Shown: positions 1 through 64,000 of the stretch, in pieces
How positions within the stretch are numbered: position 1 is the first letter of the stretch
How the letters are laid out: each line of letters starts with the position of its first letter
Assembly: GCA_973895155.1 (NCBI GenBank)
Contig: OZ316894.1
Location: forward strand, 22,938,709 to 23,002,708
Length of the DNA: 64,000 bases
Source: Marsupella aquatica
Taxonomy: Eukaryota; Plantae; Marchantiophyta
Reading direction: 5' to 3'
Made by a program: the position numbers and the translations under genes
Notes under the pieces: model-generated
Told to the model about the DNA's origin: nothing
Database searches by the model: none
The model's input: the letters and a program-made list of their open reading frames with translations, nothing else

Positions 1-2964
1 GGAGAAAGAAAAGAAATCGGCATCGGCAACAACAACAACGGCAACGGCAACAATGCAGGACACTACTACAGAGGTAGGCCTACACCGGCTCACAAGAGAA
101 AACCCCTTTGCTGGAGACAAGGAGAGAATCAGGCCGGAATCCAAGCCAGGTGTTCGAATGTATGTAGGAATCTCAAGCTCCGAATCTGAGGCAGAATTGC
201 CTGAAGCTCCTACCGACGAAGAGGAGAGGGAGAAGCCGGACGTCCAAGAAGTAGAGGAGGCAGTGGAGGACTGCAGCCATGATAATTCCGACTATGGGTC
301 GGACCATCACGTTCCAGGAGTAAGGACCTGTGGCCGGTTTGTCCCCACATTTCCAAGGGTAGTGCGAGGGGACCCCAACCAGCAGAGTAGCCCTGAGTCT
401 CCCCCACCTGATGTTGCTCCCCCGAGCTTTGACGGCATAAAACAGACGGTGCAGGAATTTCAGGAGCGAATCAGGCAGGAAGAGGAGGCAGCCCTGGCTA
501 GGGAAAAGGATTTACCAGGAGGAGATTGGCCGGAGGACATCAAGCGGCTAGCCGAAAAAGGAAGCAAACCTCTAGCCATGATTGAAGAGATCCGCAAGAC
601 GGCTTGGGAGCAGAGGCCGCGATGGGCGATGCCGATCACTTCTACTTACTCCACCTACGCTAAGAATAGAGCCATGGAGTATGGTGAGATGTGTGGGGAA
701 CTTGCGCTCGGCATCTTTGGAGAGGAGTTGGAGGTAGGACCCTTTTTCCATAGGGAGCAGTTGGAGAAGCACCAATTAGAAGAAGCGGTGGCTTTAGAGA
801 GAAGCAAGAAGGACGAGGTCATTCGGCGGCTTAGGAGGATGGAAGCCGAGATTGAAGATCTAAGGGCGGCCAAGAAAGCCCAAGATGAACTGCGGATTAA
901 ACGGCATGAGTTGAACATCATGCAGGGGCAGTTGGACACCGTGTAGGCTGATAATCAGAATATCAAGGATAAACTGACTCAGACGCAGGGAGAGTTGGCC
1001 GACACGATCAAAGAGAGGGAGAAGTGGAAGCGAGAGCTGAAGAATATAGAGGAGGCCCACATAACAGCCAACAGCCGGGCCATGGCGGAGACCCAAAGAA
1101 AGGAATGGGCGTTGAAGGGGGAGCTCGAGAAAATCCGCGGAGCCCTTGAGCAGAAGGAGGCCGAGTTAGGGAAATCCTATCAAGGGATTATGGCGTTGCA
1201 GCAGGAGCTTGCGTCCCTGACGGCCAGCTTCAAGGCCGACCTAAGGGAGAAGGACGAGATGCTCGATCAGACTTACGCCAAGATGAACCAGATGGAGTCT
1301 ATCATCATTGCAGAGCTCGACAAGGAGCTAAGAGCAACCCGGGAGGAGAGGACTACCTTGAAACAAGAACGGGAGGAAGCCTAGAAGGAACTAGAGGAGG
1401 CGCGCAAGGACCTGGATGAGACCCAGGAGGAGTTGGAGGAAATCACGAGGAAGATGGAGAACCTCCAGCGGCGGGCCGACAACCAAACGGAGCGGCTGAA
1501 GAAACAAGCCACAGTATTTAAGTGCTTGTCTTCATCAGGCCCAACTCCAATTGGGGCAACCAAGTTACCAGGAGTGGTACTGGCCGAAGAAAAAGCCGCG
1601 CCACCTGCACCAGTGCCGGAAGTAAGTGGGAAGGGGAAGGGACTAGCTGCCGAACCAGAAAAGAAGAAGAAGCGGAAACCTTCAGGGTCAAGGAGTAATC
1701 CGACTCCACAAGCCGTGGTGACCAAGGAGGTAGAACCAGCACCATCCTCCGGCATGAATACGGCAATAGATCCCGCTGTTATCACAGGTGGGGGTGGTGC
1801 GGCCCAAGCCGAACTACTCAGTAATGAGGCCGGTATTCCAGATCCGCCTCTTGAGCAGGCCGGGGAGACCGTAGCCGAGGTTGAGGCCGTAACCGATTCC
1901 CGAGCCGATGCCGACGCCGATGGTGGACCCAGTCAGGCCGATGGAGAGTTGACTCAGTCAAAGGCAGGTAATCTGTCAGAGAATGAACCTACGGCAGTGG
2001 CTGAGGAGGAAGCGTTGGGGGCGTCCATTAAGGATCCACCACCGGTGTCGTGACGGTGCAAGGGCGCCGTTCCTTTTAGGGAGGGCGGACGTGGAGGGAG
2101 GAGGCGTGAGTGGGCAGGGCGGGCGCTGATCTCCAAGTTTAGGATTAGGATCAGGACCAGGAGCGGCCCTGACACTTAGCTTAGTGGGATTGCGGTTCCA
2201 CTGGTAGGAGCAACACTTGTGCTCCTGCCTTGCTGTACATAGGTAGATTCGGGCAAGTAGATTACTGTTAAGTAGATTAGGCTTACGATGCAAAGAATGG
2301 CGGATCCACTACCAGGATAAGTACCTGGGCAGCGGGGAGCTCAGGGCCTCTTCTTTAGCAAGTTTTTAGTTTGCACCAGCCGGGCTGGGATCAAGTAGTA
2401 CGAGAAGCTCTCGGTTAGTCATACAGTGACCCTTGTGTATATTCATGTTTCCTCATGCCTAAGAGCTGAATAGAGTTGGCCTCATGGCTTAGTTCGCAGA
2501 GCTTGTGTATGAGATGTACTATTTGTATGGCAAGTGCATGGTATGACTCAGTCAGAATGAGTCATTTTGCTATTTGTGTGTCGCATTAACTTGTGTGAAG
2601 AGTGCCCACATCAACCAGAAGGAAGGAAAGTAAGCAGGGGAGTGAGTGTTGGATGTGTCGAGCTGAGAGAGGTCTTAGCGGCTTAACCAAGCCTATTGGG
2701 GATCATTCCGGCGGCGGAATCCAAACATACCTAACAAGACGGAGGGGAAGACAGGGGAAGGCCTAGATTAGGCCGGCTACGTATCTCATGACCCGATGAA
2801 GGATCTGTCCAGTATATGTGTGTAAAATGTTAATAGTAGTAGTAGAAGGTTAGCAGCGTCCCATGCCACTAAGCCGTGGAAACGGCCTTGCCAAGCGCGA
2901 AACCTGCGGGAATCGGCTTGAGCTGGGGGTTTCTTGGGTTTAGGGAGCCATGGGACGCACCACA
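1..2964 (+). mobile_element. Element A: 3' part of a ~4.6-kb gene-bearing LTR/solo-LTR-like unit (start outside window)
   Basis: Colinear with ~58770-61669 (element B). Homology ends at GGGACGCACCACA (2964 / 61669). No PBS follows. Confidence 0.85.
53..2053 (+). pseudogene. C-terminal two-thirds of the long coiled-coil protein of the A/B/C family, with two in-frame TAG stops (944, 1382)
   Basis: ORFs 53-946, 995-1384 and 1433-2053 are in one frame and match the uninterrupted ORF 58398-60773. The stop at 944 is CAG in copy B. Confidence 0.85.
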
Positions 2965-3136
2965 GCTCGCCCGCTTGCCAAATCCTGCCGAATAGCAGCC
3001 AAGCCGCGTTCAGCCTCCCAAGGGAGCTTGCGTTGGGGAGGCAAGGCCAAGTAGGTATGGAGGCTGAGTCCCAAGGGCGCTCGGTCCCTAGACCATCAGT
3101 GGGCGAACCGGGAGACGGTGTTAGAGTCGGGGCCGT
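2965..3136 (+). mobile_element. Fragment of the 5' LTR of host gypsy element K (continues at 41727)
   Basis: Joined to 41727-42222 by the CCGT TSD of E1. That segment ends at a tRNA-iMet PBS. Confidence 0.65.
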
Positions 3137-4495
3137 TGTCCTGGGAATAGTGAGCTCTCAAGATAACGTCGGGTGCCTGGCTGCATGTGCTAATTATGCT
3201 ACTTATCACTTGTAAGAGACCTCATGCTTAGAACCAATTCCCTTGAGAGCCTTGTCCCCTCCCGGCCATTTCTCAAGTTCCTTGGGTTCCCCTGTGCCTC
3301 TTGCGGTTTTCTCCAGATAAATTGGGTGGGAAGGGCATACCCTTTTCCGCAAGGACTCCTAAGCACTTTTGGTACCAAGAGATTTGTGTGATCTACTCCA
3401 GATAATGGCAATAACACCAGAGTAGTCGAGGCCAGGCCCACACTCCACAAATCTCTCCTTCAAGTGATAATCTTCTCTATTTACTTCTATCAACTCTCGG
3501 CTATGATCTCTCTTCTATTACACTATTATGAATACACTCACATCCCCATCTGTGCATCTATATAGTATTAATGGATCCGACGACGCGATAATTGCAGTGT
3601 ATCCTTCTTCCCCAAACTTCTGTGTAAGAACCTGCCTAATATCTACCTTCCTCTTTACTATCAACTTAATGCTCATCGTAGAACACAAATTCAGAATCTA
3701 TGGACTCTCATTCAAATCAATATTGACATTCATACTTCCTATTATGCTTACTAACTAAGAGAGGTTCAGTGGCAGAGCCGTCCCTACTTGATCACAGGTT
3801 CATGGACATTATATCTATGGTATTGGCGGCATAGCCGACCTTGCCAGATTCAAAGCTCCATCTTCAAGGTACTCGAGTGGTGGCAGTGCCTTCCATGACC
3901 AAGAATCAAGAAACTTAGAACCTTTCCACCATAGAAACCGATGGCATAGCCATTCCGTTAGTCCTAGAACCAATGTTCAAGCATTCCTTCAATGCAAATG
4001 CACACAATATGCGCTCTATGCACTCTCTATCCTCGCACTCATACACTTGAAATGCTGAAAAAATGGACTCCTTGGGAGGACGAACCTCCCTCTTATTTAT
4101 AGTTGGAGCCAGGCTACGCTGGTCCCTTTACAAGAGTATCCCAGAAGATACTAGAATTAACTAGAACTTATTAGAACTTACTTTTTACCACGGTAAATTC
4201 TAGAACTCACTTTTTACCATGGTAAATTCTAGAACTTACCGGAATTTACCTTTTTACTATGGTAAATACAAGAAATTACTATTTACTAAGGTAGATTCTA
4301 GAAGTTATTGGAATTACCTTTTTACTATGGTATATACAAGAAATTACTATTTATTAAGGTAGATCTTGAAAATAACCAAGACTTATAATTTTACTTGGTA
4401 AAACCCAAAATCTCATTTTTACCACAAAAACCTCTACTTTTATATTTTCACACAAAACTAAGCTATTCTCCATATAATCTAATTCCCTTACGACA
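3137..4495 (-). repeat. E1 3' LTR (1,359 bp), with internal TAGAACTTAC/TTTTTACCATGGTAAAT-type tandem repeats at ~4150-4400
   Basis: Direct repeat of 40360-41722 with about 27 substitutions (manual count, ~2%) plus a few small indels. Confidence 0.95.
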
Positions 4496-4507
4496 TTCAC
4501 CCCCACT
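4496..4507 (-). promoter_or_regulatory. E1 polypurine tract (AGTGGGGGTGAA)
   Basis: Purine-rich run immediately before the 3' LTR on the minus strand. Confidence 0.8.
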
Positions 4508-5570
4508 GAATCTGTGCAGCCTCCGGTCTGCACCAACCTTCGTTTTCCTCATATTCTTCCAAGTTATCTAGGGCCTCATTTCCTCCAAACCTATTCCTTT
4601 GTTTGAAAAGCTTGACTCGTTTCCCTGCATAAGGTGTACGATGCTCTGTTCCATCCAACTCTCGAATGCTGTAAGTCGCATTGTCAAGAACCTTAGTCAC
4701 CACATAAGGTCCTCCCCACCTCCTTGCAAACTTCTTAAGTGCCGAATGTTGATTATCCAAATTGTTGTCTGAAATCAACACCCAATCACCTTCGTGGATG
4801 GGAATTGGTCGGAGTCGATGGGTTTTGTCAAAGCGAATCTTGTTCTTCAAGCGCACCTCTGTCACCCTCTCCCTTGCAAGCTTTATCGTTTCTGGCTTAA
4901 GACTGAAGTGCTCGATCCTTCTTGCAATCAACTCTTCAGTGGAGACCAGATCTCTCCATTCTATGGTGCGCCAACTACAGACATCTTCCTCAGTTAGCAT
5001 GAGTGGTAGATGCCCTGAAACTAGCTCGACTGGTGGAAACCCAGTGACCGAACTACAAGTGATTATATCAGCCATGAGTGCCAAAGGTAGCAACTTAGGC
5101 CATAGTGAAGGCTTACCATGACACGCTTTCACTAATGCATTGACAATAGGTGGATGTCCTCTTTCACTTTTGCCATTTGCCTCTGGATTGTAAGCTGTGG
5201 TTAGCTTGAGGCGAATATGAAATTTCTGGAAGAACTCTCTTGCCTCATCGGAATCTAACTCTCCACGATCTGCTCGCATTTGGTAGAAGCAGCCATGTCT
5301 AGAAATGATATCCTCTAAGATGAATCGACAAACTTGTGAAGTTGTGTTTGATGTCAATGCTCTTCCCTCCACATATGACGACAAGTCTTCCCTAGCTAGA
5401 ACTAGGAACTTGGCTCCACGAACTCCCAATGGCATATGAACCAGATCAAGCACCCATTGAAAGTGAAGTGATAATGGACGAGTTGGCCTTAACCCATCAC
5501 GATGCCAAATTTTGGAGTAGACTTGACAAATTTCACAAGTCTCTACATACCTTCGCACATCCGTATAGAC
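4497..5570 (-). pseudogene. pol: E1 integrase, C-terminal part (CxxC plus DDE core)
   Basis: Motifs VETCEICQ, WVLDLVHM, MRADRGE, TTAYNPEANGKSER, WGGPY. Joins ...WWSGVY at 31105-31114 once the MULE is removed. Confidence 0.92.
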
Positions 5571-5628
5571 GAGGTGTTTACAAAAGACAGTAAACAGCAA
5601 ACAGAAAACTATAATAGGAACTGGTAAC

Positions 5629-8600
5629 TGTGAGTATTGGGTAATACCGAAAACCTGAAATTACTGAAAAATTTAAACTTTTTACAGTGTTTAAGCCTGC
5701 TGTTGCTGTTAAAATGTCAAGTGTAAACTACGGGTATACTTTATAACGGGATTACGCATTTACGTGAATAAACGTTACGGGTTTATGGGTTTACGGGTTT
5801 ACACCAATACGGGGTTACGGCCTACACCTTACGCGTTTAAGAAAAGTGTACGTTACGGCGCTACGGCTAACTTCTCAACGGGACTTAGAAACGGATTGGG
5901 GACTTCATACCTTGATAGGAATCAAGTAGAGAGTTCAGGCGCTCACTCCTGTATTTTCACCACCCCTATTCACTTGCTCTTTCTCTTCGAAAGCAACCTT
6001 TGCAGCACGCAAATCACCGTCGCAGCTATGGCGAACCTGGGTGCTGAGGAACAGTATCAAATTGAAGCTCTAGCAGTCTCAAAAGTAGTGGCAGCTCGTA
6101 TACCACGAGCTCCTGATAGTCTTTCTAATCTACAAGACTCTTTACAGCACTTAGGATTGAAGCGCTTGCTCAGGATCCCCTGGAATGTCGAGCTCGACTC
6201 CTACCTCCAGGATTTTGTGAAGGGGACTATCATCCCGATTGAATTCAGGCGAACGATTCGAGCTCGCCCCAGCCTGTGGACTGTTGAGCAAATTGCTTAC
6301 GCCTTTGGATGCCCGTCAGAAGGAGAGGCGTTATGTTCCAAGAAGCAGGACTTATCTGCTCCATACTTCTCAGGAACTCGGAATGTCAAGAATGGTTGGA
6401 ACTTGTCCCAGTGTACTTATCCTGAATTGAGAGTGCTCATGGAATTTTTGGTACCCATTCTTCATCCGAAAAAGCCAACTCTCTGTCCTGTGGCCTTGGC
6501 TAACACCATTGTAGCTGCTCACAGTGGAGCGATAAAAGTAAATTGGGCCCTACTTTTGTTTAATGTAATGAAGGATCAAGTAAGGAGCTTGGAAGCAGGG
6601 AGGACCACTCGCTTACAGAATTATCTCTCGCAGCTCTATTATACCCATGACTGTTTATATCTGGAGGAAGAGACAGAGAGGGGGTTACTCCTGATTGACT
6701 TGGGTATTGAAGAAGAAATTCCTATGGAGGACATTGTACATGTCACCCCATTGAATTCGAATGATCAGAACGTTGAGGAGAATGCTGATGTTCCTATGGA
6801 GGATGCTTCATTAGAAGTTCCTACACATTCTCCTATGCATAATAGGGAAGTTGTTTGCCAATCAATAAGTAATGAGAATTTCCCTAGCCGGACTACGAAT
6901 GCAGACCCACTAGAAGCTGAAGAAGTAAGGAGCATTCATCAACAAGACGATGTTGCTACACCAACTACCGCTGTCATCCTAAGGACCAGCTCGTCCACTC
7001 CTTCGAAGGCAGAGTCGAATCAGTAGCTTATTGATAAGTTGATATCTCTCCTCAGTTGCAGTGATGATGGACTATATGATGCTGTTAATAATTTGAGAAT
7101 GGAGGTTGTTAGTTTGGGATCACCATTTCATGATCAGCTAAGCCCTGTCAGAATAACCTCTCCCCCAAGAGAACCAGCACCAATGGAGTTTGTGATCTGT
7201 ACTCCTGTCACTGTACAACCCCCTCCCTTAGAAACAAGCAAACCTGTTCCACTAGCAGATAGTACCAGCTATGTGGCCATTGTGGATGACTTGTTAGAAC
7301 TACTACAGTGTGAACCACCACAGATAGCATCTGTGGTCCGCAACTTGATCCAACAATGTCCAACTGCTAGTCCTACTCCTAGCCCAGGTTCGCAACCTTA
7401 CAGCCCTGATTCTAACTACGAACCCACAGAAGGACCCACCTACAATCAGTCACAATATGAGCACCCTTATGACAAAGAAGATCTACCTGAAGACTCTGAT
7501 CCACCCTCAGACGGTGAAACTTATAGATCTTATGATAATTCTCTCGAGTCATCCCCAAGACAGGGATTTGAAGATGTTGATACTGCCTTAAGATCCAATC
7601 CAAACTTAGTAGCAGTTGTCACTTCATCTACTCAAACACCTCGGAATGCCACCATCGAGAGTAGATACCCGAGACATCCAGAGTCCCAAGTGCACAGGTA
7701 TGTGGAGACCTGTAAGATTATGCAGGCCAACAGACCACCGTTTGGAGAGTTCTGGAAATACTACTATCTCAAGAAGACAGAGGCCAGTTATATCTTTGAC
7801 CTCAGGTGTTTTGGAACTTCCAGACTGGAGATGGCACAATTTGATGAGTTTTGGACTGACTCTCTCTACTTCCGACCCATTCTTGCTGTAATGCTACTTC
7901 AGGGTGATGTAGAGGTGGAGGATCCAGATTTAGTTCTGGCATATTTTGGAAATTTGGCAGCTTATGCCCTAGATTTTGTGGTTTCTTTTCTCATGCAGAG
8001 TAAGAAATCTACTTCTCCCCAGAACGCTTACCTTCCTCGAGAGCCCAAGGTTACCCTTGTTTCAACCAGTTCATTAGCTGAGAAACAGAGAATCTGGAAC
8101 AATGTCACCTCTCAAACTCTAGCCAACTTCAACCGGTATTTCAGAGATGTCAAATGGAGGCTTCACCCTTTCTATTCCAGGATGCTGAACTCTGATGAAT
8201 TTCTATACCATTATCCCCAAGTGTATGCTGCTACTTGCAATAATTATGACGTGATTGGGATATATAGAGAAGCTCTTCGAGTAGACATATGTTATCTAAG
8301 GAGAAGAATGCCCCTGATGTATCCTGAGAGACAACTGAGGTGCCTACCATACTCCAGAGGATCCCCACACCAGACTGAACTGATGGAAGTTACTCAAGCT
8401 CGGACTGTTACTCTCGTGGAGCTACTCGAACCAGAAGACATCCGACAACAAGCTTGAGGAGTAGTCTAAGTCTTTTTAGTTAGTTTTAAGAGTAGTGCAT
8501 CTTTCCCTATTTTTCAAAATGTGTTATAGAGCTTTAAAAGCTATGAAACTTATTTAGTGTGTAGTCTGAACCTAGGAAAACTCACTGGCAAAATTTCAGA

Positions 8601-9652
8601 GTTTTCCGGGCCAAAAGTAGAAAGTTAAAAATAGTTGAATTCGTTAAGTCTTTAAGTCTACCGCATTCATCGGATTACGCCTTCACGTTTTTATGCTTTT
8701 ACGCGATTACGTCTTTACGCTTTTACGCTTTTACGGGTTCTTACTTAGCCATTTCCCGGCTTTTCACTTACTGAATTGCTATTTTGACTTTTTGAGGAGT
8801 ATGAAGAGGCATGTCTCTTCGACCCTATGACCTCTTACTCTGTAGGTTTTTACTATAAGACCCCTCCACCGCTAGTGTAGTTGATGGTAAAGTCTAGCAA
8901 TTTTTGTCTTTCCTTGGTGTTCTGCCAGTTGATCATGAATGTTAAGAGTTCGAGATCAAGCTTGACACCAGGAGAAGACTTTCCTCCTTCTTGTGGTTTA
9001 ATTCTTTGAATAAATCATAGGAAGAAAAATTCCTTTTGTGCAAATCTTTTGAGTTGTGATGATAGATTCCTTTTTGGTGATTCATTACAATCTCTTGAGT
9101 TCTTAAAGTTAACTCATTGAGTTTGTGTCTCATTGAAATTGATGGATTTTCTTTCGTTTTGCTCAGTACCATCTAAATGTTGAAGTAGCTACCTTTTAGA
9201 TCTTATCTGAGTACCACTTAGAAAGAAAGGATAAGACATGTTGACGGCATTTTAAAAGGTACTCTAGTAAGCAGTTTAGATCTGAAAAGCAATATGGATT
9301 TGAATCCTTAAGTCTTTTCATTTTGACTTATGTCTAAGGAGTAACCTTGGTCTATTCCAGACTCCCTTAGCATACTTTAAGATATTTTCCCTTGTGTTTT
9401 GTTAATCATTCCCTTTTCATTAATTTATGTTTACATGATGCTGAGTTATCATTAAAAACTACTCACCGCTGTGGAGCGATCTTCAAAATACCTTATTAAA
9501 GTAATCAAACTTGATTACTATGTGTGGAAAACATTTTTAGTTCTTTATTATTGTTTAAATCTATCAAACCAACCCCATCTTGTTCTTTACGGGAACGAAT
9601 ACCGAGTTTGAAGACCTTTAAGTGTGTTTTTGGTTCTTCATAGCAAACTACA
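5629..9652 (+). repeat. G 5' LTR, 4,024 bp, containing a long ORF
   Basis: Starts at the TSD-defined TG and ends ...CAAACTACA just before the PBS. Its last 61 bp recur at 14107-14167. Confidence 0.88.
6028..8457 (+). pseudogene. LTR-encoded protein of unknown function (~810 codons, one in-frame TAG at 7024)
   Basis: ORFs 5764-7026 and 7039-8457 are in frame. Homologous end to end with the H ORF (EFL.PILHP; EFW.YY.KK; LAYFGNL; QRIWNN.TSQ). Confidence 0.85.
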
Positions 9653-9661
9653 TGAGATTTT

Positions 9662-9679
9662 TGGCGCCGCTGCCGGGGA
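9662..9679 (+). promoter_or_regulatory. G primer-binding site TGGCGCCGCTGCCGGGGA (tRNA-Asp type, as in Athila)
   Basis: Lies 9 nt after the LTR end and matches the known Athila-type PBS pattern. Confidence 0.88.
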
Positions 9680-9957
9680 ACAAATCAAGGAAGGTTTGAA
9701 GTACAGGCAGTGAATGCCAAAAGAAGGTTTTAATTCAGTAAAATAAGGGTGATTGCCACTATGGAACCTATTGGAGAATGGGCAATTCCAGGCTAGAAAT
9801 TCGACCTTATACAGTGGAAAATGCACCAGAGGCATTTAGAGAGAGAGTTGGAGGAGAAAATCCTGCCACAATTTTGGAAAGAAAGAGGAAAGCTAAGGCC
9901 AAGAAGGAAAGATTAAGTGGTGCTTAGTAAGGGAATTCTTTTTTTTAGAGAAAGATA

Positions 9958-10818
9958 ATGGTAAAAAAGAACAGGCCTCAGAAAAGAGAGAGAGCCTTGA
10001 TTAGGTCTAGGGATAATCAAACACACACGATTATCAGTGCCACTGCACGAGATAGAGCAACTATTTTGAGAAGGCAAGCGTCCAACCAAGGAGGGGGAAG
10101 CTACTTCTGGGGTGGCGAATTGGTGAAGGTTGACTCATGGGACACCAATTTTTTGTATGATTGTGTATTGGTTTTCAGAAGAGCCATAGATGGAAGACTG
10201 GAATTGATTGAAGCCACTCAAGATGATGAATTTGATGCCAATTTTATTTCCCCATTACTAAAAGAATATGACATTAAGGAGGAAATATTGGAGAAGGAAC
10301 TTGAGTATCAATTAAGGAAAGCATTGGCACGTTTAAAAGGGGATCCCTTATGGAGGAACCAACTTGATTATGTTTTAACAGAGTTTTATCAAGATAATCC
10401 CAATTTAATACTTCGGGAGGAAAGACCGGTTATGACCTCCAATAGAAGGGAGCTGGTTGACACTTGTAAATGGCATGCCAGAAGTGGATGGGCTTTGTTA
10501 AAATGGAGGGATTTAAGTACAGAAAGAGTATCCTTTAAATGGACCTCCACCCTCCCTCAATGTTCTAAATTGACTGATGTAATAGTCTTTAAGAGAGTTT
10601 GGATTGATGATGAGGAATATAAGTTGCAGCCCATTAAGGAAGAACATGATTTAGAATTTGTAATAAGCAAGAATGGTCAAATTAGTAACTGGGTTACTAG
10701 AGAAGAAGAGCTGAGAATCAAGGAGGTGCTGGAAAAATTACACATTGTTGAACACCCTTGGGTGGATGCCCTGGACACTCTAGAAAATTTGTTGAATAAC
10801 TACCGGACCTCGGCATAA
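9958..10818 (+). CDS. Extra 5' ORF (286 aa) upstream of G gag; unknown function
   Basis: Uninterrupted ATG-initiated ORF between PBS and gag, with an apparent internal duplication (D.VLVFRR...LELI / DVIVFKRV...YKLQ). Confidence 0.65.
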   Translation: MVKKNRPQKRERALIRSRDNQTHTIISATARDRATILRRQASNQGGGSYFWGGELVKVDSWDTNFLYDCVLVFRRAIDGRLELIEATQDDEFDANFISPLLKEYDIKEEILEKELEYQLRKALARLKGDPLWRNQLDYVLTEFYQDNPNLILREERPVMTSNRRELVDTCKWHARSGWALLKWRDLSTERVSFKWTSTLPQCSKLTDVIVFKRVWIDDEEYKLQPIKEEHDLEFVISKNGQISNWVTREEELRIKEVLEKLHIVEHPWVDALDTLENLLNNYRTSA

Positions 10819-11558
10819 AAGAGGACAACAGAAGGGGGGATTTCCCCAAATTAAAACCTTGATTCTAACTTTGAATAAGCAATGTGGCAAAATAATTGAA
10901 ATGCCTCCGATCAGGTCTTTAGGCACTTTGAGAGTAAGGAATTTGCATAAATGGTATGTTCAAACATGGGTACTGTCCCTAAAAGGAAGGAGGGGTATTC
11001 ATTGGTTAAGTATTACCTGGTGGGAAGGAGGAGTTTTGCATCTGGTTATTTTAAAGTTAAATGGTAGAGTTACTGGAGAGGAGTATATCCTTATCTCCAT
11101 ACAAGAATTAGCTAGAATAATATTGCAAAATCAAAATAGAAGACTCAGATAAGGAAGGACGAGCCAAAGTTGGTTGTAAACCAATCAGGGGAGAGACACT
11201 TTCCAAGGGGCACCACCGTAATGTGAGGAGATGCCATTACAGGTCAAACATTACGGGTTTACGACTCTACAATTTTACGGAGTTATGACTTTATGTTTAC
11301 GCCTTTACGCCTTTACGACTTTACGTCTCTACGACTTTACGTGTTTACGAGTTGACGAGTTGACGGGTTGACGTTTTTGAGGTTGAGGAGTCACGAGTCA
11401 AGGTTGCGTCTCTTCGACTCGCGACTGAGTCTTTTGACTGTTCGGACATACCGCCCATAAGACCCCAGCGGAAAAGGCACGATACCAAGGGACGCGATTG
11501 TTCCTGCTAGAAGAGACGGTTCAAGAAAGACTAAGGGTCAACCCGACACCATAAACTT

Positions 11559-14106
11559 GTGCCAGAAGAGTGCCGATTTTCAGAATGTGGGATGTCTGAT
11601 AAAGGGAAACGAGGTTGGAGAACAAAACGAGAAGAAAAAGCAAAAGCAGAAGCCTCTCAAGACCCACTTAACCCGAGAGAATTACTGCCGGATTTCCAAT
11701 CACCGAATTATCCGACACCTGGAAGTGTAGCAGAGCGAGTCACCCTGATCCAGCAAAGTGAAACAGAGGGAACAGTACAGAATCCAACAACAAGTCGACC
11801 TGTAATTTATAAATTACGCTCCAGAGATGTGCAATACATTTCACCCAAGCCTAGTAAGAAAGGAGTTGACATTGTCAAACCGTTAAGAAGAACGCAAAGC
11901 TTGGATGAATATGAGGGTACACCTGCGTTGCAGATAATAGGAACAGAAAAGATTACCAATACAAGGCATGAAAGTATAATTGGAGGAGGAATTCAGCAAA
12001 TTGAATCTTTAAAATTTAACTCTGACGCACCTTCGCTCCAGAAAACGCCCATTGGAGAATCTGCAAAATTAGCAGAGATACCTCCCTCGCTTGGTTATGG
12101 AAGTGCTAGCAGCAGCCTTAGCACAATAAGCACTCCCAATTCCTTAAATTCAATTTCACCATTGACGTCTCAAGGATCAGTCGCCAGCACTAGTACACAA
12201 TCTTTGGGAACCACTCCTCCAATTAATTCAATCCCGGTTCCTGTAAGAAGAACTCAAATGGCTCGAAACAATATTCGCTATGATACCTTTAAGGGAACAT
12301 CCAAGGAGGATGCTGAAACTTTTTTGAAGGAATTTGAAGTTGCAGCCACCTCAAATGGGCAAACCCAAGACGCTGAAAAAGCCACAATTTTTGGAGGCTT
12401 GTTGAAGAAAAATGCCCCAAAATGGTATGATCGATTCCCAGACAAGAATGATTGGGGAAAAACGAAGACCGGTTTTCTGGACAAGTATAAGGAGGATGGT
12501 GTTGAGGCAAGAGCCTTTGCCAGAATTTCTCAACTCACCATGAAGAAGTATGGCTCAGTCAGGAAGTATGCAGATAAATTATTGGACCTGGTGGACAAAT
12601 ACAATCCCAATACAGCTAAATCTACCACGAGAGATTGGTTTATCAACGGACTTCCCTCCCAAATTGCACGATATGTGAGAAGGGAAGGTGGTACAACTTT
12701 TGAAGAGGCACAGGAAGCAGCCCAAAAATATGTGGACTCTGAAGTCTCTGAGAAGAAACGAGTTAAGAAGGACTTGAAAAAGGGCAAAAAGAAAGAGAAA
12801 AAGAAAAAGAAAAAGAAAAAGACGAAGTCTTCATCAAGCTCAGAGTCTGATAATGGTGACACCACCAGTACTGAGGGAACAAGTTCCAACTCAAGCTCTA
12901 CCAGTAGTACAAGCGGCAGCTCAAGTTCTGATGATGTAGATACCAAGACAAAAAGGATGCTGAAAAGTACAGTGCCGCAAAAGGCTAAAACCTTGGATAA
13001 AATGATGGATTCCTTGACGAGTAAGTTAAACAAACTCTCGGTGAATGCGACCATCTATAAACCAACTAGAAAATTGCCACCTGCCATTCGAACTAATGTT
13101 TGGTGCACACGCTGCAATAATCAAGGACACTACCACCACGAGTGCCCCACATTACAAAGAGCTGTCAATTATGGAGAAGAGGAAGAGTTGATAGATTATG
13201 GAGATATCTATGCAGTCCAGGCACCATTTGCAGGGCAATACTTCCCTCCAGCTGCAGGACCAACTGCATGGACTCAGCAGAAAATAGCAGGATCATCCTC
13301 ATTTAATTGACCAGGGCCCAGACCACCGATGGGACCTCCGGGAGGATATCCACCTAGAGGAGCACCAAGGGTACAAGGGACTTGTTATAATTGCGGTCAA
13401 CCAGGGCATTATTCGCCAGAGTGTCCATACCCAAAGAGAGAAGTAGGATACACCCCAATTTGTGGCAACTGTGGAAAAGAAGGACACCTGCCCCTGGAGT
13501 GTCCAAACCCACCAAAACCAAAGATGATGGTGAGATTTGCTAAGGATCCTGTGAAGGAAGCACCCAGGCCGGAGGAGGTCAGAATGATCTGTACAGCCAG
13601 GAAAATGTGGAACAATGTAATCATGTAACCATTGAAGCAGGAAGAGAAGAGGAGGTGCACAACATTTATACACAGAATCTATCGGGTATCATCCCAGATA
13701 TTGAAGTGGAACACTTAGTACAAGATCATGTTGTAGGGATGCCCAACCAACGAGTCCAAGAACGGGACCGTGTTCTGGAAACTTACGCCACTACCAGATC
13801 CAAGGCTCATCACGAAAAGAAACATATTAAGGACGGGTCTATGCAGAAGAAATCGTCCAAGAGGAAGAGTAGGACAAGGATACCAGCAGAGGAAGGAATC
13901 CCAAAAGAAGATGACCCAGCATATGACAGGTATGACCCCAAGTACTTTCAGCCTGATATATCTGAAGAGATTAAAACTCAAATACATGAGTTAACTGAGG
14001 ATACATCCCTGCTAGGGGAACGGAAGGAAGTACGTTCGGAGATAAAGAGGCCCGAGCCCAAACTGACCATGGAACCACCACTCAGGCTGAAGGGGTATGA
14101 TATCGT
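11559..14106 (+). pseudogene. gag: G gag (capsid-like region, Lys/Ser-rich tract, three CCHC knuckles), truncated before protease
   Basis: TFKGTSKEDAETFL, WFINGL, CTRCNNQGHYHHEC, CYNCGQPGHYSPEC, CGNCGKEGHLPLEC. In-frame TGA at 13308 and frameshift near 13610. Confidence 0.88.
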
Positions 14107-14167
14107 GGAACGAATACCGAGTTTGAAGACCTTTAAGTGTGTTTTTGGTTCTTCATAGCAAACTACA
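14107..14167 (+). repeat. Remnant (last 61 bp) of the G 3' LTR
   Basis: Identical to the end of the 5' LTR (GGAACGAATACCGAG...AAACTACA) and followed by TSD GTAAC. Confidence 0.92.
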
Positions 14168-15610
14168 GTAACAGCAAAATTTCCTGTTTTGGGAGCACAT
14201 TTCTCCTGGTATTGTGGCAAAATTAAAAAAATCCGTTCCTAAAATACTGATAATTATGCGATGCCGAATACTAGCGCCAGGAGTCTACAGGCAAAACAAT
14301 CACAAATGCATCATGCCAAATACTAGCACCGGGCGTTCAAACCCAAAATAATGAAATATTAATCGCCCAAACATGCCGAATACTAGAGCCGACCGCTTCT
14401 AATGCTTTGTGGAGAAAATCACGAGGATTGATGTTCAGGCTGAGATCCAAGTAGAAACCAAACATTACTAATAGTCTAAGTTCAATATCAAAGCACAGAA
14501 GTAGGACTTAACCAAGGTATCTGAGTCATAACTTCTAACGGGAAATTTTAAGAAAAGAAACCCGAGCTTTTTTATTTAAGTGAAACATATTGTCCTTGAT
14601 GTACAAATATTGCTACATAGGAACACTAAAGTTGCCAGTGCAATTGTAACTAGCGCCAGGCGCTAATACTCCCGGTGGGTGCTTCCTCGTACAATGTCCT
14701 AGCTCGAAGAGTGACAGTCATCATCAATCCCAGCGTCCTGACGATCTGGATCTTGGCGGAAACCATCTAATTGGAAGTTGACATATGCTCTCGTGGGCCA
14801 TCGATACACTGGCCTTCCATGGAATCGAGAAGGAGAAGAACGAGAGCAATGGACTTTGAAAGAAACAATAGTATGTTTATAAGGGGCTTGGATTTCCTGT
14901 TATTGGTCCTCTTGACGGTACTAGTCGCCGACTGAAAGCCAAATGACACTATGGCGGAAATGACAAATATCAAACGGAAACTTCCAACGTGTTTTTTGGG
15001 GAGCGTCGGGCGCTACTTAAACAAGGAGAGGAACCCACACAAAGGACGTTACTAAAGACCACATTAACCATTGAATGGAAGGGGCAACCTTCATCAAACT
15101 CAATTCATATTTAATAAATTCAATAGCGCCCGGCGCTAACAAAAACCAAGGGCATACTCGTACAGTTGGGAGGAAGTTTGACCTGATAGAGGAGAAAATT
15201 GCTACCCTTCAGTGTCATATTTTGAGCTCTCATTCTAGGAGCTATGAGATCTGTCGGTCGACTCTGCCTCATCATCAATATACTTGCTTCTAGAAACATC
15301 ATCTACGTAGGGGTTCCTCATGAACTTCCTGTCTACTCCCCTAAGAAGCCTAAGTCCTTTTGTTTCCCAGCAGAGCATTCTAAATTTCTCTACCTTCCTC
15401 GCGACGTTCTCAACGTATGATGGCAACACAAACGGCTTCTCGGGAGTGATGATTACATTTTAAGCCACTTTCCTCCGGAGTTGAAACTGTTTTCTTTGGT
15501 TCCATTCTGACCTGCTCAAAAGAGAAGCGGAAGAGAAAGAGGAAGTAAGTACTTAACAGATAGAACCGGTGGAATTGATGGTTAGCCAACAATTGAAAGG
15601 ATAAAGGAGC

Positions 15611-18600
15611 TTACAAGAGACGAAAATTACTCAGAAGACTCTTCGCTATCCTCCGTTGACCCATCATGTCGGGTTTCCTCTTTCCCGCCGTCATTGACAT
15701 CCTCAGGAACATATCTTTTGGTGTCCCATCATCTTCATCCGAATCAAAGTTGAGGACAGATCTAAGTCTATCTTTCTTTTTTCGTCCGGTTATTTGAGGA
15801 GGGGGAGGTTGTGTCTCCAAAGGTTTGGGAGAAATGAGATCCAAAAAAATCCTCGAAGCGGTCTCAACAAACTCCCGACAATTTTCTAACCCGATGACAA
15901 AATGGCCTGAGTAATCCCTAGCAATGAACGTACTACCTGAGCCGACGGTCCAATCAATTACAATATCCTTAGGTATCGTAAAGAGTTCAAGGACAGTTTG
16001 CATAAAACCAACCGGTAGTCGGGAATTCCCAGTAAAATGGAGTTCAGGACAATGATCTTCCTTCAAAGATTGTAGCCCAATAAGGTTTGAGATTGAAGGA
16101 TCTTCAACGCTAGATAACGGCTTGAATCATGGATCCTTTGGGACCTTTCCTTTAAAAGAAACTCGACAAAATATATCCAGTCTAAGAGTGAAGACCTGCA
16201 AAAGTTGACAAACCAACTGGATTTTAAAAATTTCTTATTCATGAGAGAAGACCTACTAAGAAAGAAAGAGTAGCGCCGAGCGCTAGTATAGCTCTACTCA
16301 GAGAGAACATTTACCTTGACATCTGTCTTGGATCTGTACATTGGGACAGACATTAAAACATTGTGCGTATTGATGCACATGAACTTCTTGGATTGCTGAC
16401 ATGCAAAAATAACCTGGGAAATCTGATCGTGGTCATCCGAGTATAAGATAGCGAGCATGCCATCATCGGAAAGGAAAGGGTCCATCGCCCAAAAAAATGA
16501 TTCGGCTGCTGTGTGATCTGTGACATTCCATTTCGGGACCCGACGGTCAACAATTGTGGGTTTCAAACCAGTTGGGAGATAGATGAAACCCGCATTCACC
16601 CCAAATGATTGTTCCTTCCCACCTCGAATGATTCTTTTATCTCTACACCCCGATTTGATCAAATCCTTATCCCACTTCTCAGCGTCTGAGACCCAATCTG
16701 GCTTCTCTTCCTTACTAAATGCACTATCAATGAATTCTGCCAAGCTTGATTCGACCATATAGTGTCTTCCGAGTTTAGTCTTGAAAGTCCCCACATCCCG
16801 TTGGATACCGGCCCCAAAAGCATTATCTCACGACGATTCCCAGGCATCGATGGTCCTTTTCTTCTTCTTCTTCTTTGTGCTTGTAGCATCCACAGGAACT
16901 ATAACCTTCCCCTTCTCAACGGGGGTGATGGGGTCTGGATTGGCACCAGTGTTGGCCTCAGAGACTTCTGGTGTTGCATCAACTTTTGTGTCATCCGTGG
17001 CGGCATCAGATTTTCGACCACCTACCAAACAACGGTGTCAAGCACAGAAAGAGTGTTAGCGCCAGGCGCTGACCAAACACCCACATTAATTTTGGGAAAT
17101 ATGACACATTAAACTTATGACACATGATAGCGCCAGGCGCTAACAAAGAAGGAAGTTGGAAGAAGGAGGTGTAGCTTACGTTTTTTCCCAGACTTGGCAT
17201 AGCACTTGCCACAGGGGCATCCGCCTTGGCTTTGGCTCTTGGTTTTCGGCTTCGATCAACATGAACCACTGTGGTTTCGCATTTTTTTTGCAACTCAGTC
17301 GTCGACGAGTTGACGTCCCCCTCAATTTCTTGCTTCATGTCGGAGATAAATTGTCTCGGAACTTGGGATTTAGACAGTTTATGGAAAGCATCCTTCTCAG
17401 TGTCGTCAAAAGGAGAATCCCATCTGTCGGTGTCAAGGTACCAAGGGCAGTGAATTCTCTCCCACTCGGACAATTTCCTCGGTGGAAGTATACCCTCAGC
17501 GGGATACATCGAATACAGTTCGGCCAAAATGTCTCCATCTGCGCAGATGACCCAATTCTGGAAAGTAGCTGGGTAAGCCCAAAAATAGTCAGGCTTCACA
17601 ATCTCCATGTGCATGAAGAAACGATAGACATGTATTGTTTCGCTCGCTTTTGATTCTTGAGTGTGTAGTCTTCCTTGTCCGGGTACTTGGACATCCACAT
17701 CGTATTGAAAAACTTACCTTTCACTGCATCCCCAAATTTTTTGAAATCATTGCACACTATTTCAACGAGTGAATCATAAGACTCACACTTCCATTCCTCC
17801 AATCGATTGGAAGGAATTATTTCACTGATTTGCTGGAGGGCAGTCTGTAGCATACCAATGGCAATTCCCTCCACGCTATTCCAAGTTTGCCAAGTGTGGC
17901 ACCACTGCTTCACAGGGTCATCGCTAACGCTTTGCGGATGAAAGAACTGCTTCCTGAGCTCTGGCGTGCAATGCGCTACTAACAAAGTGCTCCTCAATTT
18001 GGGGTTGAGGGCGGAGATTGCTATAAATAACCTGGCACGATCCATGGTACAGACAACCGCATCCGGTTTCTTCTCGCGTTTGTTCACCTGTGTCATCGGA
18101 TACATCTCAGCACAGGTTGTCATGAAGTCTTCAAACTCAGGACTCAACAAGGGAGTGATCTTTGAGACCTTGATCGCCCAATCCTTCGTTGCTTCTTTCA
18201 TCATGACCGCATGTCGTTTGGATGTCTCTTCTTGAGACCAAGGATTTCCTTGAGCGGTGGCCGACTCCATGTCCATCTTGAATTGTCGAGAATAGGATTT
18301 AATCTTATTCTCGCATAAGATATACAGAATGCTTCTTGAGGCATTTTCTTGGAATACCACGATCCTTTTCGAGTCTTCTGCATCACCTGCCCAAACTTCT
18401 TGAAGTTTGCCCCATCGATGATTGATTTGTAGTATTCTAGATTGTTGGACAAAATCCTCTTAATTCGGTCTGCATCAAGTATCCAGGAAGGTTCCACCAC
18501 GGCCTGTCCAAGTCTACAGAAGAATTTGTCAGTCAATAGCGCCAGGCGCTAGTAAAAACTACACTATAAAAGATAAGGATAGGTGAAATTCAAAGAGAGA

Positions 18601-19366
18601 CTTACTGGTTCACAGTATGCATAGCCGCCTCAATTTCAATCAAAGATCCCTTTTCACCCTTGAAGATAGTACATTGCACACGCGGGTGATACTTGCTATC
18701 TTCTGGATTTTCTTTCGTAACGATCGACCATGCGTAAAGTCGATGGTTACCGTCAAAAACGTAAAACATCTTATCTTGTAACATCATGAAGTCTGGATTG
18801 GCCGCACATTCAGCTTCAAACTTCTCATTCTTGACCACCCACACTGGGTCCCATGTCGCTCTAATTTCTGGAGTACACGTCTGGACATTCCCATTCGAAT
18901 CTGCCGACTGGACATAGAACAACATTCCAATTTTTGAGTTGTATCCTGTGCTACAAAAAGAGTCCTTCAACTTTTCAATTGAAGGACTTCCCTTCTGTAA
19001 GGTGCGGACAACTTCCATGTGAACCAAGCGGCACATTGGAATCCTTGGGGGGTCTTTGTCGTGCCCTCGAAAATCCTTGCCAAACACCATAACGTGCTTG
19101 GAGATAATGTCGGACATCGTCAGTGACAGTTCTCCTTGATCTTCCACAGCGTATGTGTCAAGATCGTCCATCTTTGCTCTCCTGCTCTTCGGAAATATGA
19201 CTACCGCGACTGTTTCAGGATCTTGGGATGTTGTAGACCGTGTCACACGACGACTGTAAACAGATCCAGAAAACGAGCACTCAGATGTCTGGGAATGGAT
19301 CTGCTCTCTCTGCCCATTAGCACTATACCCATGCGAGGTGGTGGGGAGAGGGTCCATGTTTCGCAT
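15611..19366 (-). pseudogene. MULE accessory gene: ParB/Srx-like N-terminal domain, linker, and beta-class amino (N4C/N6A) DNA methyltransferase-like domain; spliced, with stops and frameshifts
   Basis: ParB-like RIPMCRL...VR...IEKLKDSF...GY...YVFDGNHRLYAW. MTase-like FIYLPTG..PKWN (motif IV-like), FLSDDGMLAIL (VI), LELFTIPKDIVIDWTVGSGSTFIA...VIGLE (X-I-II). GT-AG introns at 18514-18605, 17022-17179 and 16196-16314. Confidence 0.78.
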
Positions 19367-19697
19367 ACACGAAGTGCTTCACGATCGTGATGAGTACCTC
19401 ATTCGTACCGTACTTCTTCTAGAGAATTCTTGCACGAAGAACCTCCAAAACGGAACCTAAATACAGCGGACAAGGGAGGTGGGGAGAGTATCATCTCTAA
19501 ACTATCCCCTCGCTACATTGATATCTATTTACGACATTCTCCTGAGCACCACTTGTCAATTCTGGATTAGTTGTTAGAATACCGTTGGCATATCTTCAAC
19601 GTTACATGACCTAACGTTACCGTTGAATATGACCGTTAAAGAAGAGTTTGGTGATTTTAATCTATATTCCTAGGTCAAATCTGATATTGGTCAATGG

Positions 19698-20154
19698 TGT
19701 TGGGTATTTACTCTTACGTCTAGGTTAGGTATGACGTGGTTGGTACAACAACGTGGGTTGGTACAACTACGTGGTTAGGTACAACTACGTGATTAGGTAC
19801 AACTATGTGGTTAGGTACAACTACGTGATTAGGTACAACTATGTGGTTAGGTACAACTATGTGGTTAGGTACAACTATGTGGTTAGGTACAACTAAGTTG
19901 CACACTATATCATAAGAGGCATGTGTGCTTGGAGAGGTAGAACCAAGGCTCATTGTTATGGAGCTACTTGAGAGATAGGGAGAGCTTACACTGTGGAGAC
20001 TCGGTATAGCCGACGGGCTTAGAGTTCAGTAAAGCTCTCTTGTGTGTTCCCATGGACGTAGCCTCAAGGAGGTGAACCACGTATCTCTTGTGTCGACTAT
20101 TGTGCGTTGGATGGTTCATGGGCTTGCCGTTGCGATCGTCGTCTATGCTCAACA
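19698..20154 (+). repeat. Copia 5' LTR (457 bp) with an 18-bp tandem array (GTGGTTAGGTACAACTAT)
   Basis: Repeat of 25351-25789, with one extra 18-bp unit and ~2 substitutions outside the array. Confidence 0.95.
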
Positions 20155-20156
20155 AT

Positions 20157-20168
20157 TGGTATCAGAGC
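20157..20168 (+). promoter_or_regulatory. Copia PBS TGGTATCAGAGC (tRNA-iMet)
   Basis: 2 nt after the LTR end. Confidence 0.95.
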
Positions 20169-20845
20169 ATGCTTGGGAGGTGACGTGTGTTCGTGACGGG
20201 ATTTCATGACGGTTTTTCCAGCGTTGAGTGTTGGTGAATTTTCCAGAGTTCCATCGCATGGAACTTGGAGTTTATGGGCTCAACGGATAGATCAGGGCAA
20301 GAGCTTTCTAACGGTGTGAAGAAATCGTTGAACGGAGCTCGTGGTGCAGAGAGATCTAAGTTTTCGTCGTTCTGGATTTTGTGAAGAAAGTTGGCAATCG
20401 ACTCGGAGGGAGAAGCGTCAAGTGTTTTGACTCAACAGAGAGATTGAGGCAAGACGATTGTTTTGAGTCCGGGATTGGCTCTTTGATGCAAAGAGGAAGG
20501 CTAAGCAAAATCAATTACCTTGTTGGATTGGTGACGGCACCAAGTGCAATTGATCAACATTCGTTGTTGACAAGCCATTGAAGTTGGCAACGCGGCGCAC
20601 CAATCACATCGTAATTCCGACAACGGGTTGTACTTGGTATTTCGGTTATTCCCTGAGGTGGTCAAAACGGGGGAGTTTCCCAAGGTTTTACCCACCTCGA
20701 CCGAAATTTGAATAACTTTTCCGTCAAATTTCGATTTTGATTTCGGTTTTCAGTATTGGACTCCTAGCTTTGTGGGCTACGCGGCGGTGTTGAGTTTCGA
20801 GTTTTTTGAGAAGTTGTGAAAAACAACAATTTTTGTGATTCTCAT

Positions 20846-21886
20846 ATGAGTGATTCGGAGGAGTTTTTTGAAGACGTGGAACTTGAAGCACGAGGGTCAC
20901 CGCGGCGGTTTCAGGGGCAGAGAGAGGAGCAGGAGGAAGAGCACGTGACACCGATACCATCACCGGTGCGGCGTGTGGTGGAGGAAGTAGTACTACTACC
21001 AGAGCTCACGGTAGTGCCAAAGAAGAAGATGGGGACTTTCAAGCTTGGGGGACCCAAGTATGAAGTGACAAAGTATGATGGGCGCTCTGACTACTTGCTA
21101 TGGGAGAAGCAGGTGAAGGGAGTGCTCTATGCGTCAGGGATGGGCCAACTGCTGAGCACTCGTGAAGACGATGTTGATGAGAAACAATGGGACCGCATGC
21201 AGGAGCAGGGAGTGTGGTGTGTTACACTCTATCTCATGCCTCCCATCATCAAGCAGTTAGGTGCACATAAGGATTGCATGTCCTTGTTTGCAGAATTGCA
21301 GAGCAAGTATCACCGCAAGGAGTTGTCAAACCGGCTCTACACTTCCTACAAACTGATGAGTTTCAGGATGAAGGAATCTGGTACGAAGTTGCAAGACCAT
21401 GTGGATGCTTTCAACGACATGGTCGTTGACTTGGAAAACCTTGGGGAGACTTTGAATGATGAGACGAAGGCTCTGCAGCTTCTTAGTTCATTGCCTCCAT
21501 CTTACCAGTCCCTATCACGAGTGTTGTTGCATCGTGATAGGGATACCATTTCATACAATGACGTGGTAAGTTCTCTGCTTAGTGATGATCTTCAGCAGAA
21601 GATGCACATCACGTCACAGCCTTCATCATCTGGTGCTGCCCTCAATGTTAACCGTGGGAGGAGTATGCAGCGACCAACTGGGGACCGTAGAACCCAGTTT
21701 AGATCTAAATCCAGATCTAAGTCCAAGGGTAAATCCCCTCAAAGGAGGCAGGTGACATGTTGGAAGTGCAACCAAGTTGGACACTTCAAGCGAGACTGTA
21801 AGGGAAAGGCAGCGGAAACTTCATCGGCAAATGTGGCTAGGGCTGATGGAGAAGCTGATTTACTCAATGATGAGTATGTTTTATGA
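20846..21886 (+). CDS. gag: Copia Gag
   Basis: KYDGRSDYLLWEKQ, LLSSLPPSY, knuckle CWKCNQVGHFKRDC. Confidence 0.93.
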   Translation: MSDSEEFFEDVELEARGSPRRFQGQREEQEEEHVTPIPSPVRRVVEEVVLLPELTVVPKKKMGTFKLGGPKYEVTKYDGRSDYLLWEKQVKGVLYASGMGQLLSTREDDVDEKQWDRMQEQGVWCVTLYLMPPIIKQLGAHKDCMSLFAELQSKYHRKELSNRLYTSYKLMSFRMKESGTKLQDHVDAFNDMVVDLENLGETLNDETKALQLLSSLPPSYQSLSRVLLHRDRDTISYNDVVSSLLSDDLQQKMHITSQPSSSGAALNVNRGRSMQRPTGDRRTQFRSKSRSKSKGKSPQRRQVTCWKCNQVGHFKRDCKGKAAETSSANVARADGEADLLNDEYVL

Positions 21887-24800
21887 AGCCGGGGGTATGC
21901 CCTGTGCACGTCATCTAGGAGAGCAGATGATGTGTGGATTCTTGATTGTGCTTGCTCTTTTCATATTTGTTACATTCGTGAGTTTTTCAGTTCTTATTCT
22001 ATTTCAAACGGTTCAGTTCTGATGGGAAATGATCACTCTTGTCAAATTGAGGGAATTGGGTCTGTGAAGATTCAAATGTTTGATGGCGCTGTGCGCACAG
22101 TGTCCGGAGTCAGGTATGTACCTGGCATGCGTAAGAATCTGATTTCACTCGGTGTGTTGGATTCAAATGGTCATCAATGGAGCGTTATTGATGGTGAACT
22201 TCAAGTCAGGTCGGGAGAGACAGTGATTTTGAAGGGGAGTAGACAAAAGAATTTGTATGTGTTACAGGGCAATACTGTATGTGGAGAGGCCAATGTAACC
22301 AAGTCTCACGAGGAGATGACTCAACTGTGGCATTCACGGCTAGGCCACATGAGTGAGAAGGGTTTGGCTATCTTACGGAAGAATGGACTCATTTCTGATT
22401 TGCAATCTTGTAAATTAGAGTTTTGTGAGCATTGCATTCTTGGAAAGCAGCATCGTCGTGCTTTTGGTGTTGGAACTCATCGTTCCAAAGCGGTTCTTGA
22501 GTACATACATAGTGACGTGTGGGGTCCATCCCCGACTCTCTCACACTCTGGAAAGTTGTACTATGTATCATTTATTGATGATTACTCAAGATTTGTGTGG
22601 ATTTATTTCATGACGCATAAGTCTGATGTCTTGTCCATTTTTAAGAAGTGGAAGGCCCAGGTGGAGAATCAGACTGGAAACACGATCAAGTGTTTGGATA
22701 CAAGGGTGAAGAGTCTGAGGTCAGACAACGGCGGGGAGTACACTTCAATGGAATTTGAAGAGTACTGTTCAGAACAGGGGATAACTCGCCATCTCACCAC
22801 AGTTTATACTCCGCAGCAGAATGGTGTCGCTGAGAGGCTCAATCGGACACTGTTGGAGCGGTCACGGAGTATGTTGAGCCAATCAGGTTTACCACAAGAA
22901 TTTTGGGCAGAAGCTATCAATACCGCAGCTTATTTGGTAAATCTTTCTCCTTCTAGTGCTATCAATTTCAAAACGCCGTTTGAGATGCGCTATAAGCGGC
23001 AAGCAGACTATCATGGCTTGGTAATTTTTGGAAGTGATGCATATGCTCTCACACCAAAGCAGAATAGGACCAAGTTGGATCCTACCTCCAGGAAATGTGT
23101 TTTTCTTGGGTACCAGAGTGGTGTGAAAGCCTATAGGCTATGGGATCCTATTGCCTGTAAGCTCGTTGTCAGTAGGGATGTTTCCTTCAATGAATCCAGA
23201 TTATTGAAGGAGGGGGAGAATACTCAGGTCTCCCGTACTGACAAAGGAAAATCTCCTATCCCGGATCTCGTTGAGGGGGAGATTGGTTATGAGGTGCATG
23301 ACCGGAGAGAAGGAGTTGCTCCAATTATGGAGCTGGTTCCTGTGCCAGAGGAACCAGAGGAGTTTGTTGATGCTGGTGAGCAGCAAGTGGATGCTGTTGA
23401 GCTTCAAATTGTACCAGCACACGCAGATCAACCGGAGTCATCGGCTAGAAGAACATCTGGTCGCACTGTACGCGCTCCATCAAGGTATGGACAGTGGGTT
23501 GATTCATCTCAACTGCAAGAGGATGATTTTACAGCTGATGATGAGGGTGATGCGTTAATTTTGGAAGAAGGAGAACCTTCTTCATTTCATGAGGCAAGTG
23601 CTTCAAAGGAGAAGTAGAAGTGGACTGCAGCAATGCAAACGGAGATGCAGTCACTAAAGGACAACAAAACTTGGGAGCTTGTTAAGCTGCCTAAGGGTCA
23701 GCAAGTGGTGGACAACAAGTGGATTTACAAGCTGAAGGATAATTCCATAGGAGGTGGATCGAAGGTCTACAAGGCTAGATTGGTAGCAAAGGGATTCACA
23801 CAAGAGAAAGGTGTGGATTACAATGAGGTCTTCTCACCAGTTGCTAAGTACTCTACAATACGACTATTGTGTGTACTTGTTGTAATGTTTGGTCTGCTCC
23901 TAGATCAGATGGATGTTGTCACAGCTTTCCTCTATGGCACATTGGAAGAGGTGATCTTCATGAGACAACCGCTAGGTTTTGTGAAGAGAGGACAGGAGGA
24001 ATTGGTTTGCAGATTGCTGAAATCCTTGTATGGGTTGAAGCAGTCACCAAGACAGTGGAACAAGCGGTTTGACGATTGGATTCGGTCACAAGGTTTTCAC
24101 AAAAGTGTATTTGACCCTTGTGTGTATTTGAAACCGGTGAAGAATGTTGTCTTTGGGTTCATTGTTTTAGTACTTTATGTGGATGACATGCTAATTGCAG
24201 CCAAGGATAGGTCTGAGATTGTTAAGCTCAAGGCACTGCTTAGTGCAGAGTTTAAGATGAAGGACTTAGGGCCAGCTAAGAGGATTTTGGGTATGGAGAT
24301 CACTAGGGACTTGGAGGCTGGCAAGCTATGGTTGACGCAGAGCAGTTATGCGAGGAAGGTAATTGCAAGGTTCAACATGGAGAATAGCAAGCCAGTAAGT
24401 ACCCCGTTGGCTCCACACTTCAAGTTATCATCAGCGTTCTGTCCTACGGATGACATAGAGAAGGGGTTGATGTCAAAGGTTCCATATGACAAGGCAGTGG
24501 GGAGTCTCATGTATTTGATGACTTGCACTAGACCTGATCTTGCCATGGCTATGGGCAAGGTGAGCAGGTACATGTCGAATCCAGGGAAGGTACACTGGGA
24601 AGCAGTGAAGTGGATTATCAGGTACTTGAAGGGTACCGTGGATCATGGTCTTTTATTTGATGCGAATGCAAAGAATGCTAGATCATTGATTGGCTATGTA
24701 GATTCTGACTATGGACAAGATTTGGACCGAAGGAGATCAACAACAGGATACGTGTTCACACTTGGCGGTGGATGCATAAGTTGGAGGTCTACTTTGCAGA

Positions 24801-25159
24801 AGTGTATTGCTCAGTCTACTACAGAAGCGGAGTATGTTGCAGCTGCGGAAGCAGCAAAGGAAGCGATTTGGTTGGATAGACTTATCACTGAAATGGGATT
24901 GCCACAGGGGAATGTGAAGCTCCATTGTGATAGTCAAAGTGCGCTCCACCTTGCTGTGAACCAGGTGATGGACAGCAGAGTGAAGCACATTGACGTCAGG
25001 TACCATTTTATCAGGCAGGCTGTGTCTGATAATTTGTTTGAGCTAGTCAAGATTGATGGTAAACTCAACCCGGCTGACGCATTTACCAAAGTGATTCCTT
25101 TGGAGAGTTTCTCTAGACACCGTGACGTATTGCAGGTTTTGCAATTGCATCACAAGTAG
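21887..25159 (+). pseudogene. pol: Copia Pol (PR-IN-RT-RNase H), in frame with gag, one internal TAG at 23615
   Basis: WILDCACSFH, WHSRLGH, IHSDVWGP, RSDNGGEY, PQQNGVAER, YKARLVAKGFTQ, LYVDDML, YVDSDY, KHIDVRYHFIR. Confidence 0.95.
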
Positions 25160-25350
25160 AGTTTTCTTAAACATTCATTGTAATTACTGATATATGCTCT
25201 TCCTCATTCCTATGTATTAGGCTACGGCTTAGTTCTGGTTTGCTCTAGTTAGAGAGGGAAACCGGTTTGGTTTCTGTCCAGAACTTCCCGCTGAGGGATC
25301 ATATACATTGGCAGTATTACTCTCCCCTAGACCAGAGTCAAGGGGAAGAT

Positions 25351-25789
25351 TGTTGGGTATTTACTCTTACGTCTAGGTTAGGTATGACGTGGTTGGTACA
25401 ACAACGTGGGTTGGTACAACTACGTGGTTAGGTACAACTACGTGATTAGGTACAACTATGTGGTTAGGTACAACTATGTGGTTAGGTACAACTATGTGGT
25501 TAGGTACAACTATGTGGTTAGGTACAACTAAGTTGCACACTATATCATAAGAGGCATGTGTGCTTGGAGAGGTAGAACCAAGGCTCATTGTTATGGAGCC
25601 ACTTGAGAGATAGGGAGAGCTTACACTGTGGAGACTCGGTATAGCCGACGGGCTTAGAGTTCAGTAAAGCTCTCTTGTGTGTTCCCGTGGACGTAGCCTC
25701 AAGGAGGTGAACCACGTATCTCTTGTGTCGACTATTGTGCGTTGGATGGTTCATGGGCTTGCCGTTGCGATCGTCGTCTATGCTCAACA
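25351..25789 (+). repeat. Copia 3' LTR (439 bp)
   Basis: Direct repeat of the 5' LTR, preceded by the PPT. Confidence 0.95.
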
Positions 25790-26356
25790 AATGGTAGCGC
25801 CTGGCGCTACCCAAAACGATCAATATTTAAACCCTAAATTTTCCCTAAGTTAGGCCAACATTGACCCTGAAGTATAAAATAAAAAACAAAATGAATACAA
25901 TTTTTGAATATTTTTCCTTAATTGAATGTCATGATTACCGTTTCAAATTAGCGCCCGGCGCTAATATTAAATGGGCACATTTTGGTAAAATTTTAGATAA
26001 TATTTGGAAAATAGCTACAAACATTAGGGTTTATTCTGAAACCCCGGATAAAATATTCCAGTTTAATACCACAATTTATGGTGTGGGTTTGAGTAGCGCC
26101 TGGCGCTAAACATATATTGCACCATTTTGGGTCCATGTTGGAGTGAGGATGTTTGAGTAGCGCCCGACGCTACTCAATTAAGATGATTTAATAAACATGA
26201 TTATGCTCTTCGGAAATGGACATCTTAGGCTCATTAGTGTAAATGTCGTTGACATAACGACAAAAAACATTTATTGTGTCAGATGTGCTTTCGACCGGTA
26301 GTGATTCTGTCGTATTCTAATGGCTCTGACAAACGGATTATTCACTATGAATACCA

Positions 26357-29300
26357 TTGTGTGCATTCGAAGACGTCATTCATTATTGTGAACTGAGTGT
26401 TTTTGGGTTGGATGATCTTACAATGTCGAGGTCAATCATTCTGACGCGTTCGTCTACCGGTGACCTTGTATCCATTCCATTGTCGGCCAATGACGTATAC
26501 AAGCAAGTTAGTGAGAATTATCTTTGTGGGCGCTTTGGTTTGGATTTGAATGACATTGAGGACATTTTGGATGAGGGAAACGGAGATGATGCCTCTAATT
26601 TCACTGCTTCTTTTGGCCTCATTCACAATTGGAGGACTCAAAAGGAACGTCATACTCAGAAGTGACCATAGTTTATTATGCTTTAGGACATCATTTGTAA
26701 GGTGTAATGAGATGATATGCAAGATTTGATGTACTATACTTAATAAACATCCTGTAGGTTGGTAACATTAATTAAACTATCTAGCATTTGAGACTTTGAA
26801 GCTTTCCTTATATGTCCTTCAAAGATCGATAAAAGGACTTGTCACGCAACGAGTCACATCATTTCAGGACTCGAAAGGACTCTAAAACTTGCATTTTAGA
26901 CAATGAAATTTTACCAAGGCATGCATACTAATAGAATAATCTTATATTTTAAAACTCAAATATTGACACACACTAAACCTTTATGTACAGGACAAAAATA
27001 ATAAGTAATTTTGGCTTATTTAGGGCCATCAATAATAGGATCCCTTAAAAAAGTTAAAAACTTGATTTATCTACATGATGAGGTAGGTTACACCATGTAA
27101 AATAGTCTTGTGAAAAAATTAGACTTAAATGTCTTGAGATAAAATCATGATGAAACTTTTTCCATGTTACGAAAGTCATTTTTCACTAAAAAAACATGTT
27201 TTTGAGTCCTGAAAGTGGTTCCTGTGAGGTACACCCAATTGTGAATGAGGCCTTTTGATGTTGATGACGGGATTCATTTTTGGCACCTGAATGCAGGAAT
27301 TCGGTATTCTATTGTCATTCGAAAACCAATCGCATCCGATCTCCCATCTTCATCCAAACCCTTTGTTGATGTTGTCTTGCTTTCAGAAAGCGACGATGAT
27401 GGACCTTCTGGTTTGCCTGAGTCTAGTGCTAAACCCCCTCACACAGTTGTTAAACAGGAGGTTACCCCTGTTAAACAGGAGGTTAGAGCAGTTTTTACCA
27501 AAAATTCCATTGTGTATTGGAGAAGTGCAATGGATACCATTCTCAAGTCAACTGGTTCCAGTGAAATCTCGAGGTTCATCGCGGCTGGGGACTTCTGCCA
27601 TGAACAAGTTGGCTGTTTGCCGAAGAAATACAATGGAAATATTGTATTCGAGTTGCCTCCTGCGGGAGCTCTTTCAAAGGGGTCACGTCTACGCGACATG
27701 AACCGGTCGAAGGATTGCTACATCTGGACCAGAATATTTCCTACATCAGCTAATGTTCATCCCAAGAAATATTGGGAATTTGGTAAAGTAACGTGCACTG
27801 GGTCCATTGAGTGTAGGAATAATACTTGCGACTATTTTCGACGGAAGAAAAGGAGGAACCAGAAGGCCTGGGGTGGAACCCCCAAACTTGGCGGGCAACA
27901 TCGTGTTGGCTCCTTCATTGACGAAGGTGGAGTTGTTTGCCAATTTTGTGATCAAGTTCCATTTTGTGTCCAATCTTGTCCAACAAGGTTATTTTACATG
28001 TACCCCCAGGTTCTAGTTGACTCAGAAACCTGTACTCACATGTCCCGCTTGGCAATTCATATGGGGATCCACAACCATCCTTCAAGAAAGGTGTTTTCTC
28101 GGAGCGCAGAGAAGATTGTTGAGGAGGTTATCAAAAAGAAATTGGAAGGAAATCCAATTTTCACCCTTGCTGGTGTAAAAAATGTGGCGACAGGGTCCTT
28201 TGTAAAGTCCTTGTGTGAAAGTGTGGAAGATATTCAAGATATTGAAGAAACCAAGATATTTTTGAGTCGCTCATGGTAGTTTCCACACCCCAGAAGTTTG
28301 CGTCCCTCTTTCGTAGTGTTAGACAGGACCAGAAAGGTCGAGGTGAACTAGATTTTCTTGTTCGGTATCAAAGAAATATCAACATGCCTTTCCTCCAAAG
28401 GTACCTGTCATATGACACAATACGACGCAATAAGTTGTCCCTTAATGGACAATGCCATTTTTTACTTCTAGGTACAGACTCCACTTCACTAGCGCCCGAC
28501 GCTAGTGTTTTCTTATTGCGTAACAGACAATTTATTCTATATAATTGCAGAACAAGAGTGTTGAAGAAGGGGCTAAGATTCCTAATTGTACAGGATCAGA
28601 GTCCGTGCACGCAGGTATGAAAGCATGGGTAATGAAGAAAAAGGTTGGACTCTTTGAGGCATGTGAAATGGACCAAAATCGAGCTATTTCTCAGGTTGCT
28701 GCTTACACTGCGTATCGGAAAGGGTTGCATAGAGGAAAAGGTCCCACAATTTGGGAACTCGCTTTCCGATCAGCGGACCAGGCAGGCTCCCCCAAGTTGT
28801 ATGAAGATGCAATGAATATGCTACTGTCCAACGCTGCCGAGTTTGACTTGGAGAGACGTGCACCTCTCAATGGAGACGTTGTCACCAAATCTTTGAAGAG
28901 GAAAGGACATGCATCTGGGAATATCTCGCCACAAGACTCCCATAGGCATGATAAAATCCTTGTCACCTCGCCCAATACTAGATCAATGAAAAGGAAGAAT
29001 CTTAATCGCACGACGTTTGATGCTATCCTTGGCCCCACGCCTCAAGTTAATCCTGTTGTTAATTTGTCTGGAAGTGACATTTTGGGCGATGGAGAAGATG
29101 TCGATTTCAATACCCCTCCTGCTCGAGACCAAACGCGTTCAACGAGGCTTCCCCAGACTGCTCCCTCCATGGTTCAGCAACCGTTACAAGAGTGTCCTGT
29201 CCGTGAGATCGAGGTTGCTCCATCTGCATGGCAATTACGTCGAACTTCAAAATTTGGCGCTGGTCCTCAGTGCAACGGATCATTTTCCCGTAATTCCGAA

Positions 29301-30076
29301 AGAGACGAGTGTCGCAATCGCATGAAAAAAGTTGGATTTCCCTCACCACATGGTGTTATCGGCGTTGTTGTCAAAGGACAACGCATTTTCAGGGGGGAAC
29401 CCATAACCGAAATGATTTGGTTTTGCCCAAACAATACATGTTACAGAAGCCACCCTCGTCGAGGTGTATTGAACCTGCCCCCTTTCCCGGATGTTCTTCC
29501 CATTTTGAAAGGGGCAAATGTTTCGGAAGACGAGCTGCAATATCTTCTTGACAACGGAATCTCCCTAGTGCACGGAAATGAACATACAACTACATCCCCG
29601 TCAGATTTTGATCTTCGAATCAATGTCAATATTTTTCCAGAACATGTGAATCTTCTCAAACCCAATGTTCGTCTCCGAAGCCGGAATGGGACGAATACGG
29701 TTCCTTGGTCAAATCTTACCCAGGTCACATGAACATAATTGCGTCTGCAAAAAAAGAGACGATGTCCATTCAGGGATAGTGGGATGTTGCGATTGGGAAT
29801 GCATGGGGAAAGCAGTTTAAGGTGCAAACGCACAAAAATATGCGGACACCAAATTGTTACTTTGTTCAAATTTGCATTTTCCCCACTTGCTCGTGTGAGG
29901 ATTTCTACCGGTGACATTCTCGGAAACATCCATATATGCCTTGCAAACATTTGTATTGGATTTTCCTTACCGTTTTCAAACTAGACGTTGAGGAATCTAC
30001 ATTGACCAACCAACCAATTCTCACTGTTGGAGAGGTTCGGCTCATATTAGAGAGGCAAAATGCTCATGGTTTATAG
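26357..30076 (+). pseudogene. MULE transposase remnant (GCM/WRKY-like Zn domain, core apparently deleted, C-terminal SWIM finger)
   Basis: CTGSIEC...C...CQFC...C...HMGIHNHP. CTGSESVHAGMK resembles the MULE TxNxxEsxH motif. TCSCEDF...PCKHLYW is CxC...CxH. Intron ~28472-28550. Interrupted by the MITE at 26615-27252. Confidence 0.78.
26615..27252. mobile_element. 638-bp AT-rich MITE with 18-bp perfect TIRs (GGCCTCATTCACAATTGG) and 4-bp TSD TTTT
   Basis: TIRs read directly. Removing the element plus one TTTT restores the transposase frame (TASF|DVDDG). Confidence 0.85.
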
Positions 30077-30280
30077 CATGAATCATGATGATGTAGGTTT
30101 TATTATCGGTCCAAACGGTTATATTGATTTTGTCGTATGTCAACGGAAAAGTGTTATTTATGTCGCGTCATGTTTTGTTAGCGCCAGGCGCTGATAATTT
30201 TGTCACTTAGGCTACACCGTTAAATATCATCGTGTTGTGCTTGATGTTCTCAACGCCAACTATTTGTTTCCTTAAATACC

Positions 30281-30700
30281 GAGTAAAGTTACATCATCAG
30301 TTATCAGTGTTTTCCATCAGTCGCCACATCATCTTAGAGAGGCCGCCAAGTTGGGGTTTTTTCCAAAAATTCTCAAAAAAAATAATTTCCCCAAAAATAT
30401 TTTTTTCACTATGTGTGTCCGTACCGTACGGACACCGCATCTCGGCGAGACCCGCCAAGATAGTCCGATGTTCGTATGGTACGGACACCAAATTTTGTCG
30501 GATTTTTTTTTAAGATTTATTTTTTTTTGAGAATTTTTGAAAAAAAAATTAATTTTTTTTCTTCGTTTTTTTTGTCCTTACGCTGATCTCGGCAAGGTCA
30601 GCTGAGATGCGTGAAAGTGCGAAGGCCCTATCTCAGCTGCTCAGCTGAGATTCAGAAATTTCAAGGCGACCAAACTGATAACTGATGATCCTCGCTACCC
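30281..30700. mobile_element. 420-bp MULE-type MITE
   Basis: 10-bp TSD CTTAAATACC (30271-30280 / 30701-30710) and subterminal inverted repeat ATCATCAGTTATCAGT / ACTGATAACTGATGAT. Confidence 0.85.
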
Positions 30701-31104
30701 CTTAAATACCGATAAGATAGCGCCAGGCGCTAGTCAAGACGTTGTTCACTTTTATTTTGGACCATATAATACCATAAAGTTTTGGGCTGCATTCATTTTG
30801 TATTATTTTTATATATTTTGTTGCCGATTATGGTGGGACCTACCATTTTTGTGCACATTCCTTGACATTTTTATGTATGCTCCCCCTTGTTTGTGTTGGG
30901 ATCTGAGGTTCAATTATTATGTGGTTCAACGATTCATGACAAGGTATCCTCCCTCACCGCAATGGACTAACTCCAACTTAAACAATTCTAAACTCCTGAT
31001 TGTGTGTTCTTTCCCCTGGTACAAGATGTTTTTTCCTGGTAACAGCATAAGGCAAACAAGAAAAGTATTTGCTGTTTGCCTGTTTGCTGTCTCGGTCGCT
31101 ATAC

Positions 31105-34100
31105 CCGTATAGACTCCCGACCACCAATATAATCCTTTGACCCTGTCATATGTGGCTTGAACTCCTCGATGGCCAGCTATCTCCTTATCATGACATTCTT
31201 GTAGAATCATGATCTTGGTGTCTTCATCTCCCACCACTTTCATCGGTATCTGGTTTGACTTCTTCGCTTAGCGCCATAAGTACCCATCTTGTAGAAGAAA
31301 ACCATAAGACTTCTTCCTAATCTTTTCAAATTCTTCTCTGCTCCATTCTGGATCTTTCTCTAATGTACTAAGATACCTTCCTATAGTGAGAAGCTCATCA
31401 AAGTATAACTCTTCTCTAAAAGTTGGCATCTTTGATACCTCATTTGCTTCTACTCTGCATTCTTCATGCTCATCATATCGAGCTCTAGATAGCATATTGG
31501 CTACTGGATTGTTATTTCCTGCTATATGCTTTAGTTCTGGATTAATCATTCTGATGAATGCTATCCATCGTAGCATTGCTATATCAGGGGTATCACAATT
31601 TGCAATCATCCCTAGTAATGGCAAGCAATCCGTCTCAAGAACTACATACGCACCAATCAAGCTATCTTTCTCTTGTTTTAATGCAATTTTTGCACCCCAC
31701 AACTCACGCTTGACTTGAGGGTACCTTCTTTGCCGCTCAGTGAAGATCTTTGCTCCAAATCTCGATGTATATCTGTTGCCTTCCTCATCATCTTGTCCAA
31801 GCGCCCATCCTGTAGCATAAAGACTTGAATCCATCGTGATGATATTTATCGGCTGCCCATTGGTGTAGGTTAACGGACGCAGGACTGGTGATTTCTGTAG
31901 TGCTTCTTTTAATCTGCTCATTGCAGTTGCATGGTCTATTGTCCATACAAACTTGGTCCTCTTTCTTAAGAGTTGATATAGGGGTTCTGCAATATGAGCA
32001 AAGTGCGGAATCCAAACACGATTGAAGACACTTCCTCCAAGAAATCTCCTTACTTCTTGCACTGTGGTGCAATCTCTCATCTTGTTGATTGCATCCACCT
32101 TATCGTTGTTTGGTTTGCGGCCATATGTTCCACACATATGCCCTACGACCAATATCTTCTTAAGTCCAAAGTCAGACTTCTCACCAGAAAGAGGTACTCC
32201 TGCTTCTATCAACCGATGTAGAATGGCTTCCACATCTTGTATATGCTCCCAAATGAACTGCCTCATTCCATCCTTCCTCAATGTCTCATCTTTTTTACCT
32301 TCCACACATCCCTTGATTGGTATGTTATCAAGAAATGGACGAGTTTTCTCCGGAATAAATAATTGCAAAATACGATTCATAGCATTTTGCATATGTGCCA
32401 CTGAGTTTGTTGCTCCTTGTGGAAGGGTACACATTTTCAATAACCCAAGTGGAGTTCTCATTGTAGTGATGTCTCGGCTTCCTTCTGCAAGCTGAAATTG
32501 ATCATATCCTGAGTAGAGATCTCCAATTGAATAGACGGCCCTTCCTGCAAACTCCTCTGCAAATTCATCCATAATTGGACCAATTCCTACATTCCGAATG
32601 GTAACTCTATTTGGCGGTTGCATATCCTGTATGAACCTTAGTTTCCCATTCTTCTTTCAAATTGTAAACCACCGATTGGAGTATGGTGCCTTTGACCTCT
32701 CCAAAATCTTGGCTCTCAGCTTTTCTTTTAGTAGCTCCACTAGTTGCGGTAGCAAAGCCTTAGGAACCGGAATAGGTTTCAAGTCCCATGGTATATACGG
32801 AACTGTGAAAATCACCATTGGTGCTATCTCGCGTGGATTAGCGCACCCAATCTCCTCAACATTGAAGGCAAAAGCCTTCCCATTTCTAGCAATCATTTTT
32901 CTTTGAAGGCATCTTGCTCAACCATGGTAAGCAAGCCATCTCCTCCAATCTTGATCTGTTCCAATGTCTCCTTTGTGAAGACATGGCCTATTCTCTTGGA
33001 ATCTCTCAATCTTGGCTCTTCTTGTGCTCTTCGTAGCAATTCTCTTGCTTCCAAAGGCAATGGAACCGCGGCTGGTCGAACCTTTCTATCCACTGTTTTG
33101 TACTTTGTGTTGACGTTCACTGCTTCATGGACTAGATGAGATACTAGTTCATGAAGTTCTCTCCCAATCTCAATTTCTGATTTGCCTTGCTCAATTGACA
33201 AAATCACTTGTTCCACAGACTCGCCTTCTCCTTGTTCTTGTAGTATACCGAGAACTGTCTCGCCCTCTTCAATTTCCTTTGCTGTTTGCATCATACCTTC
33301 TCTTCTTCTCAATCTTTTTTGTAGTTTTCTAGTTGCTTCCTTTGTATGTAAGAAAGAGACAACCTTATCTGTCCCTATGCCAACACATGAGGATGTGAAA
33401 TACTTCTCAATACTGACTTCTTCAGCTTGTGGTGGGGTTATCATCTTGGCGCCTCGATCTCCCACCTTTGTTGTCGGGACGCCTAGTGGAAACCCCAAGT
33501 GTTTTTCTTCTCTGGAGCCCTAAGCTCCCACCTATTTCTCTCGTTTTCTGGCCGAACAGTTGGAAATTGGACAATTCTCATACCATTGCGGCTCTTCACC
33601 TTTGCCACATGTGTGCCATCATCCAACACCTTAGTCTCCATTCTCAGTTGTGTGATGAATGGTTGCCCTAAAATGATTGGATATGGTAGACTATCATGGA
33701 CAAAAATATTAATAGGCTCGATTACGTTGCCCACTTTTATCTTCACATCTGGGCAAGCACCCCATAATGCATTTTTGGTGGCATTGACAAAATTCACTTT
33801 CCATTGGATGTCGCAGTCCACAACCCACTGCCCGTCTTCGTACAACTTCTTTGACATCAGGTTCACTTCTGATCTTGTGTCAATTAATGCACTGACTGGT
33901 CCCTCAATCCCCTCCATCTCAATTTCACATTCACTGCAACCTTGGGCCCAATATGATTCTTGTGTCTCCTCGACCTTGGACGCCAAAGACCCACTTCTTT
34001 CTTCACCTGTAGCTTCATAGACTGCAATAGTTTTCTCAACTTGCTCCAACTCATCTTCATGGTCCACCTCTAGTTGATAACTTTCTCCGATATCACTTTC

Positions 34101-34301
34101 ATCCTCTTGCAAAAGCTGAAGTGTGTATGGACCTTCCTTGTAGAATCTCTTTTTCTTTGCTTTGGACAATATGATGTCCTGCACATCTCTTCTCAGACTG
34201 CCAAAGAATTCCTCATTAGAGAAACCCTTCACTTCTTGTCTCCAAAACTTGTTGGAAATTTCTTGCGGATCAAGTTCCATCTCTACCTCTCGGCTCAACA
34301 T
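31105..34301 (-). pseudogene. pol: E1 pol: protease, RT, RNase H, integrase Zn-finger N-terminus; several frameshifts and stops
   Basis: ALIDTRSEVNLM (degenerate DTG), GDLYSGYDQF, LPQGATNS, PFLDNIPIKG (DD>DN), ETDCLPL, HDKEIAGHRG. Confidence 0.92.
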
Positions 34302-35218
34302 CCATCCTGGTCTTTTCTGCTTGCTGACAGTGGTTTGTCAGAATCCTTTGAACTTGCCACAGTACCTAGACTGGGATCGTGATTCATTGGATCTTTCTCT
34401 TCAAACCGTACTTCCTTTCTTCTAAGCGGTCTCTTGACGGCTTCCACTCGTTGTTGTTTCTCTCTGGATTGAACTTCCTCTTGTGACTGCGAATCACCCT
34501 TCCTCTTTTCGTCAACCATGGCTTCCCATGTAGCTCCAACTTCTACTGTGATTGAAGTTATGAGTACTGGTGCATCCCAGCCAGTCTTTTGCCGCAAATG
34601 CTCCGCCAATCTTCTCTTCTCAACTTCACCTAGCTTCTTCTCGCATATTGTCTCACTTTGAGCATTGTAGACATTGGGCTCGAATGCAGCGTAACCATTG
34701 CTGACTCCCTTTCTCTCAAATGCTTCTCCGGACACCAAAGCTTTCATTCCTCCTTTGTTGTTGTTCAATGGCACAGGTTCACCAGTATCATAGAAAGCAA
34801 TCTTCTTCATGCCTGGTTCACCAACAAACTTGATTATTTGCTTACGGAGCGCCATAGACAACTCTGTGCATTCTCGCTTGGTATGATCTTTGCTATCACA
34901 CCACATACATGAATAGATTCTGCTCTTGCTAGAGCTTCCTCTTTCATGAGCATCCTCTTGAATGACTTGTTGCCCAAGCACTTTAGTGGTCAGGATTTTT
35001 AATCCTTCCATTAACTTGGACAACTCGTCCACCGCATTCTCCTTCTTCTCAACTCCAGATGTTTTGATGTGAACTTCACTACCTCGGACTGGTGCCCTTG
35101 CTATAGCCTGATCATCCAACTCTCTATTGCCTTTGTCGTTGGCTTACCCAAAGAATTGCATTTTCAATCTGCTCCCATGTAGCTTTCCCAAATCGTTGAG
35201 GATGTAGTATGTCAAGTG

Positions 35219-38200
35219 TGTAATAGCTGTCTAAATTAGAAACTTAGAAATAATGAATTTTTAAAAAAAAAAATTGTAGTTAGAAATAGATTAAACATAG
35301 CCAATTAATCTACTTTTAGATATAAGTAAGATTAAGACTTAAGTTAGGCAGATTAATGGATAATACCTTGAGTAATTAGGTAGGGGTGAGACGAGTCAGA
35401 AGAAACTACTATCGATGTTCTCGAAGCGCGAAAGGAAGATTGGTGCTGCCAAGTTTGACCGAGGGCGCAAAGAGTGTTTTGGCATGAAAGCGCAACGGCG
35501 TATCGGCGGAAAAGCGCAACAACGCAACGGAGCAAAGGCGCAACAGAGCGAAAGCACAACGGCAGATCAAGTGACATAGACCTCTTCGGATCGATAGTTG
35601 GTGACAACGCCTTGTTTCTTGTTACTATGGTAGACGAAGGGGGAGAGATGACCGCGAGAGGAGTTCCTCTACCTAAGGCCGTCCCTGTGACATGCCCTAC
35701 GATGAAAAGAAGCTTGCATGTTTTGAAGGAAGCACTGGCGGTCATGCACCTGAGTAAATTGCTCACTCTGCCTTGGTCCGTAACTTCATTGAGTTTTCTG
35801 AAGGATTTCAGTGATGGGGCACGAATCAAAGTTGGTATGGTGGGAACTGCTCGGGCGAATCCAGAATTCTGGACTCTGCAATTTGTGCTGATGCTTTCGA
35901 CTGTCCCACCGAAGGTGACAGCTTACACTCACGACAAGGGGAGACTGCGAGGCCTTATTTTTTTGGAACTCAAAACGTTCGCCATGGGTGGAAAATGGAC
36001 CAGTGCACCGACTATACTCTTAAAATCATTTTAGAGTTTTTGATTCCAATTCTCCATCCCATTCAACCACATATGATACCTGTGTCACTTGCCAATACTA
36101 TTGTGGCAAGTTGGAAGGGAGTTGCTCAGATAAATTGGGCCTTGTTGCTAAGACAGGTTATTTTATCTCAAGTAAAGAAGGTGAAAATGGACGAGTTCAC
36201 TACTCTCCCTTCTTATCTTTGCCAATTGTACTTTCATGGGAATTGCTTACTTCCAGGCAAACAAGAGGAGCGGATCAGACTGCTTGATGAATTTGATCTT
36301 AGTGAATCAGGAAACGAGGATACTGAAAGAGAAGATGCTGATGAAGTCCAATTGGAGGTTCCCCCACCTATCTGTTCAGAGGTTACCCCTCTTACCCATA
36401 GAGAACCACTTGTGGAACCCAGAAGAACCTCTTCACCAATTCTTGATAACCCACTATCCCCTTTCGAAGATCTCAACCAGGATAGAAGACTTTACACCCC
36501 CCTCAATTCCAATCTTGATGAGTATACATCCGAGCCAGAACCAGTAGGAACGTCCCCACCTTCTGTCCCTGTAGTTGACATATCTATCCCTAATACCCTT
36601 CGATCACCCACAGTCCCAACTCAGAATTTATCTGTAGACAGCTTGACCCCTTCTATGAGATCCCGTAAGAGACCCTTCATGTTCAGCAAACCAACGGCTG
36701 ATGAACTGAGAGTAGAATCTAATCAGCAAATTATTGATAAGTTAAGCAACTTATTGATCTGTGAACCTGAGGAGATAGTTGACTCTGTTGAGAGGTTAAG
36801 AGCAGCCTCTGTAACTCTACCTGAACCTAGTAGTCCTGACTCTCCATACTCTCCAACCCAAGGTCCGACTCAGTTCTATCCCGAAGTGATGGAGCTATTT
36901 CGACCCACCTCCAATATTAGGGTTACAAATATTACTGAAGTTGAACCAATGGAGGAAAATGATGCATCACCCAGGTTAGAGCTTCAACAGACACTATCTG
37001 CTTCCCCAAGTCACTCTGCTGAACACTATTCTACTCTTGTTAATAAAATGACTGACATGCTGGAGTGTGATGAGAGACACTTAATTGATGTCTTGGATGA
37101 TCTTCTGCATAAGACATCAGCTTTACTTACTCGAGATCATCATCGAGAATATTGTGAGGATTTAGTCCATAGGCTTACACAGATTTTCGGATGCAACCCG
37201 AAGCAAGTCTATTATGCCGTCCGTTATCATACCTCAGCCTCTGGCTCTCCCATTTACTATTCTTCCCCTTCTTCTAGTCATTCACTCACTTCTCCTTACA
37301 GTCCTTCAAATCAACCAGACCAGCTCTATCCTAGTTTTCCAGAACCTGAGATCACCCCTACAGGTGAACATCTTGCCACTTCTTATCTTGACACCCTTCC
37401 ACCAGGTCAAGATAAATCCTGCCAGGTCAATTTCATCCCTACGCTGCATATTGACCCTAAAACCCCTCAGGAGAATATTACACAATTTGCTGAGTTTGTT
37501 AGAGTTTCAGACCTTAGAACTCCTCCCATTCTTGAGTTTTGGCAATACTATCATAAGAAGAGAGTTGAATGTCTCTATATCCTGAAGCTTCATCTGAAGG
37601 ATGTCACCCGCCTAGAGATAGGAGAGATGGATGAGATCTGGACAGAGGCTAAATATTTTTGCCCTATTCTTGCTGTCATAATCCTGGATCCTGTATTGGA
37701 GAATGGAGATCTGGCCCTGGCATACTTCGGGAACTTACCTGCCGATGTCTTGGAATTCATCATCAACTTTTTGAGACAAACCAACAAACGATATCAGGTC
37801 GACCATGGTGTCCTACCAGAGAAACCTTTTATTGTTCAACAATTTATCTCACCAATTGCTGAGAGTCAGAGAATCTGGAACAACATTACTTCCCAGCGGT
37901 TGGCTGAGTACACCCTGAAGTGGCGGGAACTGTTACCTCATGTCACCCCACTTCTATCACTTGCCAAGGACTCTGACACCTTCATCAACAAGTTTCCACG
38001 CAACTACCATACTACTTGTTGTAGTTATGATTTGGTCGGCATCTATATGCAAGCTAGCAAGGTGAACACTATGTTTCATAGGAGACTACTTCCCATTCTA
38101 AATGCTGAACGACAAATCAGGTCTCTTCCATTTGCTCGACATGATACGCAGGTTATGGATTTCCTTCGAGAGGTGATTTGAACTGAGACATTCAGGAGTG

Positions 38201-39724
38201 TTCAACAACCGGATCAGTCAGCACTACTTCAGGAGGATTGACCTACTCCATCCTTCGAGTTAGGATTAGTCAATCTCCACCATTTTTGTTAAATAGTTAA
38301 AGTAGTTAGAAAAGTCTCATACTTTTCAGGAGATAGCCCTTATGTAGCAAACCATACCCTGAAAGTATCGACCAAAATTGACATGTCGTTTAGAAGTTAT
38401 AGCATTTTTAGTTTTGCAGTAGCGTGAGTGCGCAAAGGCGCAACGGCGCTAGTGCTCCAAAGCGCAAAGGCGCAACGGCGCTTCCGACACTTAGAAAATT
38501 TTTCGGAACAGTGTATTTTTTATCCGACAGCAATTTCCATCAATTTTATTAAGGCACTTAGACACCTCAGAAAAGTCTAAAATTTTGGCAGCATGTAGCA
38601 TGTATATAAATCTTCTACCTATGAAAGTTTCACCCCATTTTGACTTTTATGTTAGAAATTAAAATTCTGATAAACTCACTATTTATTAGTTTTACCACAA
38701 AAGTGCAAAAAACACTTTTACTCCAGTTTACACTAGGGATAACTTTTGGTTAGTTTTTCATTCCACCAACATTCTAGTGAACCTTGAGTACTCCTATAGC
38801 ATATTTTCATACTTTTAAACTTTAGTTTATGACCCTTAAGATGTGACAGGGCATGTCCTTTCATTATCTCTTTTCCCCTTTAGTTTTTGCTAACCTATAT
38901 GTAGTAGAGTTTTTGCCACTTTTTGTGTGAAGAAATTTTATGAGCGCTCAGTTGCAAGATTGCAACTTTGTTACCTCCACCTTGTAAAGAGAACTCCATT
39001 GCGTATGACTACTTAATACAAAGGAATTCTTGCCCCTTCAAGTCTAAATGAATGAGAAGTTTGGACCCTTGAAGTAAAATTATTGTGATTGTTAAATTTT
39101 TTGAGTATGTGGAAATAGATTCCTTGTTGGTGATGTTTCACATATTCCTTAGTTCTTGATGCATAGTTTTTGACGTAACATTGCTTGTGCACGGGATGCA
39201 AAGATTGTTACTTACCAATTACTTATGGCTTCAAATTTGATTATGATGGTGTCTCTTATTCGTGACACAAAGTACCGATTGGATACAGAAGTGATTGATT
39301 ACTAGTCTCCACTCAGTACCTTGGAAGGAAAAGTTGAGACATGTTGACGACATTTTAGTAATCATTCTAGTATCGTAATCCTTTCTAGAAATATTCTTGC
39401 GGATATACCACCTAAATCATATCAAATGAAGTTATGTTGAGGAGTCACCTTGGTTGTTTCCTAACTCTCTCACCATACCTCAGGATTTTCATTATGTTTT
39501 ATTAATTGTTTCCATTTGTTAATTTTATTTTTAATATTAAGCAAACATTTAAAACTATGCCTTGATGAGCAACCATAGTAAAAGGCTCAACTTTGTGTTT
39601 TTGTTACCTTACTCATTCATAAGTGCTAAATCATAGAAAATCATTCCTTACATGTTCTTCCATGGGAAGGAATACCGAGTTTTGGATCTTAAATGTTCAT
39701 TTATGTCCCTAGTGTGATACTACA
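35219..39724 (+). mobile_element. H: 4,506-bp gene-bearing solo LTR of an Athila-like family related to G
   Basis: TGTA...TACA ends and 5-bp TSD AAGTG (35214-35218 / 39725-39729). The 3'-end block GGGAAGGAATACCGAGTTT matches G (GGGAACGAATACCGAGTTT). No PBS or pol. Confidence 0.9.
35627..38181 (+). pseudogene. LTR-encoded protein (~850 codons, one frameshift ~35880), homolog of 6028-8457
   Basis: LLTLPW...ARANPEFWT; HGWKMDQCT...EFLIPILHP; C-terminal domain aligned by eye with the G ORF. Confidence 0.85.
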
Positions 39725-40337
39725 AAGTGCATGCTCAAACTCATCTCGCAATTTGCTATCTGCAGATCTAAAAAAAATGTCGCTTTCTGTAGCTTGATTA
39801 TCTCAGCTTCAATAATTGAAAGCTGATTCATCTTCTTGTTGAACTCCTTCAACAACTCTTGCGGCCCCAAGTTTTTGTTACGCTCATTGATCCAATCCAA
39901 GAACGTGGCTTGTGTCATCCGGTCCGCATCTTGTAGAAGAAATTCCTCTTTCATCATTTGCGTGAATGTTTCTCATGCATTCTCTCCTTCGGCCTCCTTG
40001 CTCAATGTCTCTACCACCTTCTTGATTTTTGGCTCCACCAATGTTGGGAACTTCATGATTGCGATCTCCTCATCAAGGTCGTGGAGCTTGACTTCTCTCC
40101 AATACACCTTCAGATATTTTGTTACATCCTTCCCGTCAAATTCCCCTTCATGATCCACCACTACACGCAAACACTTGGTGATTTGGCTTGCTTGTACACT
40201 CTTCTTCTCTTTCTCTTCTTCTTGGGCTTTCATTGCCCACATAGCACTCATGACAATTTGTGCAATCTCTTTGGGCCCCATCTTGCCCTAATTCTCTCTA
40301 ACTATTCTCTCTACTAATTAGCACAAGCCTTGAGATT

Positions 40338-40355
40338 TCCCCAGTATGGTCGCCA
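40338..40355 (-). promoter_or_regulatory. E1 PBS TGGCGACCATACTGGGGA (tRNA-Arg-like)
   Basis: 4 nt inside the 5' LTR end. Resembles the complement of plant tRNA-Arg 3' ends; isoacceptor not determined. Confidence 0.75.
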
Positions 40356-40359
40356 CTTA

Positions 40360-41722
40360 TGTCCTGGGAATAGTGAGCTCTCAAGAACACGCCGGGTGTC
40401 TGGCTGCATATGCTAATTATGCTACTTATCACTTGTAAGAGACCTCATGCTTAGAACCAATTCCCTTGAGAGCCTTGTCCCCTCCCGGCCATTTCTCAAG
40501 TTCCTTGGGTTCCCCTGTGCCTCTTGCGGTTTTCTCCAGATAAATTGGGTGGGAAGGGCATACCCTTTTCCGCAAGGACTCCTAAGCACTTTTGGTACCA
40601 AGAGATTTGTGTGATCTACTCCAGATAATGGCAATAACACCAGAGTAGTCGAGGCCAGGCCCACACTCCACAAATCTCTCCTCCAAGTGATAATCTTCTC
40701 TACTTACTTCTATCAACTCTTGGCTATGATCTCTCTTCTATTACACTATTATGAATACACTCACATCCCCATCTATGCATCTATATAGTATTAATGGATC
40801 CGACGACGCGATAATTGTAGTGTATCCTTCTTTCCCAAACTTCTGTGTAAGAACCTGCCTAATATCTACCTTCCTCTTTACTATCAACTTAATGCTCATC
40901 GTAGAACGCAAATTCAGAATCTATGGACTCTCATTCAAATCAATATTGATATTCATACTTCCTATTATGCTTACTAACTAAGAGAGGTTCAGTGGCAGAG
41001 CCGTCCCTACTTGATCACAGGTTCATGGACATTATTTCTATGGTATTGGTGGCATAGCCGACCTTTCCAGATTCAAAGCTCCATCTTCAAGGTACTCGAG
41101 TGGTGGCAGTGTCTTCCATGACCAAGAATCAAGAAACTTAGAACCTTTCCACCATAGAAACCGATGGCATAGCCATTCCGTTAGTCCTAGAACCAATGTT
41201 CAAGCATTTCTTCAATGCAAATGCACACAATATGCGCTCTATGCACTCTCTATCCTCGCACTCATACACTTGAAATGCTGAAAAAATGGACTCAGCTTGG
41301 GAGGGCGAACCTCCCTCTTATTTATAGTTGGAGCCAGGCTACGCTGGTCATTTTACAAGAGTATCCCAGAAGATACTAGAATTAACTAGAACTTACTAGA
41401 ACTTACTTTTTACCACGGTAAATTCTAGAGCTCACTTTTTACCATGGTAAATTATAGAACTTACCGGAATTTACCTTTTTACTATGGTAAATACAAGAAA
41501 TTACTATTTACTAAGGTAGATTCTAAAAGTTATTGGAATTTACCTTTTTACTATGGTATATACAAGAAATTACTATTTACTAAGGTAGATCTTGAAAATA
41601 ACCAAGACTTATAATTTTACTTGGTAAAACCCCAAAATCTCATTTTTACCACAAAAACCTCTACTTTTATATTTTCACACAAAACCAAGCTATTCTCCAT
41701 ATAATCTAATTCCCTTACGACA
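40360..41722 (-). repeat. E1 5' LTR (1,363 bp)
   Basis: Direct repeat of 3137-4495. Confidence 0.95.
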
Positions 41723-41726
41723 CCGT

Positions 41727-44700
41727 TCTGGTCCCGGCGTGTTGAGACAAGCTTGGGACAAGCTTTAGGACAAGCTACGCTATTTGGGCCATGAGCATGT
41801 CTTGGGGTCAGGGCGGTCAGTTGGTGATGGATAGGTACGAGGGGGAACCCGGGCCGCGCCCAAGGAAGCTGTCCTTGGACGGACAGTGGGCGTGGGTTCT
41901 GGTTCCAGCTTATGGCATCGGGAGGATCTATTGCTGACCTATTTACCAACGTCTGTTGAGCTTGAGTTAGGATGCTAGATTGGGCGAGTTCTAGATCAGA
42001 GGGGTTACTTACCGAGGTGCTTGGTTGTTTGTGCAGACAGTGAGGACCGTTGAGTGGCGGTCGTGTAGGTGAGCAAGTGCGGCTACGTATGGGAGTGGCC
42101 GTAGGTGGTACTAGAGGCACTTGGATGCTTGCTCGAGGTCTTCCGTAGAGGCGTTCGGGCACCAAGGGCACTTAGGAGCAAGTGCTGGGATTGGTGAGGG
42201 CGCTGGGTGGCGAGGTCCACCACTTGTGGTATCAGAGCAATTGCCGGCATAGACACCGGGCCGGGGTCATGCTAAGTCGGAATCCAAAAATCTTAACGGA
42301 TTTTTGCGGGGACTTAGTGCTTCAACATGCCCGGCGGGTCAACTGCGGGCAGATTTGGTCGCTAGGGACATGGCAAAAAACACTCGTGCAAAGAGTGGCA
42401 AACAGGCTCCCCCCACTAAGGGGAGAGCCCAAGTTCAAGATGAACAGAAGGAGGACAGGTCGACTTCCCTAGATGAACGTTACAAGCAAGATGAAGAGGA
42501 CGCAACGGCCAAACCGTCGACCACTGCGACAAACAAGTCAAGTGCAGAGCGCCGTCAACTTAAAGGGAAGGAGGCGACTGATCCTTCAGAGGATGGGTCG
42601 GATGACAATAACTCCAACGCAATCACAAGCGACAACAACGCTGAAGCTGAGACAGAGGAAGAGGGTCAGGACCCGGAAGAGGAATTGATCCCAGCCTTGA
42701 TAGGGTTGAATGTGGAACCAGAGGATGATGCCGAGCCGGACATCATTGTGGATAATTTGACCAAGTAGAACTAGGATGACGCGGGTGATACCTCAGTCCC
42801 GGGAGGTCATGGTGCTCGCAAGACGCGGGGGGTGTCACCAAAATCCACAAGAGAACCTAAGGACAGGTGGCCTGCAAAGGAAAGACGGTTGGAGGACCGT
42901 CCTCATACAACCCATAAGGGCCCGGCCACTAACGACGGTCTGGGTCCGTTGACTCAAGACCAACGACTCATCTATGAGCAGTTGGAACACAACAAGGGGG
43001 CCCAAATTAAATACTTACTTAGTCTGGGTAGTCAGAGTGTGTCGCGTCCTGAGGGGGGAATGGTAGTTGGACGGAGTATGTTCCAAGTGAACCAGCTACT
43101 GACTCCTCCAACTTACGACGGGGCCTACGAGCAAAGTGGACAAAAGTTCCTGAGTTGGCTCTCCACAATGGAGATTCATCTCCAAGCGTGCGTTGAGCGT
43201 TCCACTTGGGCTACCGCAGCCACTCCTTACCTTAAGGACTATGCCTTGACTTGGTACAAGTCATGGAAGAAGTTGCGAGTGGACTCCTCCTTGCCGTTAA
43301 ATTGGGAAAACCTGGTTGAGGGTCTCCGTGCTCATGTCACCACTAAGTACCCAGAGCGACATGCTCAGAAATGCATAACGGAGATGACTTTCAGGGGTGA
43401 TATCCAAAAGTTCATCACTTATTACCAGAATCAGTTGGCATGTATCCCGGCGGGACAAGAGACCCTACATACACAGCTTCACAACTTTATTGTGAAGCTC
43501 CTGCCATTGCTCAGGGAAAAGTTGCAGGAAAAGCGTCATGAGTTCAAAATGCTTTCTGACACCTTTGACAAGGCCACTATGTTAATGAATAACCGACCGG
43601 ACTTGGCAAAGGTGGGTGGCAAGGGATCCAAGGGGGAAGCTGGGAAGGTCCCGGGAATAAGCAAAAGCAACCAAAGGGGGCGGGGGCCGGTGGTTCGGAT
43701 CCCCAGCCCCAGAATGGAGAAGCTAAGCGAAACCGGAAGGCCGACAACTTTAAGAAAGAAGCCTCATCGGCACAGAAAGCACAAAAGCTGGCAACCATGG
43801 AGCAGAGGCGGGCTGAAGGTTCGTGCTTCACATGTGGTGCCATGGGCCATCAAAGTAAGGATTGTTCCACGAAAGGTGGCAAACCAAACGGAGATGGTGG
43901 AGGGCAGAAGAGCATTAAGGTAAGTATCGCTCTAACCGAACCCTTAGTAGCTGACAAGGTCCTTGTAGGGGATGTCCCTAATGGTGAGAGGGTGTTGTTG
44001 CGAGAGAAGATACCTAAAGTTAAGACAATGGATCCTGAAAAACTGATTTTTATGAATGTCACTTCTAACGGTAATCTGGGTGTTGCTTTGGTGGATACAG
44101 GCGCGACCGCCTGCTTCATAAGTGGGCAGGCAGCAGCTCGTCTAGGGGTGGACGTGCAAGAGTTGTTACAACCGTTAGTGTGCAAGTTTGCCAACGACAC
44201 GAAGGGGATAGTGTCGAGAGTAGTGCATAGACTTCGAGTAGAGGTCATAGGCGAACAAAAAAAAATTGTTAGTCAGGAGATGTTCTACGTTCTAGACGGT
44301 CTAGCCATAGACTTCATTTTGTCGGTAGGTTATCTTAGAAAGCACAATGTTACCTTGAAACCGGGGGGTGAGGTGCTCCATTTTCCCAATAAGGGCGGTG
44401 AGCCCATCGTTGTACACAAAATTACCGAAAAGAAAGAAAGATTTCTTAAAGTAAGTAAAATGTCGTGGATGTCTCCGTGTGTATCGGCGAAGCAATGGTG
44501 GAAAGACTTCAAGGGTGGACATGAATGTTTCTTCTTTCATCTCCACCCAACTAAGGAGGCTGCATCGCAGCCAAAGGTCAAGTCAGCTAAGGTCGGGCCC
44601 GACTGCGGTCAAATTCCTGAAATTTTAGAGAGAATTCAAGGAATTGCGATCCTAAAGGTTTACCCCCGCGGAGAGAAGTGTTTCACCAAGTTGAGTTGGA

Positions 44701-45835
44701 GCCGGGATCGGCTCCTCAGGCTAAAGCTCCTTATCAACTGAACCTGAACGAGCGAATGATGTTGAAGAATGCCTTGGAAGAGTTGATTGACCAAGGGTTC
44801 ATTTGCCCTAGTAAGAGTCCTTACGGGGCGCCCGCGCTGTTTGTGTCCAAAAAGGATGGTATTTTGAGATTGTGCGCAGATTATCGGGCCCTCAATAAGC
44901 AGACGGTAAAGAATAAGTACCCGTTACCTCGTATGGATGACCTCTTCGATTGCCTCTCCGGGGCTAAGAAGTTTTCAAAGGTGGACTTACGGTCTGGGTA
45001 TTACCAGATCCGCATGGCTAAGGGAGACGAGTATAAGACCACGATGCGCACAAGGTTTGGATCCTATGAGTTTTTGGTTATGCCATTTGGGTTGTGTAAT
45101 GCAACCGCAATGTTCATGAAGATGATGAATACCATCTTTCATGACTTGTTAGACCAAGGAGTGGTCGTTTTTATTGACGACATCCTAATCTACTCGAAAA
45201 TGTTGGAGGAGCATGAGCAGTTGCTCAGAGAAGTGTTCTCTCGCCTTCGTAAGGCTCGTCTCTTTGCTAAACCTAGCAAGTGCAAGTTTGCGATGAACGA
45301 GATTCAGTTCCTTGGCCATACCTTTACCCTAGAAGGGATTACGCCTAGTCAAGACAAGCTTAAGGAGATCAACGAATGGGAGCGCCCGTCCAATGCAAGG
45401 CAAGTTAGAGCCTTCTTAGGATTTACGGGGTTCTATCGGAGATACATGAAAGACTATGCAAGGATCGCAAGGCCCCTCAATGTGCTAACGTTGAAAAACA
45501 AAGTGTTTGTGTGGATACAGGATTGTGAATTAGCATTCCTAGAACTTAAGCGGTTAATGATAACGCCGCCGGTTCTAAAGTTACATGAGATGGGGAAGCC
45601 GTTCAAGATTTGGATAGACGCAAGTCATTATGCCATCGACGCCTATCTTCACCAAGATGAGCGTCCTGTGGCCTTCTAGTCATGTAAGTTGGAAAATCAC
45701 TGGATCACGCCAGAAAGGGAAATGTATGCGGTGATCTACGCGTTGAAGAAGTGGGAGATTTACCTTAAGAACGGTCCCAAAGTGGTAATCCACACAGATA
45801 GCTCGTCGGCGGGGTACTTCAGTTCTAAGCCAAGG
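41727..45835 (+). mobile_element. K: chromovirus-like Ty3/gypsy element (LTR 3' part to ~42222, PBS, gag-pol), broken in RNase H by LTR I
   Basis: PBS TGGTATCAGAGC at 42227-42238, followed by gag, PR, RT and RH motifs. Confidence 0.88.
42370..45835 (+). pseudogene. pol: K gag-pol (stops and frameshifts)
   Basis: PPTYDG, LKDYALTWY, CFTCGAMGHQSKDC, ALVDTGAT, LRLCADYRALNKQTVKNKYPLPRMDDLFD, VFIDDILIYS, WIDASHYAI. Confidence 0.92.
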
Positions 45836-47207
45836 TGTGGTATGCCACATATGTAAGAATCCTTAAAAATGGAAGAAGAAATGGTGAAATGATGAACTTT
45901 CAAAACTTTTTGGAGCTTTTTGATTGCATTTAAGTCATTTGGTGACTTGCAACAGGATATCACTAAAGCTCCTATTTATTTGAAAACTTTCAAGAACTTC
46001 AGTTCAGCTTGAAATTTGCAAGCATGATCTTTGGAGTATAATCTACTTGCTGGCACAGTTCAAGACTTTTTGGAGTTGGTTTACTTGGTTTTTGATCAGG
46101 TCTATGTTAGACAATTGTTATATTGGCATTTAATTATATCAAGTTTTAATTAGTTCTACTTTGTTTTACATATTAGTTTTCTTTGAATTGGAGGATGAAG
46201 AGGTATGTCTTTTCATCTTTCCAAGGATATCCTTAATACTTATTTTGGTTAGTTTTTGGTTTTCAAGGAGTGAAAAGTTACACCTTTTCATTCCCTCTTG
46301 ACCATCCTTGCTTGAGCCATTATATAAGGAAGGGTGATACACTAGTTAGATAAGTTAGTTCTTGCATATCTTAGCCAAAGAGATTGTCCCTTTGACACTG
46401 ATTATGGAGACATTTAAGACATATTTTGAATGTCGCTCCTTAGGTGAAGAAAAGGAGACTAACTTCCTTCTGTATTAGATTCCATGAGGAATTTGGATAT
46501 GGAAGTAAAACTACATAAATACATGTGATTTGTATCTTGGATCATAGATAGCATTGGTTTGATATCCAATATATGAAACTCTTTCCTTATGAAACTCTAG
46601 AGTTGTCCAAAATATCTTTGACCATGTATGATTGTTAATAATTTGTGGAAGTCTAGAGGGGAATTCATTTCAAGCTTTCTAGGGTAAAAGTCCATTCTCA
46701 TGAGTTTTAGTACCGCCATTGGCAAACAAAGACTGATAGCATTCATACCAAGTTGCGCATCGCCAGAGTATTGAATCCTGTTGCCGGCAGTTTACTAGTT
46801 GGGACTGCGCATGATATCCAGAAAGATCTTTGTGGGCTTGGTGAACTAATACTAGAAGGAGGAGAAATGAGAGTATAAATTTAGGAAGCAGTCAGAGAGG
46901 GGTTTTGTGTACCTTTTAACATCTTAAAGTGGCTATATCTTTCGATAAGCTATGGTGATGGAGGTAGTGCAGTGTTGAAGCCTGATTTTAAAAGTCCTAG
47001 AGTTATAGTCTATGAAAGAGAATTATATTTCCTTGTCTTTTGTTAATTGTGCATTTTGGTTTCAAATGTGTAAGAGGTTGAGTTTCCTCGTTAAACCACT
47101 CATTTGTGTTAAAATATTCCATTCCCATTCTGTTTTGCTCTTTAGGGGAACGAATTCTGAGTTTTTACTTTTATTATATGCATTTTATGCATTGACCCTA
47201 TACCACA
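45836..47207 (+). mobile_element. I: 5' LTR (1,372 bp, no long ORF) of another Athila-like element
   Basis: TGTGGTA...TACCACA terminal inverted repeat and PBS downstream. Shares blocks with the G LTR (GAGGAxxTGAAGAGG.ATGTCT; GGGAACGAAT..GAGTTT). Right end not found in window. Confidence 0.85.
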
Positions 47208-47213
47208 TCTTTT

Positions 47214-47231
47214 TGGCGCCACTGCCGGGGA
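47214..47231 (+). promoter_or_regulatory. PBS TGGCGCCACTGCCGGGGA (tRNA-Asp type)
   Basis: 6 nt after the LTR I end. Confidence 0.88.
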
Positions 47232-47656
47232 GCAAACTAGGAGTGGGATGGACATGGATGGCATTGAATGCTCAAATGATTTCACCAATTTGTCAGGGAG
47301 TGACCTGAAATTCAGAGATTCAAAATGATAATTTTTGTAACATGTTGCTACCTTTGAAGGTATTGAAACATTGAGGTTTTAGGAGGAGGACCATTGCAGG
47401 AGAGACCCCTCATGTAAGGAAGTCTCTTCCTAACACTTTGTTACATGGAGAACATCTTTAAAAGAAAAATTCAAACAAAAAATTGAGGAGCTACTTGGTG
47501 GTGCGCTGAATGAGCTCTGCTGCTCTCGAAGGGCCCCGTTGGTCCCCATGACGTCGGATGGTGAACAGAAAGTGAAACAAGTACTCTAATACTCGCTCTT
47601 TCTAGAGATCAAAATCCCATAAGAGAAAGTTGAATTCTTGGTTGTTCCTCCACGCA

Positions 47657-48560
47657 TCAAAGATACTTTGGCTGACTCTCAGAACGAGAGTCTCCTTTGA
47701 TCCCCTCAACAACTTCTTCCGTCATTTTCCTAAGTAGGTCCCTGTGGCCGTCAATCAGGGAAACGCTCCGTGTCTTGGTGAAGAGTAAAGCAAGGACATC
47801 AAGGTTTCCGTTTACTAGTGCCGCTGCCCGTGCGTCCAATTCGTGAGCGGGACCAGAGTACAAATACTTTGCACGTAACAGTTCATCAAAGTCGAGGACT
47901 AAGCGTGCTTGGATTTTGTCAGCTTTGCTATCCAGCAAGGCAAGATCATTGGTCAAGCTTAAAATTTTAATCCTAGTACATTTGTATGGTGCCACGCGAA
48001 TAGCATCATGTTCAGAATGAAAAGAATCAACACCGTTGTTTTTGATGTTACTGTCTGCCTTAAGTGTGAAACTCATATGGGGCTCCTGTGGATGCGTCTT
48101 CGTTGCCACTTGAAGCACTAATTTCTTTGTCTGTTGAAAACTTGACACTTTGCTTATCCTTTTTTGACCTACCACCGAGGTTGTCTTCTCCTCTGTAGAA
48201 CTTGACAACTTGCTCCACGATTTTGATGCAACCTCTGTTTACACCCAGATGAAGCACAGCTAACGCCCGCTCTTTCAAGAGGCTCGAATCATCTTTCAAG
48301 AGCCGCATGACGTTAATACAATTGCCAGCCAAGTCCTTGAGTTCCACATCAAGTTTGTCGTTCAGCAAGTTACCACCGGTGCGTTCTTTCGGATCTGTAT
48401 CTAGATGAAGCACAGCTTCCCGCCAGTCGTTCAAGAGGCTAGAATCCTCTTTCAAGGGCCGCATGATCTCGAGGAGACAATCGTCATCCCAGTCCTTGAG
48501 TTCAGTGTCCATTTCGTCCTTCAGCGCCTCGCGACCCGTGCGTTCTTGCAAATTTGCCAT
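47657..48560 (-). pseudogene. Unknown frameshifted ORF with two N-terminal ~50-aa tandem repeats
   Basis: ERTG..L.D..D.ELKD....C...MR.LK.DSSLL....AVLHL occurs twice; overlapping ORFs 48060-48560 and 47657-48208. Confidence 0.45.
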
Positions 48561-48814
48561 GGATTCTGTAGAAATGGAGTGGAAGAAAGTTTTATGTCGT
48601 GAGGAGAGGGCTCACTTAGGACCCCCTTGTACCGTTTGGCTCTCGCTACGCTCAAAGAGGACAGTAGCAGATGGATGTAAGGCAGGAAGGGAAACTTGCA
48701 GCTTAATATCAACACAACACATTCCTTGTGGCTCCTTCTGTTCTTTGGTTGCATCAGTTGATGGGTTATACCTCTGGAGACTCATTCAAGAAACATATTG
48801 TCTTACTGTACCGC

Positions 48815-50329
48815 TATCTGGGGGAAAAATATGGTTCTTGAGGAAGCACCGGGCCTATGGCTGCTAGTGTCAAGAGAGAACTTAAATTAAGATCATGATT
48901 ACTATTCTAGACTGGGTAGCAGACACCATAATGAATGGTTCTGTGGATGAAAGCACAACATCATAACCCTTTTCTCCATACCTACGGACTATTGCTTCCT
49001 TGGCAGCTACCTTGGGTCGAGTTACAAAACAAATATCTCCCAACAAAAAAGAAATGGGAGGTTTGTCGGAAGGAGATTTGTTGAGATCCATCTCAATACA
49101 AGATAAAAATTGTGCAAGCCCAATCCTGCCCGTAAACTACATAAGGGTATACAATTGACTCTATTAAATTTAACACCGCAGTTGTAAATGCTTCTTCAAA
49201 GTGAAAAGTCATATGCTGACGCATTATCTCTTTTTGGAGTACATAAATTCTAATAAGGAAAGGATTAGGGAGAGGATGAACAGGTACTGGTCTGGGCATT
49301 ATCATAATATCAAATATTCCACTCAACTAATATACATTCTAATGACAAGATATAGAATCATTCAACGAAAAGATTATTCATTTCAAACAAATATTATGCA
49401 TTGAGTTAACTCTAAGTATATACATGCAGATGTTTATCTTAATAAGTTTATCTTTTTTTGAATGAAAACACTATCTGAAGGTCCAACGCATACAAATTAC
49501 CACTGATTGAGCTAAGCTCCAAGCCAACGTGCATGCGTGGGTCTACTTCATAAGGGTTTCACCCAAAAGGAGCACATGATGTTAAGGTATTGTTGAGCAT
49601 TTTGCAATTCTTTAGGACTTAATAACCATCTCATATCAAATGATAACACTTTTTGAAGGTCCAACTCATACAAAATATCTTTGGCCGAGCCAAAGCTCTA
49701 AGCAAGCGTGTATGAGTGGGTCTACTTCATAAGGGTTATATTCATAGAGGGGGTCATCAAGTCCAATGGATTCTCAAGGCTTCACAACTTAGTTGATGAA
49801 AGATGGGGAGTGAGGGGAGAGAGCCCCTCTCCTCTTTATTTATAGTGCTCACACCTTAAGCACACGGATCAAGCATAGCACACGGATGGAAGCCATGTAT
49901 CACACATCCAAGGCAAGTAAGTGTGCTAGTACTGTGGTTACGTGAGTGGAGCAACTATAGATAGTACACTGTAGCATGCACACTGTAGATTATACACTGT
50001 AGCATGCACACTGTAGGTCGTACACTGTAGCATGCACATTGTAGATCGTACACTGTAGCATGCACACTATAGATCGTACACTGTAGCATGCACACTGTAG
50101 GTCTTGCACTGTAGCATGCACACTGTAGATCGTACACTATAGCATGTATACTGTAGACCATATACTATAGCATGCACTCTGTAGATCATACACTATAGCA
50201 TGCACACTGTAGATCGTGCACTGTAGCATGCACATTATAGACTACATATAATGCGAGAATTCAAACTACTATCCTATACTACTAAGCTATACTTAGGAGG
50301 AACTTACTAAACAAAGAATTCTCACGACA
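48815..50329 (-). mobile_element. J: 1,515-bp solo LTR, E1-like style
   Basis: 4-bp TSD CCGC (48811-48814 / 50330-50333). Ends TATCTGGGG...ACGACA versus E1 TGTCCTGGG...ACGACA. Shares the CCCTC..TTATTTATAGT block. Flanks rejoin colinearly with the paralog at ~50735-51170. Confidence 0.75.
49965..50242. repeat. 28-bp tandem repeat (TACACTGTAGCATGCACACTGTAGATCG, ~10 copies, 14-bp sub-period) inside J
   Basis: Read directly. Confidence 0.92.
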
Positions 50330-51180
50330 CCGCCGGACTAGGCGAACCCCAATTCTGAGGTCCTTTCACTGTAAACTATCTTGCAGTCGGATACAATCTT
50401 GTCTTCCTGCATGTTGTGAGTGGCTGCTTCTCTTAACCATTTGTTGCTCTTGTACTCTAGGAGATTGGCTACCGGCCATGTGCCTAAAGTCTTGTTTGTT
50501 TTGAAATGCGGTCCAATGAATGTTGTTATTTTCTACCACGTGCCAAAATTCTTGTCCGGTGAGAACATAATATTTCAACACAAATATTTCTACAACCGTG
50601 CAATTCCTCGCCGCGTTGTTGTGCAGAGTCTCTTTTTTTAATCTCGGAAGATGTCTCTACCCTTTGTACCATTCGGCTCTCGCGGCATAGGAGAGTAGCA
50701 GCTGCAAGTAAGTCCTAGACATGGCAGAGACGGGGAAATTGCAGCTTATCTGTTGTTTCGATGTGGAATTCAACACAACACATTCCTCGTGGCTCCTTTG
50801 GTCCTTCCCTACATTGATTGATTTGTTCCCTCTTGAGACTGGTTAGAGAAATAGGCTGTCTAATTGTCCCGCAGGCCTTGGCGAGCCCCAATTCTAAGGT
50901 CCATTTTTTGTACAATAGTCTGCAGTCCTATACAATCTTGCAGTCCTGCATATTGCTCTTGTAGTCTTGTACTATGGCAGATTGGATACCGGTCATCAGG
51001 TGCGTAAATTCCTGTTCATTCAAAATGCAGTCCATTGAATGTTGGTGTTGGTTATTGTCTATCACGTGCCGAAATTCCTGTCCACTCAAAACGTAATATA
51101 TTACAACACAAACATTTCTTGAACCGCGCAAATGCTCTCCGCATTGTTGTGCAGTGTCTCCTTTCTTACTCGCGGAAGAC
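50330..51180. repeat. Diverged ~540-bp tandem duplication (first copy split by J), possibly decayed minus-strand coding sequence
   Basis: GGCGA.CCCCAATTCT.AGGTCC at ~50341 and ~50880; CAACACAACACATTCCT at ~48710 and ~50771; YYVLTGQEFWHVV versus YYVLSGQEFRHVI. Confidence 0.65.
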
Positions 51181-53769
51181 ATGTTAAGACCCTCCAAGAT
51201 GTCGGGTGAGTTGTACACTGCTCGCACCACTCCCGGTGCTGCCTGCCCGCTGCACAGCCCCAACTACGATTAATGTTTTGCCACCAGCCCCATGTCCATC
51301 GACGGAAACTTTTTGTCGATTTCAAAATGGGCAGGGAGCGATGCGGTACAACCCCGCGCCACACACACCCTGCATCCACACTTTGTGCCAAAACTGAACT
51401 CCGACAGAAACACTATATGCACACACCATGCTGCAGGTTGCAGGGAGCTTGTGAGACGACCAAGACAGTGAGAAGTCTGACTTTCCATTTTTTCATACCA
51501 ATCTAAAATACTTCTCGGTCTCATAGAATGCGGTCAACAATTAGAGCCTCGATATCCACCTACGCTCTTTGGGGCTTCTAAAAATGGTATGTATGTTTTC
51601 TTTGTTGTTAGTCATTGTTTTGTATTTTTGGACTGAGACAATCTCAGTCCAAAGTTCAAATTTGGTTTTCTTTCTAAGAGTTGTATTTGTTGCACTTGCA
51701 GAATTGAGACCTTGTCCCATCAAGCGGAAGTTGCTGATTTTGGATCTTAACAAAATACTTTGGGATTCACTTGAATTCCAAAGCAAGGGCAAATCCAAAA
51801 ACATTGTGACCCCAAATGGAGTGCATTGGAATAGATCAAATGGAACTACTCGCATGTATATAGAGAGGCTAGGGCTCCATGAGTTTTTAAAGTTGGTTTT
51901 TGACCAGTTTGACATTGCAATTTGGACATGTGCTGGGATGCCGCGGACAGGGAAAATGTTGAACATGATGTTCACTGTTGAGGAGCGGTTGAAACTGAAG
52001 TTTGTATTCACACAAGTGGAAGCCTTTGACACAGGCATTCAAAGGCGTGACATTACAAATGGAAAGGCAAATGTGCTATTGAAGGATTTTTGGGTGGTAT
52101 GGAGTGCATTTGGAAATCTATATGATGAAACCAACACACTCCTTGTGGATGACTCCCCTCTGAAGGCATTTGCCAACCCAGACATGACCGGACTATTTCC
52201 AGTACCCTACACGCATGCCAATCGCGGAGACAATTTTCTTCTAACAATTCTTTGGCCATGTCTTGAGAAACTGTCACATGCAAGTGACATTCGTTGTTAT
52301 CTTCTCCTAAACTCTCCAAAGTGGTCTCTATTGCACATTAAGAGAGACAAGGCAAAAAATGAGATTACTTATGATCAACTTAGTAAGAGATGTGCAACAA
52401 AAATTTGGAAGTCACAGTATAGGCATAGTGTGCTTGTGATGCCTAGCCAGGAATCACTAAGCCCGGTTTACATGGTAAGCAGGAGTGTACCCTGGAAACA
52501 CCTTAGTATAGGACCAAAAACAAGGAAAATATAAACAAATTAAGGATGACTATGGAACCCGGGCCGAGGCCGGAAGTAAGGACACCGGGGGAGAGAACAC
52601 GATTAGGGTTAGGGTGCGCTAAGCGTCGGCGGCTAGGGGTGACCAACGGGAGGGGAGACCAGAGGAGGAGAGGGGTAAGGACCGCTCGCGAGGAATAGTG
52701 GCTCATTTGCAAGAACGAACTGGGCAGACAACTACGGGAGGCCAAATGCTGTCACCTATTTAGACAAGCACTTGGGGTGGGAACAGATACCAATGATCGA
52801 CTCAAGGAGGGTATGAGCAACATCAATCAAGCAGCACATTTTTGGGGATGCCTGTTCAAACGGGCAGGTGAGTACGTCAGGACTTACGAGAACGAAGAAT
52901 CAGAGAGAGCAGCTCGAGAACGGCAGGAGCTCGCTCGGCTCTGGGAACTCCAGAAGATGGCTTTCTTAGGAGAAGAACTTATCAAGGTGGAGTTCTTGTG
53001 GACTCCTACTGCCAATCAGCTTGACAACCTTCTATTTTGCGAAAACAGAATTGTCGGCATCCGGGAAGCCATCAATCGCTGCAACGACCTACACTAGGAG
53101 TTGAAGAGTAACACGGAGGGGTAGACAAAGGCAATCTTGCTAGGAGAAACATCCATGGCAGCCAAGATGAAGAGGAAAGGAAACAACAACAAAGAGGCCA
53201 CCCCGGCAAAAAGAATGAGGTCAGCGGCACCTAGGAAGCCAGCAGAGCAGCCGAGCAGGACAAGGGGAGAAGCCAATGAGGAAGAGGTTGATCCCATCAA
53301 TGCCATTCCAACAAACGATGACACCTAGAAAGGCTGGGCGGCGACCCTACCGGAGGAAGTGCAATTACACTTTGCACGGGAGGAGGATGCATGCTTTACA
53401 GCCATGCAGACCAAGAAGTACCAAGGCTTCATGGCCGGATCCGGCTTGGAAGCCTTCGTAAGATTACCATGGCTGAAGCCGGAGGTGCCGGACTCAGACT
53501 TGTTAGAATTCGTGGGATCATGGGAACCCGAGACCAATTCCACAAGGGTGTATGGGAAGGATTTCTATCTCACTCCCCAGGTGATTGCTGAAGTGTTTGG
53601 CTTGCCGATGGGTAATAAGACCAAGGTTGATACCAGGAAGACCTTACCTGACAAGGAGTTTTGGTCGTTCCCAGGACCATCAACAAAGAATGGCTTCTTC
53701 CGGAACACCTGCACCAACCTGCACATCGGAGAGATGATTGATTTCTTGCGAGTGACCATGCACTGTAAC

Positions 53770-56700
53770 TGTGATGCCATGTCAGGATCACAAAGTACTT
53801 AGTTAAGCCTAAAATAATGGCTAAATAAAGATTAGGTAGATATAATTAGGGAGTTATAAAGATCGAAGCCGATTTCAATATGTTCGGGGGAAATTGTGAT
53901 GGGATCTGATCCAACGGTCGTGATTAAGTGGGATTAGGGTTATGACCTAATCAGGGCTTGATCACGCAAGCCATCAGGAGGCGGCTTTGTAGGGAGGGGA
54001 CCGACACTCTGTACACTAGTGCAATTGCTTGTTCGATCAACCTAGAGAGGTGGAATCAGCTGCCGATCGAACGGGGGAGGTGGTTTGAGAAATTGCGCAG
54101 GTTCTTGGCATTCAGTGGAATGAACACGGTGAATCAGGCAGGGAAGTTTTGGGGCTGTTTGCTTGAAGAAGCAAGGCAGCTGATACCTACGTATGAAGAC
54201 GTTGAGCCAGAGCGCACAGCCAGAGAATGAGCAGAGCTTGCACGATTGTGGGGAATTCACAAATTGGCATTTGTAGATATGGAGGAGGTATTGGAAAAGT
54301 TCTCGTGGACACCCACCAGTGCGGAGCTTGACGAATTGCTAATTCGGGAGAATAAGGTCGTGGGGATCAGGGAGGCAATCAAGAACGTCGGGCAACCACT
54401 TTGGGAATTGAAGGGTCACATTGCAAAGTGGACGAAGGCAGCTATTCTTGGGGAGTATTCAGGCGCTGAAGAGATGAAGCGCAAGGGAGGTTCGACATCT
54501 GCAACTCCAGCAAAGCAAACTAGGTCAGAGAGACCAACAAAGATGGAATCCGGGCCAATTAGAGATCGGGCTGTAGAAGATAAAAACATGACAGGGTGGG
54601 CGAACAGGTTACCTGCCGATTTACAATTACAGTTCGCAAGAGATGAGGATGAGGTCTTCAGTGCCGTTCAGGATAACAAATATGCAGGATATATGAATGA
54701 CACTGGGTTGGAGGGCTTTGTCAGGTTGCCCTGGAGAATGGTAGACATACCGGATGAGGATCTGTTGGACTTCGTGGGATGCTGAGAGGCTTCTTCCAAC
54801 ACAACGCTGCTGTATGGAAAGGTATTTGAATTAACTCCTGCGCTCATCGAAGCCGTGTTCACTTTACCAACAGGAAGGAAAACAAAGGTGGAGCAGAAGA
54901 AGACGTTGCCAGACGACCAGTTCAGGTCATTTCCAGGGCCTTCCACTAAGAATGGGTTTTTCAGGAATCAATGTACCAACCCACATATAGGGCAGCTGAT
55001 TGATTTCCTGAGAGTCACATTGCATTGTACCTTGCCGAGAGCAGAAATCGGCAAAGCCCAGGTATTTTTGGTAGAGAATATCAATGCAAGCCGAGACTAC
55101 AACGGCTATCTCTTAATGCAGTTAAAGAAGGAATTAAACAAAGAGAAGTAGAGCATTGGGGAGGGAGCGGTATCCAGACTAGGGTACCATCTGCAATTGC
55201 TTTGCTGTTATGCAAGAAGCCAGTCTTTTGCACCAGTGTTGCCTATACAGGAGCGGATGCAGATCACTGCATCACTTGAGGAAGTGGAGGAGGACGAGGA
55301 GCCTCTAAACATACGACGCCACGGGAGGAGGTTGACAACACAGGCAACACGAGAACGGGAGCATTCCCCTATCAAGGAGCCAGAGGTAGTAACATATGAT
55401 GTAGTGAGAAATCCGTTACGTCGGCCTACTCGCAATAATCCATATGTAGGCATCCAGTTGGTCGAGAGGAAGATGACTACCGAAGAGAGAAAGAAATATG
55501 ATGAGCAAATGGATTCGGAGACAGACGAGGAGGTAAGCTGAGGCCAGGAGAGGCCGGTAGTAAAAGCTTCTAACAGAGTCCAAGTGAACGGATCCGTGCT
55601 GGAAGGTCAACCAGCTGCAGCCCAACAATTTTCAGAGGAGGAGATTGGGGGCTTTGGAGGAGAGGCCGACATGTTAGGTAGTCAGGTCAATGTGGATGAT
55701 TACGATGACGACTATGTCGATCATGGGGAGAGGCCGGTCCCAGGAGTTAGAACGATGGGAAGGTTTTGTAGAAGACTTCCCGCAGTCTTCTATGGCAAAC
55801 CGGAGGACCAGAAAATACCAGAATCTCCTCCACCAGATGTGACGCCATTGGAATTCGACAAAATGAAGGAAGCTGAAGCCGAGCTACATGAGAAGATTAA
55901 GGAGTGGGGGGCCCGGAATGCAGAACACGAATGCCAGCTACCAGGAGGTGAGTGGCCAGAAGGAATAAGACGGCTTAGTGAGAGGCAAGCCGAACCTCTC
56001 ACTAACTTTGACCAATTACGGGCTGAAGCTTGGGAGAGACGACCTCGATGGCAGATGCCAGTATCACCTAGGAGGTCAAACTATGCAAGAAATCGGGCTA
56101 AGGAGCATGTGTGGACTCTTAGCCTTAGAAATCTTCGGCAACGAGTTAGAATCCGGGTCATTTCTTAGAAAAGAAATGGCTGATCAAACGAGACTGGAGG
56201 AGGCAATAACATTGGAGCGATTGAAGAAGGAGGAAGTAATCACTTGGCTTCGCTCCATGGAGGCCGAAGTTGCTAAGACAAAGTCTGCTCAACCAACTCA
56301 GCAGGATCTCTTGGCTAGGCAGCAGGAATTGGAGGTGGCAAACAACCAATTGGAAAACTACCAATTGGATAACCAACAGATCAAGGAAAAGTTGACGAAG
56401 ATAGAGCTGGAGTTAGCCGATTCAAAAGTAGAGGTATAGGGTTTAAATCGCCAAGTTGAGAGGCTCAAAAAGACGGCTAAGGAGTAGGCCACCCAGAGCG
56501 AAAAGGCCTTGGTAGAAGCCCAAAGGAAGTATGATAAGTTACTCGACCGGTTGGAGACCATGCGTGAGAAGCATGATGACGCCATGTGCACGGCGGCCAA
56601 TGATCACCTAAACCGGGTTCAACAGATATGCAAGGAGCTTTAGGAGGAGCTAACCAGGACAAAGCAGGCATGGACGAACGAGGTCACAAAACTAGAAGGT

Positions 56701-58392
56701 ATCAACGACTCCTTGAAAGCAACCGTAGATAAGCAAGAGTTGGAGATCGTGCAGATCTTAAATGAGGAGTTGAAGACGGCCAGGGCCGAGATACTACGGC
56801 TTAACGATGAAGTTGAAGACGTATCTCAAGAATTGGAGGATGCCAAGGATAAGATGATCGGGCTGCAGAGGCGTGCCGACAATCAAACGCAGAAATTGAA
56901 GAAGTATGCCAAAGCGGGATATGGGTCACCAACTGAAAAGCTTCCCGACAGTAGTATGGTAGGCGGAAATATAGTGAAGCCGAAGCTGAAGCCAAGCTCT
57001 CTGTTGTCAAGTGTGACTGGGGGCAAAGCCATGCAGTTGGTGGCAGACTTGGCAAAGACCTTCATGGGGCCAGGCGATAATAAAGTTAAAACCCTTAAAG
57101 CCACTCCGGAGGAAGTCAAGAGCATGGTTGCTCACATTTGTGGTATTGTGGCCTTGAAGGCAGCGGTGGTAGAGGTAAGTATTGCGGATCAACTTGGAGC
57201 TGTGGTAACAGGTTTAGACGATGGTACTGCTTCTATGGACACACAGAACGTGAAACCATGGGTTATCGAGACCGAGCGCATCAGGGAAAAGGCTTGGATT
57301 GAGGAAGTTAAGGCAAAGGCTCTCCAAGCCGTTTCCCAGGAGGATGCGGATGCGGATGCAAATGCAGATGCAGATGCCGATGCCGAGACTGATGTCGGGG
57401 CCGGAAAAACAGAAGCCGAGGGGGTCGGGCTGGGGCCGATGGCAAGAGAAGGTGTAGAGTCGGAAGATTCGGACTTACCCCCAGTCATCTGACAATTAAG
57501 GAGGGCCAGTAATCGGTTGGAAGGAGGACGTGGCGGCAGGAGAAGGGCTTGGGCCAGAAGGGCGCGGCCGTTGTAGGATGGGACAAGGCAAGTAGCGCCC
57601 TGTCGGCTTAGATTGTAAGTAGATGCTCGGTTCACACAGGGTTCCAGGCTATTCAAGTTTTTAGGTGATAGTTTTTTTTGGATTATCGCGGTGGAAGGCC
57701 GTGTTTGGTGGTTAGGATCTCTGTTGTTGAAGCGCTGCAAGGATAAAAACCTGGGCAGCGTGGTTCCGGGGGCTTTTTCTTAGTCAAGGCTTTAGTGTTA
57801 ATCTGTAGTGTTGTAAACATAGGAAGCTCTCGGCTAAATCTAGACCGCAGGGTATCAGTAAACCACCAGTTCCCTTGGATTTCTGAGCAATTGTTTGAAT
57901 TGAGTTGGCCTCGTTGCATAGTTCGCAGATTCTTGCCATCCAAGAAGTTGAGTGTTATGATATCTGTTGCTTGATCGATTTGAGTAAGATAGGGTGAACT
58001 ATTGAGCAAAATACAATCGCATGGCCTTGATTGGAGACTGCCCAAATCAAACTCTGAGAGAAAAGTGAGGATTGAGAGTGTCAGTCGGTGAAGTGTGGGT
58101 TGAGTCAGTCTGAAAAATACCTTTAGCCGGCTTAAGAAATTAAGCCGTAAAGGTACATTCCGGGGGCGGAATACAAATATACCTGAAGAAGTTAAAGAGG
58201 AATTAGGGGTCTCAGTTGTGCACAATTCACAAGCCCAGTGAAAGAATCGGTCCGATAAGTGTGGACCCAAGGAGAGAATCGCGTTTCCAAGCTGAATAGC
58301 TACTGCAAAGGAGAGAGGACCGACATAACCAAGTGGTTTATGATCGGTTGAAGGTAGTTCTTGGTGTTAGAGGTCTTGGGAATCGCGCCACA
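53770..58392 (+). mobile_element. C: 4,623-bp diverged relative of A/B nested inside B
   Basis: TGTGATGCC...GCGCCACA ends and 5-bp TSD GTAAC (53765-53769 / 58393-58397). Confidence 0.9.
53958..57492 (+). pseudogene. C-encoded homolog (~1,175 codons, multiple stops, frameshift ~56105)
   Basis: GLEGFVRLPW, FPGPSTKNGFFRNQCTN, PESPPPDV, LPGGEWPE, LQRRADNQT and C-terminal PPVI are all shared with A/B. Confidence 0.85.
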
Positions 58393-61300
58393 GTAACTTG
58401 CCAAGGGCAAAGATCGGCAAGGCTCAGGTCTACCTGGCAGAAAGGCCAGACCCAAGCCGGGATTACAACGGGTACCTCCTCAACCAATTGAAGAAGATCT
58501 TGAAGGAGGAACAACAGGTGATCGGCGTGGGAAGCGTGTCCCGGCTTGGCTATCACATGCCGCTGTTGTGCCGGTATGCCAGAAGTCAAATCTTTGCCCC
58601 AGTGCTTCCCCTATCGGCAAGGGCACCAGAGGAGGTCCCAGAGCAGAGGCCGGCACCAGAGAAGCCCAACCAGCCCGACAGTCCGACGATCGAGCAGGTG
58701 TTTAGGCCAAGGAAAGAAGACTTGCCGATGCAGCAACCAGGCATGAAAAATCTGCTGAAATTGCTGGAGGAGGAAAGGAGAACGGTTCCGGCTCCGGCAA
58801 CGGCAACGGCACCGATACAGGACGCTGCCCCAGAAGTTGACCTAAGCCGACTCAGAAGGGAAGACCCCTTTACCGGAACCAAGGAGAGATTGAGGCCGGA
58901 ACACAAGCTGGGAGTGCAAATGTACGTGGGAGCCTCAAGCCCCGAATCTGAGGCAGAGGAGCCAGGCGTCCAAGAAGTGGAGGAGGCGGTGGAGGACTAC
59001 AGCAATGATAACTCCGGCTATGGGTCGGATCATCATGTTCCAGGAATAAGGACCTATGGCCGATTTATCCCCACACTTCCAAGAGTAGTTCGAGGGGACC
59101 CCACCCAGCAGAGTAACCCCGAGTCTCCCCCACCAGAGGTTGCTCCCCCAAGCTTTGACGGCATAAAGCAGACGGCACAAGAATTTCAGGAGCGACTTAG
59201 GGAGGAAGAGAGAGCAGCCCTGGCTAGGGAGAAGGATTTACCAGGAGGAGATTGGCCGGAGGACATCAAGCGGCTTGCCAAGAAAAGAAGCAACCCTCTT
59301 GCCACCGTAGAAGAAATCCGCAAGACGGCTTGGGAGCAGAGGCCGCGGTGGTTGATGCCGATGACTTCTAGTTACTCCACCTATGCTAAGGATAGAGCCA
59401 TGGAGTACGGGGAGATGTGTGGGGACCTGGCGCTCAGCATCTTTGGGGAGGAGTTGGAGCAGGGACCCTTTTTCCAGAGGGAGATGTTGGAAAAGCACCA
59501 ATTAGAAGAAGCGGTGGCTTTGGAGAGAAGCAAGAAGGATGAGGTCATCCGACGGCTTAGGGAGAAGGAAGCTGAGGTGGAAGACCTGCAGGCGGCCAAG
59601 AAATCCCAAGATGAGTTGCGGATTAAGCGGCATGAGCTAAACATCATGCAGGGGCAGTTGGATACCGCTCAGTCTGACAATCAGATTATCAAAGATAAAC
59701 TGACTCGGACCCAAGGAGAGTTGGCCGGCACAGTCAAGGAGAGAGAGAAATGGAAGCGGGAGCTAAGGGATGCAGAGGAAGCCCACTTAGCAACCAACAA
59801 TCGGGCCATGGCGGAAAACCAGAGAAGGGAGAGGGCATTGAAAGGAGAGCTCGAAGATATCCGTGGAGCCCTTGAGCAGAAGGAAGCAGAGTTAGGGAAA
59901 TCCTATCAAGGGATTATTGCGCTACAGCAGGAGCTTGCGTCCCTGACGGCCAGCTTCAAGGCCGACCTGCGTGAAAAGGACGACCAGCTCGACCAGACTT
60001 ATGCCAAGATGAATAAGATGGAGTCTGTGGTCGTCGCAGAGCTCGATAGGGAGCTAAGAACAACCCAGGAAGAGAGGGCTACCTTGAAAAAAGAATTGGA
60101 GGAAGCCAATAAGGAACTGGAGGAGGCGTGCAAGGACCTGGACGAGACCCAGGAGGAGTTGGAGGAAATCACGAGGAAGATGGAGAACCTACAGCGGCGG
60201 GCCGACAACCAAACGGAGCGGCTGAAGACACAAGCCGCAGTATTTAAATTGTTGGCTTCATCAGGTCCAACTCCAATTGGTGGAACCCAGTTACCAAGGG
60301 TAGTATTGGCCGAAGGACAAGCCGTAACACTCACCCCGGGGTTGGAGGTAAGTGGCAAGGGGAAGGAACCGGCTGTCGAAATAGGGAAGAAGAAGAAGCG
60401 GAAACCCTCTAGGTCTGGGAGTTATACGGCTTCTCAAGCCATTGTGACCGAGAAGATAAACCCGGCACCAACCTCCGGCATCGGCACGGTAGTGGATCCA
60501 CCAGTCCTAGGAAGTGGAGATGGCAAGCCCGAAGCCGGGAGAACCAGTAATGCTGCCGAGGTACCAGATCCTCCACTAGAACATGTCGAGGAGGCCGTAG
60601 CTGTAGCAAAGGCCGTGACCGATTTTGAGGCTGAAGCCGAGGGTGGACCCAGTCAGGCCGATGAAGAGTTGACTCGGTCAGGGGCAGGTAATTTGTCAGA
60701 GGACGGACCAACGGCAGTGGCTACAGAGGAAGCGTTGGGGGCGTCCATTGAGGACCAGCCACCGGTGTCGTGACGGTGTAAGGGCGCCGTCCCTTTTAGG
60801 GAGGGCGGACGTGGAGGTAGGAGGCATGAGTGGGCAGGGCGGGCACTGATCTCCAAGTTTAGACTTAGGATCAGGATCAAGAGACGGCCCTGACACTTAG
60901 ATTAGTGGGATTTTGGATCCACGGGTGTGGACGACACTTGTACTCCTGCCTCGTTGTAGTTAGGTAGATTACAGTAGGTAGATTAGGCTTACGGTGCAAG
61001 GAATTAGGCGGATCCACAACCAGGATAAGTACCTGGGCTGCGGGGAGTTCAGGGCCTCTTCCTTAGCAAGTTTCTAGTTGCACCAGCAGGGCTGGGATCA
61101 AGTAGTAAGAGAAGCTCTCGGTTAGTTATACAGTGACCCTTGTATATATTCATGTTTCCTCATACTTAAGAACTGAATAGAGTTGGCCTCACGGCTTAGT
61201 TCGTAGAGCTTGTGTATGAGATGTACTGGTTGTATGGCAAGTGCATGGTATAACTCAGTCAGAAGGAGTCATTTTGCTATTTGTGTGTCGCATTAACTTG

Positions 61301-63063
61301 TGTGAAGAGTGCCCACATCAACTAATAGAGGAATAGAAGTAAGCAGGGGAGTGAGAGTTGGATGTGTCGAGCTGAGAGAGGTCTTAGCGGCTTAACCAAG
61401 CCAATTGGGGATCATTCTGGCGGCGGAATCCAAACATACCTAATGAAAGACCAGGAGAGGAATACAAGGGAGGGACTAGAATAGGCCGGCTGAGTATCTC
61501 ATGACCCGATGAAGGATCTGTCCAGTATATGTGTGTAAAATGTTAATAGAGGATTAGCAGCGTCCCATGCCGCTAAACCGCGGAAACGGCCTCGCCAAGG
61601 ACGAAACCTACGGGAATCGGCTTGAGCAAGGGGGTTTCTTGGGTTTGGGGAGGCAGGGGACGCACCACAGTGCTGGACCTCAATAGCAATGAGATTCCTT
61701 GGGCTGTGAAGCACCGTATATGTAGCTTACGTCCTGAGGTGGAACTTGACGATGCACTTGTCACCTCACTTGCTAGATCATTTGTAGGACGGGAATATTC
61801 AGGTCTGTATAGAGAAAATCCCAAACACTTTTTGCGAGAGATTACAGCAGTTAGGAACAACACCACCAAATTTCATCTCCCTGAAGATAAAAGGAGTTGC
61901 AACCGTGACATTAGGGTAGATAGTAAAGGAGACAAGGGCACGTGCTCAAATAAATATTGTAAGGAGCACTTTGTTTAGAGATCTGACTCATGTTAAGCCC
62001 ATTAGATAGTAAAAATGGGTGCCAGCCATGGATATTCATTGTAAGTTTGGACACAATTGTAAATAATTATTTTCACACATTATCAATCAATGGTCCTTGC
62101 CTGGGCTTCTTTGTGCGGAAATGTTTTTACAAGTATGATCTCTATCCCATGGTTCTTTGTGAACTAATAAGTAATATAATACTATTATAATTAATATAAT
62201 ATAATTTATTAATATAATACTAATAAGAATTGGCCTATAAAGTGTACATTTAGGTATCAAAAAGTGTACATTTGGGCTTCTTAAAGTGTACATTTCAGGA
62301 CTGATTTGTAAACAAAAGAAAATACACTTTTAATTAATAGACTGATGATTGAAGCCATACAACATGAAATTCATTCCACCTACTATTGCATGCAGATTCC
62401 GCCCAACCTGATTGGGCAAATGCTGGTAATGATGAGTTTCAATGTCCACCAGGATAGACATGGGTTGAACCAGGTTGGGAGGATGATGATGGGTCCTGGA
62501 ATCAACAAGGCTGGGAAGGTGGTGAAGGTAATTGGCAACGCTTTCAAAATACAGTACCTACGAATGGCGGAAGAGGGGCAGGTAATGTATGAAGTAGTTT
62601 GCAATGGAAGAACTCATTTAATCTGTGGTCCATTCATGTGGGTATACTCTGTACATGTACAATGATAGGAAATGTATGTGTGCACGTTGGACAGTCGAAC
62701 CGTCGATGCAAGTATTCACTAATGCCCCTATGCAGATGCAGCACGGAAGGGGGACAGGTATTTTGGAATGTTGACTTGTTTCCGTACAGTGTACTAATTT
62801 ACTAAGTTATCAGTACATATGTTTGCACATGCCTAGCTAGAAAGTGACAACATCTGTGCCTTGTACTAGGCTGGACAGGTGGTCCAAGGTTGCAACAATT
62901 CCAGAGTGCAGTCCTTGCACAAATGTCTACTGGCAGAGCTACAGGTATATATGTTGGTTGCATTTTTGTTAAAGAGATGCATTGAATGGTGCCAATAGGT
63001 GTTTGTAATAAATGGTTATGGTGTATATAGTTCTCAAGCATGAATGGCATTGTATTTTCCCAG

Positions 63064-64000
63064 GTGACTTCAGATTCCCAGGTAGGGTGAATCAGGGGGT
63101 GCCCATTAATATTACACCGCCCAGTACTACAAAGAGCAGTGCACAAGGGGAGGTGACGAAGAAATTGACAATAAAGTTGAATGACAGACAATGGGTGGAT
63201 GCTGAGTGTCCTCGCAAAAACCGATGGCATGCTGATTTGAAAGCTGAAGTATTGCGCTGGATAGATGTGAGTGTTATTAATTTTAAAAAGCAGCATCCAA
63301 AAGATTGGAAGACTGTATGTGAAAATGTTGCTGCCAAATGGAATTATGTGGGCAGTGATGATGGCGTGGACATATATAGGTTGCCTGGAAAGTACAACAG
63401 CTAAAATCATCAAGCAAGAGATGGAGAATGCATAAGGCTTGGAAAGAAGGTGGGGAGAAGCCAGATATGCCTGCACCAGCAAGTTGTGATGATAAAGCGT
63501 GGGCAAAATTAGTAGCTTATTTTGTGACTGATGCTTATTAGTAGTTCATAGATGACCGAGGCTAGGTGGAGTGTTCAGAACCCTAATCTGACAGGAAGGA
63601 CCGGCACTGCACCGCTAGCAAAACGCTTGGTAAGAATCAATGGCAAGTTATGTAATTCATGCTACACTATGTCGACCTGTTGACTTTGTTTTATCAATGT
63701 TCATTGGAAACTGATAACTTGTGTTTGCCATATATGCATGTGCAGAAAGCCCAATTGGGGCAAAGCCCTTCAAAAGAAGAGTTGAGGGCTGAAATTGTGA
63801 ACAACAGGGCATGTGAGGCATCTAAATCCTCCAAGCAGGTAAGTTAAATGAGGTTTGATTGGAATTGAATGACCTGTGTTGAATTTTAGGTGTACACATA
63901 TCATTGATTGTGCATATATTGCCCAACATTTCATATGGAGTGATTCACTATTGCCCTGTATGATGTAGGGAGGAGGATCTTCACTTACGGAGATAAGTGA
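63064..64000 (+). pseudogene. Multi-exon gene fragment, possibly CACTA TnpA-like (Transposase_24-type); continues past the window
   Basis: GT-AG bounded exons; RWIDVSVINFKKQ...W..V......W.Y and LGQSPSKEEL patterns. Family call is by resemblance only. Confidence 0.4.

Follow-up and report, generated by a model that had tools for sequence, protein, structure and literature searches.

We find a complete accessory gene within a long terminal repeat (LTR) of a plant retrotransposon, here called element G, in the window (the whole 64,000-nucleotide stretch that was analysed), which is a nest of such elements. On our preferred reading, to which we give a probability of about 0.5, the product of this gene is a VANC-like factor that binds DNA in a sequence-specific manner and keeps the CG arrays of its own element unsilenced. 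The feature is real and brings together three known things: an extra ORF of the Ogre/Tat/Athila (OTA) type, a gene with a probable place in U3, and a VANC-like protein accompanied by motif arrays. The sequence-only reading of this stretch had named no function; the candidate function likely follows from a predicted VANC-like fold together with the arrays.

The LTR limits proposed in that reading, from a target site duplication (TSD) on the left and a primer binding site (PBS) plus a duplicated 61-bp end on the right, are borne out: the TSD is GTAAC, the PBS lies at 9662 and the 61 bp recur at 14107-14167 (Table 1). The left junction reads GTAAC|TGTGAG; on the right the LTR closes in ...ACTACA (9652), with TGGCGCCGCTGCCGGGGA downstream at 9662. 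An empty site, in which 5623 is joined to 14168, is present in one contig (run X1, one of four runs), with five letters fitting either side. Taken together, the TSD, the PBS, gag and the recurrent 61 bp, which are all that is left of the second LTR, identify G as a 5' LTR plus gag from which pol and most of the 3' LTR have been deleted. TG...CA ends and TSDs within the 4-6 bp expected of LTR retrotransposons are found both in G and in a second insertion, the solo LTR H; in G the PBS lies directly 3' of the LTR, with gag downstream.

Table 1. Features of elements G and H and of the comparison LTR I (window positions)
Feature	Position	Strand	Remarks
Left TSD of G	5624..5628	+	GTAAC; within integrase (Pfam rve) of host gypsy element; empty-site joint
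5' LTR of G	5629..9652	+	4024 bp, TG...CA ends
Array 1 of G	5729..5865	+	TTACG words; ~165 bp before ATG; candidate promoter/binding array of LTR gene
LTR-resident ORF of G	6028..8457	+	809 codons + stop; wholly within LTR; premature TAG at codon 333 (7024-7026)
N-terminal VANC/Transposase_32-like domain	6028..6702	+	about aa 1-225
Helical C-terminal domain	7651..8454	+	conserved; no known match
Array 2 of G	8676..8735	+	TTACG type; 219 bp after stop, ~120 bp before TATA candidate
TATA-like TATAAGA	8854..8860	+	putative genomic-RNA promoter of G; read by eye
PBS of G	9662..9679	+	non-Met type
Open frame between PBS and gag	9949..10818	+	289 codons; no Pfam match near cut-off
Array 3 of G	11252..11375	+	TTACG/TTGACG; strongest; before gag
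gag of G	11535..13310	+	Ty3_capsid E 1e-5, Retrotrans_gag E 5e-5; both slightly below cut-off
Remnant of G 3' LTR	14107..14167	+	last 61 bp; 100% identical to 9592-9652; GTAAC next
Right TSD of G	14168..14172	+	GTAAC
Solo LTR H	35219..39724	+	4506 bp, TG...CA; TSD AAGTG either side; no internal region
Arrays of H	35465-35563, 38430-38481		GCGCAA type; CpG word on other strand TTGCG
Gene homologue in H	about 35627-38181	+	frameshift near 35881-35890
LTR I	45836..47207	+	1372 bp; PBS type as in G; no ORF homologue, no CpG array

The PBS presumably corresponds to tRNA-Asp. G resembles OTA elements in its non-Met PBS, its 5-bp TSD, LTRs of several kb and an accessory ORF pointing to PF20167/PF03078 (PMC6317226), and the non-Met PBS, long LTRs and extra ORF are also traits of the Athila clade (PMC6317226), to which G is a candidate member; pol, the source of the RT/RH/INT phylogeny and the missing aRH by which that clade is recognised, is deleted in G and absent from H. 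The extra-ORF families of OTA elements, which belong to Ty3/gypsy, are PMD (PF10536), Transposase_28 (PF04195), Athila ORF-1 (PF03078) and Transposase_32 (PF20167). The ORFs described so far are internal to their elements, in most cases downstream of pol and ahead of the 3' LTR (PMC7264820, PMC11963269), whereas that of G is wholly within the LTR and has an additional C-terminal domain with no known match. The open frame between PBS and gag appears as a second extra ORF of G, in 5' position. Beside G, in transposon-like DNA, an open frame on the minus strand (15611-16126) matches Pfam N6_N4_Mtase above cut-off (E 1e-6).

The claimed gene of about 810 codons does lie entirely inside the LTR, but the G copy is broken by an in-frame TAG; the other five frames over the ORF contain 39-64 stops each. 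Three relatives of 808 residues are intact (P0001, with 67% identity, P0004 and P0005, on contigs of 3.5-3.9 kb), and two more members of the cluster of relatives are shorter pieces. A search of viral contigs for related loci gave 63 pattern matches, none of which was confirmed. The diverged homologue described as full-length in H spans both the N- and the C-terminal domain, at 36-47% amino acid identity to G in the aligned blocks, but is frameshifted; its main frame runs for 765 codons without a stop, in agreement with conservation, and the alignment of H with G covers the ORF and the 3' non-coding part. For 437 codons aligned in three blocks, G and H differ with pN 0.41, pS 0.81 (saturated) and dN 0.59, the bootstrap range of pN/pS being 0.44-0.56 in a protein-guided codon alignment that omits the poorly aligned linker and leans to conservation and amino acid matches. 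Codon identity is 57-67% at second and 26-36% at third positions. Judged from these two sequences, purifying selection on the gene holds, which answers the dN/dS check put forward in the sequence-only reading.

In the G protein, a folded N domain is followed by an acidic linker rich in P, S and T and by a C domain of helices. A search with the N domain identified 328 relatives at E ≤ 0.001, and 105 sequences from the best 150 of these were aligned with the query. At gathering cut-off, Pfam (including PMD, Transposase_32 and Athila ORF-1) gave no match for G, H or P0001; PF20167 was weakly matched by 2 of the 106 aligned sequences (best E 0.005). The Atlas lead for the N domain was likewise PF20167 (23 of 30 matches in the set, 0.91; 157-160 shared features), with PF03078 also indicated (17% of one cluster), both being plant-transposon families at 0.90-0.91. 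The N domain was modelled with a pLDDT of 94.3 and a pTM of 0.89, and in a search of 48,161 solved chains that did not depend on Foldseek DNA-bound VANC21 came first (Z 7.5, rmsd 4.2, 199 of 233 residues aligned, 8% identity) and was the only chain with Z ≥ 5, the runner-up reaching Z 4.3 over 60 residues. This Z falls short of 8, the tool's line for caution, which counts against a VANC reading, yet the match stands clear and spans the N domain; upon realignment, VANC21 gave Z 6.8 over 202 residues and the next structure 2.9. Foldseek returned nothing at E ≤ 0.001 for the N domain; the VANC21-DNA structure (9LNJ) had E 1.2 and, with a TM of 0.37, was the best among the matches listed, the others reaching at most 0.18. 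A likeness of predicted folds does not by itself give a function. A word-indexed search for short N-domain relatives retained 0 of 385 candidates, a viral fold library gave no match, and sequence searches of the PDB gave none for the N domain and only coiled-coil and acidic matches beyond it.

The fold check suggested by the sequence-only reading thus gave a confident model with one modest structural match for the N domain and no Foldseek match for the C domain. The C domain has few relatives (P0123, in which the N domain is also present, P0155 and P0156), a modest model (pLDDT 64.7, six sequences) and Atlas scores all below 0.9. A short helical repeat with an L..L..C.. pattern occurs twice in the G linker (7027-7340) and three times in H (36740-37240), and similar stretches are seen in the relatives P0009, P0012 and P0029. 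An env-like ORF was considered for the LTR gene and rejected, a simple scan for transmembrane segments giving no hydrophobic 19-residue stretch above 1.6.

The short motif bound by VANC21 is arrayed in non-coding DNA of the transposon that encodes it, where the protein reduces methylation, and related VANCs have different, family-specific motifs, again as tandem arrays in non-coding regions (PMC5735166). G and H show a comparable arrangement. A scan over periods 5-13 yielded five CpG peaks of period 8 with scores of at least 12 in the window (27, 15, 14, 12 and 12), all of them in non-coding DNA of G and H, the next best scoring 5. The words differ between the two families compared, being of the TTACG type in G and of the GCGCAA type in H, so that the DNA of the encoding element carries family-specific arrays of short motifs, as for VANC; in both, the downstream array ends ~120 bp before the TATA. 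Scores were 0-1 in LTR I, in the LTR of the host gypsy element, in an LTR-like repeat (19698-20161) and in both ORFs. Local tests gave p <0.0002 to 0.0012 for regions picked after being seen. In count-preserving shuffles of the window, at least one such peak arose in 3 of 300 trials with 100-bp blocks and in 1 of 300 with 200-bp blocks, and two peaks in 0 of 300 with either; an initial window-wide null, with scores of at least 12 in 77 of 100 shuffles, was rejected, the CG count being 4234 in the shuffles vs 1926 observed. Word enrichment over the whole LTR is moderate on its own (TTACG 15 vs 4.2 expected). CpG-dense arrays amid such CG depletion (1926 vs 4234) suggest long-term protection from methylation.

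Given a VANC-like fold and family-specific arrays at three sites that are likely regulatory, the VANC logic is the best reading, with clear differences from VANC21 and VANC6. The likeness comprises a modest match of the predicted N-domain fold (Z 7.5 over 199 residues), family-specific motif arrays in the same element, and a conserved domain combined with variable regions (PMC5735166). VANDAL, by contrast, is a Mutator-like DNA transposon, whereas the carrier here is an LTR retrotransposon by its LTR, PBS and gag, with the gene in the LTR; the G and H words centre on CpG and recur at a constant spacing of 8 bp, unlike the VANC words YAGTATTAY/AGTTGTCC, and could be sites of host transcription factors; and the LTR-gene protein, the activity of which is a prediction, has no sequence similarity to VANC. 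VANC has also been termed dicot-specific (PMC13547354), unlike the case here.

Two functional alternatives have to be weighed. According to the first, which we regard as rather unlikely, the protein binds the arrays but is simply a transactivator, or else a self-limiting, MAIN/PMD-like repressor, rather than acting by removal of methylation. The VANC-like fold, the arrays and their promoter positions would fit this; the VANC-like MAIN/PMD proteins silence (PMC5418596, PMC13547354), which counts against an anti-silencing role, silencing by MAIN and MAIL1 is largely independent of DNA methylation (PMC5418596), and a regulatory role has been proposed for the Retand TRP28 ORFs (PMC11963269). Against it, the arrays stand out as CpG-dense islands from DNA that is otherwise depleted in CG, and the sole solved structural match is an anti-silencing factor.

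The second alternative, which we consider unlikely, keeps the gene in the LTR but makes the arrays unrelated enhancers for host transcription factors, with a protein serving particle assembly, nuclear import or targeting. The ACG/GCG cores presumably resemble common plant factor sites, the Z of the VANC21 match is modest, and segment J, a further part of the window that is described below, contains the N domain but no such arrays (maximum period-8 score 5), an observation that also counts against the VANC reading. This alternative sits poorly with arrays that flank the gene at matching places in G and H, with different words, and that have no counterpart in LTR I, the host LTR or the LTR-like repeat (scores 0-1), and with a protein that is not env-like (maximal Kyte-Doolittle 19-mer 1.57 in a simple scan, below 1.6).

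All readings so far place the gene in an LTR, a residence that is supported by two independent TSD-bounded insertions, G and H, of the same layout. A hidden short LTR would need an internal repeat of the LTR start; a search for the first 20 bases in G and H found none, the best candidates having 7-8 mismatches of 20. As for a gene cassette with inverted ends of its own, which had been named as a check, pairs of 10 bp around the cassette number 0 in G and 1 in H, the latter well outside the cassette. That G and H are rearranged short-LTR remnants, or LTRs with a nested gene-bearing insertion, draws on the lack of a complete long-LTR pair in the window and on the large deletion in G itself, but is very improbable given two diverged insertions with identical part order and perfect TSDs, an LTR start that is not repeated internally, no inverted ends hugging the cassette and, as a weak hint, a summed contig depth over the ORF that in each of the four runs is ~4-16x that over the internal part of G (averaged by hand from runs found via this stretch, where depth is not copy number). 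LTR I, introduced in the sequence-only reading as a related LTR without the gene, indeed gives no match to the N-domain profile and has neither gene nor array, but judged by sequence it is only weakly related to G, with which it shares no more than 63 bp (71%) close to the 3' end.

A TATA-like TATAAGA in G, missed by a strict pattern scan, is the candidate promoter of the genomic RNA. Loose contig ends at 8845 carry TATTTATA in other copies in all four runs, and TATATAA is found at 38603 in H and at 46321 in LTR I. The distance from TATA to LTR end is ~800 bp in G, ~1120 in H and ~890 in I, which indicates that the extra length of G and H sits upstream of the promoter. As the gene lies upstream of the putative TATA, it would be located in U3. 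Reverse transcription copies a U3 gene into both LTRs from a single 3' copy in the RNA, so that each insertion would carry the gene twice.

The closest precedent for this placement is MMTV sag, which as a U3 gene is duplicated with the LTR and outlasts solo-LTR formation, solo LTRs making up 490 of the 527 contigs that bear sag (PMC4667437). In contrast to the G gene, sag is only mostly within U3 and acts on host immunity; the G gene, part of a plant retrotransposon, is fully within the LTR, has 810 codons and probably targets the DNA of its own element. The proposal that the gene outlives solo-LTR formation is borne out by H, although sag had set the precedent (PMC4667437), the mobility of the element is not preserved, and both gene copies of the window are broken, which also counts against an anti-silencing role.

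In the anti-silencing reading that we prefer, a single copy of the gene would sit at the 3' end of the genomic RNA and be placed in both LTRs by reverse transcription, so that each LTR, solo or paired, would form a self-contained unit of array 1, gene, array 2, TATA and R/U5. The N domain is predicted to bind the 8-bp-spaced word of its own family, TTACG-type in G and GCGCAA-type in H, at the gene's putative own promoter, at the LTR promoter and upstream of gag. The result would be a positive loop, which solo LTRs could feed in trans; such LTRs would likely keep a self-protecting switch. The arrangement probably arose when the plus-strand priming site moved upstream of an ordinary extra ORF between pol and the 3' LTR, for which one step would suffice. 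Tentatively, we extend this to a reading in which plant gypsy elements have shifted an anti-silencing gene of VANC type, along with the arrays that it targets, into the LTR, so that each insertion or solo LTR would be a protein-plus-target module able to keep the family unmethylated in trans.

A literature search over titles and abstract openings, with most subscription papers outside its reach, found no full gene in the LTR of a plant retrotransposon and no VANC-like system in an LTR element; the supplementary element tables of PMC6317226 could contain cases. That element-encoded PMD proteins counter silencing has already been speculated (PMC5418596, PMC8616336), and whether the extra ORFs of Athila influence the epigenetic state of their elements is left open in PMC12844716. 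A "TRAP" anti-silencing protein, considered for ATHILA5, was dropped, as neither PMC11410651 nor the literature search yielded it. What the OTA extra ORFs do is named as an open question in the literature (PMC7264820, PMC6317226, PMC11963269). In the present case, a candidate protein is paired with a candidate target word, and a second family with a different word provides a built-in specificity control, which makes the question directly testable. If the anti-silencing reading is true, an LTR retrotransposon would possess an anti-silencing system with sequence specificity, Athila/Transposase_32-type extra ORFs would gain a function, and solo LTRs, commonly regarded as the dead ends of element removal, would go on supplying a chromatin factor that acts in trans; annotation that treats LTRs as non-coding would miss such genes.

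Segment J (52435-61669, 9.2 kb) has TG...CA ends, a GTGCT TSD on either side and 7 of 8 inverted end bases, with a second copy at 36-2965. It splits a NIF-domain ORF, the frame of which resumes beyond J, and contains three diverged tandem gene units with the G-type N domain and coiled coils (profile matches at 53443-53751 and 54693-55034). Searches with five window proteins found no gag, RT or integrase in it; terminal direct repeats are absent, and a PBS was not seen. It is possibly a second, larger gene-bearing solo LTR, which suggests that the move of such a gene into an LTR may have happened more than once.

The host gypsy element (3137-41722, minus strand) has 1.36-kb LTRs that are 97.7% identical and a 4-bp TSD, CCGT, which fits the NCGN preference reported for Phygy elements (PMC6317226); it harbours G, H, a copia element and DNA-transposon-like DNA. 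Its LTR (41380-41620, 4165-4430) contains a strongly enriched array of GGTAAA/TTACTA-type words, the length of which varies among runs, and LTR I is enriched in GATATC-type words.

Follow-up and report, generated by a model that had tools for sequence, protein, structure and literature searches.

The element and its two genes

The window, that is, the whole 64,000-nucleotide stretch of Marsupella aquatica DNA that was analysed, holds a Mutator-like element (MULE) at positions 5571..31104, a span that includes three nested insertions and comes to ~10.46 kb without them. The preliminary description had drawn the element too short; we place its ends at 5571 and 31104, where a 10-bp direct repeat (5561-5570 and 31105-31114; 9 bp on a shorter reading) gives a target-site duplication within the 9-11 bp of MULEs. 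The frame of a Ty3 retroelement is present on both sides, the insertion having hit its integrase region. The left terminus (5571..5628, plus strand) is an imperfect inverted repeat with AAACAG units, which also occur in the right terminus (31045..31104, minus strand); we call this terminal inverted repeat weak because the two termini aligned with a score of 33, below the maximum of 35 among 500 shuffles (mean 16, sd 5.8). The nested insertions are an LTR retroelement from outside the family (5629..14168, plus strand; gag domains, GTAAC duplication at 5624 and 14169), a copia retrotransposon recognized by Pfam (19698..25789, plus strand; AATGG duplication), and a 417-bp MITE of another family (30283..30699) with a 13-bp flanking direct repeat and imperfect terminal inverted repeats. 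The empty site of the copia insertion is present in family contigs of X1 and X3, and that of the MITE in X3.

A decayed Mutator-type transposase gene occupies 26283..30076 on the plus strand, its 5' start being approximate. Its product has a GCM-like domain (~27500-28090; 0.94 to an Atlas GCM cluster, of whose members 12% carry the family) and a SWIM finger (~29850-29960; pattern match, Pfam E 0.089), each weak alone, which together give the WRKY/GCM1-type domain and SWIM finger of a MULE. No MULE Pfam match representing the DDE catalytic core was found in the window copy. An ES.H motif is present at 28599, with only ~150 codons between it and the end of the GCM-like domain, and two X1 contigs diverge from the window at 28406; the catalytic core was apparently deleted after ~28406 in this copy.

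On the opposite strand, at 15631..19366 (minus), lies a gene of four exons and ~1,120 codons (18606-19366, 17180-18513, 16315-17021 and 15631-16195) that combines a ParB/Srx-like region with a beta-class amino-methyltransferase-like region, and for which we found 6 homologues. The window copy is broken by frameshifts and two stops; three of the frameshifts do not occur in other family contigs, and a further candidate lies near 17640. Introns 1 to 3 (18514-18605, 17022-17179 and 16196-16314, minus strand) and the transposase intron (28472-28550, plus strand) all have GT..AG ends. Intron 1 was confirmed by its identical position in 5/5 metagenome relatives and by alignment of exon 2 to L002 and L004, and intron 3 by an in-frame join.

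The closest Atlas clusters to exon 1 were those of DUF3723 (0.96; 191/256 features), a ParB_N cluster reached 0.92, and weak profile matches were obtained to DGQHR (E 0.022) and to a ParB-like PHROG (E 0.021). DUF3723 (PF12520) is a fungal family, a term met mostly in the Starship literature among the sources consulted; its host and element class differ from ours, and the window protein had no match to its Pfam HMM. At the position of the GERR motif the window and its relatives read DGNHR (GNHR in 13 of the 14 covering aligned rows, GNHQ in 1), so that the GERRxR arginine patch required for CTP binding is replaced. Pieces of exon 2 from the window, L002, L004 and L005 gave no helix-turn-helix (HTH) against Pfam at E up to 10, and profile searches detected no other DNA-binding domain in the protein. 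Profile alignment to two canonical ParBs reached a probability of 0.3% over 10 columns, with no alignment of exon 2, and the exon-1 alignment, searched against PDB sequences, returned no ParB. Two fold models scored poorly (pLDDT 43 and 56), the best Foldseek match being to a ParB-N domain at E 0.9. We found no full-length homologues of exon 1 or exon 2 among longer proteins, which is weak evidence, and no relative in viral contigs; two weak matches in prokaryote genomes, sharing only the DGNHR region, were not taken as orthologues. The only Pfam family matched on the exons was N6_N4_Mtase, in exon 4 (E 1.1e-6, 29.2 bits versus a cut-off of 26.7).

A 15-bp palindrome in the non-coding DNA

The window palindrome has the consensus TAGCG(C/T)CNG(G/A)CGCTA and occurs at 14 sites (chance ~0.5). 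Scanning with TAGCGCCWGGCGCTA at up to 3 mismatches gave 15 matches, as against a mean of 0.47 and a maximum of 2 in shuffles. Of these, fourteen fall within 14651-30732: 6 are perfect, 4 have one mismatch, 3 have two and 1 has three. The remaining match (57065; 3 mismatches) has a PWM score of 11.8 versus 19.9-26.3 for the others, which is the level of chance. Three degenerate palindromes (14272, 14324 and 14384; span 14272..14398) are real but weak (PWM 6.8, 12.6 and 7.6) and form a short triplicated unit; with the insertions removed, the left end is ~160-270 bp away. The ~14 near-perfect and 3 degenerate copies previously counted were thus recovered.

Three sites, found by mismatch scan and PWM, lie 3' of the ParB-methyltransferase-like gene (14651, 15001 and 15124; 14651..15138), four are in its introns (16271..16285 in intron 3, 17057 and 17128 in intron 2, spanning 17057..17142, and 18537..18551 in intron 1), and one is in the transposase intron (28490..28504). 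The mismatch scan placed the other six between the divergent genes (25795, 25949, 26094 and 26158; 25795..26172), the first of them 5 bp from the copia insertion, 3' of the transposase gene (30179..30193), and at 30718..30732, ~370 bp from the right end. All 14 sites are therefore non-coding, although exons make up 6085 of the 10257 element bases counted (p = 3.4e-6), and 5/14 fall within the four introns, which are ~5% of those bases. Each of the four resolved introns has a palindrome and the exons, nested elements and termini have none, in agreement with the distribution first reported. The sites run along the entire element, the largest gap being ~2.3 kb and the nearest site to either end ~370 bp away; the terminal repeats themselves lack the palindrome. 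We also looked for the motif in the window's other retroelements and found none.

The sequences flanking the palindromes are mostly dissimilar (median identity 32.5% over 40 flanking bases, best 50%), and all 28 of the 28 CG dinucleotides within the 14 palindromes are intact in an element with a CpG observed/expected ratio of 0.75-0.85. Exact palindromes in mostly unrelated flanks, with every CG preserved, point to selection on the motif. Every contig of X1, X3 and X6 that covers position 16279, within site 16271, has G there, the symmetric letter. A few pairs of palindromes have 28-34 bp in common in inverted orientation, so some sites arose through copying. CCWGG, described as often at the centre, is there in 8 of the 14 sites and missing from 6, and we rejected it as the functional core.

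A second palindrome in a relative and in the nested MITE

The five relatives (L001-L005) are contigs of 1.2-1.9 kb, with the transposase, termini and methyltransferase exons outside them. None of the five, nor any other of the 17 fetched loci, contains the TAGCGCCWGGCGCTA palindrome. A different palindrome, ATCTCRGC-N6/7-GCYGAGAT, occurs in the nested MITE at 30439, 30586 and 30630, partly subterminally, and intron 1 of L003 has two copies of it in the N7 form (0 in 200 shuffles). As the pattern was drawn from the very sequences scanned, these shuffle counts overstate its significance, which holds only at ≤1 mismatch and falls to the level of chance at 3 (0.64 expected); the L003 and MITE sequences also matched independently of the pattern (BLAST E 0.011-0.04). 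L004 has one probable degenerate copy of the L003-type palindrome. L002 has four 15-mers of the form RGC-N7-GCY inside a dense array, in which spacers of 6 (14) and 10 (15) outnumber those of 7 (5), so that this array may be unrelated. No palindrome was found in the two complete introns of L005, or in the 420 upstream bases and 57 intron bases covered in L001. The palindromes look family-specific, given a different one in the same intron of L003 and the same second motif in the window MITE. The common core, GC-N7-GC, has the recognition geometry of MwoI, which with 4 specified bases is a lead only.

Predicted role of the palindromes

We consider it somewhat probable that the 14 palindromes are VANC-like self-recognition sites for the element's own ParB-like protein. 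The ParB-like/methyltransferase-like accessory protein would bind them as a dimer and, once bound, label the element along its length as 'self' and oppose host silencing, in the manner of VANC on VANDAL elements; we infer binding itself, the ParB-like protein rather than the transposase as binder, its dimeric state and the anti-silencing outcome. Because its methyltransferase-like domain retains motif I but not the catalytic motif, that part is most likely non-catalytic, a SAM-binding reader or shield of DNA. The preliminary description had likewise proposed cis sites for the element's own ParB-methyltransferase. The VANC-like layout agrees with that proposal, and the ParB-like protein is, on indirect evidence, the better candidate, but its two further parts fared worse. 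Strict parS-like loading is unsupported because DGNHR replaces the GERR of CTP-clamp ParBs and the searches detected no HTH; we regard a CTP sliding clamp of bacterial type as possible but do not favour it. The other part, CCWGG as a methylation target, is taken up with the methyltransferase below.

A known parallel is VANC21/VANC6 of Arabidopsis VANDAL elements (PMC5735166), which are also Mutator-like and in which an accessory protein encoded by the element recognizes family-specific short motifs in non-coding DNA, VANC21 binding in introns, between genes and in terminal non-coding DNA (PMC5735166). A family-specific motif concentrated in non-coding DNA is what we find here (14/14). Unlike the window palindrome, the motifs of VANC span 8-9 bp, lack palindromic symmetry and grow as tandem repeats, and of the two systems VANC is the one with proven binding and demethylation (PMC5735166); judged by Pfam families, the window proteins had no match to VANC. 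VANDAL/VANC is the only system named in 10.1101/2025.02.11.637652 as proven to bind and modify the transposon's own sequence by means of an accessory protein. The same source describes Plavaka PAG3 of the red alga Bostrychia, in which, as here, a ParB-like domain is fused to a DNA-modifying type of domain on a DNA transposon and nearby inverted repeats are proposed as binding sites, a hypothesis in both cases (10.1101/2025.02.11.637652). The element of PAG3, however, is of the EnSpm/Plavaka type, with a 2OG-oxygenase partner and tandem arrays beside the gene (10.1101/2025.02.11.637652), whereas ours is Mutator-like with a methyltransferase-like partner and single sites dispersed over all resolved introns and the spacers. 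The accessory gene of Sola1-1_Ec32 in the brown alga Ectocarpus has the same pairing of ParB-like and N4C/N6A methyltransferase regions, is of similar length (1104 aa versus ~1,120 codons), lies like ours on the strand opposite to the transposase, and has been proposed to bind its own element (PMC12477816). It belongs to the Sola1 superfamily and is predicted to be catalytic, whereas our gene lacks the catalytic motif, and the main text of the report does not contain 'palindrom' (PMC12477816). Bacterial ParB-parS (10.1101/2024.12.04.625172) shares a palindromic site of similar length and N-terminal ParB/Srx-like features with our element, from which it differs in having GERR for GNHR, ParA, and an HTH of a kind that our searches did not detect in the window protein, and in not residing on a eukaryotic transposon.

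The idea of a self-binding ParB is already published as a hypothesis for algal transposons, whose ParB-domain accessory genes have been proposed for this role; in a search that covered subscription journals thinly, we found no literature on a plant Mutator element that has palindromes dispersed through its introns together with a ParB-methyltransferase-like gene. What the present element adds is a 15-bp site with sharp limits, another site in a second family and a MITE with that second site, which makes specificity swaps directly testable. Should the ParB-like protein prove to bind and protect, sequence-specific anti-silencing would have a second route, of bacterial derivation, and targeted epigenome editing a possible tool.

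The main rival to the ParB-like protein as binder is the transposase, although we regard it as rather unlikely that the GCM-domain transposase (or a derived regulator) binds the sites and activates or synapses cognate copies, with the ParB-like gene a passenger. A GCM-like zinc DNA-binding domain is there, the nested MITE has palindromes near one end, and in AtMu1 the transposase by itself can demethylate and activate the family and also binds non-autonomous elements related to it (10.64898/2026.08.24.746577). AtMu1 binding, however, peaks by ChIP at the terminal inverted repeats (10.64898/2026.08.24.746577), and the termini of our element carry other repeats and no palindrome; moreover four sites are inside introns of the ParB-like gene, and ParB genes with adjacent inverted-repeat arrays in red-algal Plavaka elements, which have a transposase of another superfamily, suggest that the palindromes travel with the ParB domain.

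An elaboration of the self-recognition reading, more speculative still, is that ParB-like dimers of each family load at their own co-evolving palindromes (a GC-N7-GC core with differing arms), close on nucleotide via the variant GNHR patch, and spread between sites 1-2 kb apart to coat the element, a dead methyltransferase fold shielding cytosines and MITEs keeping sites for protection in trans.

We think it improbable that the element's methyltransferase is instead catalytically active with the sites as its substrates, depositing 4mC or 6mA on or close to them and thereby preventing host 5mC. The beta-class C-terminal motif X followed by the SAM-binding motif I is kept (DpnA E 3.5e-4; own HMM E 1.5e-15 over 74 residues). 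The product of the MwoI methyltransferase is 4mC. The recognition geometry of MwoI is that of the GC-N7-GC core (PMC3458533), and self-modification has been proposed for the Ectocarpus protein (PMC12477816). Yet the spliced exon 3+4 frame has no D/N/S-x-P-Y/F/W catalytic motif IV, while D-x-P-Y is present in 6/6 fetched phage and plasmid beta-methyltransferases. The candidate position, placed by eye in an N-terminal half that aligned without statistical support, reads YLPT, the first three residues being unchanged in X1, X3 and X5 at a 10% listing threshold, and this position is unaltered in most family contigs; differences among them around this degenerate motif (10 synonymous versus 15 non-synonymous) point to no more than mild constraint. 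With no catalytic motif and 6/14 sites without CCWGG, methylation of CCWGG is unsupported. The domain matched generic beta-methyltransferases (~27-40% identity), and an MwoI-type enzyme as nearest relative was not borne out.

A host transcription or chromatin factor exploited by the element is a still poorer candidate for the binder: the bidirectional promoter region does have four sites, but the palindromes differ between ParB-gene families and the window's other retroelements lack the motif. Least probable of all, the palindromes would be RNA hairpins, which could form a 6-bp stem closed by a 3-base loop, or neutral leftovers of local duplication, as the few pairs with 28-34 bp of inverted identity might suggest; but promoter and downstream DNA have sites too, an RNA family was rejected for want of an Rfam match, the asymmetric variant mispairs C with A on the sense strand at 3/3 such window sites, and the cores are exact while most flanks are unrelated.

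Palindromes of the Mutator-like element

Our scan of the window for the 15-bp palindrome found 14 sites between positions 14651 and 30732 of the Mutator-like element (5571-31104) versus 0.47 expected from shuffled windows, indicating that the array claimed in a preliminary description of this DNA is real. All 14 scored at least 19.9 against a matrix built from those same 14; after them came 14324, a degenerate copy (12.6), and 57065, where the match is at chance level (11.8). Column counts across the sites gave T-AGCG-(C/T)-C-N-G-(G/A)-CGCT-A, with all 28 CG dinucleotides intact, while the CCWGG center also put forward in that description had to be given up as a feature of the set, being present at only 8 of the 14 sites. 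The sequences flanking the sites were mostly unrelated (median identity 32.5%), and a few pairs of sites had 28-34 bp in common in inverted orientation. The palindrome set is a real, well-defined cis feature, and a symmetric 15-bp site preserved exactly while its flanks are unrelated suggests that a DNA-binding protein reads it as a dimer.

Each of the four resolved introns contains a site, whereas no site was exonic (0 of 14, p = 3.4e-6); this p-value is conservative since the bases scored as non-coding include what are probably a decayed 5' exon and a nested repeat (~26280-27220). Likewise, none of the 14 lies in the nested LTR, copia, or MITE insertions, so the placement originally described was borne out. 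Strong palindromes start ~540 bp from the left end of the element and stop ~370 bp from the right, and the largest gap is not above ~2.3 kb. We also saw that the asymmetric variant at 15001, 26158, and 28490, together with the common family allele at 16271, always reads TAGCGCCCGACGCT along the direction of the nearest gene; the TAGCGCCCGACGCT orientation is outward-pointing on both arms of the element.

Nesting, copy number, and the transposase gene

A direct repeat of 9-10 bp (5561-5570 and 31105-31114) brackets the element, showing that the span first assigned to it was too small. Its ends are weakly inverted, with AAACAG units. Three later insertions are nested within it, each with its own target duplication: an LTR element (5629-14168), a copia element (19698-25789), and a 417-bp MITE (30283-30699) that has imperfect TIRs and an internal inverted repeat (30357-30546). 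Other contigs have empty sites for the copia element and the MITE, and the element is ~10.46 kb without the three insertions. The Mutator-like element itself interrupts a Ty3 retroelement in its integrase region. A large Ty3 element (3137-41722; LTRs ~37.2 kb apart and 96-98% alike) encloses it entirely, giving at least three nesting levels. In sequencing runs X1 and X3 there were many distinct contigs per position with differing alleles (e.g., 19 contigs in X1 at position 16279), which indicates that the element belongs to a multicopy family, contig depth itself not being equal to copy number. The copia element landed 5 bp away from a palindrome, amid the bidirectional promoter region (flanks at 19693-19697 and 25790-25809); either chance or locally open chromatin may account for this.

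The plus-strand gene (~26283-30076) has a GCM-like domain, an ES.H motif, and a SWIM finger, with only ~150 codons from the GCM-like domain to the ES.H motif, and two contigs depart from the window sequence at 28406; in our reading it encodes a Mutator transposase and has suffered an internal deletion. Its 5' part is split by a palindrome-free stretch (~26670-27220) whose summed contig depth is 4-5 times that of its neighbors, probably another nested repeat.

The ParB-like gene and candidate binders

Four exons totaling ~1,120 codons make up the minus-strand ParB-like gene (15631-19366). The clusters that exon 1 resembles are DUF3723 and ParB_N, and it gave weak matches to DGQHR and to a ParB-like family. 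Six protein homologs and the metagenome loci share DGNHR as the conserved core of this exon, one row having DGNHQ. CTP-clamp ParBs require GERR; however, this arginine patch is absent from exon 1, with DGNHR in its place, and no HTH was detected in the protein, so the sites could not be upheld as parS in the strict sense. Fold models were too poor in quality to settle the fold. Three frameshifts occur solely in the window copy or in a minority of the family's copies, and an additional one lies near 17640. Two bacterial loci (L006, 9338-10840; L007, 2937-4415) encode proteins of ~490 aa that are related to each other, match no Pfam family, and have a ParB-like region with DGNHR at their center.

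The spread of the sites through introns and spacers and their absence from the termini match VANC21, the anti-silencing protein of Arabidopsis VANDAL21, whose binding pattern has this layout (PMC5735166), more closely than AtMu1 transposase. Binding by the element's own transposase is possible but unlikely, as AtMu1 transposase binding peaks at TIRs (10.64898/2026.08.24.746577), where the present element has no sites. In red-algal Plavaka elements, which have a different transposase, inverted repeats accompany ParB-domain genes and are proposed to be ParB-bound (10.1101/2025.02.11.637652). Given these two likenesses, we lean toward the ParB-like protein as the candidate binder, serving self-recognition and anti-silencing: a dimer on the palindromes would mark the element as self and so counter silencing. 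A true CTP clamp would make up a minor and doubtful share of this reading, as it fails the arginine-patch test.

For exon 4, the match to N6_N4_Mtase covers motif X and motif I. Nowhere in the frame spliced from exons 3 and 4 did we see D/N/S-x-P-Y/F/W; D-x-P-Y was present in six of six bacterial and phage beta-methyltransferases fetched, and Marchantia DN4MT1 has TSPPY (10.1101/2021.02.12.428880, a preprint that leaves ParB unmentioned in its available part). The residues most likely to be motif IV, positioned by eye, are YLPT, which showed only synonymous or rare changes among the family contigs of X1, X3, and X5. A methyltransferase that is active through an unusual catalytic site appears improbable, and under the favored reading the methyltransferase fold would act as a non-catalytic reader or shield. 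Binding by a host factor we consider quite improbable, and an RNA or neutral origin of the palindromes the least credible.

The core proposal of the preliminary description, that these are cis sites for the element's own ParB-methyltransferase, remains plausible once shorn of CCWGG and strict parS, and it was partly anticipated in print. The Ectocarpus element Sola1-1_Ec32 has, as here, a ParB-like and N4C/N6A methyltransferase gene opposite its transposase, and self-binding is proposed for this accessory gene in PMC12477816. The ParB-HTH fusions in PMC4738411 are Dam-type, a different class from the present gene. What is new is that the setting is a Mutator element whose ends are defined, that each resolved intron has single sites, that the palindrome changes in a family-specific way, and that a MITE has a second motif; among the papers our literature searches covered, none was listed that combines these.

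Relatives and a second palindrome

Five metagenome loci encode exon-1 relatives (33-60% identity), all with intron 1 at the same codon and none with the window palindrome; these loci are short, so that palindromes were seen beside exon-1 fragments and not within full elements. Intron 1 of L003 has two copies of ATCTCRGC-N7-GCYGAGAT, and intron 1 of L004 has one probable degenerate copy of this type. L002 has a dense repeat array in which four 15-mers fit RGC-N7-GCY; its 818-bp intron (336-1153) is filled by alternating AAGCY/RGCTT half-sites with spacers of 6, 7, and 10. The other two, L005 and the truncated L001, had no palindrome in the DNA covered. The L003 palindrome recurs in the window MITE, twice with a spacer of 7 and once with a spacer of 6, which suggests at least two families with distinct palindromes and a common RGC-N7-GCY core, one palindrome apparently being kept by a non-autonomous element. 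With three ATCTCRGC-N6/7-GCYGAGAT palindromes that match those of L003 intron 1 in pattern, the MITE implies a second ParB-gene family in the same genome.

Elsewhere in the window, long ORFs with no Pfam match lie inside two LTR retroelements (5713-8457 and 35815-38181); they are alike by eye, are flanked by arrays of 8-bp units of the TTTACGNN and GGCGCAAC types, and may be accessory genes of the retroelements that have repeat arrays of their own. A tandem array at 49898-50289 has a 14/28-bp period.

Follow-up and report, generated by a model that had tools for sequence, protein, structure and literature searches.

Introduction

LTRs in plants are normally non-coding, and solo LTRs are regarded as what remains, without coding content, once a retrotransposon has been removed. 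In HIV, nef overlaps U3. In MMTV, an accessory ORF (sag/naf) lies in the U3 of the LTR and has its own U3 promoter, according to the accessible part of PMC9412291. Non-chromoviruses are known to have LTRs of up to ~5 kb and extra ORFs (accessible part of PMC6317226), and in the Athila elements described in the available text of a preprint (bioRxiv 10.64898/2026.03.20.713144) the accessory domain is internal, downstream of pol, and the LTRs measure ~1-2 kb. A sunflower Athila accessory ORF (aORF) with PF20167 has a predicted NLS, according to the available sections of PMC11728184. The accessory ORFs of the Tat elements Retand and Grande encode TRP28 and an SMC-like coil and, in the accessible parts of the sources, are antisense, lie internally between pol and the 3' LTR, and occur in flowering plants only; the LTRs of these elements span ~0.4-1.2 kb among the rows listed, and the Grande accessory protein is nuclear (available part of PMC7264820). 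For Retrosat2/RIRE3, with LTRs of >3 kb, the accessible portion of PMC3485330 reports abundant TSD-bounded solos, treats an ORF0 upstream of gag-pol apart from the LTR, and does not describe the LTRs as coding. The available parts of PMC13468544, PMC12844716 and PMC1560396 contain nothing on ORFs in LTRs, and we found no description of gene-bearing LTRs in plants within the partial literature covered; the REXdb supplements may list such elements.

Here we analyze a 64,000-nucleotide stretch of the Marsupella aquatica genome (contig OZ316894.1; hereafter the window) in which, in contrast to described Athila elements, a gene of 850-1,200 codons, its product below the Pfam cut-off, lies inside LTR-type units of 4.0-4.6 kb. 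The product resembles those of Retand and Grande in having a conserved N-terminal domain and a coiled coil, in being encoded by GC-rich sequence, and in containing no enzyme (PMC7264820 and PMC11963269, in the parts available), but the units are far longer than the LTRs listed for those elements. They share multi-kb length and TSD-bounded solos with Retrosat2/RIRE3. The likeness to MMTV, an animal retrovirus, is one of layout, and we claim no sequence relationship.

Results

All coordinates are positions in the window, and those of units A to F and of the element containing D refer to the plus strand. A preliminary description of this DNA placed 4.6-kb units at 52430..61674; the units are real, but they are nested rather than side by side. 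The outer unit, B, consists of 52435-53769 and 58398-61669 (net 4,607 bp) and is interrupted within its ORF by unit C (53770..58392, 4,623 bp). Each is bounded directly at both ends by a 5-bp TSD, GTGCT for B (52430..52434, marked by an empty-site joint in public contigs, and 61670..61674, found by TSD scan and empty site) and GTAAC for C (53765..53769, found by TSD scan and empty site, and 58393..58397). Both units start with TGTGATGCC and end with CCACA, so that their termini read TGTG..CACA. Their lengths are nearly equal and their first 9 bp identical despite saturated synonymous sites. Finding TGT..ACA termini together with a 5-bp TSD carries no significance by itself, since the window contains more than 100 such chance pairs. 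We accept B and C as real units because of their shared termini and colinear protein homology, because removal of C and one TSD restores a continuous B reading frame, because a NIF-phosphatase-like frame at B's target site is continuous across B, and because both sites occur empty in public contigs, B as a 9,240-bp skip in 4/4 runs and C as a 4,628-bp skip in 3/4 runs. Lengths, coordinates, termini and TSDs of both units agree with those first reported.

The same public-contig comparison left loose ends (24 listed, 3,848 more) and indicated that the B/C family has very many copies, with 9,039-29,816 contigs per run. The family inserts into itself, as seen for C in B and in a further joint of 53414 to 52435 in run X1. 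Contig depth, a measure that is not a copy number, was much greater for B than for C in 4/4 runs.

A long ORF spans ~1,200 codons, or 78%, of B and ~1,125 codons, or 73%, of C, close to the share of ~75% first proposed, but it is intact in none of the copies. In B it begins at ~52546 and has 4 stops in the 410 codons of the 5' part, where the conserved domain starts at ~53440; the 3' part (58398..60773), with 0 stops in 792 codons, encodes the end of that domain, an acidic/Pro-rich linker, a coiled coil (~59450-60200), the motif KKKKRK and a low-complexity tail. The ORF of C (54117..57492) is broken by 7 stops and, near 56.1 kb, by a frameshift; its conserved domain lies at ~54700-55200 and its coiled coil at ~56140-56900. 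A third copy, A, which belongs to the B family, had been correctly recognized as such; it is known from its right part alone (1..2964), the left end lying outside the window, is 83.7% identical to the right part of B, ends in CACCACA, and has an ORF at 2-2053 with 2 stops in 683 codons. The NLS-like KKKKRK noted earlier is present in A and B and missing from C. Across these ORFs dN/dS is 0.33 (bootstrap 0.26-0.42), against the concern that ORF conservation might be neutral: the gene of A, B and C is decayed and was formerly under purifying selection. In line with the first description, no mobility enzyme was found in B and C, a Pfam scan of pieces of the two units giving weak below-cut-off matches only and no transposase; PF04195 had no match among window proteins.

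Downstream of the ORF, each unit has a non-coding trailer that we infer to contain promoter, R and U5. That of B (60774..61669, 896 bp) is 92% identical to the A trailer, and that of C (57493..58392, 900 bp) has motif blocks in common with both. This A/B identity is above the conservation of synonymous sites (pS 0.32), a pattern that cis-acting signals of an LTR would be expected to produce. A TATA-like box at 61143 in the B trailer is not conserved in A or C, and RNAalifold on the three trailers was uninformative (covariation term -1.48).

A homologous gene occupies a unit of the same layout at 5629..9652. This unit, D, is 4,024 bp long with TGTG..TACA ends, and its ORF (5785-8457, ~890 codons, 1 stop) lies inside the unit, upstream of a PBS at 9662..9679. 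The PBS follows D's CA end after a 9-nt AT-rich spacer and matches TGGCGCCGTTGCC, the Athila PBS of the ATHILAfinder preprint, at 12/13 positions. A gag gene lies at 11592..13310; its matches to Ty3_capsid (E 9e-6) and Retrotrans_gag (E 5e-5) fall narrowly short of the curated cut-off, and a match to zf-CCHC is weak. The last 61 bp of D are repeated with 100% identity at 14107..14167 as the remnant of a 3' LTR. A single TSD, GTAAC, encloses the whole at 5624-28 and 14168-72. By anatomy, D is the 5' LTR of an Athila-like element: the unit, PBS, gag, repeated unit end and one enclosing TSD are all in place. The 3' LTR of this element is reduced to 61 bp and its pol is deleted, so no gag-pol flanked by a pair of complete giant LTRs was observed. 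B and C have no pol either.

Unit E (35219..39724) is a solo relative of D. It is a 4,506-bp TGTA..TACA unit flanked by the TSD AAGTG, its insertion breaks a gag frame, and it contains a homologous ORF (~35630-38181) with one frameshift; its trailer is homologous to that of D (score 85 versus a shuffle mean of 26, 0/200 shuffles). Unit F (45836..47207) is an ordinary 1,372-bp LTR with no ORF of at least 150 aa. A D-type PBS comes next (47214; 11/13 match to TGGCGCCGTTGCC), and F has a 30-bp end motif in common with D. The Athila-type PBS after an AT-rich spacer, seen at D and F, is the one described in the accessible part of bioRxiv 10.64898/2026.03.20.713144; the 5-bp TSDs are a further likeness to Athila. 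The D and E trailers could not be shown to be an F-type LTR, as F aligns with D over the 30-bp end motif only and with E not at all. We rejected a chromovirus-like gag-pol at 42.8-45.8 kb (PBS 42227) as the parent of A, B and C: comparing its LTR end with the trailers of these units revealed no homology (best z 2.6 in nine comparisons). No tRNA genes were found in the window.

Units B, C and E have TG..CA termini and direct 5-bp TSDs. As expected of solo LTRs, none of the three contains or adjoins a PBS, PPT or gag-pol; A, B, C and E are not followed by a PBS, and purine tracts are absent before B, C and E. The B/C-type copies in the window, two complete and one truncated at the window edge, have no internal domains, and none was seen beside a PBS, PPT or gag-pol.

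The N-terminal domains of B and C are homologous to the ORFs of D and E. C aligned with D at z=14 and B with D at z=10 (0/1000 shuffles each), and of 1,272 window frames D scored highest once B and C were set aside. The aligned region comprises ~110-135 residues at 22-27% identity, and the DNA ends of A, B and C show no homology to those of D, E and F, so that the analogy from D to B and C crosses families. A profile built from 128/150 outside homologs, D excluded, was run against the window in all six reading frames and matched D, E, B (iE 9e-5), C (iE 8e-8) and nothing else, and hhalign returned 93% (E 3e-7) for the B/C-D homology. B, C, D and E have a common layout of a short lead, an ORF filling 57-78% of the unit and a non-coding trailer of 0.9-1.5 kb.

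An exhaustive protein search with the D domain returned 321 homologs, and the blanks from word-indexed protein searches, which found no relatives, therefore reflect a limit of sensitivity. None of 10 homologs looked up in clusters, from the 150 listed, was named, and no loci were found in metagenome or viral contigs. Among named clusters, 24/30 ESM Atlas look-alikes of the D domain fell in PF20167 (Transposase_32) clusters and 5/30 in a set with PF03078 (ATHILA; 17% of members), with feature counts of 164-167, slightly below the Atlas guide of 170. The corresponding query with the B half-domain retrieved Streptophyta clusters without names, plus a weak lead to DUF1985. Pfam gave 0 matches to PF20167 or PF03078 for D, E, B and C, and among the homologs PF20167 appeared below the Pfam cut-off in 1/56 (E 0.005) and 1/60 (E 0.014). 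By the language-model features of the Atlas, the conserved domain resembles PF20167/PF03078 and seems to be a remote form of the PF20167/Athila accessory domain. Structure prediction, proposed as a check in the preliminary description, yielded poor models (mean pLDDT 48.6 for D alone and 33.1 for a 3-row C/B alignment); Foldseek on the D model found nothing at E 0.001 or better, and the family profile had no PDB relative.

Discussion

By analogy with D, B and C are probably solo LTRs of Ty3/gypsy elements that carried an accessory gene inside a giant LTR. Of the two options in the preliminary description, giant gene-containing solo LTRs gain support from D, with PBS and gag next to it, and from the TSD-bounded E, and a new class of passengers is not needed given these two units. 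The parents of B and C likely belong to the non-chromovirus (Athila/Tat-group) Ty3/gypsy elements; because their ends are unrelated to those of D, they may represent another OTA lineage.

We think it improbable that B and C, whether derived from LTRs of this type or from a region holding the accessory gene, now move independently as single units that have no LTRs and depend on the integrase of a retrotransposon. This would fit a very abundant, self-inserting family whose window copies, two complete and one edge-cut, all lack internal domains, whose ends are unrelated to those of D and E, and in which near-equal length and the same first 9 bp persist at saturated synonymous sites; yet each of these points is also explained by solo LTRs. 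Long-LTR families have more solos than full elements (429 versus 162 for Retrosat2 in the available part of PMC3485330), in D a unit of the same kind serves as an LTR, and the sequence offers no evident route for reverse transcription of a unit without repeats or PBS.

Ginger-like DNA transposon families have TG..CA ends, short TSDs, terminal inverted repeats and a DDE transposase. The TGT..ACA ends, 5-bp TSDs and imperfect terminal inverted match of B (8/10) and C (7/10) could accordingly be read as those of non-autonomous Ginger-like or integrase-type elements carrying a captured retrotransposon accessory gene, but the first 300 bp match the reverse complement of the last 300 bp at shuffle level, leaving no inverted repeat past the first bases. 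No transposase was found, and the homologous gene sits in retrotransposon LTRs of the same window; we give this reading very little weight. We put as little on B and C being internally deleted retrotransposons, with short LTRs and a remnant accessory ORF, or recombinants that kept the outer ends. Large deletions do occur here, as in D, and Retand elements have internal accessory ORFs of similar architecture, with a conserved domain and an SMC-like coil (PMC11963269, in the part available). However, the ends of B and C lack the direct repeats of paired short LTRs, a feature of TRIM/LARD or deleted elements, and no short terminal repeat, direct or inverted, rose above shuffle level in B, C, D, E or F, against the short-LTR derivatives envisaged in the preliminary description. 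The same deletion would also be needed in two families with saturated synonymous sites, and in D a complete ORF-bearing unit lies upstream of a PBS.

Under the solo-LTR reading, the accessory gene of ~1,150 codons has likely moved into the end repeat itself. Its usual place is between pol and the 3' LTR; if plus-strand priming at the PPT shifted upstream of the gene, reverse transcription would copy the gene into both LTRs, which would grow accordingly. B and C would be oriented like D, with the gene in U3 and promoter, R and U5 in the 0.9-kb trailer, and the parent element's integrase would have made the TSDs. Recombination between the long LTRs would then have excised gag-pol, so that each insertion kept a single copy of the gene, which later decayed.

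Other plant accessory ORFs offer an analogy that makes a nuclear or chromatin role for the protein plausible. The PF20167-like domain and coiled coil, with a basic patch in the A/B family, could act in trans in the nucleus; one tentative possibility, on which we would not insist, is that the protein there promotes transcription of its own element or counters silencing. It is unlikely that several distinct Ty3/gypsy families of this plant lineage use the LTR as a gene cassette, so that each integration or LTR-LTR recombination would leave a whole accessory gene of 850-1,200 codons, with young solos expressed and trans-acting as anti-silencers or helpers, and with the B/C cassette perhaps self-standing and having no gag-pol parent.

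Pipelines that seek LTR ends 1-2 kb from the internal region, the default of ATHILAfinder in the available part of its description, would miss elements of this kind. One genome that contains gene-bearing LTRs (D, E, B and C) and the gene-free F offers a test of the long-unexplained Athila/Tat accessory proteins. If the accessory gene does lie in the LTR, plants would have, in layout, a counterpart of MMTV sag and other genes in retroviral U3. Removal of the element would then leave the gene behind, so that a single protein gene could reach very high copy number, and such genes would be open both to mis-annotation as a host gene family and to domestication.

Units B and C are genuine insertions

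Overall, the window is made up of plant transposable elements nested in one another. Unit C (53770-58392; 4,623 bp; TSD GTAAC) lies within unit B (52435-53769 and 58398-61669; 4,607 bp net; TSD GTGCT), and both begin with TGTGATGCC and end with CCACA. Because TG..CA pairs with matching 5-mers often arise by chance (over 100 among those listed), these units needed independent support. The reading frame of B resumes beyond C, and the NIF-like frame of the target resumes beyond B. Further, public contigs contain empty-site joints for both insertions with exactly one TSD remaining, skipping 9,240 bp for B (4/4 runs) and 4,628 bp for C (3/4 runs), joints that may originate from paralogues of the target repeats and not from this locus. 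Ends, TSDs, rejoined frames and contig joints across both insertions thus bear out the preliminary description of B and C as genuine units. Its third copy, A (1-2964), is likewise upheld, as the right part of a further unit; this part is 83.7% identical to B. Between 9,039 and 29,816 contigs per run match the stretch, across all identity classes, indicating many diverged copies.

End-to-end comparison showed that the termini of B and C share no direct or inverted repeat longer than a few bases, arguing against deletion derivatives with short LTRs, and a Pfam scan found no enzyme domain in the pieces of B and C that it covered, in agreement with the earlier claim that the units encode no mobility enzyme. 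The same TSD, GTAAC, accompanies C (53765-53769) and D (5624-5628), a unit with a homologous ORF, and B's TSD also begins with GT, possibly through target preference or chance. A contig joint of 53414 to 52435 (run X1) suggests another B-family unit within a B-family unit near 53420. B itself inserted into a repeat present in many copies (51584-52434 and 61670-61900), whose encoded protein resembles NIF phosphatases of the HAD family (Pfam E 2e-13); this gene is probably transposon-borne.

A full-length Ty3/gypsy element on the minus strand (3137-41722; LTRs of about 1,360 bp, 98% identical; PBS at about 40355) contains every nested unit from 5.6 to 39.7 kb. Its 4-bp TSD, CCGT, agrees with the NCGN pattern reported for moss Phygy elements (PMC6317226); together with the Streptophyta clusters among the ESM Atlas hits, a TSD of this type suggests that the host is probably a land plant without seeds. 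The element's integrase frame holds a Mutator-like 25.5-kb insertion (5571-31105) flanked by a 9-bp TSD, CGTATAGAC, its ends forming a loose inverted match; a Pfam scan of four ORFs from this insertion, which has ORFs at 15.6-19.4 kb (minus strand) and 27.2-29.7 kb (plus strand), returned no match. A young Ty1/copia element occupies 19698-25789 (LTRs 99.5% identical; tRNA-Met PBS; TSD AATGG), and a tandem array of 28-bp period in non-coding DNA occupies 49954-50250. A chromovirus-like gag-protease-RT (42227-45835; tRNA-Met PBS) is interrupted by F (45836-47207), an ordinary 1.37-kb LTR with D's PBS type and no long ORF. This chromovirus-like element is ruled out as the parent of A, B and C, its LTR end being non-homologous to theirs.

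A homologous gene in the position of a 5' LTR

In a tblastn search, the N-terminal domain of C matches an ORF at 5785-8457 (E 9e-6), and that ORF is similar to another at 35.6-38.2 kb. The former belongs to D (5629-9652; 4,024 bp; TGTG..TACA). Downstream of D come 9 nt, a PBS (TGGCGCCGCTGCCGGGGA), a 286-codon ORF (9958-10818; by position a 5' extra ORF, with no convincing match in Pfam) and an ORF for gag (Ty3_capsid E 9e-6; Retrotrans_gag E 5e-5). This PBS agrees at 12/13 positions with the one that the ATHILAfinder preprint gives for Athila. The final 61 bp of D recur with 100% identity at 14107-14167, and the TSD GTAAC surrounds the whole element (5629-14167). On the simplest reading, D is the 5' LTR of an element from which pol and the greater part of the 3' LTR have been lost. 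The latter ORF lies in E (35219-39724; 4,506 bp; TGTA..TACA; TSD AAGTG), which splits a gag frame that rejoins once E is set aside. The non-coding trailer 3' of E's ORF is homologous to D's (0/200 shuffles), and E is most simply read as a solo LTR from a family related to D's.

Both C and B resemble D (z=14 and z=10; 0/1000 shuffles each). Against the partial E piece, C scores more weakly (z=3.8, 5/1000 shuffles) and B is not significant (35/1000). Used as the query of an exhaustive search, D's domain returned 321 relatives. A profile built from 128 of the 150 listed, D excluded, has as its only matches in the window D, E, B (iE 9e-5) and C (iE 8e-8). Alignment of the B/C rows with 56 homologs by hhalign gave 93% (E 3e-7, 110 columns), and many long homologs also show a charged, coil-like middle. 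Among named ESM Atlas matches to D's domain, PF20167 (Transposase_32) is nearest (24/30), with PF03078 (ATHILA) at 5/30; because direct Pfam support is weak, we treat this link as a lead and do not claim membership. At the DNA level, the ends of A, B and C match one another (z 15-87) and show no match to D, E or F, so B and C form a separate family.

The protein was held under selection

The B and C proteins are colinear, with 53% identity over the first 319 aligned residues, then 38% and 30%. None of A, B and C retains an intact ORF: B has 4 stops in its first 410 codons and none in the following 792, C has 7 and a frameshift, and A has 2 in 683 codons, consistent with decay after insertion. 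By Nei-Gojobori counting with Jukes-Cantor correction, dN/dS between A and B is 0.33 (668 codons; bootstrap 0.26-0.42), with 0.18 in the coiled coil and 0.53 in the tail. The comparison of B with C shows saturation at synonymous sites (pS 0.78-0.84) alongside a pN of 0.21-0.37. These values speak against neutral ORF conservation and argue that the source elements held the protein under selection. The NLS-like KKKKRK ascribed to the protein holds for A and B and is missing from C. Trailer identity between A and B is 92% (815/885), above that of synonymous sites, and the trailer's motif blocks also occur in C, which points to putative cis-acting signals.

Origin and function of gene-bearing LTRs

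As a kind, giant LTRs and extra ORFs are already known, since non-chromovirus gypsy elements are described with extra ORFs and with LTRs reaching about 5 kb (PMC6317226). Among the article listings and passages that it covered, our literature search found no description of a selected gene of 850-1,200 codons within an LTR in at least two DNA-unrelated families of one genome. Published accounts of Athila/Tat elements place the accessory ORF internally, between pol and the 3' LTR (PMC7264820, PMC11963269, ATHILAfinder preprint), whereas D's gene lies within the 4-kb unit in 5' LTR position. From this position we infer that B and C are probably gene-bearing LTRs too, now solos. They could instead be self-standing units without LTRs, since the window shows no B- or C-type copy adjoining a PBS, PPT or gag-pol, and no pair of full giant LTRs even for D, which keeps only 61 bp of its second; with D's gene-bearing unit placed as it is, we consider this improbable.

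In retroelements, the sequence that follows the PPT forms U3 and is duplicated at the two termini; a PPT lying 5' of the accessory gene would therefore place that gene in U3 and produce the giant LTRs of our preferred reading. The TG..CA ends and 5-bp TSDs would come from the parent's integrase, and recombination between long LTRs would yield solos, as in Retrosat2 (429 solos, 162 complete; PMC3485330). The gene might be read either from genomic RNA, in its 3' LTR part, or under a promoter of its own, as with MMTV sag, which is located in U3 (PMC9412291). Both structure models are too poor to inform function. By analogy with Grande's nuclear protein (PMC7264820) and the NLSs predicted in Athila aORFs (PMC11728184), we tentatively favour, at less than even odds, a role in which the protein would act in trans in the nucleus on behalf of its element.
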